From Felis catus (Eukaryota): a stretch of 64,000 nt of DNA. Position numbers and translations under genes: made by a program. The notes beneath the pieces were generated by a model. That model saw nothing but the letters and a program-made list of their open reading frames with translations, searched no databases and was not told where the DNA came from. Shown one piece after another: positions 1 through 64,000 of this stretch. Every line of letters starts with the position of its first letter. The first letter of the stretch is position 1. Location: positions 48,796,001 through 48,860,000 of the forward strand of contig NC_058382.1 of NCBI RefSeq assembly GCF_018350175.1. Direction: 5' to 3'.

Positions 1-1866
1 CTTAACCAACTGAGCCACCCAAGTGCCCCCAAATGACCAAGGTATTTTAATGTAACAGTATGAAAAATTCAGTAGTATGATTTCAGATTCCACATTGGAA
101 CTAACTCTTAAGTAATTACCACTTGTTAAGTTTTGGTGTCACATCCAAAAAAGAGTATCTAAAATTATCTGAAAGGCCAGACTTTCTTCATATTCTTCTA
201 AAGTAAGTATTTTCAGAAATTTCTCAAAAAAAAAAAAAAAGTAATTTCTCAATTTTAGCTTCTACTATGGCAAATATCGAAAGATAAAACCTGTATAAAC
301 AAAAATGCTTTGGGATCCTCAGTAATGTTTAAGAGTATAAGAAACCAACAAGTTTGAGAACCACTGTTCCAGGCACTTACAAACTGCTGGGTCAAAGGAA
401 TGTCTGTCTTTAGTTTTTCTTTTAAAAAAAAGTTTTTTTAAAACGTTTATTCATTTTTGAGAGACAGAGAGAGACAGAGTATGAGTGGGGAAGGGGCAGA
501 GAGAGAGGGAGACACAGAATCTGAAGCAGGCTCCAGGCTCTGAGCTGTCAGCACAGGGGCTTGAACTCACAAACGGCAAGATCATGAGCCGAAGTCGGAT
601 GCTCAACTGACTGAGCCACCCAGGTGCCCCTGTTTTTAGTTTTTCTAAGTAATGCCAAACTGCTTCCAGAAAGTAACTGTACCAATGTAAACTCCCCACC
701 AGAAGTGTATGGGCATTCTAGTTTGGTTTTTGTGGTTTTTTAAATTTATTTTGAGAGAGAGAGGGAAAGAGCATTAGTGAGCTCTCAAGTGGGGGGGGGG
801 GGGGGGGGAGGGGAGAGAATCCCAAGCAGGCTCCTCACTGTTAGTGTGGAGCCCAGCACAGGGCTCAATCCCACAAGCCGTGAGATCATGACCTGAGCTG
901 AAATCAATAGCTGGACGCTCAACCAACTGAGCCACCCAGGTGTCCCGGGCATGCCAGTTCTTGTTCGTCTGCATCAACACTTGGCATTGTCAGACTTCAT
1001 TTTTGCCCATCTGGGAAGCACAGAGTGGTTTTAGGTTTACATTTCCCTGATGACAAACGAGGCTTATCATATTTACTGGCCGTCTGAATTCCCTTCTTTT
1101 GTGCAGTGTCTGTTCAACTGGGCCTCTTCTGTCCATTTTCCTATTAGACTGCCTACTTTTTTCTTACTGAATTACAGTTTTATATACTCTGTTAACTTCC
1201 TTTTTAAGTAGGCGTCATGCCCAGCGTGGAGCCTAATGTGGGGCTTGAACTCATGACCCTGAGATCAAGACCCTGAGTGATACCAAGAGTCGGACACTGA
1301 ACCAAGCGAGCCAACTAGGCGCTCCCTACTCTGATAACTTCCTAACGACCATGTTCTACCTGCCCCTCCTCACCATTTTAGTCCATACTCTCTACACTAC
1401 ATACCATAGAACACATGGGAGAAATAATTGGTGGAAGGATTTCTGGTTTCGATAAGACCAAGTTATCTGGTCTTATCTGCTCCTAGTTTACTCTTACTAA
1501 AGCTGGGCTTGTTTTGAAACAAAGGGATGTGACCCCAACCTGCCATCCTAGACCTACTAATCCCTTGTTAATAAGCAGCTTCCAGAACTCTGAATGCTGA
1601 ATTCAAAACCCTGTTATCTTAGTGAAGAACGACAGACTTTAAGAACTCTATGACCCATACAAAGATTTTTTTTTAACAACTCTAAATCTTTTAAGAGTAG
1701 AAAGGACTGTTAAATAACAAGTTTAAAACAGATTTGCTGAAAGCAATGCAGTGGGCCCTAAGGTCAATTGAACCAGAAAGTTTAATGTCATCATCACATC
1801 TTCAAAATTCAAACACCCAACTACCCTATCCTGCTCACTGCTTAGGTTTCACCCCTTTATACTCAC

Positions 1867-1981
1867 ATTTATTGCCTCGAACAGCATAAGCAAGCTTTAG
1901 TTCCGGATGAAATTTGCCCATCTGCTCAATCACTTTTCCCGTTTGAAGTGCCAACTCATATGTTGGGGAGAGGCATAAACA
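1867..1981 (-). CDS. DDX19A: DDX19A exon 7 (motif Ia: CLCLSPTYELALQ); gene continues beyond the window start
   Basis: 115 nt, CAG acceptor, GTGAGT donor. Confidence 0.96.
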
Positions 1982-2094
1982 CTGAACAAGGAAATCATAA
2001 AGGTTGAGTTTAAGAGAGTCTTTTAATAAAAGACAACAGGTGCTAATGCAACAAATATTCTTATATTATTATCACTTTTTAAAAAATGTTTTAT

Positions 2095-2142
<48 letters not shown>

Positions 2143-2592
2143 CAGAGAGAGAATCCCAAGCCGACTCCATGCTGTCAGCACAGAGACCAGCTCGGGCCTC
2201 GATCTCATGAACTGTGAGATCATGACCCGAACCAAAATCAAGAGTTGATGGTTAACTGACTGAGCCACCCAGTCACCCCTGATCTTACTACCATCTAAAA
2301 AGGCAGGGAACCACATCCTCTCCAACCAGGCCCACTTTTCAGCTATAGACCGAAGCCTTCAGCAGGGAGCCCTGGCTGGGTGAATGCCTTCAGAAGCCAC
2401 TGTTTAAAGCTGCTGTTTCTGAATGAACTCTACCTAGAGGCCTAGTACATGAACCTGCTCTGCCAGATCCACAGTCTGAGGCCCAGGAAACGTTCAGATC
2501 CCTTAAGGGGTGCCCTCACTAACCGCCCACCAGATAGCACTGTCTTTCCCAGGGCAGGCAAGCCAGGGCCATCAGGATCCCCCAACCCTCAC

Positions 2593-2695
2593 CTGGGGAT
2601 ATCTCTCTGCTGGTTCCACTCGGCTGAGCATGGCCAGGACGAAGGCGGCTGTTTTACCAGTACCTGACTGAGACTGAGCAATCAGGTTCTGTGGG
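2593..2695 (-). CDS. DDX19A: DDX19A exon 6 (Walker A: SQSGTGKT)
   Basis: 103 nt, CAG acceptor, GTGAGG donor. Confidence 0.96.
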
Positions 2696-4287
2696 CTGGA
2701 TCAGGAACAGAAAGGAAAATAATATTGGTTAAACACAATAAAGTACCAGAATGTTCTTTCTGGATGGTAGGAATACAGAATATTCTTCCTTTAATCCAAG
2801 TTTTCTGCATTGAGGACAATGATAAATTTTTTATATGATGTTAAAAAACTGCTTAAATATTAAGGGAAAAAAATGATTCTTTGAGATGGGTTTACACCAA
2901 GAATCCTCACTCTAGACTCCAGCACAGCCAGGGTGCCCTAGTTTTGTACCCCAGGGGCCGCATGAAAATTAACACTGCAGAGTAAAATCTGTGCCAAGGA
3001 AAATCCCTGAAGACATTTTCTGCCAAGCTGTAATGTGTCTCCAGCACTCGGCTCCCCGTCTGTTTCCTTTTCTTTTTTTTTTTTTTTAAATAATGTTTAT
3101 TTTTGAGAAAGTGTGAGCAGAAGCAGGGGAGAGTCAGAGAGAGAAGGAGACATAGAATCTGAAGATTCGAAGCACACTCCAGGATGTCAGCACAGAGGCC
3201 AGTGCAGGGCTTGAACCCACGAACTGTGGGATCATGACCTGAGCTGTAGTTGTAGGCTTAACCAACTGGGCCACCCAGGCGCCCCTCCCCTTTTCCCTTC
3301 TTTATGAAAATCCAAGACACCAAGTCAGGCAGATGCTTTAGAGGGAACTTTCACATTTTACTTCCTGTAACTCAGTCATGGAAATAGGTGGAATTTTTTG
3401 TCATTAAGCAAGAAAAATAATACAATTGAATGGGAAATGTTGCTCCATAAAGTAGGATACCAATTATCTACAGTTTAAAATATGTAAACAACTCTTAGAT
3501 TCTTAGGAATGTGTAGATATGTAGTAAAAGTATAAAGAAATGTAAGAGAATGATGACCTGTTTCAGGATGACATTACTTGGGTTGGGGAAGGGGATGTGA
3601 ATGCAGAGGGGTGCATGGGGGCTTCCACTGTCAACTAGATTTCTTGACAAGATAGGGTTACAGATGTTCTTGACACCATTTTTTGCAAGTTCCAAAAATT
3701 TCATACTAAAAAAAAATTTTTTTTTAACATTTATTCACTTTTGAGAGACAGAGACAGAGCACAAGTGGGGGAGGGGCAGAGAAAGAGGGAGATACAGAAT
3801 CTGAAACAGGCTCCAGGCTCTGAGCTGTCAGCACAGAGCCCAACACAGGGCTTGAACTCATGAACTTCGAGATCATGACCTGAGCTGAAGTCAGATGCTT
3901 AACCAGCTGAGCCACCCAGGTGCCCCCAAAATTTCCTATTTTTAAAAACCCTGTTTTAAAAAAATGCACAGAATAACATTAGCTTTATCTGTTTTTCATT
4001 TATTTTAAAGATTTTTATTTATTTTTTAAGTAACCCCTACAAACCAATGCGGGTTTGAACCCACACCACCAACTGAGCTAGCCAGGTGCCCCCATTAGTT
4101 TTTACTGCTAAGTGGGAAAGGCAGAAGCTGTACCAAATTCCATCTGACTCTCTGTACTTGCTCAAGCTGTTTCCCTGAGGAAAACATGCTGTCCCAAATG
4201 TCCCATCTTGTTCTCAAGAACAGTATGTTTTTGGTATAGGACATTAAACCAAATTCTGAAGAGGTGCACTGGGATCTGCATACTCAC

Positions 4288-4380
4288 GGCTCAGCAAGCA
4301 TCATGGGTAATGCATTCTCTTGTATCTTGGATGGTCGATTGAAGCCCATGGCATAGACTCCCTGGAGAAGCTGTGGTTTC
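4288..4380 (-). CDS. DDX19A: DDX19A exon 5 (Q motif: GFNRPSKIQENALPMMLAEP)
   Basis: 93 nt, TAG acceptor, GTGAGT donor; PMML is the DDX19A-type variant. Confidence 0.96.
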
Positions 4381-6736
4381 CTAGGAGGCCAGGGAGAGAA
4401 AGGATTGTTTCCTAGTTCAATTGTTTTAAAGGCCTAAATCTCTTTCCCTATATCTAGCAAAGAGTAACACTTCCTATCTCTGTCAGACATATCTTCCTAG
4501 GCCTTAAAAAATATTATCTAAAATGAAACCAAACCATCATCCTTCTCTCCTCAGTCTTAATCTACAACTATTAGACAATTCATAGAATACAGACAAGTTT
4601 TCTTTCTTGGAGAAATTCATGCTTTCAGCAGACCCCCACAAATATGATTGGTCTTGGATGGCAAATGTTCCCTGGATACTGCAAGAGTGGAATTTATTAA
4701 TTTGTATAAATTGTATAATTTGCATAAAATGAATTATAAAAGGCGTACCTAAAAATAAACACTGCTTAACTGTATCACTAAGATATAGAAATCCCTTTAG
4801 AAAACAAGATTCACGTTTAATTTCTTGGTGCAGATGTTAAAATGAACCACAGTCATTTTGTATTCCATGGTCCTTCCAAAGCCAGCTATACAAACACTCA
4901 GGACAATCAAGAGGTAAGAGAATTGATTTAGCCAGTTTCTGGTAAAGAGGAGTGTTCAATCACCTGTACTGAACTTCACGAATGCTCATATTTGGTTATT
5001 ATGTTTAGTCAAAATCAAGCATAGGAAAGCACCAGCTTATACAAGTAGCTACACAACAAATACAAATTAAAGTTGCTTTTTCATTGCATTTACAATAACC
5101 TCTCTGTTACCTCTACCACCGACAGGGTGTTCGACAAAAATCCCACCACACTATTTGTAAAGAAGAGCCAAACCAAGTCAAGCCTTCTGTTCTCTGAGCC
5201 TTCCCTGGAGTTAACAGGCTCTCTAAAAGGCACATTCGTCTGGCATATGTTGGTTCTCAGACACAAAGACATGTGAAAGCATAATCTTTGGTGTCTTCTG
5301 TTTAGAAGAAAAGGCTATGAAGCTCAACAGATTGTGATTTGGTTGCTAAGGAAACAAAGTCACAACTGAATGAAGATCCAAATGATCCAAGAGCTTCCAG
5401 CGGTTCATTATTTTCCTTTTATTTTGCAGATTAATTCAAAATTTTTAAGTACAAAACAAATATATTATATTAGGCAACTTAGGTTTTATTTTTTGTTTCT
5501 TCTAGCCAACAACTACTAAATCAGAGAGAGCTTGATTTTTCAGAAAGGACAATTCCTCACTGGTCAGACTGAGAGCACAAGTCCTTTAAATGAAAGGGGG
5601 TTTAAAAGCCATCTATACTTGGGGAAGCAAAACTGTCACTTCAGGAAACAAAAGAGCACATCTAGCCGTCCTGATATAGTTTACGAATAGAAGCAGAGAT
5701 GGCAGAATTGCTGAATGAAGCCCTCCATGGGAGAAATACAGAAAGAAAAGAATAATTTCCTGAAAACATTAAAAAACAACAACGCTTTAAAAAACTTGTT
5801 CTTAACTGTTACTTCATTAATGACTTGATTTGGTTTAAGTTAGCTCTTATATTTTAAGTGTCTCTTATTCTAAAGCAGTGGTAACAGTTGGCAGGAATGT
5901 GGCCCCTATTGGCCCACGGTGGGCATATTAAAGATTTTGCTGATAAAGGTAATTCCACCACTTTCTTATTCACCAGCTGCTTTCTGTCTATGATTCAGGT
6001 CCTGGCAGGCAGCAAGAACGGTGGTTATGTCTTGTGTTACTCATAACACCCAGCACAGTACCAGGTACCTAAACCAATGATTCATAAACATTTCTTTACT
6101 AATATATTGAAGTAAACAAAAAAATTGGTATGACCTTCCATAATTCTGCTTTTAAAATAAAGCGATATTGGAAGTCATTCTTAGCACAATGACATGAATA
6201 TGCTCCCTTACAGCTTAATTCTGGGTTCTGGATTGGTTTTTGTTTTGCATTCTGGAATACTGAAGACTGCTTTCCACTGTAGGTACTGGAAATCCTGCAA
6301 AGGCTCTTTTGATCGATTATATAAAAGCAGATAAACTGTTCTTAACCGTAAACCCTATAGTCTAACAAAAGGGCTTACCTAATAAGAAATGTTCCTGACA
6401 TCCAGAAATCACCTGTCAGCCAATATTTTATTGAAAGTTCTAAGAGCATAAAAGAAAAAAGACTTTCAGCTATGATGAATAAATCTGTGGCATTTAAAAA
6501 TCCCTCCCAAGAGGAGGAGAACTGGGTAGCCAAGAGACAAGGGTGGGAGGGAAACCGTCACTGTAAACTGTTTCATACTTTCTGACTTTTGAGTCATGTG
6601 AATTATCAAAGAAGCAAATACATTAAGATTCTTAAAAATAAAAGTAAAAAGTAAAATTCCCCAAAGATCTTGGAGATGCTAAGTTTTACAAAGGAGGGCC
6701 TGACAAGGAGCAGCTGTTCAAAGAACAAATACTCAC

Positions 6737-6872
6737 AGCCGAAGCTCCTCAAAGGACTTCACAGAGTAGAGCGGGGAACTTGGGTCCCGCTGCAGGACTT
6801 CCACTTGGTTCGTGTTATCGACAAGGTTGCTTCTGATCAGCTTGTTGAGTAAAGACTGGGCAGCTCTGTCCT
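6737..6872 (-). CDS. DDX19A: DDX19A exon 4 (EDRAAQSLLNKLIRSNL...SFEELRL)
   Basis: 136 nt, CAG acceptor, GTGAGT donor. Confidence 0.96.
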
Positions 6873-7446
6873 CTGTCCGGAAGAAACCAGCAGATTGTCT
6901 TCACGCTCGTTTGGCAAACTCACCCTCGTGAAATCTCTCTCCCCATCTCTGCACCAGCACCCAGGCGGCCAGGCTTGGCTGGAGAACAGTCACTCCCACC
7001 GGTCTCCCTTTAGAACGGTGACTGGGAAACCCAAAAGGGCTAAGCTGCCCTATTCGTCTTCATGCTTCTATTCTCCACTCATTCACTCTTCTCAGACCTC
7101 CACTTCTACCTCCTCCTCTCTTCTCAAACTTCTAATCCCTCACATCCTCACTCACCTGATGACCTCTCGTCTTCCTTCACAGAAAAGTACCAGTGATCAG
7201 AAACACTTCCCCATTCTGTCGTGACATTCCTATACATCTACCTGCATGTGCGCCCGTGTTCTCTACATTCCCTTTGGTAACCTGGGACGGACAGCCTGTG
7301 CTCCTAAGGCTAACCCCTCCACTGGTACGACAGGTCCCAGCCCCTCTTGCCCACAAGGATATTTCTCCTGACGCTGACTCTGTTTTGCGTGATCAGTTTC
7401 CTGTTCCACTGGAACATTCCCACCAGCATGTGAACACATTGTAACA

Positions 7447-9050
7447 TTTTTTTTTTTAATGTTTATTCATTTTTGAGAGCAAGAGTGAGAAAGGGACTGG
7501 GGGAGGGGCAAAGAGAGAGGGAGACACAGAATCCGAAGCAGGCTCTAGGCCGTTAGCACAGAGCCCGGCGCTGGGCTCTAACTTACAAATCACAAGATCA
7601 TGATCTGAGCAGAAGTTGGACCCTTAACCAACTGAGCCACCCAGGTGGCCCCAATATTTATATCTTCTTAATCAACTTATTACTTATATTTAACTACCTA
7701 CTTCTAAAATACTTCCTTCTTCTGGTTTCTGGATACCACCCTCTTGAGGGCACCTGGGTGGCTCAGCCGGTTAAGGGTCCGATTCCTGGCTTCAGCTCAA
7801 GTCATGATCTCATGGTCCACGAGATTGAGCTCAGCATCAGGCTCTGCGCTGACAGTGCGGAGCCTGCTTGGGATTCTCTCTCTCTCTCTGCCCCTCCCTC
7901 ACTTGCTCTCTCTCTCTCAAAATAAATTAAAAAAAAAAAAAAAAAAGGATACCACTCTCTTTCATTCTCCTTCTACCTCACTGACTGCTTCTTCTCAATC
8001 TCCTCTGTAATTCCTCCTCATCTCCTTAATCCAGTGCCTCTGGCTCCAGGAGGGCAAATCTTGGGTCATATTCTATTTCTTGGTACAAAGTTTTAAAGAC
8101 AAATTACCTTTCTCTTCTTCATCTGTTTTCTCTGCAGCGGCACTGGTTTTAATAACACCTACAAAAGAAAACAGTTATCATAGTAAGAAAGGCAAATTTC
8201 AAACCCACCCAAAAGGTGTGACAACATAAAAACTAAATCTTAGTTAGGTGATCAAAATGTAAATATTTGGCATTTCTTTATGTTTAATGGGTTTTTATTC
8301 CTAGAAAGCACACAAGAAAATTTCAACTTTCTAGGAATGTTGGCTGACTTCACAGTGGATCAGAATATGTCACCTCTGATTTGCTTATCCTATTTTAAAA
8401 TATACTATTATATTAGCAAACACAATCATACATAAGAAAGAAAACAGGTATTAAAAATTAAAAGCAAGAGGGGCACCTGGGTGGCTCAGTCGGTTGAGCG
8501 TCCGACTTCAGCTCAGGTCATGAACTCGCGGTTTGTGAGTTTGAGCCCCGCATCAGAGTCTGTGCTGACAGCTCGGATTCGGTGTCTCCCTCTCTCTCTG
8601 CCCCTCCCCTGCTCATGCTCTGTCTCTCTCTGTCTCTCATAAATAAATAAGTGTTAAAAATTTTTTTAAATAAAAAAATAAATAAAAGCAAGAGGTAAAA
8701 TGTTCACTTTTGGTGGATTACAGGATTGTAAACCTGCAGGATTAAGTATCAACTTAAAAACGATTATAGGGGCGCCTGGGTGGCTCAGTCTGTTAAGCAT
8801 CCAACTCTTGATTTTGGCTCGGGTCGTGATCCCAGGGTTGGGGAATTGAGCCCTGCTCAGCATGGAGCCTGCTTGGGATTCTTATTCTCTCTCATTCTCT
8901 CTCACTCTCTCTCTCTGTCTCTCTCTCTCTCTCTCTCCCCCTCCCTCCCTCCCTCTCCCTCTCTCCTCCTCTTCCTCTCTCTCCCTCTGTCCCTCTCCCT
9001 CACTCGTGTTCTCTCTCTCTCAAAACAAAACAAAATACAAAAAAAAAAAA
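7447..9050. mobile_element. Carnivore SINEs: ~7447-7652 (-), 7748-7946 (+), 8470-8680 (+), 8769-9050 (+)
   Basis: tRNA-derived head, (CT)n, A tail; TSD GGATACCACYCTCTT around the 7748 copy. Confidence 0.88.
8108..8158 (-). CDS. DDX19A: DDX19A exon 3 (VIKTSAAAEKTDEEEK)
   Basis: 51 nt, TAG acceptor, GTAATT donor; one codon shorter than the DDX19B exon. Confidence 0.95.
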
Positions 9051-9444
9051 CCCTTGCAAAATAACATATTTTAGCGAAAAACAAAAAACTAGGTACAAAA
9101 TAAATAGAAATCAGTAGTTTTCATAAATACAGACATATAATTGAAAAGTTCCCATTTATAACAGCAACTAAAATGATGAAATACTTCACCAAGAAATAAA
9201 ATTAATAAAATCAAATAAATACGCAAGATTTAAATGAAGAAAACTTTAAAACAATAAAATAATGCAAACAGTATAGCTAAAATGCCAATAGATCAATTAA
9301 AGTGGAATTCTAAGATATTCAATTAGCCTAAAAGAAGGCAGCAAAAGAAAGGAAGAGAAACTATGAGACAAACAAATCAAATAGTAAAACTGCTTAAGTA
9401 AACCTACCATGTCAACAATTATATTAAATGTAGATGGATAAGAA

Positions 9445-10530
9445 AAATAAATAAAAGGCATCCAAATTCAAAGGAAGAAAACTGTCAATATTTGCAGAAG
9501 ACATATATAAAAAACCCAAAGATGCCATCAAAAAACTGTTGGCACTAATAAATGAATTTAGTCAAGTTGCAGAATACAAAATCAATGCACAAAATCTGGT
9601 GTGTTTCTATACACTAATAATGAACTATCTGAAAGAGAAATTAAGAAAATAACCCTATTGGGGCGCCTGGGTGGCGCAGTCGGTTAAGCGTCCGACTTCA
9701 GCCAGGTCACGATCTCGCGGTCTGTGAGTTCGAGCCCCGCGTCGGGCTCTGGGCTGATGGCTCAGAGCCTGGAGCCTGTTTCCGATTCTGTGTCTCCCTC
9801 TCTCTCTGCCCTTCCCCCGTTCGTGCTCTGTCTCTCTCTGTCCCAAAAATAAATAAACGTTGAAAAAAAAATTAAAAAAAAAAGAAAAGAAAAGAAAATA
9901 ACCCTATTTACAACTGCATTAAAAAGAATTAAATACCTAGGAATAAATTTACCAAGGAGGTAGAAGACATGTATACTGAACATCATAAGACATTATTGAA
10001 AGAAACTGAAAACACAAACAAATAGGAAGGTTTTCCTTGCTCATGGATTGGAAGGGTACTGTTAAAATGTCCATTATTATCAAAAACACGAATCAATGCA
10101 CTCCCTGTGAAAATCCCAACAGTATTCTTCACAGAAATAGAACAATTTTAAAATTTGTACAGAACCACAAAAGACCCCAAACAGCCAAAGCAATCTTCAG
10201 AAAGAAAAACAAAGCTGGAGGCATCATGCTCCCCGACTTCAAACTAGATTACAAAACTGTATAATTAAAACAGTACGGTACTTGCATTAACAACAGACAC
10301 ATAAATCGATGGAACAGAACAGAGAGCTCAGAAATAAACCCACACATATTTGGTCAATTAATTTATGACAAAGGACCCAAGAATATACAACAGAGAAAGG
10401 ACAGTCTCTTTAATAAATGGTATTGGGAAAACGGGACAGCCACGTGTAAAAGAACAGAACTGGACCGCTATCTTAACCATACACAAAAATTAACTCAAAA
10501 TGGATTAAAGACTTGAATGTAAGATCTAAA
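9445..10530 (+). mobile_element. L1 ORF2 fragment (RT region onward), degenerate, interrupted by a SINE
   Basis: Reads LINEFSQVAEYKINAQ and [15 protein letters not shown]; frameshifted. Confidence 0.88.
9660..9891 (+). mobile_element. Young felid SINE (SINEC_Fc type)
   Basis: Near-consensus with CpGs retained; perfect 17-bp TSD AAGAAAATAACCCTATT (9643-9659, 9892-9908). Confidence 0.95.
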
Positions 10531-10532
10531 GC

Positions 10533-10658
10533 CTTCAGAAGGAAGGCTGACACCTTGGTCTCAGACTTCTGGCCTCAAGAACTAGGAGACAGTAAACTTC
10601 GGTTGTTTAAACCACTCAGTTTGTGATACTTGGCATGTCAGCCTACCAAACTAATAAA
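10533..10658 (+). mobile_element. MaLR (MLT1-like) LTR 3' fragment
   Basis: GCTGACACCTTGGTCTCAGACTTCTGGCCTC...CCACTCAGTTTGTG motif. Confidence 0.6.
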
Positions 10659-10975
10659 GACAGAGAGTGAGAACTGGGTAAATGACAGTCCAGAACAGAA
10701 AGGAAGCCTTTCACCTGTTTAATACTTTGAGTTTTGAACCCAGATTAACTTTTCAGAAATTAAATACAAAGTTTAAAGAAACACATCAAGCGAACAGTGG
10801 CAGGAGTTAGAAACTAGATAAACTCTGGAAAACTAATGTATCCTCTTCAGTAACGAAACTGAATTTACTGGCTCTCAAATACCTACTGTCATTCGCCAAA
10901 TACTATATGAAAACTCCTTTTCACACTGCAGCTACTACTGCAAAGCAGAAGAGCTAATAGTTACAAGTGACTCAC

Positions 10976-11024
10976 CATTGGTATCTGGTTTGACTTTTTC
11001 TTCCTTGATTTGCAAATTACTCAT
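10976..11024 (-). CDS. DDX19A: DDX19A exon 2 (MSNLQIKEEKVKPDTNG)
   Basis: 49 nt, CAG acceptor, GTGAGT donor, phase 0->1. Confidence 0.95.
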
Positions 11025-11398
11025 CTGAATGGAAATAAAAGGAAACAGAGTTAAGCAGAGGACCCAAAGGAAGTCCCTTAGCCAAGAGAAGTTCCCTAGT
11101 GAAAGTCCAGCAGAACTAGTTCAGCACCTTTACTCAGGGAGTTATCCTGCTCAAGCAGGAGTCCTAAAAGCTTGGGTGACGACATCATTTTGGGCAACTT
11201 CAAGAACCTCAAAAAGGAGAGTGGGGTGGACTAAACATAGTAGTTGGGGGGAAAAGTTTGACAACAGCCTCAAACCTCTAATTTTCTTCCAACTTATGCT
11301 CTTTCTAGAACATCTAACCTTCATTAAATGCCTTTGATAGCCTATCAATGGCAAACACACAGTTCCCTTGCAGATACACTGAAGAACAACACTATCCA

Positions 11399-14300
11399 GG
11401 GGCGCCTGGGTGGCTCAGTTGGTTAAGTGTCTGCCTCTCAATTTCGATTTCGGCTGAGATCATAATCCCACAGGTGAGTTCAAGCCCCACATTGGGGTCC
11501 ACGCTGACAGTATGGGGCCTGCTTGGGATTCTATCTTTCCCTCTCTCTGTGTCCTCCCCTGAGCTCTGTCCTCTCTCTTTCAAAAATACGTAAACTTAAA
11601 AAAAAAAAAAAAGTATCATCTAAGTATTTCAACTTTGTTGTTAGTCACGAAACCCACACTGTATTCATGCAACACTAAGCAAATAAATTACAGCCTTCTT
11701 TCTTGTCTTATCAACCCCCTCCACTACAAGTTAGGTAAAAAAAAAGTTATTTATTATGATCAAAGAACACACTCATGTTCCTGATTTAAAATATTTCAGG
11801 AGGCGCCTGGGTGGCTCAGTCGGTTAAGCGTCCGACTTAGGCTCAGGTCATGATCTCACGGTTTGTGAGTTCAAACACCACATTGTCGGGCTCTGTGCTG
11901 ACAGCTCAGAGCCTGGAGCCTGCTTCAGATTCTGCGTCTCCCTCTCTCTCTGCCTCTGTCCTGCTCATACTCTGTCTCTGTCTCTCAAAAAGTGAATAAA
12001 CGTTAACAAAATTTTTTTTTAATTTATCAGAAACCTGAACACAGGTTTTTTATTGATTTTGGCCACTAGTCCTGGTCAATGCAAACTTGCTTATAAGTTG
12101 CAGATTAAAGTGCAAGCAGAACAGTAATTTATACATTCATAATGAAGTCTCCAATCTCATGGGAATTATTTTCCCATGTTCAAAGTGTTGGTAAGAGTAA
12201 GGGTGTGACACAGAAGTGGTATTATAAAGGTGTGTTGTCAGGTTCTAAGGAGTACCCCAAATCAAGCCCTAGACCCCAAGCCCTGTCCCCAACAAGATCC
12301 CTGAACTATGCAATCATTCATTATCCTTATAATGACCACCAGTGTTTCCTGAGGGCATTGAGAACCATGTCTTCCACCATTCTCCCTTCCCTCAACTGAC
12401 CCTGCTCATGGTCTTTGGAAGTCCACCCTCACACTGTAGGGATATTTATCTGATCTCTTTAGAAACCAGGTCGTCCAGAGAAAAATCAGACCAACATACT
12501 ACTGGAGGTGGACACCCTTTACCTGAAGGCTAAGAGGAATGTTGGTACCTAACAGAAGGTATTTCATACTAGAACTTATCCACTGATTAACCTCATTTTT
12601 AGGATGAATTCACAGGGATTCACAGAAGAAGACTACTCTTGGGATGGGCTGAAAAACACAAATAAAACAGTCCAGAGTCCCCAGTCCAACCAAGTTGATT
12701 AGAGTGGTCTCAAAGCCTGACTGATGAGAAAGAAAACAATAACCAAATCTAATGTACTATAATTTGACAAAGAGATATGGTAACAAAAGATGCTTAGGGG
12801 ATAGTCAGATCTATGAATTTGTCAGGATTTATTCAGCTGCATTCAAAGGTAAAACTACCTGCAGACTAGTATTCCTGTCTTGAGAGGTAACTCCATCATG
12901 GGAAAGAGGCAGGCCAATTGACTCCCATTCTCCTTCATTCTGAATTCATCTTCACCAAGGAACCTTCCAATTATTAATCATGCATCCAACAGAAGGCAGC
13001 GTCCCTGACCCTGGACACAGGCTTTCAGTTATGATAGAAGCATCCCTTCTGTATCCAAATTAACAGTAGTTCCTGCAGGCACCTGGGTGGCTCAGTTGAT
13101 TAAGCATCTAACTTCAGCTCAGGTCATGATCTCACAGTTCATAGGTTCAGGCCCTGCGTGGGATTCTGACAGCTCGGAGCCTGGAGCCTGCTTCAGATTC
13201 TGTGTCTCCCTCTCTCTCTGCCCTTCCCCCACTGGCACTCTGGCTCTCAAAAATAGATAAAAAAAGTGTTAAAAAAAAAAAAAAAAGAGTAGCTCCTGAA
13301 GGGTGGCCAACCTTCCATCAATCCCAGAGTCCCTGATCTGTGGAGGGGTGAACTCTCTGGCACTCAAAGACACTTCAGAAAGGCTTCAAGATCTACCTCT
13401 ATGACAATTCTAATCGCAAAAGGGTCAAATTATGTCTCCAAAAGATTCTTAGGGTTGCCTTTGGTTTTTGGTTTTGGCTGATCAGGGGAAGAGAGAGAAA
13501 GATATTAAACTGGTCATACAACCAAAAGAGGCAGCTAAGGAAGCCATTTGTGTTGGAAGAGATGACAGTAACAAATGAACCGGCATCAGGTCCTTTCTAC
13601 TAATTCAAACTCTCAGAATCTTTTATTAGGGCTGCTAAAATTGCATCCAAACTAAACTCCCTGACATACCCCTCTTTCCCCTCCAAAACCAATTTTGTAT
13701 GCAAGGAAGACTCTGAAGACACACCTTTGCTCACATAAGCGTAAACCAAACAAAAGTCCTGTGTGTAAATATAAGATCTTTGTCTTTGTGTTTTCTCTGT
13801 CCTCGTCTCTGTCATTTCCATTTACTACCTGTACACTTGAGAGCACAGCCATATGATAACCTAATACTATGAATTAGTTATTAAACTAAGACACACAAGA
13901 CTACATGGAAATTTAAAAAAAGGGGGGGGGGGTGGAGGAGGGTCTTCCCCAGCTATCAGGAAGCAATATTTTCACACATTTATTTACATCAGCCTTCTGA
14001 GAAGTAGAGTGGTTAAAACCAGATGCCAAGTATGTTTAGGTCTATATGTACAATATTCATAATATCACAGCTAGATTAGAGTCATAGGTTTAAAAAAAAT
14101 TTGAGGGGTGCCTGGGTGGCTCAGGTGGTTAAATGTCCGACTCTCAATTTTGGCTCAGGTCTGTGCCAAGTGTGGAGCCTGCTTGGGATTCTCTCTCCCT
14201 CTCTCTCTGCGCCCCCCTCCCCACACACTGCTCACACTCTCTCTCAAAATAATAAACATTAAAACAAATTTTAATTCTCAGTAACTATCTTTTAGAAAAG

Positions 14301-14619
14301 ATCTTGTGTGAAGCAGTGGATTTTAAATGCTACGGTGCCAGAACCTCATCCTTTGTAATACTCTGATTTCTTTGTGGATAATAGCCAGTTTTATTTATTG
14401 TTAACACTTTATTTTATTTTTTAATGTTTATTTATTTTGAGAGGGAGAGGGAGAGTGCGAGCCGGGAGGGGCAGAGAGAAAGAGGGAGAGAATCCCAAGC
14501 AGGTTCCACACTGTCAGCACAGAGCGTGACATGGGACTCAGTCTCATGAACCATGAGACTACGACCTGAGCCAAAATCAAAAGTCCGACACACAACCCAC
14601 AGAGCCACCCAGGTGCCCC
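11399..14619. mobile_element. Carnivore SINEs: ~11399-11612, 11799-12010, 13078-13286, 14105-14265 (+); 14407-14619 (-)
   Basis: GGGGCGCCTGGGTGGCTCAG-type head, (CT)n, A tails. Confidence 0.88.
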
Positions 14620-14696
14620 TATAATGAGTTTCATTGCTTGCCCTGATTCTTCTTCTGAAGTCCAATGCCACAATTCCAAATGTGAGATACACACTC

Positions 14697-15158
14697 TGCA
14701 GAAAACAGTTAACACAGTTAACAGTTGCCTATCCTTAGAAAAACCAGCTCGCAAGGTTGGCCCCTGGTTGGCCCCTGGGAACTTGGACTTCAGAAGGGTT
14801 CCCACCATTCCCAGAACTGCTGAGGGGTTTGCTATACCTAAATTGTAAAAACATGTGATTTACGTTAAACATCCGCTTTCCTTCTGTAAGTCTGGAATTT
14901 TGGTACGTGCTAAGCAGAGGGTGACTTTGTGACAACTCTCCAATAAGAACCCTAAGAACTGAGTCTCTAATGAGCTTCCCTGACAATACTTCACATGTGT
15001 TGTTACAATTAGCTGGTATAGGACTTTAATTAAGCTGTGTGTAAATCCACCAGGAGAGGTGTAATAAATCAGAGCTGAGAGTACAGTTATGTGTTGGGTC
15101 CTATGAGTTCTCCCAGGAAATCACTGAACCTAGACAATTCCTGGGGACTCACAACACA
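14697..15158 (+). mobile_element. LTR, MER21-like
   Basis: TG...CA ends; recalled MER21-type motifs (GCAAGGTTGGCCC, GAGTCTCTAATGAGCTTCCCTG); AATAAA ~15063. Confidence 0.75.
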
Positions 15159-16499
15159 GGTACTTACCAAGATGTCCTCCTTGTCTAAAATTCAGAGACC
15201 TCCAAATCAAATCTGCCCATCTTCCCTCTTCTCTAGTCCTGTTATTAGCATTTTACTAATACCACCTCTGGGATGCCGCCTGCAAACAACAACCTTTGCC
15301 TTTTTCCTAAATCCCGCACATTATATCGCCACAATTCTCTCTTAAATCCATCTCTTCATCGTCACTTCCACCACCCAACAACATATGCCCTTCTCTGGAC
15401 TATTACAGTAACTTCCACACTGACTGGCTTTCCTGTAGACATCACTAACATTCTATGTGTTCAATAAATCTTGCCAGCTCTCAGATCTAATCTTGTCAGT
15501 ATCCTGAAAAATCCCCAAACCGACTAAGAAAAGTCTCTCCTCTTGAAGTTCTCAGTTGAGGTTGCAAAGTACACTCTATATTTTCTGTACAGCTTCTATT
15601 ACAACCCATACACTTAAGCTGCAGCAAAAATCAGTTCTGATTCTTGCTCTCTAGACAAGTTCAGCACTTTTGTGCATTTTCTCCTGAAATGTTATTCAAC
15701 TCTATCTTACATGACTCATTCTCTATTATCCATTTGAAACTTCTCCACAAGCAATTTCTTATTCCCTATTCATAAACGTCCTCTCTCTTTTCAGACATCA
15801 CTTACCGCATTATTCTTACCATTTTCACAGCATTTCCCACATTCTCACCTTCCCAACTAGACTGTAAAGATTCATCCTGTATTCCACTGGATTTAGACCA
15901 CAATATTTGCTGACAAACTCACAATCTTCCCAAGGCAATCAAGGCTGACTGCAGAAGAAATGTTAACTTAAGCATTAAAAAGTTACATAAGACTTCCAGA
16001 CGACCAGACAAAACTATTAAAATCAATAGTGAATTATCACTAAACAAACCTACGGTTACATATAAGAACAGAAAGCCAGTTTACACTAATTACCTTACAA
16101 TTGAATAGATCTTCATTTATAAAAGAACCAGGATGTGAAACTAAATATTCCTTTTAAACATCAACGAAACAATTTGTAGTCCCTCCCGCCAACATTTGCA
16201 GTAGACTGAAACACGAAATCTAAACCTGAATCTGTTATCCTGCAAAAAGCTACCAAATGCCAGCCACGTTAAGAAAAATCCAAAAACAAACAAACAAACA
16301 AAAAAGGGTTTAGCACCGATTCATCCGGAAAACAGATCAAAGAGAGAATCAGCATCTAAATTTTCCTGTGTCTACAATCCCCAGTGAGGAAGTGCAATAC
16401 AAGGAAAGAAAACATACAGAGCGGGAACAAATTTGCTACAGGACAAAAAAGTCTTTAACTGGCCCAGATGAATAGAACAAGCTTGACACTGGTCTCTAT

Positions 16500-16965
16500 C
16501 GCCCTAGGCGCAAATCAGGGCCACGGGATTCACCGCCGCAAAGTCTAGGGAGGTGTGGGCCACAACCCTTCCCAACCCGGGCAGCTCCCGGGGCTCGAAT
16601 CAGGGTCGGCTCGGGCCCCTGCTACGTTCGCCCCGCGAGAGCTGAAGCCACTGACCGACTTGACAGCCGCTTCCTGCTCGTCCACTGCCAGGGCCCACGA
16701 GTCGGTGGCCATGATGCGGGGAGCAGGGAGGCTGACTTTGGAAAAAATTCACCGCACCGCGCGCCAACACCTGCCCGGAGTCCACTATCTCCGCAAGAAC
16801 CGCCCCCACGCGGACCGGAAGCGGCGGTGCCAAAAGTGACGTCAGTTCCCGCCCGGCGCAAGACGTCACTATTCTGCGCCGCGCCGGTCGTGCGCCGACG
16901 TGCGTCTCCTTCGGACTTTCCAGGAGCAGCCTCGTGCTTTCTTGAAATCCCTAATCTCTGCGAAG
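16500..16965 (-). promoter_or_regulatory. DDX19A: DDX19A CpG-island promoter
   Basis: CpG-dense; ETS ACCGGAAG 16814-16821; full CRE TGACGTCA 16837-16844; second CRE-like site 16861-16868. Confidence 0.85.
16656..16712 (-). CDS. DDX19A: DDX19A coding exon 1 (MATDSWALAVDEQEAAVKS)
   Basis: ATG at 16712-16710, 57 nt, donor GTCAGT; AAVKS matches the DDX19A-type N-terminus; lies in a CpG island. Confidence 0.95.
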
Positions 16966-17709
16966 TCAAACTCTTAGTCCTCATTTTATTGCCTTACTTC
17001 ACACTGAAGTAACCCAAGTTTTATTTTAAGCCCGTCACATGTCTCAGTGAATTCTAAAGCTTTACACAAAGGTAAGTCCCGTGAAGGTGCTGTAGATGCC
17101 AGTTTCTGCATGTTAACAATGCGATAACGTGTAAGAAAACAAAACGACAGCAATTGCCCTTGGACCCCCATAATTCAACCACTCCGAAAAATAAACACAA
17201 CAGTGTTTTCTTTTTCTTCTGGTTCCTTCCAGTCTTTGTATGCATCAAAGTACGGGTATTTTACATAGTCCTAAACAAAGCACATACGATTTTAAATTAG
17301 ACCTTTTTATTATAAAGTATTTTTTCATGTTGTAATTATTAACTTAATGGCATTATAATACTCCATCAAACTCCTATCACATAAATTACCTGACTCCCCT
17401 ACATCTTTCACCGTGGGGATATAGGTTATTTCCAATATTTTATCACTAATTCTCAGTGAGCATCAGCATACCACCAAAAATCATCTTCTTTGCTTCCATT
17501 TCGCTGTTTGTCTCCTGGCCGCTCGCAGAATATGAACTCTTCAAACAAGAGCAAAGATTTTATCTCTTAGTCACAATTTGTGAGCCTAGAAAAGTTTACG
17601 GCATGTAATAGCCTCTCAATAAATATTTTTTAATGTGTAGATGAATAGACTAATAGAGATTTTAGTTCAACATGTGTTAAGGACACATTTCTAATAGCAA
17701 CATTTATGT

Positions 17710-19150
17710 CAAAATATGTGAATGACTTGAACACTTGCAAGAGAGGAAACTAGTGGTCAGTAAGCATGTGAAAAAGAGCTTGAAATCATTGGTTATTAAG
17801 GAAAGGCAAATCATAATCACAATGAAATACCACTGCACGCTGCTAGAATCGCTAAAATTAAAGATTAATTTTCTATGTGTTGGTAAAAATGTGGAATGTT
17901 AAAGAAAAAAAAAGTTCAACAACATGGTAGAGATGGTAAGGCATAGAGGATAGGTATAGGGACTACTGCAGTGGGATTTTTCAGTGAGGGTGAGATACAG
18001 CATGAACAAGAGAAAATTTATAGCCGAGGACGGGGGAGGGAGGGTATGCATGGTCAGTGGACGGAAAATTACTACGAAGAAACATAAAGAGTAAGGGGAA
18101 TTCTGGTTAAATAACCTAACAGGATTCTTGCTGACAAAATGCCAGGATGATCAGACATCACGGGGGGGATGGTGCAAAGATGAAGACTCTATCAGACATC
18201 GAGGGTGACCAGATGCCACCTGTGGGGGTTTCTTGCTAAAACTGGATTTTGCCAAGAACTGCACAGGTTAAGTTTAGGAGAAGGTTCAAGAACCCGACTA
18301 AAGTCAAGCAAAGAAAGTTAGTCAAGAGCAACTGAAACCCTCATACGCTCCTACAGAAATTGTAAAATGGCACGATTGGTTTGCATGTTTGGCAATTTCT
18401 CAGGAAGTTAAACCTACACCTACTCTTTGACCCAGCACATCTCCCAGTTACTATCCAAGAGAAATGGAACATATATCCACAAAAAGACTTGTACACAAAT
18501 GTTTATAACAGACTTAGTCAAAATGGCCCCAAATTGGAAACAACCCAAATGTCCATCAACAGAAGAATGGTTAAACTATAGTATGTTTATTCAATGGACT
18601 GTTACACGACTCAGCAGTAAAAAGGAATAAACTACACATGATGAAGTAGATGAATTTTAGAGACATTGTGTTGAAGGAAAGATGTCAGACATGAGAGATG
18701 ATTGCTGTAGGATCCATTTATATGCAAGTCAACAATAGGAGAAATGAAATCTATAGTGAGAACAGTCAGAACAGTGGTTGCATCTGGAGCGGGGAAGGTT
18801 GAGCAGGACATGAGAACTTCCTGGGTAATAGAAATGTTCTGTATCTTGATTGGGGTTCTGGTTACATAGATACATAAATGTGTTAAAACTCATGGAATCG
18901 TATATTTAAAATGTCACTTCATTGTATATACATTATACTTTTCAATAACATTGATTTAAAAAACAAAAAAGGAATAAAGTACTGATAATACAACAACAGA
19001 AATGAGAGCTTTGCCATCCCATAGACATGTTGAGCAAATGAATCCAGACACAAAGTACATAGTACATGCCTCCATTTATTTAAGTTCAAAACAGGTATGT
19101 ATATCTAATCTATAGTGATAGAAATCAGAACAGTGGTTGCTGGGTTTGGG
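17710..19150 (+). mobile_element. Old L1M 3' fragments (split by the LTR)
   Basis: L1 ORF2-end/3'UTR motifs (AAATTGGAAACAACCCAAATGTCCATCAACAG). Confidence 0.75.
17897..18324 (-). mobile_element. LTR, MER31-like, inserted into an old L1
   Basis: TGTTAAAGAAAA...GTCA ends; recalled MER31-type motifs (CCTAACAGGATTCTTGCTGA); L1 sequence resumes on both sides. Confidence 0.7.
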
Positions 19151-20911
19151 GGCGTTAGAATGTTTTCTCAGCTCTTAACGATTCATTGAAACGGAGCATG
19201 CACATACTGTGCTACAGAAGTGAGAATGTCAAATGCCATATTGTCTTCCCAAGTGACTGATCTAATTCCCATCAACTATACCACCAATGAGTTGAGACAA
19301 ACTGCATTGTTAATGAGGAGCCACAACCATGGTGTAACTCTATGTTGGGCAGCACAACCCTGGGGGAGACTGCTAATATGTTTTCTGAGGAATAATGTTC
19401 CTTCTGTCCTACTATTTTAACAATTGCCTAAAGAAACAAATAGATTTTGAGGCACCCTTTCCTCAGGATTTTTTATCTCAAACATCTACACAGAAAACTC
19501 TCATGAGAAGCAAAAGGAGCAACACCATAAGACTTGTAAGTTCTTTGGAGGCAGAGGATCTTGCTTAGAGCCGTATTGAAGTCTGGGTGCCCACTGTCCT
19601 CTTTTGATTGCTATTTCGTTACAAAGTCTGCTGCTCTAGCATTGGGAGGGTGATTCCTACATTGCTTCCACTGAGACACAATTCGTTGTGCTAAATATGG
19701 TCTGTAGGGGAATTGAAGTTAGAATTTTTGCTTGCATTGGATTTGTAGGGTGTTTACTGAAATTTTTCTTTAGTTTACCACCCATATCTATTGGAAGGCT
19801 GGTGGGCATTTGTTTAGTCCAGGTGAGTGCTCTTAGGGAGGTCTAGGCTGAGGCTCCAGCTGGAACAATGAAATCAGCCAGGCTGTTTTAGAGCACTTCT
19901 GGGCAACAGGGCTATCTCTTTCCCTTCAGTTAGCATTTATATTCCAAAAGGAGAATATATTATATTCTTCCAGGAAGAAGCCACTGAGAATCCCACTCTT
20001 CTCCAGACCAGAGACCAATAGGAAGGGCACATTGTTCTGAAGCTGTGGACTATACAGCCTCCTGCCCTGAGTCAGATTCAACTAGACTGGGCAATGATAA
20101 CATAATGCATTAACATTTTTTTAAATGCATCCTACAACAATCTACTTGAAACAGCTAAGTAAATTCTCACATTACTATTGTTATCGCCATTTGACAAGTA
20201 AGGAAATAGAGGTGCAGGGTAGTCAACTTTTTCAAGATATATGGCCTAGTAAGTGGCAAATCTAGGATTTAAATTCAGGGCAACCCAATTTCAGAAAGCA
20301 CTGGGCAAAAAAACCAAAAACTAAGGGCAGAGTGCAGGGCCAGCATTCCTGGGACCCCTTCCTGGGGGTACTTTCTAACTGGCCTTTTGGGCCTGGGTGA
20401 GCTTGAACTGTATCTTACATGGAATTGCCTGATCACATGATTATTTTGATTTCATCACTAAACAGTGAGTCCTGTGGGCAGGGACCTTATCTGCTTTGCT
20501 CACCGGTGGTTCTCCAGCATCTCACCCAGAGCAAGGGCACAGTAAACAGTTGTTGAATTAGGTAGCGAATGAATCAGTGAATGAACTGGTGATCAATAAG
20601 TAACCATCTCTCATGGACACACCTGCCTCTGTGGCATCATCATTTGTTCTGAGTGAATGGGTGCAGGGATGTTCCCTGCTTGTGCCTGCGGTGGGGGTAA
20701 GCCTGATAGGATGGTGGCTCTGCCCTGGGAACTTCTCCTTTTCTTTCTGCATGTGGGAAGCAAGGGAGGGGAATGGGAGGAGGGATGCTAGAAGGATTCA
20801 GAAAATAACAGGAATAATGGCAGGAGCCAGACTAAGTCTGTATTTGGCCCATAAAAGTCTGATGACTATAATAACAAAAAATATGAATGAAAAAATGGGG
20901 ATAATTTAAAA

Positions 20912-21745
20912 TTTTTTAATGTTTTTATTTATTTTTGAAGGAGAGGGAGAGCATGAGCGGGGGAGAAGTAGAGACAGAAGGAGACATAGAATTTGAAGCA
21001 GGCTTCAGGCTCTAAGCTGTCAGCACAGAGCCCGATGCAGGGCTCGAACTCACGAACTGTGAGATCATGACCTGAGCCAAAGTCGGACGCTTAACCGACT
21101 GAGCCACCCAGACGAAAATGGGGATAATTTTAAAAGAAAATATGTCAAACATATTCCATGTTTTCATTTGTTGACACATTAACAAAGCAGATTTCCCTGT
21201 AAAACACATCCTGCAGACAGCTAGGAATTCAGTGATTGAGTAAAACCACTTCCCACTCTTACTGTACTTAACTATGAGGGAGACAGGCGCTAAGCAAGCG
21301 GTCCCAAACTTAGACATATTTATATATGAGGCAAATACAGCCTAGCAGTTAAGAATGTGGCCCTGGAGCCAGACTGCCCAGGTGTGAGGACTGGCTTGCT
21401 ACTTCCTAGCTGTATGTGGTAGGGCAAATTCCTTAACCTCTCTGTTGTGTCTGTTCCTCATCTGTAAGGTAGGAACAATATTTGTTATGAAGAGTTAATA
21501 AGTTAATCCATGCAGACCTTTGTTCTTAAAGATTTTATTTGTTTGTTTATGGTAGGCTCCACACTCAGTATGGAGCCCAGTGTGGGGCTTGAACTCACAA
21601 CCCTGAGATCAAGACCTGAGCTGAGGTCACGAGTCAGATGCTTAACTGACTTAAAGGTTTTAAGTAATCTCTACCCCCAACATGGGGCCCAAACTCACAA
21701 CTCCAAGAGTCACACGCTCCACTGACTGAGCCAGCCAGGTGCCCC
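20912..21745 (-). mobile_element. Carnivore SINEs ~20912-21110 and 21525-21745, with a MIR fragment ~21335-21500
   Basis: SINE motifs; TSD AAAATGGGGATAATTT; MIR core CCTCATCTGTAA. Confidence 0.8.
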
Positions 21746-22789
21746 AGTTAATCCAAGTAGACCTTTAAAAGGTTACCTGACACAATGTTCATAAAACAAC
21801 TACAGGGCATGATGGAAGTTAATGACAGGGGAGTGAGGCATGCCTTCCTGGAGACATGGTTTTTACCACTGAAATAGAAAGGACCAGGAAGGGGCAGAAG
21901 AAAGGGAAGGATTGGGAGGGGAGTTCCAAGAAGTATAACCATGGCAGCGGATGCAACTGGTCACAGATTGTTGAGGGAGCAACTTGGGGCGGGGCAAGAT
22001 TCCCCCTCCAGGATCCTCTCCCCAAGCAGGATATCCCAGTCTCCTATGCTCTGAGGGGGGACTTCCAAGAGATCAGGAGTGGAACAGTACATTGGCCCCA
22101 GGCAGTGCCCCAGGGTAAAGCAAAAGGAGTGTCCTATGAGCTCCTTCCATATGGTTCCCTGGCTGCCTGCAGCATTGGAGGGCTCCTGTTTTTAGTTACC
22201 TTCTTTTTCCTCATGCTCATCTTAGCCGCAGTGCTGGAGGTGAAAACCTCTCCACCTCAGCCTTAAGTCCTAGCAGTATCTTTTCACTTTTGTTTTGGCT
22301 TTAAAGTGGGCTAGGGGAGGAAATATGATTTTGAGAAAGAGGGAATTTACAGGATCACCATCTTTTCTGAGACGTAGCCCAGCACAAGGGCAGATTTCAG
22401 TGATAGTGGAGCAGAAAGTATGAGGGAGAAAGTAAGACAAGTGAGGCAGATCGGGAGAGCCTAGTACAAATCATTTTACACAGTTTGGGCTTATCTTAAG
22501 AAATACGGAGTGTGTATGGGAGGGGATGATCTTAGGCAGGAGAGTGGGCTCAGACTCAAGTATTGGATCATATTGGCTGCCATGTGACAAATGAACTGGA
22601 GGAAAACCCAACTGGAGGCAGGAGCACCTGCTGGGAAGTTGATTCGGTAGATATGACAATGGTGATCTAGACCAGGGTGAATTCAAGAAACACCAATTGA
22701 ACCATATGAAAGTGCCACTTTTATAGGTCGACAATGGTCAAACAGCGCATTTCATTTGGTTTAACATGATAGAAGCTAGAATGGATAGC

Positions 22790-23155
22790 CGTGGTGGATT
22801 AAAAATAGCCACAGATACTTCAAGCTCCTCCCATCAAGAGATCTTTATTTCCCCCCATCTCTGCACTGGCCTTGTGACTGAAGGATGTGACAGAAGTGCA
22901 CTGGGGAGTTCTGAGCCACGGCTTCAAGGGAACTCACAGCTTCTCCTCTCCTTTCTTGAAACCCAGACCACCTGCCATGCTATGATGGTGAAAGACTGTG
23001 GAGGGTCCCAGCTGTGTCAGCTGAGCCCAGACACCAGCCAGGGGCATGCAGCTGCATGAGTGAGCCTGGGAGAGACCAGCAGAGCTACCCAGACTAAGTT
23101 GTTTTGAGCCACTGTTTTGGGGCGATGTGTTACATAGCAATGGATGATAGATACA
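22790..23155 (+). mobile_element. MaLR (MLT1-like) LTR within L2-like sequence
   Basis: MLT1-type 3' end TTTTGAGCCACTGTTTTGGGG...GTTACATAGCAATGGAT...ATACA. Confidence 0.6.
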
Positions 23156-23949
23156 AAAGGACCTTGGGATTATTGGTTGGGGAGCAGGAAGATTCCTGAT
23201 GAATCCAGATTTCTGGCTTAAGCAATAGACAATTATAGTTCCATTTTGTGAGATCGTTAGAGGGAGAGCCAAAAGCAGAACATGAGTTTTTTGGAGTGAT
23301 AGTGTTTGGTGGTAGTACAAGATAATGGGTTCAACTTTGGATATGTTGAGTACGGGATTCCTTGAAGATATCCCAAGTGCAAGTGTCCTGTGGGCAGTTG
23401 TTTTTTGTAACCCTGGAGCTCACAAATTGGGTCTTGGTATAGATTTTGGAGTTGCCAGCAGAAAGCAAGCTAGAGAAGTGAACAAGATTGCCCACAGGAG
23501 AGAAAGAGGAAGAAATGACCCCAAACAGTCCTATGAGGAACAGTCACATATAAGAAGTAAATAAAAAAGGAGCCTAACCAGGAGACTGAGAAGTGACCAG
23601 AGTGAAGGAAGACCAGTGAGTGTGGTGTGTCACTTTAGTCACCAGAAGACTCGTTAAAAGAAGAGATTGTTATGGTGTTAAATGCTGTTGAGTCAGATAT
23701 AATTAAAAAGTGTTTTCTGAATTAGCAACATGTAGGTCATTGGTGCCCTTGGTGAAGGCTATTCCCAAGGGGCAGTGGAGGCAGAAGGTGGACTGCAGAG
23801 AGATAAGGAATGGGACTCAGTGGGTAGAAGCAACTCCTAGATTTTTGGCCACCAGGGAAAAATGTAAGGCTAGAAGATAAAGAATAGAGGGAGTTTGAAT
23901 TTAAATAGGAGATAGGTATAAACAATTGGAAATATCAAGAAGAGTTAAT

Positions 23950-24260
23950 AGATGAACCTTGAAGACATTGTGGTGAAATAAGCGAGTCCCAAAAAGCCAA
24001 ATACAGTATAACCCTGCTTACATGAAGTACTTAAGAACAGAATCCTAGAAACAGAAAGTAGAATGGTGGTTGTTAGGGGTTAGGGGCAGTGAGTCATGGG
24101 GAATTGTTTATTGGGTATGGTTTCAGTTTTGCAGGATCCAAAAGAATTATGGAGATAGGTGGTGCTGATGGTTGCACAACGTTATGAGTGTTGTAATACC
24201 ACTGTACAACTGAAAATAGTTCAGATGGTAAATTTTGTTAGGTGTATTTTACCACTCCAC
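23950..24260 (+). mobile_element. L1M 3'UTR fragment
   Basis: GATGAACCTTGAAGACATT...ACAGAAAGTAGAATGGTGGTTG motifs. Confidence 0.7.
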
Positions 24261-27200
24261 ACACAAGGAAAAATTGAGGGGAGAGGGAACCAGCTAATGG
24301 GGGTGGGAGAGGTTGAAAATATGAGAGGGTGTAGATGGAGCAGGTCCTTAAACAGTCACAGGAGAGGGAATTTGGTGCACTGGTAGAGAAATTTAGACAA
24401 TAGGGACTTCTCCCATTGTAACAGGAGGGAGAGGGAAGGATAGGTATGATTGGGGGAAGGTCTGGTGGCAGAGGGCTGAGGGCAGTTTTCTATTGTTTAC
24501 TCTTGAGTAGGGAGATAATGGGGTTGGAAGTTTGAGGTGAGTGGAAGTCTTAAAATGGTCACTGGACAGAGTGGAAGAGTTAACTAGAAAGGACTAATGA
24601 ACCATGAGGTTAGAGGTACTGCTGCTGTTTCTGAAGTTCCCTCCATGGACGTTAAATATGAAATCAGGTGAATCAAACAACATAGCATAATCCTACTTGC
24701 TTTAGAAATTAAAGCAATGCCAGAACACTGGGACCTGTTCTGTTGTTAAACCTGGACTCAAATGACATTGGTTTATCAGGACAATTTTTGTGCAAATTTA
24801 GAAGCTGTTGGTGTCTGAGGGGAACAAAGACCAGAGGACAACACACCTAGCACACTTGACCGAATGCCCGACCAGGGCTGATTCAAGATTCAAGTCCTTT
24901 CAAGACTAAGCATGGGGATGTGTGTTCTCAGGGATAAGAATGAGACTACTTGGCTTTTCTCCACTTGGACAATTCCAGGATAGTGGAAGCCTATGGATGA
25001 GAATAGAACAGTACAGTTAGTTGCAAAGACTCACAGAATGTGTACTGGTACTTCCAGAAGAGTTCCGTCTAAACACCCCACCCCCACCCCCGACACACAC
25101 AAACACCCCTTCTTATGAGAGAAGCCAACTGTAGTCCTGGGTTATAGATCTGCATGAACAAAAGATCTGCTACCCCTGCCTGAGAGATATCACTAAAGCA
25201 GAAATGACATTGATCTGAACCGCTGATCCCCCAAACAGCCACCTATCTCAGACCTCATCTAATGTTTCCCTCCACCTACTCCTATCCCCCATCTTACAAT
25301 TAGAACTACCATGGAGAAGCCCCTTGCTCCAATGAATACTCAACAGTGGGACAGTTTCTAAGCCAAGGCAGAAGCATCTAGCAACAGGGGCTGGAGAATG
25401 AGAAGACATAATGTAGGGGGGTGACAAATATCCTCCAAGCAGATTCCCCACTTGGTCTGACTTGCAACTAGGTGTTTGAAGCTATTCTGGGAAAGCCCTG
25501 TCCCAGATTCAGGATTAGGAAGGCAAGGGACTGGAGCCTCCTAGCATCAGCCCCTCAGGTTCCCTCAGCTCATTTTTAGGAGATGCTACAATCTGAGTCA
25601 ATCAACAGAATAAAGAACATTTATTCTCAAGCAAAAAAAAAAAAAAAAAAAAAGGCAAAATTAGGTAAAACTACAGGGAGTTCCTAAGAACCTGACATCT
25701 ATGTCTAAGACCAAGAAAAACCTGAAGACCCCTGAAATCTACAAGTTGATGAAGAGGGGCCAAGTCCCTGCTTGCAAAGGCGACAGGCCTGAAATCCTAC
25801 ATGCTGTGTATGAGACTCAACCCTGATGCATCTGTTCTTTCCAGACCTTCCCTTTGGGTTTCTCCCCAGAGTTATTTTGTACAGTGGATCTTTTAGAGCC
25901 ACAATCCTTTTTGGAATAACAAGTAGGCATGAAACCCTATCATTCTTCCTCTGTGATATCCCTCCAGTCCCATTTCTTCTTTTGTGCTTTTTCAGTACAA
26001 TCAATGGTATCCTGGCACTTGCTGTGTGATGGGACCGATGAAATCCTCTTCAAACTGTGTTCTCAGATGCCCGCCTTTTCCAGCTCCAATGTATCCTACG
26101 TACATGTGCTGGACACTCCTCCCAACCCCACCAATTTCATAACTGCCTTTCTGTGATTTAACAACCTTTAATTCACTACTAAACTCAAATACTGTTCAAT
26201 CAAGTTTTCGTTTTGTATCAAGACTTTTCTCTGCTTATGTGGCAAGTCTGCTGTCCATACTGTCTTTCCAGTATGCTAGGTTTATTCTGGAGAAACTTAG
26301 TTTTAATATTGCTTTCCCCTGCCTAGGGCACTCTGTCACTTTTCTCTCAGGAGCAAACCCCACTCCTTTATGAAATCTTCTCTGGCCTCAGAATTCCTTA
26401 CCTTCTGAATACTAATGACACTGAAACTGCCTTCATGTTAAATAATAAACAAGATGGAACAAAGGGAGAATACCTGCTTCCAAGACCTATTTGTATTTCT
26501 TCCCTAGGACGAGAAAAATTTATGTAAGGACTTTGTATTGGCTGCTGCTTTCTTTCTAATTAGGTAGCCAGTGTTCCCTGGTTTACCAGCAGGAAAAAAA
26601 GGAATGTGAGGAGCCCTCTGGCAACTGAGTAGGGCCCTTGGCCTATGGAGACATTGCAACTGTTTGTGCTGGAGCAGTGTCAACTCTGAAATGGAACAGT
26701 AGTATCAGGTGATGACTAGCCTATGAAATCATAGTTTTCTCCACTTAGACATGATCATTAATACCAGCAACCAAAAACATAATGTCTTCTTATACTCATT
26801 AATGTTGTCCTAGTAACGTGTACTTCATAATTAAGTTCAATTAACATCAATAACAAATACATCAACAATTGACTAATTCTTATGCATACGATGAATGACA
26901 CTCAAAAAAAAAAAAAAAGCAATAAAATCCATTGTTTATGGATGATGAACATATCCAGAATCTTCCATTGGGCCCAAAATCTTTCTGCTAAGGTTGTTTC
27001 TCTATTGTAGGACATATCATTCCATACATGAGTACTAAAATGAGTAAAAGAAACTCTGTGGACTGAAGCTTACCATAGGCTCAGTACATTTTCAACAGAT
27101 CATTGATGGCTCAAGATAGCACATGGTCACAGAGGCAGCTGTTGGCCACTGAGCCCTGGAAGCCAAGCTCTGGCAAGAATGAATATGGATTGTGAAGGAA

Positions 27201-28746
27201 TCCATAACAGTGAGTCTTACGTTTTTAAAAGACACTTCTTTGGGAGACCTCTCTGCAGGAAAATGCATTTAAACGCTTCATAGATTCCATGAAACCCATC
27301 CAGTGAATTCTTAGGGGTTTGGACCAATTAAGAACTGTTGACCTAGATTTCTACCAGATAACTAGTTACTCCTACTCTTGAATCTGAACCATATCCCTTC
27401 CCATTTTGTTTAGATTTAGGGCTACACAGTAGACTGGTTATACATGTTGTGAGAAGGTGGGAGGGGAATCAGCCTGCAGCCTTGTGAGGAGTCTATACTC
27501 CTTTAATTATTGCCTTTGTTTTTAATTGTTTCAGGGTTGGTCCACAGCACTGCAGGAGGTGGGAGACAAAATTTCTTCTTACAAGAAGACTCCCAAGGTG
27601 GGTCAGAGTTGGCCAGACGCACAGAGAAGACTCTATAGTCAAATGCCAACTGGGGAAATGTAGTAGGATTAGCAGTCTGTTGGTCTCTGCAGTATCTGTA
27701 ATGTCAGATTAAGGGAACCATCTGGAGGCTGCCATTGGCCCCTTCCCTTCCCAGGTAACCAATCTGGTCCTAAAACACAGGAATACTTAAAAGGATAATC
27801 TGGGATTGGAGCAGTTCTCATCACAGAAAATCCTTCTTCCAAGCCTGGGCCTAGTTCTGTATCAAGGTCAAAGAGCTGGAGAGAAGTCCTTTTCGCTGGA
27901 GTTTCAGTTTCATCTCATCTTTGCTCTGTAACTCTGTGGGTACCATCAGCCTTGGCCAGGTAGGAAATGTCGATTACTAGTATTTGCTCTAAATGTTCTA
28001 CACAAAGATGCTCAGTAAGAAGGAAGCCAAGTCCTTGGCAGTTACTCCTGCCTTACACAGGTAAATGGCTAGTCCATCTAGTCCCTTATTGCATTGTTTG
28101 TATTCCAAGAACTGTGAGCTCAGACTTTCAGAATCCCTTTAAAATCAAGACACCAAGTATCTGAAATCATTCCCAGCTCTGAGAAATTTGCCTTCTGGGA
28201 TCTGGAGACAAAGCCAGTACTTGTCACACTATTGCTGATCACTTGTGGAACTGCCTTGAGGCTGGTCATTAGCAATTTGAAGCCATAATTTTCACTGAGG
28301 ATCCAAACCTTAGATCACCTTTTATTTGCCTGGGACTATGAAGGGGTCAAGGTGACACCTGGGATGTAAAAAAGATGCTGCAAGTGCCTGTAAGCCCAGG
28401 CTGTGTGGCAAGCTAGGGCCACCACCAACTCTCCACTATGACTCTACCACAGGCCTTACTCAAGCACAGGCAATGGACCCACTGGTAATCAGATGTGCAC
28501 TATATACAGACTGCACCTGCTGATGAAAACCATGAGGTCGTGGTCCTGCAACACAAACCTGCATACACCAAAAGCCCCAGGTTGGCATTTTGGTCCATGC
28601 TGTGGGCAACAGGGCAGGCGGGGCTGACAACACTCAGATAAGGTGCCCCAGCCCCAGGTCACAGGCCTCATGCCATACTCCAAACATGATGGCTGGCTTA
28701 TCACCTATCCTACTTGGGATCTCTCTCTGTCTCTGTGTCTCTCTCT

Positions 28747-28935
28747 TTTTTTTTTTTAACATTTAATTTTTGAGAGAGTGCACGCAGGAGAGGGGCAGAG
28801 AGAGACAGAATCCAAAGCAGGCTCCAGGCTCTGAGCTGTCAGCACAGAGCCTGATGCGGGGCCCGAACCCATAAACTGAGATCATGACCTGAGCTGAAGT
28901 CGGACACTTAACCGACCAAGCCATCCAGGCACCCC
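28747..28935 (-). mobile_element. Carnivore SINE downstream of the DDX19B stop
   Basis: Reverse-complement SINE motifs. Confidence 0.88.
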
Positions 28936-29107
28936 TATCTGTGTCCCTCTTCATCTCAATTCTGTCTGGAGGCTGGTCTTAACACTCCTGGCCAGAGAAT
29001 AGGCAGGGGCTGCTGCAAAGATCTTGAACAAGTGATTAGCCACAGCGTCTAGATGGGGAAAATGCTGGCCAAAAAAAAAAGACAGAATTTCAAAAGGTAA
29101 ATTTCTG

Positions 29108-29113
29108 TGTATT
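29108..29113 (-). terminator. Candidate proximal poly(A) signal of DDX19B (variant AATACA)
   Basis: AATACA ~220 nt after the stop, followed ~25 nt later by a GU/U-rich element (TTCTGTCTTTTTTTTTT). Confidence 0.5.
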
Positions 29114-29335
29114 CACGCCTAATCTTCAAGAGTTGTGTAAACAATTTTTTTCTACCTTCCCCCATCATTTGCACAATTTTTGTCTAGTCCAAACGTAATT
29201 TAAAATGAGGTAGGTAGTTTCTCTCTCCTCTGCCTCCTCTTCTTTGTGGCGACTGTCGAGGCCTGTGCCGTGAAAGCACCAGTCTCCCGTGCAGGGGGAG
29301 CACCAGGGGTGGGCACTGGTGACTGACGGAGCTTC

Positions 29336-29397
29336 TCAGTTGGCTATTTTCTCAATCTCATCCAAATCATCTGTGTCCAATCTTTCTATTTTCTTAT
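29336..29397 (-). CDS. DDX19B: DDX19B exon 12 coding part (KKIERLDTDDLDEIEKIAN*)
   Basis: 62 nt ending in TGA; the 12 exons sum to 1440 nt (479 aa). Confidence 0.97.
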
Positions 29398-29783
29398 CTG
29401 GGGAAAAAAAGAGAATTCACAGAGATATCAACACGGGGCTATCATGAACACACACACCTAGGGAAGGGACAGCACAGCAGGGAGGGAGGAGGCAGACGGG
29501 TTTCTGCCTCCATGCCAAGCCTCTGGCCACAGCAAACTTTCATGAAACCCCACGGGCTCCTGGTGCCTGAGCACGGGACAGAGCCCTAGGCCCTTCAAGC
29601 CTGGCCAAGGGGGCGCTGTTGTTCGAGTTCCTGACCCGAACTCACCAGGTGTGCTCTTCGAGAACTTCCATATTGTAGGAAAGGAGGGGAATGTGACAAG
29701 GACAAAGGCCTCTCGAGGAGGCCCCAGGAGAACCTGCCCCTCTAAGGAAAGGGCCCTGGCAGGGGACACTCCCAGGCACTCAC

Positions 29784-29975
29784 TAAAATGCTCCTGGATT
29801 CTGTTCAGGATGTTCATGCTGTGCTTGCTGTCGACCATGTTCACTGCCAGGCCCCTCTTGCCAAAGCGGCCCGTGCGCCCGATCCGGTGCAGGTAGGTCT
29901 CGTTGTCCGGGTTCCCATCCTTGTCCACGGGAAGGTCAAAGTTGATGACGACAGATACCTGTTCAACATCAATAC
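29784..29975 (-). CDS. DDX19B: DDX19B exon 11 (motif [10 protein letters not shown])
   Basis: 192 nt, CAG acceptor, GTGAGT donor. Confidence 0.97.
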
Positions 29976-30461
29976 CTGCACGAAAGAGGGGTGGAGTCAG
30001 GACGGGAAACAAAAACCACCACCCACCAGGCGAGGCTGCCACACGCCAGCATCAGGTGGAGGAAGAGTCTGGGGCAGGCCAGCTCTGGGATTCGGGGACC
30101 GGGGGCACGCAGCAGAATCCAGAGGGAAAAACAGAACTCTGGCAGGTGCTAACAAAATTATGACCTCGCTAGAAGAGCCTCTGCTAGATACAAGAATCTG
30201 GAGATGCGGCCGAAACTTCACTAGGGGGCCGCAGGAGAGCAGGCACCATTCACTCTAAACCAGTCACTGCCTGTTTCCTTCCACCACATCAGGACTCCTG
30301 GCTTCTGTGAAAGTTCTCATCTGCTGGGGGAATCCAGCCTCTCCCAGAAAACAAAGTCAGCACCAACCCCAGCTGGACTCCCCCGAACCATCTGAGCGTC
30401 CCGTACGGGAGCCCTGCGCTCGCCATCCGGAGCCAGGCGAACAGGCACATTCTCTGCTCAC

Positions 30462-30624
30462 CGCGGGCACACACGTTGGTGGTCACCAGCACCTTCTCTT
30501 TGCCCTCTCGGAAGCGCTCGATCACCGCAGCCCTCTGCTCCACCATCATCTCGCCGCTCAGCAGAGCCACCTGGTGGCCTTCTTTGGAGAGCTCTGCTGC
30601 CAGCCAACTAGCCGTTTTGCGGGT
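30462..30624 (-). CDS. DDX19B: DDX19B exon 10 (TRKTASWL...TTNVCARG)
   Basis: 163 nt, CAG acceptor, GTGAGC donor. Confidence 0.97.
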
Positions 30625-31175
30625 CTGGAGTGAAAGGAATGGTTTTAAATGGAGATACCTGGAAAAATAAAAACAAAAACAAACCTGCCAAAAAGTGGCT
30701 TGTTTCCATTAAAATACGTGAAAGCCTGCTGAGTTCAGCCACCAGGGTAGGCTTACCAATTTTACAAAGACAATTTTAGCCATGTGAATTTTTTTTGGAT
30801 GAATTACTTAAATCATCTTAGTGTTCAGCTAGGAAGAGTGTGGTAGGAGCCAATATCTTCATTCTCAAATAGTCTATATTCTTAATGTTATATAATCATT
30901 TCATTGGATGTTATCTGGAGTTTTTCCCAAGGTATGTCTAAGAGGTGGGGCCAAAGAAAAGTTCAATTCTTCACAGTCTTTCCCTCATAACTCATTATAG
31001 TCTGAGGAGAATATGCCCTGGGGCAGGTGGAGGTGCTTCATCATTTCCTTTCTGGCCACACAGAGGACACCCAGTCCTCCTCAGCACTGAGGTGGAGCTG
31101 GCTGAAGGGAGGGCCAGGCACACCCTCCAGTGGAGCTCCTCCCCCGGCAGGCCTGCTGCTGCCACTGCTACTCAC

Positions 31176-31413
31176 GTGGCAGAAGATCATGGCCTGAGCA
31201 ATGGTGATGGCCCCGTAGAGGTTACACAAGGCCTGGAACTTCTCATCTCTGTTATTGCACAGGACGTAATACTGCTTGATGGTGTCCAACGTCTCCTCCT
31301 CACGCTTCAGTTTGATAATGTTTGGGTCTGGGACCACTTTCTGGGCAAATTTCCATACAGAGTCCTCAAAGGTGGCAGAGAAAAGCAGCATCTGGCAGTT
31401 CCTGGGCAGCATC
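31176..31413 (-). CDS. DDX19B: DDX19B exon 9 (SAT motif III)
   Basis: 238 nt, CAG acceptor, GTGAGT donor. Confidence 0.97.
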
Positions 31414-31772
31414 CTGCAAGGGAAGACCCAGGTATGTGGCATGACCCCGAGTCTTTCCCTGGAAGGAACAGAAGACAGCCACCCCAGGCTTGGATGCTCT
31501 ACACGCCGGGGAAAGAGGCAAAAGGGGGGAGGAGAACAGCAGGGAGGAGGCAAGAGCAGCCATGGGGCAGGGAGGGGGCTGGTGTTAGATTCCCTAAGTT
31601 TCCTTCCTCAACCCATGGTCAGCGCTGAGGAGCAAATGGCCTATCAAACAAATGCTTCTGGAAGCAGTACAGTAAAGAACCTGATAGGAGCAAGAAGAAG
31701 TGTTTGAAGTAAAAGGAGAAGATGCTGTAGATCAGGAGGCTGAGACGTTCCTCTTGGCTCAAGAGTTCCTAC

Positions 31773-31950
31773 CTCTGGATGCGGATGCTCTGGTCTTGGT
31801 GGCCCTGAGTAGCTATCATCACGTCAGCCTCATCCAGAACAAACACCTTGATCTTCTTAGGGTCAATGAACTTGAGCTTGGAGCACCAGTCCAGAACAGT
31901 CCCAGGGGTGCCAATGACAATGTGTTCACTGATCTTCTGACCTCTTTCCA
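31773..31950 (-). CDS. DDX19B: DDX19B exon 8 (GTPG; VLDEAD box)
   Basis: 178 nt, CAG acceptor, GTAGGA donor; ORF track 31769-31951. Confidence 0.97.
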
Positions 31951-34207
31951 CTGTGGAGACAAGATGTTTTCCGTGGGTATTTCCATGAAAAAGTCTGCTT
32001 TCCTCTCTGAGAAAAATGTAAAGCTATGATGTATTTTAATGCAACTGTTTTTATGTTTGCCTTACTGTTTTAAGGAAAGGTTATGTTATCACTACAGTAT
32101 TTAATAATGCTGAACAGATAAGGTAAGGATATACACAGTGAAAAGATGAAAACCTCTTCAGTAGTGTTCTTTTCCATTCTCTGTAGTCATCCAGTTGTCT
32201 TTCAAGGAGGCTCTGTCGTTATCTTTATTTCTTCTCTGTCAACATCATTCCCCCAGCCCAGGATGGCACTTCTCCCAAGCAGACTTTCACAGCACTCTCT
32301 TCAGTGCACTCTGTCCCTCAGCTACCTTAGCATCTACGTCAAACAAGCCGGTTGCCTCTACGCACTGTCTGTCCGGGTCAGTAAACAGGATTCATCATGA
32401 AAGGCTTTGCTTTCCCAAAGAAACACAAAATGCCTCTATTAGATAAAGTGCTTCCCCAGACAAGGCCTGGTGGACCATAGCATGTTCTTGACTGTGTGTG
32501 CAGTCTGGAACTTAGAAGATTAGGCTCTTCATTTTGAATTAGATGGCACTTATAATTTTTAGCCCTTTGATTACAGTCTTGACCAGACACATCAAGCTTC
32601 CTCTAAACAGTCAAAATTTTGCCCTAATGTGAATGTTGAGTAAATTCAAAGCCAACACATGCCCCTTCTTACTTCTGTTAAACAAACCAATTATAGCCCC
32701 CCACAAAAGTTATTCAGACTCCTCTGCCATTCTAACCCAAATTGAAAAATTTTAAATGTCTTATCATCTTTCACTAAATTTTATAATATTATTTACTTTT
32801 TAGAAACAATTTTAAGTTGGTATTAGGACATTGTACACTGAGTAGATTTCTGTAGTCACAGTTACAGGTTAGTGGTAAAGATTCACAGGACTTAGCCAAA
32901 CTTTCAACAAGACTTTTTTTAATTACTTAAATATTGTTAATTTGTTGTATAATAAAAGTAGGAAACCTGAATAAGGGGGGGGGGGGGGGAAGCTCCAAAC
33001 CAAAAAAAAACTCTTAAATACAGAGAACAAACTGGTGTTTGCTGGTGGAGAGGAGGTGGTGAGTGAGGGAAGGTGAAATAGATAGAGGGGTTATCTTTTA
33101 CATTTAATCCACTTATCTTGATAAGCATTGAGAAAAATAGAGAATTGTTGAATCACAGGGGTGCCTGGGTGGTTTGGTTGGCTAAACGTCTGACTTCAGC
33201 TCAGGTCATGATCCCAGGGTTTGTGAGTTCGAGCCCCACATTGGGCTCTGCACTGACAATGCAGAGCCTGCTTGGGATTTTCTCTCTCTCTTTCTCTCTG
33301 CCTCTCCCTCACTTGTGTGCTCTCTCTCAAAAATAAACTTAAAAAAAAAAAAGAATTGTTGAATCCTTATATTGTATACCTGAAACTAATAGCACTGTAT
33401 GTTAATTACAATCAATTAAAAAAAATGAAATGCCAGAGTTAATTGTTCATATTCTAGAACATTTTTTGTTCTTCTAATGATATTAAAAAGAAACTAGGCA
33501 ATTAAATCCAAAATGTGCAACATTTTATAAGCAACTGGTCTGGCCTGTTCAAAAAGTCAAATGTACTGGGGGAGGAGAAGATGTAGGAACTATTCTAGAT
33601 TGAAAGAGTGCATATCCACTAATTTGATCTTGGTTCAAAAACAAAGCAGCCACAAAGAAACACTTTTGGGGAAAAATAAAATGGACTAGATACCAGTTCT
33701 TAGAGAATCTGCTAACTCTCTTGTGATAAGGGTTTTGTGGGTATGCTGAAGAATGTCCTTATTATGAGATGCATGCTCAAGTATTTAGGAATAAAGATCC
33801 ACAACATCTGCAATATACTTTCAAATGGTTCCCCCCACCACACACACACATACAGATAAAGTAAATATGGCAAAGTGATGAGTTTTTGAATGTACGTAAA
33901 GGGCACGTGTGTTATCTTTATTATTTCACCTACTGTGTATGATTTGAAATTTTTAAAATGGAAGTTGTTAGGGGAGCCTAGGTAGCTCAGTCAGTTAAGT
34001 GTCCGACTTCAGCTCAGGTCATGATCTCACAGTTCATGAGTTTCAGCCCCGTGTCAGCTCAGAGCCTGCTTGGGATTCTCTCCTTCTTTCTCGCTCCCTG
34101 CCCAACCCCCTCACTTTTGTGCACGCTCTTTCTCTCAAAATAAATAAACTTTTAAATAAAATAGAAGTGGTTAGCCTAATGAATTAGAATCACATATTCA
34201 TACTCAC

Positions 34208-34322
34208 ATTTATTGCCTCGGACAGCATAAGCTAGCTTCAGTTCAGGGTAAAATTTGCCCATCTGTTCAATCACTTTTCCTGTTTGCAGGGCGAGCTCAT
34301 AAGTTGGGGAGAGGCACAGACA
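34208..34322 (-). CDS. DDX19B: DDX19B exon 7 (SPTYELALQ)
   Basis: 115 nt, CAG acceptor, GTGAGT donor. Confidence 0.96.
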
Positions 34323-34859
34323 CTGGCAGGGAAAGAGTGTACAGTGAGATCTCAAGGGCAGTGGGGAACTACCGTCAGGACTTAGTTATTCCTCCAGCTG
34401 ACGCTGAAGAAGGGTATGTAAATTAAAGTGCACACCATTTGATTTTTTAAGCTGCAAAGTCATAAGCTAGAATTCTGAAGGGTCAGAACTCTGGCTGGGT
34501 AAAGACCGTTGAAAATAGCTATTGGCCACAGGAATATAAAAACCCCCACATGAGCAAGGATCTGAAATTCCAGTTGGAGATTAGCTTCCTTTTCACTTAC
34601 TCAGAAAGTTCTCAGAACTTTCCAAAGGATGATACTTTCCTGCAAGTAGAGGTGCCAAGTCTGTCAGCAGTATCCCAGAACTGGCAAACCACGGAGAAAG
34701 AACAGGATGTGTGTGGCTACTAGAAAATCAACCATATTGCTTGTGCTCCACAAGGGGCTCTGGTTTATGTAAAAAGTAATAAGCACCTTGGCTTTTATTC
34801 CATCAAATGTAATTTCTAGCTACATGTTAGCAGAAAATCCAAATTTACCAAGCTCTTAC

Positions 34860-34962
34860 CTGGGGGTATCTATTTGCAGGTTCTACTTGGCTGAGCATGG
34901 CCAACACGAAGGCAGCTGTTTTACCAGTGCCAGACTGAGACTGGGCAATTAAGTTCTGTGGG
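34860..34962 (-). CDS. DDX19B: DDX19B exon 6 (Walker A SQSGTGKT)
   Basis: 103 nt, CAG acceptor, GTAAGA donor. Confidence 0.96.
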
Positions 34963-37159
34963 CTGCACAAGAAAACAAACTGTTTAGGAGTGTAAATCTC
35001 AAGTATTCTCTTAGTTAAGCACAATGAAGAATAAGGCTTAGTTTACAGAAGGAGGCTTTGATTTCTGCAGTGGAGTTACACATCCTAGCTCCACAAACAA
35101 AGCACCACAGAGAGAAGACTATGGTGGGATTCAAAGCACACTCTGTATCTTTTATTCTTGACACAGCAGCCAGTGAGTGATTCTTTTAAAACGTGAGACC
35201 GCTTATGTCACTCCTCATTTCATTCAGAATAAAAGTGAAAATGCTTCTGTGTTACAATCTGGCTCCCTAGTGGTTCTCTGTTCTCAGCTCCTGCTACCTG
35301 CTCCCTTAATCACCTACTCCACCACAAAGGCCTCAGTGCTGCCCCAAAAGCATGCCAGCCATGCCCCCATCTCAAGGTTTCTGCACTGGCTATACTCTGC
35401 CTGGGGCAACTGTTCCAGGTGACAACATGTCAACTCTCCTCTCCTTCAAGGCTTTGCTCGCACATCATCTACTTGATGAGATCCGACCCTAACACTTGAT
35501 TAGAATTGTAACCTACTTTGAAATACCTTAAAGAATGATGTATTGGTGGATAGATATATGATGAAGTATAATAAAATGTTAGTGACAGAATCTAGATGAT
35601 GGGCATATGGGTGTTCACTATAAAATCCTTTCAATTTTGTTGTAAGTTCGACAATTTTCATAATATAAAGTTGGGGGAAAACTGCAATTCATTTCTTTGG
35701 TATTCCTCATCTCCCCTACTATGCTCTGTTTTTCTCTTTAGCATTTGTCACCGTTTTAACTTTTATTTATTTTAGTACGTTTATTTACTGAGAGAGAGCA
35801 AGAGAGAGAGAGAAAGCCAGCAAACGAGTGGGGGGACAGAAGATCCTAAGCAGGCTCTATGCTGACAGCAGAGAGCTCAATGCAGGGCTCAAACTCATGA
35901 ACCATAAGATCATGACCTGAGCCGAAGTCAGACACTTAACCAACTGAGCCACTCAGGCGCCCTATCACCTTTTTTTAAAAACAGCTTGTAAATGTACAAT
36001 TCAGTGGCATTAATTACATTTAAGACTTATATCTTTTAACATGCTATATACTGTATATTTTATTTATTTTTAATAAAAATAAATGATCTATACTCCAGAG
36101 TAAGCTCCTTATACAGGGCAGGAATTTTTGTCTGCTTTGTTTACTAATGTATCCAAGGATCTACAATAGTATCTGTTACATACCTGTACTCAATACATAT
36201 TTGTTAATGAAGAATAGTACTAGATAGTTCTCTTAGGTCTCTTCTAACATTGATGATTAAAAATTGAGCATCTATGAAAGCATTAAGATCTCTAGGGGCA
36301 CCTGGGTGGCTCAGTCAGTTAAGTGTCTGACTTCGGCTCAGATCATGATTTTACGGTTCATGAGTTTGAGCTCCACATTGGGCTCTGACCTGACATTGCA
36401 GAGCCTGCTGGGGATTCTCTCCTGTCTCTTCCCCTCCCCTGATCTCTAAATAAATAAATAAACTTAAAAAAAAAAAAAGATCTTTAAACACAAATGACCA
36501 ATGTGAAACAAATATTCCATTTATTCATCTCTATGTTCAAAGTGTCAAGCTAAAAAGCAAGATTATTCATCATGAAAAAAGTCACTATTATGACATGGAA
36601 CAAAGAAAATGTTAAGAAAATACAGACCCAAAATATCTTTTTTTTTTTATTTACTTATATTTTATTATTTTTTAAGTAGGCTTCATGCCCAGTGCAGAGC
36701 CCAATGCAGGACTGAACTCACAATGCTGACTTCGTGACCTGAGCTGAGATCAAGAGTTGGATGTCTGGGGTACCTGGGTGGCTCAGTTGGTTAAAGTCAG
36801 GTCATGATCTTGGCTCAGGTCATGATCTTGCAGTTTGTGGGTTTGGGCCCCACGTCAGGCTCTGTGCTGACAGCTCGGAGCCTGGAGCCTGCTTCAGATT
36901 CTGTGTCTCCCTCTCTCTCTGCCCCTCCCCTGCTCACACTCTGTCTCTCTGTCTCTCTCTCAAAAATAAACATTAGAAAAAAATTAAAAAAAAAAATTGG
37001 ACGCTTAACCAACTGAGCCACCCAGGCACACCCCCAAAATATGTACTTTTAGACCATAGGAAAAGGAGTTTCAGGATTTAAATTATATGCAGCATAATTT
37101 TACATAATCATATATAATGTAGGGATTTATTTTTATAAAGAGTTCCTCATGCTCTCGAA

Positions 37160-37326
37160 CCTCGTTTCTCAAAATGTGGTCTGAAACTAGCATCATCATA
37201 ATCACTTAGAAGCTTATTAGAAAAGATGAACTTTAGTCCCCACCTCAGATGGAGACTGAAATGAGAATCTGTATTTTAATAAATTCCTATGAGATTCATA
37301 TGCCTATGCAAGAGTGAAAAGCACTG
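37160..37326. mobile_element. MER5-like DNA transposon remnant
   Basis: GTTTCTCAAAATGTGGTC...AATCTGTATTTTAA...TGAAAAGCACTG. Confidence 0.55.
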
Positions 37327-38418
37327 CACCAGAAAACAACCTTGGTAATTACCCTATTCTGGTCTTTCAGAACACTGGTTTTTGCCTGTTATATTTGACA
37401 CAATAAATTTTATATATCCATCTAATGAAATCATAGTGTATATGAATGATAAATGTTTATTTATCAACACAGATGATCATCTAAATTTTCTTTTTTTATT
37501 GTGTTTCTAAAAAAACTTTTTTAAGGTTTATTTATTTTTGAGAGAGAGGGACAGAGCACAAGCGGGGGAGGGGCAAAGAGAGACAGGGAGACAGAGAGTC
37601 CAAAGCAGGCTCCAGGCCCTGAGCTGTCAGTGCAGAGCCTGATGCAGAGCTTGATCTCATGACCCTAAGATCATTACCTGAGCCAAAATCAAGAGTTAGA
37701 CGCTTAACCAACTGAGCCACCCAGGTGCCCCTAATTAAGTTTTTAAAAAGCATTTGAAGATTTTATATGGTTCCATTTTTTTAAAAAGGTATAGGGGCAC
37801 CTGGTGGCTCAGTTAATTGAGTGTCTGTTGTTTCAGCTCATGTCACAATCTCATGGTCACAGGATCAAGCCCCTCTGAGGTTTTGCACTAGGTGTGAAGC
37901 CTGCTTGGGACTTGGGATTCTCTCTCTTCTCCCCCTTTACCCCTTACCCAACTGCACACATGATAAAATAAAAAATAAAGTAGCTATTAAAAAAAAAAAG
38001 GTATGGGACGCCTTGGTGGCTTAGTCGCTTAAGCGTCTGGCTCTTGATCTAAACTCAGGTCACGATCTCACGGTTCATGAGACTGAGTCCCACATCAGGC
38101 TCTGCGCTGACAGCGTGGAGCCTGCTAGGGATTCTCTCCCCCCCCCCCACCTCTGCCCCTCCCCTGCTCGTGCACCTCTCTCTCAAATAAATAAACATTA
38201 AAAAAAAAGGTATAGCTATAGATATGTAAGTTTACATAAAAAAGTCTAGAAGTCTCTAAATGTTAGTGAGGGGTGGAGACTACAAATGATTTTTATTTTT
38301 CCTTGTTTTCTAGCTTTTCTAAAATAAGCATGTATTACTAGTATAGTTTTAAAATAATAATATGATTTTTAAAAAATGGAATATTAAAAATGGGATAGAG
38401 TTGTATCAGGACACATAC

Positions 38419-38511
38419 GGCTCAGCAAGCATCAAAGGCAATGCATTCTCTTGTATCTTGGATGGACGGTTGAAGCCCATGGCATAGACTCCCTGGAGAA
38501 GCTGTGGTTTC
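38419..38511 (-). CDS. DDX19B: DDX19B exon 5 (Q motif; ENALPLMLAEP)
   Basis: 93 nt, TAG acceptor, GTATGT donor. Confidence 0.96.
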
Positions 38512-38827
38512 CTAGGAAAACAGTTAAAGATGAAAGTCACTGTCTCTTTGGCTGAGGAAAGAAGCCAAATATCTGAGGGATTTCTTTTTCTCTTTCTTAC
38601 TGTTGTTACACACATTTTATTTACAACTAACAATACTTGAATTATGTGAAATTGAGCACAATTCACATTACCTGGCAATTTTACTTAATAGCCCAAAGCA
38701 GCTAAATTCTTTTATTAAACTTGTGTTAGCTAAAAATGTTCTGCTGTGATGAAAAATACATATATAATAGGACTAGGATCTCTATCTAAACACAAAGGGG
38801 AGAGTCAGAAAGTAAACAAATACTCAC

Positions 38828-38963
38828 AGCCGAAGCTCCTCAAAGGACTTCACAGAGTAGAGCGGGGAACTTGGGTCCCGCTGCAGGACTTCCACTTGGT
38901 TCGTGTTATCGACAAGGTTGCTTCTGATCAGCTTGTTGAGTAAAGACTGGGCAGCTCTGTCTT
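38828..38963 (-). CDS. DDX19B: DDX19B exon 4
   Basis: 136 nt, CAG acceptor, GTGAGT donor. Confidence 0.96.
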
Positions 38964-39683
38964 CTGTCAGGAAAAAAAGAGCAAAGAATTTTATTTTATT
39001 TTTTATTATTTATTTTATTTTTAATTTTCATTTTTTTGAGAGCAAAGAATTTTAAAAGGCCATGAAATCCACCATGAATTCATCTGAATTTACTTGCCAT
39101 TGGCATTTTAAGCAGTAACATGTATTTGTGCTAGGACTTTATCATGTAATTCGGCCTCATATCCCTCTCCAGGATCTATTCCAAACAACTCTTCTTTCTG
39201 GAGGTTATCTATTCTTCCTATGTGTACCTAAGTATTTACTCCCCAATCTATGCTCAATAGAAAATTAAAAATTATTAGCTTAACAAACACATCACAGCAA
39301 TAGGAAAAAAACCCCAGAAATTAACAAAGTTTATATTTTGATATCATATACGCTATTTCTATCTTGTTATCTACGTTTAATATGTCCAAATATCATTAAC
39401 TTTATTAGACAATGGGGATGCAACTTAAAATTTCTTTTATAATACCCTGTACAAGATAATCATTCAGGGAATATTTCCTGCTGCTGGAGTCCCATCAGTG
39501 GTTCAAAACAAAATTTCCCTAAAATGTAAACAATGAAAATTCTTTCAACAACTATGTTGAACTTTTATTAGCACTGTGACTCCCATTAAAGTCAAACCAA
39601 GTTGGGCATAAAAACAAAGCCATGTAACAATCTATTCTCTTAAGACTGTAGAACCTTGTGGGTATAGCTCTAGGCTGTGTTAC

Positions 39684-39737
39684 CTTTCTCTTCTTCATCT
39701 GCCTTCTCTGAATTAGCATTGGTCTTGACAACAGCAC
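39684..39737 (-). CDS. DDX19B: DDX19B exon 3 (AVVKTNANSEKADEEEK)
   Basis: 54 nt, AAG acceptor, GTAACA donor; frame consistent. Confidence 0.93.
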
Positions 39738-40635
39738 CTTTATCAGACACAAAGTGGCCGTCATTCAGTATCACATCCCATACCCAACAGCTGAGACAAT
39801 TCAAATTCTATGAGACACTAGAAATGTAAAGGCCTGGGGAGCAGAAAAATAAATGAGGAAACCAAGCCACAGATAAAAACATTTTATTGTTCCTAAATAA
39901 ATAAAGGTATGAAACAATGTTTCTAACATTTCAATTCTTTCCTATTCCAAGTCCTCTCACTATACCTCAAACAAATGTGACTTTCCTCATATCATCAATA
40001 TTTCTGAAATGTTATAGAAAGATGATCACAGCAGGCAATGATCACAAACCACCTTGATGTTCAACAGAGGAAATCATATTTCATCAATATATACACGCTA
40101 TAATGCCATTAGGAATCTATGTATATAAACTATTGATTAATAGAAATGCATATTCAAACAATGTTGTCGTTATCAAAAAATATACAGAAAAAGATTGTAA
40201 GTAAATTTGGAATGAGGTTAATGTTTCTATTCCCTCCACCCCGCCAGTAATTTTAAGTACATCAACAAAAATTTAATGGATTTTTGGTAGATATGATTTT
40301 AGATAATGACAATAGTTTAATTCTCAGGTTGCTCATACTTTGCCTCTCTCATCTCAAATTGAGGAATATTTTGAAAAAACAACAAATAATCTTTGGCAGT
40401 ATATTCTCATGGACAGCAATCAATTTGATCATTTATAAGTCAATTAGGCATCCTCATGCTTATATTAAGGACAATACAAAGCAAAACAGTCCAGTTTAAT
40501 TCCCAAATCAAACAACTGCCAGTATCTGTCAGGCCCCTTCCTGGTACATATATAATTTTTTTTCCAGACAGTTGTTATGTCACAGCAGAAATACTAAAGG
40601 AAATCACATGTGCTTTCAAACTAGCTTTTACTCAC

Positions 40636-40684
40636 CATTGGCATCTGGTTTGATTTTCTCTTCCTTAAGATGCAAGTTGCTCAA
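40636..40684 (-). CDS. DDX19B: DDX19B exon 2 (LSNLHLKEEKIKPDANG)
   Basis: 49 nt, TAG acceptor, GTGAGT donor. Confidence 0.95.
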
Positions 40685-43600
40685 CTAAATGGAGAATACG
40701 GAGAGGGGGGGAAAGTGTCAGGAAAATCACTTAAAAGATTGTGAATCAACAGAGCCTCCCCAATGAAGCTAGGGAGAAATGAGCCACACTCAAGACCTAT
40801 TCATTAGGTTGTTCTGCTGGGCTCCTTTTGTTGACTAAATGAGTGAGAATAAACAAAATGTCCCATAAATACAGCAATAGAAAAAACCTGGTTACACAAC
40901 AGCTCAAAATCCACACCTCCTAATTATAATCCCTAGAGAGAATTATAATTTGTGGGTTTGCTTAAGGCCCTTATTACAAAGACTCTCTCAGTAGAATACC
41001 ACTTGAGTTGTCATTCTCTTGTATTACAAACAGGAAATTTTAAAAGATACTGGGAGATGCAGTCACACTTCAGACAGAGAATATCAGGTGGGAGGGCTGC
41101 AATGAAAAGCATCTGTGGGTAGGCATCAGTTATGTTGCAAGATATGTTTGCGCCACAGGACCACAACATGCCAATATGCATCCTCACATTCAAGATTTCC
41201 TTGTGATGGAAGTCTGATATATGTCTATTTTTTTAGTGTTTATTTATTTTTGAGAGAGAGAAAGAGAGCAGAGTGTGAGTGGGGGAGGGGCAGAGAGAGG
41301 GAGACACAAAATCCAAAGCAGGCTCCAGACTCTGAGCTGTCAGTACAGAGCCCAACAAGGGGCTTGAACCCACGAACCACGAGACTGTGACCTGAGCCAA
41401 AGTTGGATGCTTAACTGAGCCACCCAGGTGCCCCTGGAAGTCTGATATTTTAAACAGAAAACAGTCTGGGGCGTCACAGCACACTGTATAATCAAAATAC
41501 CTAGCAATCTGAAGTGGGAAAGCAAAGAATTCAAAAAAAGAATTATTAGGACTTTGATCAAACACTATAAATTAGGCAGGACTTATCTCCTCTATTAGAA
41601 TGAAAATACACTTTTATTTGTCAATTAAACCTCAGTAAAAGCTGGGTGGAAAAGAAAATACCTTAAAGACAGGAATGTTTTTATTTTTACTTGATCTTTG
41701 GATCTAGCAGAAAGCAGGTGCTCTAACCACAAAATATTAAGGGGGCTTAGGACATTATCTAGTGAAGGGTGAAAGAATGAAAATGGCTACTTTTTAAGAA
41801 TTTGTTTAATGTTTATTTATATTTGAAAGAGAGAGAGAAACAAAGTGTGATGGGGGACGGGCAGAGAGAGGGACAGACAGACACAGAATCCGAGTCAGGC
41901 TCCAGGCTCCAAGCTGTCTGCACAGAGCTCAACTCAGGGCTCCAACTCACGAACCGTGAGATCATGACTTGAGCTGAATTCAGACGCTCAACTGAATGAG
42001 CCACCCAGGTGCCCCGAAAATGGCTATTTCTTAAAAGTGCCACCTATACCAGCAATTCTTTATGTTTTGAGGTTCATTCTGTCTTTCCTCTAAGTCCAAG
42101 AAAGGGGAAAAGCAAGAGAGGAATGAAAATGTTGTTTATTTTGATGGGTGGTTAGTTGGGATGGAGGAACCTCACTTCTCTATTGTTGCTAACTGAAAAG
42201 GGAGTTTCTGGTGTCTCTGTATGCTTTACTGTTAGGGGATGGAGAAGTGGGGGGGGAGGGGGAGGGACACACTGGAGAGACTGGCAAGAAAGGAAATTGT
42301 CATAAAGCAGTAAAAATCCTTCATTAATTCCACATGACAGCAAACACACCAACAGACAGTCAATATGAAGCAGCATATGATGTATGGCACCGTTCAATGT
42401 ATTTGAGTCTTCTCTAAAGCACTCCTCCACACCCTGCCAACAAATCTAGTTCAAGTGTAGTATTCAGGGCTGTGGAGAGGGAGAGGGATACAGATTGGGG
42501 GGCAGGGGCACAGAGACAGACTGCCTGACTTACTGGCAATATTTAAACAGTTAATAGCACTCACTCCTAGGGTGATAACTGCCAGCTACAACAAATGATA
42601 GGGCTGAGGTACAAATGATTTAAGTATTAGAAACATCTATTACCCTAAAGCATTTTAATTATCAATGATAAAAAGAACAAACCATTCTCTTGCTAATATA
42701 TTGTTCAAATGGAAGTTCACAGAGTAAATAGTTAAAATAACTGAAATGCAGGAAAAGTTGGTAGCAACAATGTAAGTGAAATTAACAGATGTATCAGGAT
42801 TCTGGAGAGGTTCCAGCAGAATCTAAAAACATACCCAGGGGGGGCCTGGGTGGCTCAGTTGGTTAAGCATCCCACTCTTGATTTCGCTCAAGTCATTATC
42901 TCACATTTCGTGAGACTGAGTCCCACATCAGGATTTTTACTCACCCTCTCTCTCTGCCCCTCTCCTGCTTGTATGCTCTCTCAAAAAGTAAACAAATAGG
43001 GGCGCCTGGGTGGCTCAGTCGGTTGAACGTCCGACTTTGGCTCAGGTCATGATCTCACGGTTTGTGAGTTCGAGCCCCGTAGGGCTCTGTGCTGACAGCT
43101 CGGAGCCTGGAGCCTGCTTCAGATTCTGTGTTTCCCTCTCTCTGCCCTTTCCCCGTTCATGCTCTGTCTCTCTCTCTCTCTCCAAAATAAATAAACATTC
43201 AAAAAAATTTTTTTAAAAAGTAAACAAAACAAAACAAAACAAAAAAAACCCTCAGCCCTCACTTGGCTATAAGGACCTCAAAGCCTATAAAGCAAGACCG
43301 TGAAGGATGGATTACCCAGTACAGTGTCAGTGAACTGAACAGTGAAATTTATATTAAAAATACAGTTAGTTTAGGGGCATCTGGATGGCTCAGTTGATTA
43401 AGCGGCCGACTTCAGCTCAGGTCATGATCTCGCAGTTCATGAGTTCGAGCCCTGCATCAGGCTCTGTGCTGACAGCTCAGAGCCTGGAGCCTGCTTCAGA
43501 TTCTATGTCTCCCTCTCTCTCTAGTCCTCCCCTGCTCACATTCTGTCTCTCTCTGACTGATTTAATAAATCAACATTAAAAACGATTTTTTTAATACAAT

Positions 43601-45094
43601 AAAAAAATACAGTGAGTTTAGATACCTTCCTTTGCTCTATTTACTTGGACCAAAAAGGAGAAACGATTTTCTGATGCAACTTCATCACAAACCATTTTGA
43701 AATTAACCAAAAAGCAAAAGAACAAAAACATCCACTTTGTAAGATCTACATTCTTTCAATGCCTTTATTATTTGTTTTTAAGATGTGTTAAAATAATTGA
43801 AAATTGTACAGTTACACATTGCACTTTATTCAAAAGCACTTGAGAAAGGATTCTTGAGACAGAAGAAGGAAGATTTAATGTCAAATGAACTATACTGAAT
43901 AGAGATTGTCTTCGGCAAAATGGTGAAGTCGAGGACCTGAGTCATACTTGTCAGTTTTCTAATCTGTTTGCCCTCCTCTAAATTGAAAAGAAGTCTCCAA
44001 CGGAACAGAGGGGAACAGAGTGGAGCCACTGAAGAACAAGGAAATAAATATAAATAGAACCTAATTTTTCTTATCTAAGATGAATAAGGAATGAAGCTTA
44101 ATGAATATTTAAAATACAGTAACCTTGTACTATACACATCACTGTCACCTATGTCACATAGTACCTGTGGTGATCCTCAGCAGCAGTTCCATAAGGCAGA
44201 GGGTAACAGAGGTGTCTTTACTCATTTGCTCAGTGTTAGAATACTGTGATCTAATTTACCTGTGCACGGTTAAGTAGATTCACAAACCTTATCCAGGCTC
44301 AACTAACTAATCCATACAATATGGGCAAGTAATTTAAAAGATTCCTGCAAAGAAACTGTGCATTATAGATAATGATAATAATGGCTATTACGCATGTAGG
44401 ACTTGTAATAGGCATGTCCATAACCCAATGAGGTAACCTGATTATCTTCATTTTACAGATGTGGAAACTGAGGCACAGAAAGGTTAAGCCATTTGCCCAA
44501 GGTCACATAACTAGTAAATGATGGACCCAGAATACAAATCCAAGTCTGTCTGGCTACAAAGGCTAAGGGTTTGGTTTGTTTTTTTAAGTTTATTTTATTT
44601 AGAGAGGGACAGATAGTGAGTGGGGTAGGGGCAGAGAGAGAGAAAGAGAGAGGGAGAGAGACACGGACAGAATCCCAATCAGGCTCTGCGATGTCAGCAC
44701 AGAGCCCATTTAGGGCTCAAACCCACAAACTGGGAGATCATGACCTGAGCTGAAATCAAGAGTTGGATGGTTAACCGACTAAGCCACCCAGGCACCCGAA
44801 AAGCTAAGGTTTTAACCTCTACACAATGGTGCCTCTCATAGATAATACTATTCTCATAGGAAATAATCATTTTAGGGGCAGCTGGGTGGCTCAGTCAGTT
44901 ATGCATCTGACTCTTCCAGCTCAAGTCATGATCTCACAGTTTGTGAGATCAAGCTCTGCGTTGCACTCTGCACTGACAGCACAGAGCCTGCCTGGGATTC
45001 TCTTCCTCTCTCTCTGCCCCTCTCCTGTATGCACTTGCTCACTCTCCCAAAATAAATAAATAAACTAAAGAAAAAAAGAGAAGAATCATTTTAA

Positions 45095-45712
45095 GGATGA
45101 TACAATGGTGCAGCCACTTTGGAAAAAATGCTGACAGTTCCTCAAAAGTTAAACATAGAGTTATTATATAATCCAACAATGCCACTTCTAGGTGTACACC
45201 CAAGAGAAATGAAAATACATGTTCACAGAAACATGTACATGAATGATCATAGCCAGCATTATTCAAAATAACCAAAAAGTAGAAACAATCCAAATGCTCA
45301 TCAATGGACATTGATGAAGGGATAAACAGAATGGGATATATCTAGACAACGTAATATTTTTTGGCAATAAAAAGGAATGAAGTACTGACACCTGCTGCAA
45401 TATGAATGGACCTTGAAAACATTATGCTAAGTGAAAACAGCCAGACACAACAGACCATCTATTGTATGATACCACTTATATAAAATGTCCAGAACAGACA
45501 AATCTAAAGAGACAGAAAACAAGTCAGCAGTTGCCAGAGAAGGGTGGGGAGAACGGAGTGACTAAAGTTTGAGGGAACTTTTTGGAGGTGGTGGAAATGT
45601 TCCACATCCTGATTGTGGTGATGGTTACACAACTGGATGCCTTTGTCAAAATTCACAGAATATGGGTGAGTTTTACTATACGTAAATTGTATCTCAGTAA
45701 ACTTGACTTAAA
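45095..45712 (+). mobile_element. L1M 3' fragment
   Basis: GAAACAATCCAAATG...GGACCTTGAAAACATTATGCTAAGTGAAA motifs. Confidence 0.78.
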
Positions 45713-45959
45713 AACTTTAGAGGGCCAGGGCGTCTGGGTGGCTTAGTCAGTTAAGCGTCCGACTTCAGATGAGGTCATGATCTCACAGTTGTGAATTAGA
45801 GCCCCGCATCGGGCTCTGTGCTGACAACTCGAGCCCGGAGCCTGCTTCAAATTCTGTGTCTCCCTCTCTCTCTGCCCCTCCCTCCCCTGTTCACGCTCTG
45901 TCTCTCTCTTTCTCTCAAAAATAAACATAAAAAAATTTTTTTAAACAAGCAAAAACTTT

Positions 45960-46470
45960 ATAGAAGGCCAGTCCAAGAGATCCAACAGTCAACTAGTAAG
46001 AATTCGTGAAAGAGGAAATGAAGAAAAATAAGGGAGAGAAATCAACAATGAATATTTTTGAGAAAATTTCTCACAACTTAAGGACAAGATTTTCCAGATT
46101 GAAAGGACCCACCCAGTGCCCAGCAAAATGGATGCAAACAGATCCATACCAAGACTTATTAGCATGAATTTGCTGAATAATGGAGACAAACAGAAGATTC
46201 TTCAAGCTTACAAAGGGAAAAACAGGTCACATCAGGAATCAGAATGGTCTCAGACATCTCTATAACCAATAAAGAAATCTAAAAGGCAATGACACAATGC
46301 CTTTAAAATTTGGTAGGAAATTAATTTCCAACCTACAGTTCTACATCCAGCCATATTATCCAAATGATAGGGCAAAATAAGATATTTCCAGAAATTCAGT
46401 AGTATCTTAAAAATACTTACTTCCCATACACCTCCAGAAAGCTGATGGATGGCTCCACCAAATCAAGAAA
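45960..46470 (+). mobile_element. L1 ORF1-like/HAL1-like fragment
   Basis: Reads ENFSQLKDKIFQIERTHPVPSKMDANRSIPR...DKQKILQA, resembling L1 ORF1p. Confidence 0.6.
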
Positions 46471-47348
46471 GATGAGAGGCACCTGAGTGTCTCAGTCAGT
46501 CAAGTGTCTGACTTAGGCTCAGGTCACGATCTGGCTATTACCAAGTTCAAGCCCCGTGTCGGGCACTGTGCTGACAGCTCAGAGCCTAGAGCCTGCTTGA
46601 GATTCTGTGTCTTTCTCTCACTCTCTACCTCTCCCCCCGCTCACTCTTTGTCTCTCTCTCTCTCTCTCTCAAAAATAATAAAATAAACATTAAAAAAAAA
46701 AAAAGAAAGATGAAGAGAGGGGATACAAGAGGAGTGAATCCCCAGAATGAAGTGAAGGGAAATCTGCCCTGTTTTCCTCCAGACCCCAAAATGAGTTCTG
46801 TTCTGAACATAGGGAGAACTAGTCCAAAATGAAGGAGGCTAAAAGATGTGGGGGAAATTAAATTAATAAAATAATGTGTCTGAACATCCTGAGATAATCT
46901 TAGACAATTAGCAAAGAGCTTGGGGTTGAATTGGTGATAAATACAAAGAACATGAAGAAAAAATGCAAGGCAATTATAAATTCCAAGGAAAAACAGAAAG
47001 TTTTAGAGGAAAGTAAAAGTATTGATAAGTTACTAATTATAGAAACATGAAATACTGATCTAACTAAAATTACAATATAATGAAAAGGTAGGGAATGGGA
47101 AAGTGTGCATGTGTGGTGGAGAAAGGAGGATGGAGGAAAGAATCAAAATCAGTAAATACCTAAAACTGAAAACTCAAGAACTAGAAAAACAAATGTGTTC
47201 CCTAAAGGGAACAAGGAGGTCAATGATGTAAATCAGTTTCAAGAGAACTATTAGTTGTCTCTGGGGAGGAAAAAATTGGTGGTGGTGGAACCAGTTTTTA
47301 AAACTATTTGACTCTGAATTATGTGCTTATAAATTATTATCAGTTATT

Positions 47349-47562
47349 GGGGCGCCTGGGTGGCGCAGTCGGTTAAGCGTCCGACTTCAGCCAGGTCACG
47401 ATCTCGCGGTCCGTGAGTTCGAGCCCCGCGTCGGGCTCTGGGCTGATGGCTCAGAGCCTGGAGCCTGTTTCCGATTCTGTGTCTCCCTCTCTCTCTGCCC
47501 CTCACCTGTTCATGCTCTGTCTCTCTCTGTCCCAAAAATAAATAAACGTTGAAAAAAAAATT
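47349..47562 (+). mobile_element. Young felid SINE (SINEC_Fc type)
   Basis: Near-identical to the 9660 copy; 18-bp TSD TAAATTATTATCAGTTAT (47330-47347, 47563-47580). Confidence 0.95.
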
Positions 47563-48129
47563 TAAATTATTATCAGTTATAAAAAATAAGACAAAGTCCT
47601 TTTTCTCAAGAGATTCACAGAAATAAGTACTAACAAGTAGGTTCAAAACACTATCAGAACTTAGAGTGTTTAGGTGGGAAGAATGAATTCTACATAGTCA
47701 CGTTTAACTCCTATCTTGTTTACTGTGCATGAGGCCCAGAACAAAAGTTAAGGTGATCAGAAGAGGATTTACTGACTGCTGGGCCTAGTAAGTCGATCAT
47801 TCATTATCACTAAGCATGCTGAGGAAGCACACAAAGATGAGTAAGCCACGGTCCCAGAGTCCAGGAAGTTCAGAATCCGGAGATGGAGAATGACACAAAG
47901 GTGATTACCATCCAAGGTTGGGAGTGGGGAGTGCAGTCTACAATCAGTCTTGATTCAGGGAAGACGGGCAGGCGGCTGAGCTCTTCATCCCTGGGAGCAC
48001 TCACCTGCTCTTATGTAACCCAGGAGGCGGATGGATAAACAAAGCCGCTCAAAGTCCAGGCTTCATTCCCACACGCACTCTACACCCATCCTGACCAAAG
48101 TAGCAACTGTCTTTCCAAGGGAACTGATC

Positions 48130-48460
48130 GTCGGTCAAAACTGACCCCTAACCCTTTTATGGCTGAAGCCAACTCACCGACTCGGCCGCTGCCTCCTGTT
48201 CATCCACCGCCAGGGCCCATGAGTCGGTGGCCATGGTCCCAGGCGCCGGTGGGACGCTGGTGCTGGCGGACTCGCTGGCTGGGGAAGCGCGATCGTGGGC
48301 TCCGTGGGGTCGCAGCAAGCCCCGCTCCGGCCCCACAGAGGGGGAAGTCATTCGCTTTGGCGGTGGAGACCGGAAGCGGCGCGCCACAGTGACGTCGGAG
48401 TCCGCGCCGGCTCTCCCCTCGCCCACTTCCAGCTGCAGCTTCCGTCGCTTTCGGACCCCC
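48130..48460 (-). promoter_or_regulatory. DDX19B: DDX19B CpG-island promoter
   Basis: CpG-dense; ETS motif ACCGGAAG 48369-48376; CRE-like TGACGTCG 48390-48397. Confidence 0.85.
48178..48234 (-). CDS. DDX19B: DDX19B coding exon 1 (MATDSWALAVDEQEAAAES)
   Basis: ATG at 48234 in ACCATGG context, 57 nt, GTGAGT donor; AAAES is DDX19B-type; adjacent to AARS1 as expected from synteny. Confidence 0.96.
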
Positions 48461-50419
48461 ACCCTTACCTCTGCTTAGCTCACGTTTTCTTATCTAATGT
48501 CCAGAAACACAGACTGAGGTAGGTAGTTGTCTGAAAACACCTAAACTTCTGCCAACTGGCTCTCCAACCCACGAGCAAAACCACATTTCCGCCCAGCACG
48601 CTGCCACAGCAGCTCACATAGATTGAATGTATCAAAACAGCCATTACAGATACAGTAGTCACCAAAATGCATATTGAAATAAGGAGATCTTCAGGTTGTC
48701 ATTTCAGTACCCAGGTGTTAGGAATCAGCCATATCAAACGCCATTTGGTTAAAAATTTGGCAGACTAAAAGAATTACACCTTCAAAAAGACTCTAGGAAG
48801 GTGCTAGGGAAATGTGTTCCAGGTAGAGAATTGAAACAAGAAAGAGCAAGGAGGTTTGTGTCTGAAGGACACAATTTCTTTCAACTTCTGTGAGTACTGA
48901 CAAGAGCCAGGGATGAAATTGGTAGGAGATAGATGCAAAGGGCCACGCAAAGCAGCTTGAGGAGCAAATGAGTTCATTCCAGGAAACTCTTCCCTATCTG
49001 GCATGACTTTTGGAGTTAGCTGTGCCTGGTTGGAATCCCAGCTCTCCCGTTTAAGAGTTGAATGAATGGGAGAATTTTTTAAAGAAAAAAATATCTTGGG
49101 CTTTTAGAAGAGGTAAAATAAGGATTAAGTGTGACACACACTTTTTCCCCTAACTGGAAACAAACAAGGTCCTCTTCCCTTATTACTTCACTAGAAAGAA
49201 GCTGGCATTTTCCTGCAACCTGAGAAAACGAATCCCCATTTCTCTCTCTTTGCCAATATTCCACTTCAGTAAATTAATTTCAAGCAGTAGCAGGCTGTAG
49301 AATTTTACCTGTAGAGTATGAGTAAGAATGTTCAGGAAATGGTAAAGTATTTCTAGGCAATACCCTATTTGCCATGATTCTTTTTCTTCTGCACCCTTTA
49401 GGGTTAATTTGGTGAAGTTTTTTTGGAAATCTATAGGTGAGGATGTGCAAAAAGAAAAAGGCAAACACATCCAGGGAAGACATGACCTACATCTCATCAT
49501 GTCAGAAGCAATCTTGAGAAAATTTTGCCAGCAAAATTAAATTGATCACAGGGCTAAAGGAGGTTAACAAATTGTTTTAAAGTATAATGAGATTAAAAAC
49601 AAATCCAAAGTGTAGGACTGTATATAATAGGATACACTTGTGCAAAAAAAAAAAAAAAAAAAACACCTCATATATGCTTGTACATACTATAGAGAATGAG
49701 ATACAAAACTGCTAACAGTGCCTGCTTCTAGTGAGGGGCTCTAGAAATCTGGGGTGGGAGAAGACTTACTTTTCGTTGTGTACACTTTATCCTCTGAAAT
49801 TCATTTTCCATGTGCATGTTTTCTTTTTAAAGTTGTGAGTATTTCAGGCAAGAAGGGGAATAATACAATAAACATCTAGATTCCCACCTACGGCTTAATA
49901 AGTAAAACAGTTAACATTCGATTGAAGCCCCCTGTATAGCCATCCCAAGAGACAGCAGCTCTCCTAAATTTGGTGCTTATCTTTCCCATAAATGCTATTA
50001 GCATGGGTTGCTTTTCTCTATTAAGAAACAACCCCCAAACTTAATTAGCATCAGGATTCTAGACTCTGTCACCATCCCACACACCAGCACAATGGGAGGC
50101 AACTGCTAAGAAGCAAACTGGTTTCCAAAGTGGTGCATAGAGAGAGGACCCAGGGTCATAAGAGCAGCTGGATTTGAATTCAGCCTCTTGGCATTTACCC
50201 GCATGTGACCTTAGGCAGCCTCCAACTCCTCCGAAATTATGGTAAGTACCCACTGCACGGTTCAATTATTCAACTAAGGCTTTTGGCCCAGTGGCTGGCT
50301 TATGGCGAAAGCTTGACACATATTAGCTATAATTACTATTCCTGCCCCTCCAGGGGTGAGAGTGAGGAACAAGCCTAAATGTGTTAAAAAGGGTCTCATT
50401 TCTAACCTCAAAGATACTC

Positions 50420-50650
50420 ACATCGCCCACGGGTAGGGCGGGCTGAAAGCGCCCCAGGGCGCGGCCTCGGATGCGGCCAGCAGCCCCCGCCATCGCCGCT
50501 CAGCAGGGCGGTTACCTCGGTCAACGGCCACTCACTGCCCTAGCCTCATTGGCTGAGGTCTGGTCCAGCCAGCCAATCAGCGGAGGGGACGGCCCAGCGT
50601 CGGGCAAGCGTGCCCGGGTACCTAGGGGCCCTAGGAGCGAAAGACAGTCT
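50420..50650. promoter_or_regulatory. Orphan CpG-rich promoter-like element
   Basis: CpG cluster with a GC box (GGGCGG ~50436) and two opposed CCAAT boxes (~50548, ~50573). Confidence 0.6.
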
Positions 50651-51134
50651 AGGCTCCAGCAAAGGGTCCTTTGTGTATTGAACTTTGTCATTTTTTTTGC
50701 TGAATATCCAGCTCCTTCCTTCGCTAGGCTGGAAACTCCATGAGTGCAGGGCAGTGTCTGCTTTCCTTAATGTTGACCTTCAGGGATTAATGCATAACAG
50801 ACCTTCATTTGGTGAATGAATAGATGAGGAATGCCCATCCCCCACACAGATCAAACTTCTAAATCTTTATGTCTGAATAGGTGAAGAAGCTCTTTCTCTC
50901 GTTTATGTCCTTGCCACTGCAAGTGTGATCTCCCTGCAGCAGTGTAGATATCAGCATCTATGGGAGCCCTTTAGTATTCAGAATCTCGGGCCTCACTCCT
51001 AGACCTACTAAATCAGGATCTGCATTTTAAGATACCAGGTGATTCCTTAACAACTTACACTTTGAAAACTATTCAGTCATTCCCATTTGTCCTGATAGTA
51101 AATAAATGAAAAATCTAAATCCGTTTTTATAGGT

Positions 51135-51518
51135 TTTATATATATGTTAATATATATTATATATATAAATAATATAAATATATATTCTATAAGTATCTAT
51201 AAATTATATATTATATATATAAATTATATATATAATATATATTATATATTTATATATAATATATAAATAATATACATAATATATATTTATATAAATATAT
51301 ATTTATATAATATATATTTATATAATATATAAATAATATATAAATATATATTATATATAATATATTATGTATAAATAATATATAAATATATATTATATAT
51401 AATATATTATGTATAAATAATATATAAATATATATTATATATAATATATATTATATATAAATAATATATAAATATGTATTAATATAAAATAATATAAATA
51501 TATATTAATATATATTAC
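51135..51518. repeat. Degenerate (TA)n low-complexity tract with internal ~39-bp duplicated units
   Basis: ~380 bp almost entirely A/T; repeated unit TATATTATGTATAAATAATATATAAATATATATTATATATAA. Confidence 0.95.
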
Positions 51519-51519
51519 A

Positions 51520-53455
51520 CTTTATTTTTGAGAGAGAGAGAGCACAAATGGGGGAGGGGGAGAGAGAGAGAGAGAGGGAGACACAGAATCCAAAGCAGGC
51601 TCCAGGCTCCCAGCTGTCAGCACAGAGCCTGATGCGGGGCTCGAATCCACAAACCGTGAGATCATGACCTGAGCCGAAGTCGGAAGCTCAACCAACTGAG
51701 CTACCCAGGCGCCCCGATGATAAAATATTTTAGGTGCTATGGGAGAGTTAGAATCTAGGACTATGTATTTCCAAAATGAAGTATTTTAGTTGTACTCTCT
51801 TGAGCTCTGTTAGCTTTGTCATGTCCCAAGAGGGTCAACCAGTGTTCTACTGCAGAGTGTGTGTAGTACTTATTCTTACCTGCAGGCCTATTTGCTCAGC
51901 CCAGAATAAAAGGTTTCTTAAAATACACAATTTGGATGTTGTATTGAGATAGCTTTCCTTCTAGTACATAGTTGACATTAAAAGAGGAAAATATCATAGA
52001 GAACTGGATAATTAGCTGAATAATTCAAGTAGAATGTTCAGAACAATCTGACTTTTGGGCCTCAATGATTTCTCTTCATGTGTATTGACCCAGTTGTTGG
52101 GTGAATGAAAATAAATAAAAAAAAAAAAATGTCTCTAGGGCCACCTGGTTAAGCTTCCAACTCTTGGTTTCAGCGCAGGTCAAGATCTCATAGTTTGTGA
52201 GTTCAAGCCTTGTACTGTTAGCTTGGAGCCTGCTTGGGATTTTCCCTCTCTCTGTCCCTCCCCCTCTCACTGTTGCTCTATCTCAAAATAGATAATATAT
52301 ATAAATATATACATATATATATATATACTATATATATAAATATAAACTTAAAAAGTATATATGTCTTTAATTCTTTCACTAGTGAAGGTGCTATCTGTTA
52401 GGGTCAGGTGTAAGGGAGGGTAAAGATAAGAGTCAGAGGCTAAAAAATTTAGCAGTCAAAGGCTTTATTTGGGACCTAAGGTCTCGGGTGAGGTTCTGTG
52501 ACTCAGGGAGAGAGAGGAGTCAGGGAAGTCGCCCCCAAGTGTGGTGGGGTGGGGTTTTTAAGCTGCAGCGGTTCCGGGTTTAGGCCCCCGGGTGGGCCTT
52601 TTTCGCGTCAGGTCGTGCTGTCGCTTGGTGATTGGTTGACCTCCAATTCGTTCTGGCACGCTCCTAGGGGCTTTTTGTTGGGTTGCACTGGCAAGATGGC
52701 CCTCCCCTCTACTGTGGTTCCAAGGACATCCTAACACTATCTTAATAGTGACAACTCTGGCAACATAGTGAAGTTATTGAGACTACAACCAATATTACTT
52801 TTATTTTGAAAGTATAATGTGTACAATTTTGGCTTTCCATTTTAATTGTGGTGGCACACAAGTCTGACCTATTTCTCAGATTGTTTAGGCTAAATATGCT
52901 ATTTTGCATCAGAGCCAATTTGCATCAGAAAAAAATTGCCCTTAGCTGTCTTAATCTTTGAGTGTCTCGGTGTCTTCAGGTGTTAAAAGCAGGTAATATT
53001 AGTAACTCCTTGTAAGGTTGTTGTGAAGATCAGATCAAAAGTTTAGATCAGTGCCGGTTGCATCCTAAACGCTCAACAAATGTAAATAAGTAGGATGATG
53101 ATTAACGAATCACTGTGAACTGGGAAGTTAATTCAAGTGATTTTTTTTTTTTTTTTTTTTTACTGGCTTTTGAGCTTGACCTTCTTTTTGTATAGAATGC
53201 TCTTTTACATATAAAAGTAAAATATTTCTGCAATATCTTTAACCCAGTTAAGACCAGACCAGCAGCACAACTTTATTTATACTCATGTGTTTGGATATAT
53301 GAGTTGATGGAGGTAATAGTGTAGTGGTTTAAGAGTATGGACTTTAGGGGCACCTGGCTGGCTCAGTGGGTAGAGCCTGACTCTTGATCTCAGGGTAGCT
53401 GAGTTCAGGCCCCACACTGGGCATAGAGCTTATTAAAAAAAAGAAGAAAAGAAAA
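51520..53455. mobile_element. Carnivore SINEs ~51520-51715 (-), 52138-52295 (+), 53347-53455 (+)
   Basis: SINE motifs. Confidence 0.82.
52396..52736 (-). mobile_element. Solo LTR (341 bp), young
   Basis: TGTTAGG...CCTAACA terminal inverted repeat; perfect 5-bp TSD CTATC (52391-52395, 52737-52741); minus-strand CCAAT, TTAAAAA and AATAAA in LTR order. Confidence 0.88.
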
Positions 53456-53849
53456 GAGTTAAACACATGTGGGTTTGGATCATAGTTCTGTAAGTTACTC
53501 TTCTGAGCAAACTTGGGCAAGGCAGTTACCTCATCTGTAAAGACGGATGCCAGTTGACCTGCCTCATATGTAGTTGAAAAATCAAGTGGAACAATCTGTG
53601 TGAAATACAGTGCTTCACATGTAAATATTTACTATTATTTTTCAAAGGCAAATTGAGGACCAGATACCAACTCAATCGTCCCTCTTCAAGTACTGAATCT
53701 TTCACACCAAATCCAAGAAGGTCTGACAAAGACAAGTGTAACCATGAGCACAACAAATCAGAATCTTTTAAGTCTGAAAACCATTCTGCGACTAAAATGA
53801 ACACAACAGAACTGTACAGCAAAAGCTGTGACCTCTACCAAACATGTCG

Positions 53850-54560
53850 CCCGTTACCCTTATTAACCAAGTCAACTATGAGGGCTTTGCAAACGAAAAT
53901 GTCGGCCTCCAGAAACCAGTCACGTGACGTACTCCATTCCCTTCTTTCCCCGCCATTGCATCAGCCGATTTAGAGCCGCCTTCCTGGAACCCGACTAATA
54001 AGCTGATTCGTGCTCGGGTTGATTGGCATGATGACTGACCAATAAATGTCCCGGGTAGGTAAGCCATGGCGGGGCACTCTCCATGGGCGCGCTCTGATTG
54101 GGCAGGGCCGTGCGGGTTGCGAACCGGCGTGGCTCCGGGCGGGTGTAGCTGCTCCTCTGCAGGAACAGGTAACCGCGAGCTCTGGGTGGTGGGCTCTGAG
54201 GGAGGAGTTAGGGGCGACGACCTTTGAGGGAAGCAGACGGACCTCGGACAGTTCTGAGGCGCCGCGAGAGCGGCTGGGTCCTGAGGCCTGAGCGCTCAGT
54301 TGCCCTAGCGGGTCTCTGGGCCAGGCCTCGCGAGGCCTCTGGAACCGGAGCCTGAGCTGGAGTTGGTGCGGGCAGCCGCCTGGCTACAGCGCAGCGGGAG
54401 AAAGGCCTCTTGTAGACCCCTGGAGCGCCGAGGGTGGAGTGGCCTCGGGTGGCCTTGCCGAGGACCAGGACCTTGGGAGGATCACGGTTGCCATTGACTA
54501 CCCGCCCAAAGCTGAGGTTTTTTATGTCCCCCGGTTTTAATCCCCTAGGGGCGGGCGAGG
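53850..54560 (+). promoter_or_regulatory. AARS1: AARS1 CpG-island promoter and non-coding first exon (candidate donor CAG|GTAACC at 54168/54169)
   Basis: CpG-dense; GTCACGTGAC palindrome 53919-53928; C/EBP-ATF element ATTGCATCA 53955-53963; CCAAT boxes 54022-54026, 54039-54043, 54097-54101. Confidence 0.8.
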
Positions 54561-55254
54561 ATTTGGGGGTGGTAGTGAGGGTAGTCTGGATGGTTGGAAT
54601 GCCTCTTGTGAGCCATTTCCTAATTTCTTAAAATTAGATAAGTAGCTGATCCTGGTTCCGGTTCACCTGGAAGCACTTTCTATGCCCCATCATATTCAGC
54701 TATTACTTTGTCGGAGTCTGCATTTCCCGGTGTGCTTTAAGTTCACTAACAGTTTGCTGCTAAAGGATTATACCTAATCCTGAAGTACTTATTTAGCAAC
54801 CATTGTACTAGATGTTGAGGATATACCCCTTTGGTGGGCAAAAATCAGTCATGATTCTCACAGAGGTGAAACTTCCAGCCTGCTGGGGACATGGACATGA
54901 GACAAGCAGTCCAATGCATGTGAAGTTATGAAGGAAGACACCTGGAGCTACCAGAATAAAATAAGGAGAATCTGGTCAAGGAGAAGCCTTTCTTAAATAA
55001 GTCTGTGCAATTGATATGTCAAAAATGAGGAAACAAGTAGGAAAATGCAAAGAGGAGTAGGGTAGACATAAAGAGCACATTGAAAGGTCCTGTGGCTGGA
55101 GCCTCAACCAAGGGCCAGTGTGATTTAAGGTACTCAAGACCTTTACAGCCCTGTTTGGAAGTGGAATCTGAGGACCATCCTTTTTGCTACCTCTGTATCT
55201 CATACAGCCTTCTAGTATATTTATACTGAATAAATAAATTTGTGATGGTGACAC

Positions 55255-55293
<39 letters not shown>

Positions 55294-56975
55294 TAGTCTC
55301 AGCCTCCATAGAGCTTATTGTCAATATATTGGATCCTTACATCATTTTGCAGTTATTTCTGTATGTGACTGTCTCCCTGTTGAGGGCAGAGAGTCATTCT
55401 TCTCGATTCCCAGCACAGTGTGCATTTATGTAGGTTGAATGAGTGAGCAAAATGGAAAATTTATGTGTCCTTTGTAATTCAGTTTATTTACCTCAGGTAG
55501 CCCATTTAGAGAAGGAGCAATGAACATTCTGAAACTGTGCTGTTGCTCAATCAGAATTGGCACTGTACGTTCATGTTTGCCACCATTACGATTCAGTGAG
55601 AGCCGTGATGAGGAGGGACGAGGAAGAATATGGTGTGATAGAGTTTCTAAAAACCCTAGCCTTGACTCTCAGCATGGACATAAAAATCCTTATCTATGGG
55701 CGTTTTATTCAGCTCTTTGCCTCTTTCAGCCAGTGTTTCACCATCTTTTTGCCCAAAGGGCTTTTGTTTGAGTAATGAGTTGATTCAGTTGTGAATAAAT
55801 CAGTTGAAATTGTGTTTATGCATAAATCTGAGTCACAGTCTCTTGTTCACCTTGTATGTCTTTATTTTTTATCATCCGTATACGAAGGAAGAAAGGCCTT
55901 TGTACTAAGTGACTTAAAGTAATAGCATCCATATTCCTATAGGGCTTTCCAGTGTACAAATTGCTTCCCAAATATAGGATGGCTTTTGAGTGTCACGATA
56001 CCTGGGTGGAGTAGGCAGAGTAGATGCTACTTTTTTACAAAAAAGGAAACGAGTTGTGATAAAGTGACTTATTTAAGATTAGAGTTGGGTCTTGAATCCT
56101 AGAGAATTAGCTAATGTCAGTGAGATGGTTCCCATTTTTTTCCAGATGCCCAGTGCTGCATGGCCCTACAGCACTATGCCAGTGATTGGTACCCTCCACT
56201 AAGGGCTGTCACTTTTCCCTAACCTGCCTCTCAGAAAAATCATAATAGATGTGAAAGAGTTTTGAAATTGTAAAGTTGTTCTATTTCCCAGTTTCTCTTC
56301 TGATTCCCTTTCTTTTTCCACTGGCTCTGAGCTCCACTGTCCTCAGTGTGGCTGCACCTTCCTCACTCCCTAGGAATCTAATAGGTGGGAAGGTCGCAAT
56401 CTACCAGTTGTGCTGGGGGTGCTTAGGCTAGGTGGGGGTAGGTACAGTCCTACTTGCAGGCGGTCCCAGCTGTAGCCAGGCCCATCCCCAGGTCCACTGT
56501 GTTGCCACCAGCCTCCCCAAGATGGTCAGGCCAAACCCAGAGACCCTGGCTTTAGGGATAATACGATTTTGCACAATTCTAGGCATGTAGATGAACAGAG
56601 CTGGAAGGATCCTTAGAGTTCATCTCATATGGACCCCGTTTTTTGTTGGTGAGGTAAAGTAACTCCCTTAAGGACTTGAAGCTAGGACTGGAACCCAGGT
56701 CTCTTGAGCATTCCCCCAACCCCAGTGAGCTGCTCTGCTGGACCATAAACCATGACGTTTTTATTCTGATTTCCTAATTCCTGGCCAAGGCCATGGCAGA
56801 CGTTTGGTGTAAATGAATACGTGAAGAAAGCACTCATGCTCTACTTGACGTGTTGGTATATTGAACCTTTTGAGGTTGGCACAGAAAGGAAGAACACGTG
56901 GGCCTGTTGCCTGCTGCTGCAGCAAATTTTGTTTCGATGATGATTTTAGCCTTGGATGTTACAACATAGAGGTTT

Positions 56976-57017
56976 TAGGATCAAACAGCTTACCGGTAGG
57001 ATCAAGCAGCTTACCGG
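56976..57017. repeat. 21-bp tandem duplication
   Basis: TAGGATCAA(A/G)CAGCTTACCGG x2. Confidence 0.9.
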
Positions 57018-57120
57018 TGTCCTGCTTTGACTTGGCCTGAGAAGCCAGGAATCTTGTGTAATGTCTGCTTATCTCTTAGTTTCATTTCTCCTAATTTTCC
57101 TTTATTTTTTCTTTGGTTAG

Positions 57121-57351
<231 letters not shown>

Positions 57352-57578
57352 TAACAGTTGTTTATTTTCAAGAGACAGAAAGAGCGCAAGCAAGGGAGGG
57401 GCAGAGAGAGGGAGAGACAGAATCTGAAACAAGATGCAGGCTGTGAGCTGTCAGCACAGAGCCTGAAGTGGGGCTTGAACCCATGAACTGCAAGATTATG
57501 ACCTGAGCCGAAGTTGGATGCTTAACAGACTGAGCTACCCAGGCGCCCCTGTTTTTTATTTATTTTTTAAGTGTTTGT

Positions 57579-57797
57579 TAAAAAAAAAAAGAGGTTAGAG
57601 TGGGAGAGAGCCAAAGCATAAGAGACTCAAAAACTGAAAACAAACTGATGGTTGATGGGGGGTGGGAGGGAGAGGAGGGTGGGTGATGGGTATTGAGGAG
57701 GGCACCTTTTGGGATGAGCACTGGGTGTTGTATAGAAACCAATTTGACAATAAATTTCATACATTGAAAAAATAAAAATAAAAAAAATAAAAAAATA
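57579..57797 (+). mobile_element. Young, 5'-truncated cat-type L1 3' end inserted into a SINE tail
   Basis: GGGATGAGCACTGGGTGTTGTAT...GACAATAAATTTCAT plus A-rich tail; flanking TGTTTGTT repeat. Confidence 0.8.
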
Positions 57798-59722
57798 AAT
57801 GTTTGTTTATTTTTGAGAGAGACAGAGAGCCAGAGGGAGAGGGGCAGAGAGAGATAGAAAGAGAGGGAGAGAGAAAATCCCATGCGGGCTCCATGCCGTG
57901 AGCATAGAGCCCAGTGTGTGGCTTGAACTCACATACCGTGAGATCATGAGCTTAACCCAAACCAAGAGTTGGACCCTTAATAGACTGAGCCACCCAGGCA
58001 CCCCTATTTATTTTATATTTTTACAAAGAGAGAGCACATGCATGCAAGGGGAGGGGCAGAGGGAGAGGGAGAGAGAGAATCTTAAACAGGCTCCATGCCT
58101 AGCATGGAGCCTAACTCTGGGCTCAATCTCATGACTGTGAGACCATGACCTGAGCCAAAATCAAGACTTGAAGTCTCAACTGACTGAGCCACTGAGACGC
58201 CCTCACTTTATTTATATTTTTAAGTAAGCTCAATGCCCAACATGGGACTTGACCTCCTGACCCCGAGATCAAGAGTCACATGCTTTACGGACTGAGCCAG
58301 CCAGGCACCCCTAGTCTGTAAAGTCTTGCTTTTATTTTCTGCTAAGGAAAAAGCTGGGTTTTATTAGTTATTGGTTAGGTTAATCTTGCTGAGCTCTGAA
58401 GAGACTTTTTAACTCAGCTATTGTCATTCTCCTTCAATCCTCCATTATCCTTTTTTTTTTTTTTTTTTTAATGAGTTCTTCAGGATTCTTTCAAAGCTTT
58501 GCATTCATTCCCATTCTGAACCATGCAGCTTTACTGATTTTTTAAAAACTCTTGAAGCTGCTGCCACTGATGCCAGTTTAGATCCACTGCTGAAGAAACT
58601 ATTAGTAGGGTTTATGTTTGGGGCAATTGAACTATAAAATGTAAAAGATAATTTGAAAGCTTTATTGTGATGTTGAAAACTGTTTACCAGGCTGATTATG
58701 GAAGTGGATTCAGGTTAGTGCTCTCAGGGTTTTCCTTTGGTGGTTCTTTTGGAGCCGTGCTTAACGCAGTGTACCCACTGGCCCTTAGAATGTGTCTCAC
58801 TCTGGGTAAAGGATAAGTTGACATTTTCTTTTCTTTCTGGTCTCTTTCCTGGCATGGAAAATTAGAGGCAATGGGAACATTTTCCATCTTGTATAACGTT
58901 AACTATGAAATTATACAGGTTTTCAATTATATGTGTAAATCTTTTGTATACACTTGGGATGGGGGCACTGATTTTACGTGGACTTGCAAGGTGATTGGTT
59001 TATTGGAACACTGGAGAGGTTCTTTTCTGCTCAGGCATTCCTAGGCATGGGTTTTGTCTTCTCCCACATGTGCTGACTATACTTGGGAGAAGAACCATGA
59101 GAGTTCAGTGTTTCTAAATGTTCTATGAATAACAGTAATTATTCCCCTCTATGTAGCACTTACTATATGCCAGGCACTGATCTATGTCTTTTATGTATAT
59201 TGACTAATTTGATCCTCACTCTATACTGAAGCACTCACAGCTCAAGTAAATAGCCCAAGCTGACATAGCTGGTATGTGCTGGAGTGTGGATTTGAGCCTA
59301 GGTAGTCATTTGCTCAACTTTTGTGCTGTACTGTCTCTTAATCAGAGATATCTTAATGGTTGTTTTGCTTCTTTTTTTTCTTTATAATATTTTGAAACAG
59401 TATTTATTATACATCTGCCCTTTTTCAGGTACTAGACTGGGTGCTGGATATACAAAGATAAGTAATAATAGTTATTGTTTTTAAGAAGTTCATGGTCTGG
59501 GAGCACCTGGGTGGCTCAGTCTAAGTGTCTGACTTCAGCTCAGGTCACGATCTCACAGATGATGAGTTTAAGCCCTGTGTTGGGCCCTGCGCTGACAGCT
59601 CAGAGCCTGGAGCCTGCTTCGGATTCTGTGTCTCCCCCTCTCTCTGCCCTTCCCCCACTCATGCTCTGTCTCTCAAAAATAAATAAACATTAAAAAAAAA
59701 AAAAGGAGTTCATGGTCTAGTT

Positions 59723-60076
59723 CAGAACTGTCTAATGGAATTTTCTGCAATGATAGTAATGTTCTATATTTGGGCTGCCCAATATGGTAGCCACTAGTCA
59801 TGCATGATTATTTGTTTAGATTTTTAATTAATTAATTTATTTTTAAAAGTAATCTCTACACCCAGCGTGGGACTCGAACTTACAACCCTAATATCAGGAG
59901 TTGCATGTTCCTCCGACTGAGCCATCCAGGCGCCCCCATGCATGATTATTGAGTTAGTGTGACCGAAGAACAGATTCTTTTTGTTTTTAAAAATTCTAAT
60001 TAGTTCCTAATTATTTCATTTTAATTAATTTAAGTTTACAAGTAACAAGTGACTAGTGGTTACCAAATTGGACAGG
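59723..60076. mobile_element. MER3-like hAT DNA transposon remnant interrupted by a SINE
   Basis: CTGTCTAAT...ATTGGACAG ends; CCAATATGGTAGCCACTAG motif; SINE TSD CATGCATGATTATT. Confidence 0.65.
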
Positions 60077-60947
60077 TCTAGTGGGAAAATAAAACTAAGT
60101 CACATAACAATGATACATCAAATTGTAACTTGATAAATATTAAGGGCAAATAATATCTTATGTCTGAACGTCCAGTCATTCATTAAATGTGCTGATTTTA
60201 CTCCCTTAATAGGTCTCCGTTTTTTTTTCCTTTATCACCTTTACTATTGAGCCAGCACATCACTTTGTACTCTTCTATTTTTCTTCTTTTTTCTTTTTAT
60301 TCAATGTTATTTTAGAGAGAGAGAAGGAGAGGGGCAGAGGGAGAGAGAGAGAATCTTAAGCAGGCTCCACGCTTAGTGTGCAGCCTGACGCAGGGCTCAG
60401 TCCCACCCCATGACCCTGGGATTGTGACCTGAGCTGAAATCAAGAGTCCGATGCTCAACCAACGGAGCCATACAGGCTCGCTGACTTTTTTTTTTTTAAG
60501 TAAGCTGTATGCCCAATGTGGGGCTTGAACGGGGAAGATGAAGAGTCACTCACTCTACCAACTAAGCCAGCCCAGCACCCCCAGCACATCACTTTTAGAA
60601 TAAGTTCTTCCAGAAAGATGTAAGTCCTGACCACCAGAGACTTGTGAGGAAGCACGGGTTTCCCTACATCAGCCTCTGGCTGTTATCACACATCCAGGAG
60701 GCCTTTCCCTTGTGCAGGTGGTGTTACTGGCAGTGGTTGGGACCGTTAGAGAACTAGGACAGGGACAAGCTGCTTCAAGATCAGCTGCCTCTATCGCAGC
60801 CCTGTCAGGCCACCTGCCTCAGAATTTTCCCTATTCCAGGCTAATTAAATTACAAATTGAACAGTTCATGTGTGGTTTCTTCCTGCCAGCCTGATAGAGC
60901 TGCAGCTCCTTAAAGGTTGAAATGTTCCCCTTTTTTTTTTTTTTTAG

Positions 60948-61172
<225 letters not shown>

Positions 61173-61483
61173 TAAAATGGTCATTTCCGTTGAAGGAAAT
61201 TGGTTCTAATTTTGCTTGTTTTAAGATATGAAGTATCATTATCCAGGGGATTCAGGAGTGAAGGGCATTTATTAATACTAAGACTTCCTGGAAGCAGTGC
61301 CTATCATTTGATTTCAATTTACATTTGGATGTCTCCTATAAATTGATCCAGGATTTGGCTGTGTTTACAGTGAAGGTGTTGTAGTTTTATATTTGTGTTC
61401 CTAAGGATCTGGACTTTTCCTACTCATATTAAATGGATTTTGGTTTGGCCACATGACACATACTTCTTTTTGTTATTTTGTAG

Positions 61484-61630
<147 letters not shown>

Positions 61631-63762
61631 TAGGAATGCATCTCACATGTTGAGGGTGTGGAGGAATAAAGTGATTCCTGACTCAGTGCCAGAGACGGGT
61701 CTTAGGTCTTGGAGTGCATTGCCTTTTCCAGTTTTGGGCTGTGCAGTTTGAGGGGGAGCGGGGAGTGACTGGGAGCAATTCTCCTTTAGTGCATTCATCG
61801 CTTCTTACTAGATTTACTTGATCATTCCAGTGTTCAAAGCCTGTATATATAAGTCTCTCACTGTTTTGCTTTTTATATATTTTTAGAAATTGTGCATATA
61901 GTGCATATGTTGTAAAAATTCACACTACAGTACATAGAAATGTGAAAAATAGGAAATAGAAGATCCTTAAGATTAATCAGTGTTAATAGTTTGATGCCCC
62001 ATGTATATAGTCTTCCAGGCATTTTTTTGTATTTCTGTCACCCTGTGTATATGTGTGTGTTTTTTTCAACACACTGGTTTTCTTCATATGAAACATGTTC
62101 TTTCTTATGGAAATGGAATGGACTCAAACAGATCGAGGACAAAGGAAGTTTGTTTGTTTGTTTGTTTTAAGTTTATTTATTGATTTTGAGAGAGAGAGCA
62201 CAGGAGGGGCAGAGAGAGGGAGGGAGAGAGAAAGAATCCCAAGCAGGCTCTGAACCATCAGCTTGGAGCCTTATGTGAGGCTCTAACTCATAACCTGTGA
62301 GATCATGACCTGAGCTGAAGTCAGACACTTAACTGATTGAGCCACCCAGGTGCCTGGGTTGTTTTTTTGTTTTTTTTTTTTTTCCCCTTTAATGTAATAT
62401 AATTCTAAAGAAAAATCATGGAGCATGAAAGTTGATGCGACAGATGAGCAGTATGTATTCTACGCTTCGAACTTAATAGGACTTATGAAGTGCAGCATCA
62501 AGAGGAATCTGAAAACGGGGTGACATACCTCCTGTAGATAGCTGGCATGCCTATGTCTTTGTCTCATTTTTTTATTCTTTTACTTTAAGTCTTAAAAAAG
62601 AGGCATAGCTTTTTACCACGCTTAACTAGTGCCACTTCTCTGTTTCATTCATTCTGTCATTTATTAACTAATTACTTTTACTCTACGTATGTTATTCCAA
62701 CCCAGCTTCCCCTGGTACTTGGTCTGAAATCCCTACTTGGTTAGACACTATGTTCTAAGTGTACTTGGGACATTTTGGGCAGTAATGCATGGGAACCTTA
62801 CATACTACTCTTGACTTTGGAGTCCTGTTTTGCTTGGCTTGTGTATGTCCAGACTCTGTTTGTCAAGCAAGCACAGTCTTTTTTTTTTTTTAAGGCGGCT
62901 TCATGCCCAGTGCAGAGACCAGTGCAGGGCTTGAACTCACGACCCTGAGATCATGACCTGAGCTGAGATCAAGAGTCGGATGCTTAACAAACTGAGCCAC
63001 CCAGGCACCCCTGCAAGCACAATCTCTTTTGAGTGCACTGTTATCTAGCGGCTCTCAGTGGAGTCCAATATTTTAGAAATATTTTGATCTTATTAAATTC
63101 TTTCGGTATCATCTTAGGGTGAAAGACTTGACTACGTTGGGGCCTAGAGAAATGGCTTGAAATAGTCAGCAGGGTTTTTTGTTTTGTTTTCTCAGCAGGG
63201 TTTTAATGTGTTTTTTTTTTAATTTTTTAATGTTTATTATTTATTTTTGAGAGAGAGACAGAGCACGGCCAGGGAAGGGGCAGAGAGAGAGAGGGAGACA
63301 CAGAATCCGAAGCAGACTCCAGGCTCTGAGCTGTCAGCACAGAACCTGATGTGGGTCTAAAACCCACAAACCATGAGATCATGACCTGAGCCGAAGTCGG
63401 ACGCTTAACTGACTGAGCCACCCAGGCGCCCCGGTGTTTTCATGCTTATAGTAACTGTCATACAGGAAAGTCATTTCAGTTTTTAAAACAAAGGAACATT
63501 TGCAAAGAAAAGATTTGCTTAAATTCTGATCGTATTCAGCATGGATGTTTTCATTTTTATGTGTTCCTTTCTATGCTTTATCCATACCTCTGCTTATTTT
63601 TATGTAGTTATGATGGCAGCCTATGTGTATTTTGTATTCTATTGTAGTCACTCTTGAGAAGAGTCATGTTCTGCATCTTCGGGCTCAGCCTTAGTAATTG
63701 CCAAAGAGTGGGCCTTTTTTTTTTTTTTTTTTTTTTTAATAGAAACGCATAAGGTCTTTTGA

Positions 63763-64000
<238 letters not shown>

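What the first reader, a model, noticed from the sequence alone, without database searches (positions are those of the whole stretch)
6724..6870. 147-bp perfect identity between DDX19A and DDX19B over exon 4: likely gene-conversion tract
Seen: 6724-6870 equals 38815-38961 base for base, including all synonymous sites and 13 intronic nt past the donor. Exon 4 differs at 1/136 nt, whereas by hand count exon 6 differs at 14/103 and exon 7 at 15/115, and the introns carry different repeats. Inference: an old duplication with recent, local homogenisation of the exon encoding the N-terminal regulatory helix region. Strong nucleotide-level constraint (RNA element) or an assembly collapse are alternatives.
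Basis: partly seen in the sequence, partly recalled or inferred. Interest (0 to 1): 0.72.

Follow-up and report, generated by a model that had tools for sequence, protein, structure and literature searches.

The report
Cat DDX19A/B exon-4 gene conversion
Two neighbouring copies of an mRNA-export gene in a cat genome have kept one exon identical by copying DNA between them, an oddity already reported for this same exon in other mammals.

Summary
Observation confirmed: 6724-6870 equals 38815-38961, and 147 bp is the maximal exact match. Exon 4 differs at 1/136 nt, against 14/103 and 15/115 in exons 6-7; synonymous-differing codons are 1/45 vs 38/134, p=5.5e-5. The window is a cat-family DDX19A/DDX19B pair.

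Constraint does not explain it. Against a single-copy bird-type orthologue, exon 4 differs at 20/42 synonymous codons, like exons 5-7 (42/94, p=0.85). No RNA structure was found.

Both cat copies carry Ser at residue 84/85. Lynx, puma, lion and tiger DDX19B and tiger and jaguar DDX19A carry Asn. This points to a conversion within roughly the last 7 My, perhaps A to B.

The result is already in print. Carson and Scherer 2009 class DDX19A/B 'exons 4 & 8-12' as concerted in ten mammals, cat not included. New but minor: the cat case, a dating marker, and apparent escape in bats. Read-level and nucleotide-level mammalian tests could not be run.

The parts
6724..6870 (-). Identical tract, DDX19A copy (exon 4 nt 3-136 plus 13 nt of intron 4)
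38815..38961 (-). Identical tract, DDX19B copy
6737..6872 (-). DDX19A exon 4, 136 nt; encodes the auto-inhibitory helix and mobile loop
   Evidence: residue ranges from PMC5998080 passages; match to human DDX19B 55-98
38828..38963 (-). DDX19B exon 4, 136 nt
6778..6780 (-). Marker Ser codon in DDX19A (residue 84); Asn in tiger, jaguar and dog DDX19A
38869..38871 (-). Marker Ser codon in DDX19B (residue 85); Asn in lynx, puma, lion, tiger, dog and human DDX19B; the only difference from puma DDX19B in 448 residues
6871..6892 (-). Imperfect homology continuing over the exon 4 acceptor into intron 3 (partner 38962-38983; 5 mismatches in 22 nt)
4288..4380 (-). DDX19A exon 5 (partner 38419-38511); 5/93 differences, first 42 nt identical, so the spliced identical run is 176 nt
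38978..39054 (-). 45-nt A-rich insert between 16-nt direct repeats (retroposon tail with target-site duplication, inferred) 14 nt upstream of DDX19B exon 4, near the upstream end of the homology
1867..16712 (-). DDX19A coding exons 1-7 (exons 8-12 lie beyond the window's left edge)
29336..48234 (-). DDX19B coding exons 1-12, 1440 nt, 479 aa

Best explanation
Recurrent interlocus (non-allelic) DNA gene conversion between the tandem, directly oriented paralogues DDX19A and DDX19B, 32,091 bp apart. Purifying selection keeps the exon 4 peptide almost invariant, which keeps the two exons similar enough to pair (inferred). Double-strand-break repair then occasionally copies about 150 bp from one copy onto the other and erases synonymous differences (mechanism from established knowledge). 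The latest event in this lineage came after the split from lynx and puma (about 7 MYA, PMC4084570 passage) and carried an Asn-to-Ser change, so both copies now read Ser. Shown: identity, exon-specific loss of synonymous divergence, no such constraint against an outgroup, shared derived residue. Inferred: date (about 0.75) and direction A to B (about 0.55).
For: Identity and statistics. Outgroup L001, a single-copy gene whose exon 4 peptide is the bird/turtle type: exon 4 differs from cat at 20/42 synonymous codons vs 42/94 in exons 5-7, p=0.85, while A vs B is 0/44 vs 25/94, p=2.6e-5. Felid marker: Ser in 1 of 5 felid DDX19B entries (cat) and 1 of 3 DDX19A entries (Felinae n=2, cat representative). 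Of 61 A-type entries only 2 have Ser (cat, pika), and in both species the B-type also has Ser, while rabbit B has Asn. Published: the concerted tree is labelled 'Exons 4 & 8-12' and the divergent tree 'Exons 1-3 & 5-7' for ten mammals (PMC2720389 Additional file 5). A 147-bp tract is of the same order as the 250-bp mean non-allelic tract in humans (10.1101/135152 abstract).
Against: No mammalian orthologous DNA could be obtained, so the direct test was not made. The 2009 GENECONV table lists only exons 8-12, and its concerted tree pools exon 4 with five other exons. Asn-to-Ser recurs at this site (deer, voles, Apodemus, elephant shrew, bilby), so parallel change is possible: 1-4% under assumed, unmeasured rates. 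No GC-bias signature specific to conversion: GC3 is 30/44 in cat exon 4 but 32/44 in the single-copy outgroup. Against the fish-like L002, exon 4 is somewhat less diverged than exons 5-7 (15/40 vs 51/86 for B, p=0.034; 15/40 vs 47/84 for A, p=0.083). The homology island (169 bp) is shorter than the roughly 200-bp minimal efficient segment quoted for rodents (PMC3924818). Bats keep Lys in A and Asn in B, so homogenisation is not universal.
Confidence: 0.86

Rival explanations
1. Mammal-specific nucleotide constraint (splicing or RNA element) holds both exons near the ancestral sequence, and the shared Ser arose twice.
For: Mild excess conservation against the fish-like outgroup (p=0.034 for B). 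Donor and acceptor flanks are conserved. The Asn-to-Ser change is recurrent.
Against: 20/42 synonymous differences to the bird-type orthologue. Folding z=+1.16, with 178 of 200 shuffles folding as well. No Rfam match in the exon. Close felid orthologues differ inside the tract while the old paralogues do not.
Confidence: 0.05
2. RNA- or cDNA-templated conversion: a reverse transcript of one paralogue repaired the other, homogenising exon 4 and the first 42 nt of exon 5, which are contiguous in the mRNA.
For: The spliced identical run is 176 nt across the exon 4-5 junction; 0 of 20000 shuffles reach it. The introns do not align.
Against: Identity continues 13 nt into intron 4, and intron 4 is present in both genes. 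Exon 5 is also the least diverged exon against the bird-type outgroup (9/27), so its 5' identity may be constraint or chance. The shuffle result is driven by exon 4 itself.
Confidence: 0.05
3. Assembly or polishing artefact: reads from one exon 4 overwrote the other.
For: No read-level check was possible. The matching Felis catus database proteins may come from the same assembly, so they are not independent.
Against: The tract is short with unique flanks. Exons 5-7, similar enough to cross-map, keep their differences. The same exon is reported as concerted in ten other species.
Confidence: 0.04

Closest known systems
Concerted (mosaic) evolution of DDX19A/DDX19B, Carson and Scherer 2009 (PMC2720389)
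   Same: Same gene pair, same direct tandem layout, same exon: exon 4 is in the concerted set, exons 1-3 and 5-7 in the divergent set. ORF of 1440 nt, and a 3-nt shorter exon 3 in A.
   Different: Cat was not among the DDX19 species. Exon 4 was not a GENECONV-positive fragment there. The text I saw gives no date or direction for exon 4 and includes no bats.
Long-lived converting mammalian pairs BMP8A/B and TUBG1/2 (same paper); CCR2/CCR5, TLR1/TLR6, EMR2/CD97/EMR3 as cited there
   Same: Two-copy pairs with mosaic tracts homogenised in many lineages.
   Different: The tracts that defined those pairs in the 2009 screen span exons and their introns. The exon 4 tract is an isolated island of under 170 bp between unalignable introns.
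Non-allelic gene conversion in general (10.1101/135152; PMC3924818)
   Same: Short tract, close tandem paralogues, possible eventual escape as copies diverge (bats may be such a case).
   Different: No GC-bias signal could be assigned to conversion in exon 4. The island is shorter than the quoted 200-bp efficient minimum.

Membership tests
Interlocus gene conversion / concerted evolution | Paralogues more alike than their age allows, over a bounded tract | tested here: met
   0/44 synonymous-differing codons in the tract vs 25/94 in exons 5-7; shuffles
Interlocus gene conversion / concerted evolution | The segment is free to diverge between species | tested here: met
   20/42 against the bird-type orthologue, same as exons 5-7. 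Non-mammalian outgroups only.
Interlocus gene conversion / concerted evolution | Species-specific derived states shared by both paralogues | tested here: met
   One amino-acid marker only: Ser in cat A and B, Asn in other felid entries; also pika
Interlocus gene conversion / concerted evolution | Exon-4-only nucleotide tree groups by species | not testable with these tools
   No mammalian DNA obtained. The published tree pools exon 4 with exons 8-12.
Interlocus gene conversion / concerted evolution | Constant copy number, old duplication | tested here: met
   Two copies in the window with unalignable introns; A and B types across placental mammals; age from PMC2720389
Interlocus gene conversion / concerted evolution | Raised GC3 from biased conversion (supporting feature, not required) | tested here: inconclusive
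   30/44 vs 60/131 in divergent exons (p=0.014), but 32/44 in the single-copy outgroup
Ultraconserved exon / conserved RNA element | Near-zero synonymous divergence between distant orthologues | tested here: not met
   26/136 and 25/136 nt differences to L001 and L002; not tested within mammals
Ultraconserved exon / conserved RNA element | Stable or known RNA structure | tested here: not met
   z=+1.16; Rfam gave 1 match in the window, a marginal tRNA-like hit at 51626-51710
DDX19 (Dbp5) DEAD-box helicases | DEAD and Helicase_C domains, N-terminal auto-inhibitory helix | tested here: met
   PF00270 and PF00271; exon 4 peptide matches human DDX19B 55-98 at 43 of 44 residues

The most novel reading that the evidence does not exclude
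An isolated exon of under 170 bp, below the usual efficient pairing length and between unalignable introns, has gone on converting for more than 100 My because selection favours identical auto-inhibition modules (helix plus mobile loop) in DDX19A and DDX19B. Cat (under about 7 My, A to B) and pika record independent recent events. Bats have escaped: A has Lys and B Asn in 3 of 3 species with both copies retrieved, with 2-4 amino-acid differences in the two pairs compared in full. That would be a natural experiment on why this tract persists, which the 2009 paper left open.
Probability: 0.2. Interest if true: 0.55.

Novelty: already known. Interest (0 to 1): 0.22.

Why it matters
The main claim is a correct rediscovery, so it matters little on its own. 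The cat case adds exon-4-specific evidence that the 2009 GENECONV run did not give. It shows conversion was probably active within the last several million years, and it ties the tract to a functional module (auto-inhibitory helix and mobile loop) described in later structural work. Practical point: reads, primers and guides in exon 4 cannot tell the two cat genes apart, and the shared exon is a possible site of chimeric gene models or of deletion by unequal recombination.

Tried and rejected
Whole-genome search for retrocopies or further copies: no genome is held for this window. Cluster member look-up to name the second Felinae member of P0021: this query could not be made, so direction stays inferred. 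Sequencing runs with a long-read filter: none was listed; this is no evidence either way, and no reads were laid. Mammalian DNA in public contigs: of 80 metagenome loci, 2 were vertebrate-like, neither mammalian; 0 of 46 viral and 0 of 47 prokaryote-genome candidates were confirmed. GC3 as a sign of biased conversion: rejected because the outgroup is as high. The exon 8-12 GC3 values used wrong exon boundaries and were replaced. RNA element: not supported. Age from identity alone: too loose, with a 95% upper bound of 20-40 My under assumed rates. Earlier scan findings: none. The PAIP1 preprint's N-terminal motif (residues 6-14) lies in exon 1, not exon 4.

Full report
Observation. The stretch 6724-6870 is identical to 38815-38961, and the match ends at once on both sides. 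Mapping splice sites gave seven exon pairs on the minus strand. DDX19B is complete in the window (12 exons, 1440 nt, one terminal stop). DDX19A exons 8-12 lie off the left edge. Differences per exon are 9/57, 9/49, 10/51, 1/136, 5/93, 14/103 and 15/115. The one exon 4 difference is synonymous and outside the tract. Synonymous-differing codons are 1/45 in exon 4 against 38/134 elsewhere (p=5.5e-5). Shuffling codons gives a run of 134 identical bases in 0 of 20000 trials over exons 1-7 and 3 of 20000 over exons 4-7. Introns 2, 3, 4 and 6 were aligned; none beats shuffles except a borderline 48-nt piece of intron 3. Introns 1 and 5 were covered only by the self-BLAST, which gave one 105-nt, 74% hit between sequence upstream of DDX19A and DDX19B intron 1.

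Organism. The window's DDX19B without exon 5 is identical to a Felis catus database protein at 448 of 448 residues. Its DDX19A part is identical at 170 of 170 to an entry labelled Felinae, two members, with a cat representative. The abundant SINEs look like carnivore CanSINEs (recalled, not tested). So this is the domestic cat or a very close relative.

What is in print. One paper holds DDX19A, DDX19B and gene conversion: Carson and Scherer 2009, PMC2720389. I read the outline, parts 1-5 of 7 of the text (through Methods, the rest being references), and the text layers of Additional files 4, 5 and 8. I could not see the figures themselves or the five .doc supplements, and did not open Additional files 1-2. 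Files 3 and 6 hold the sliding-window description and per-region identities and may say more about exon 4. The main text never names exon 4 and its GENECONV table lists exons 8-12 only. Additional file 5, however, labels the concerted tree 'Exons 4 & 8-12' and the divergent tree 'Exons 1-3 & 5-7'. It covers human, chimpanzee, orangutan, macaque, mouse, rat, cow, horse, dog and opossum, with each non-ape species' two copies listed next to each other (text order only, branches not visible). Cat appears only in the TUBG panels. Searches for the cat case or for exon 4 by name found nothing further (listings only).

Constraint or conversion. No mammalian DNA could be had. Two of 80 metagenome loci were vertebrate-like genes with the same exon structure. 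L001 has the exon 4 peptide type of birds and turtle; L002 is more distant and I take it as fish-like (inference). Cat exon 4 differs from L001 at 20 of 42 synonymous codons, no fewer than exons 5-7 (42 of 94, p=0.85). The cat paralogues differ at 0 of 44 against 25 of 94. Against L002, exon 4 is somewhat better conserved (15/40 vs 51/86 for B, p=0.034; 15/40 vs 47/84 for A, p=0.083), a small point for constraint. The exon folds worse than 178 of 200 shuffles and has no Rfam match. Constraint arising only in mammals is not excluded by these outgroups.

A protein marker. Three searches returned 189 proteins (each lists only the best 120 of 486-547 hits). At residue 85 of DDX19B (84 of DDX19A), in the mobile loop, human has Asn, as do 93 B-type and 50 A-type entries. 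Both window copies have Ser, with the same codon. Among felid entries, DDX19B has Ser in cat and Asn in lynx, puma, lion and tiger; DDX19A has Ser in the Felinae entry and Asn in tiger and jaguar. Puma DDX19B differs from the window's at this residue alone. A derived state shared by two copies more than 100 My old, and absent from relatives about 7 My away (PMC4084570, passage), is what conversion predicts.

How far the marker goes. In 15 pairs picked by hand where both copies were retrieved (one pair is tiger A with lion B), 11 are Asn/Asn, 2 Ser/Ser (cat, pika) and 2 Lys/Asn (two bats). Myotis davidii, not in that script, is also Lys/Asn. Ser also occurs in B-type entries of deer, voles, Apodemus, elephant shrew and a bilby entry, for which no A copy was retrieved. 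The change is therefore recurrent; a rough estimate with assumed rates puts an independent second hit at 1-4%.

Direction is inferred only. The two-member Felinae DDX19A entry is listed from UniRef alone, and no separate lynx A isoform appeared. This suggests lynx is the second member, giving lynx A = Ser and B = Asn and hence A to B in cat. The member list could not be retrieved.

Mechanism. Best reading: recurrent non-allelic DNA conversion, kept going because selection on the peptide preserves pairing homology. Exon 4 encodes the auto-inhibitory helix (54-67) and mobile loop (68-91) of DDX19 (PMC5998080, passages). The tract length suits the 250-bp mean for human non-allelic conversion (10.1101/135152, abstract). 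The 169-bp island is under the roughly 200-bp efficient minimum, which that review says does not rule out shorter substrates (PMC3924818, passages). GC3 is high in exon 4 (30/44) and in exons 8-12 (185/262) against 60/131 in the divergent exons, but the single-copy outgroup is as high in exon 4 (32/44), so GC gives no support. The 13 intronic bases favour a DNA template, modestly, since exon 7 shares 8. The 176-nt spliced run across exons 4-5 leaves a small chance of an RNA template. An assembly artefact could not be tested with reads, and the matching cat proteins may share the assembly, but the published pattern in ten species makes it unlikely. A 16-nt target-site duplication around a 45-nt A-rich insert sits 14 nt upstream of DDX19B exon 4, near where homology ends.

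Verdict. The additions are the cat instance, a marker that dates the last event to about 7 My or less, a second probable event in pika, and apparent escape in bats. PMC4691742 and 10.64898/2026.07.31.742013 were seen as passages and do not bear on the verdict. Interest 0.22.

Noticed in passing
window 38978-39054: 45-nt A-rich insert flanked by 16-nt direct repeats, 14 nt upstream of the DDX19B exon 4 acceptor; looks like a severely truncated retroposon tail in the polypyrimidine region.
   Followed up: partly
window 4339-4380 and 38470-38511: First 42 nt of exon 5 are identical between the paralogues, with all 5 differences in the last 51 nt; possibly a second small tract, or constraint.
   Followed up: partly
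proteins P0121, P0124, P0125, P0127, P0129-P0132, P0154, P0158, P0170: Bat DDX19A carries Lys and bat DDX19B Asn at the marker residue, with further exon 4 differences: exon 4 seems to have escaped homogenisation in bats.
   Followed up: partly
proteins P0163, P0164, P0018, P0094: Database proteins with a DDX19B-type N-terminus and DDX19A-type exons 5-7 or 6: read-through transcripts or gene-model or assembly switches at the shared exon 4.
   Followed up: no
window 4288-4380 and 38419-38511: Exon 5 (93 nt, in frame) is skipped in many annotated 447/448-aa isoforms of both genes across mammals and birds.
   Followed up: no
window 16640-16655 and 48162-48177: Exon 1 donor flanks of the two genes are alike over about 16 nt with a one-base shift, and DDX19A uses a GTCAGT donor.
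   Followed up: no
window about 50430-50560, minus strand: Probable alternative upstream first exon of DDX19B; its translation resembles the N-termini of annotated 453-aa isoforms.
   Followed up: partly
window 54001-54500 and 60948-61109, plus strand: CpG island, and an exon matching alanyl-tRNA synthetase (PF01411), consistent with AARS1 head-to-head with DDX19B (gene name recalled).
   Followed up: partly
window 29336-31950: DDX19B introns 8, 10 and 11 are GC-rich (0.53-0.58; intron 9 0.44) against 0.31-0.42 for introns 1-7, in line with the published GC rise in the converting block.
   Followed up: no
window 51626-51710: Marginal Rfam tRNA match (29.2 bits, cut-off 29) overlapping a SINE copy, most likely its tRNA-derived head.
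   Followed up: no
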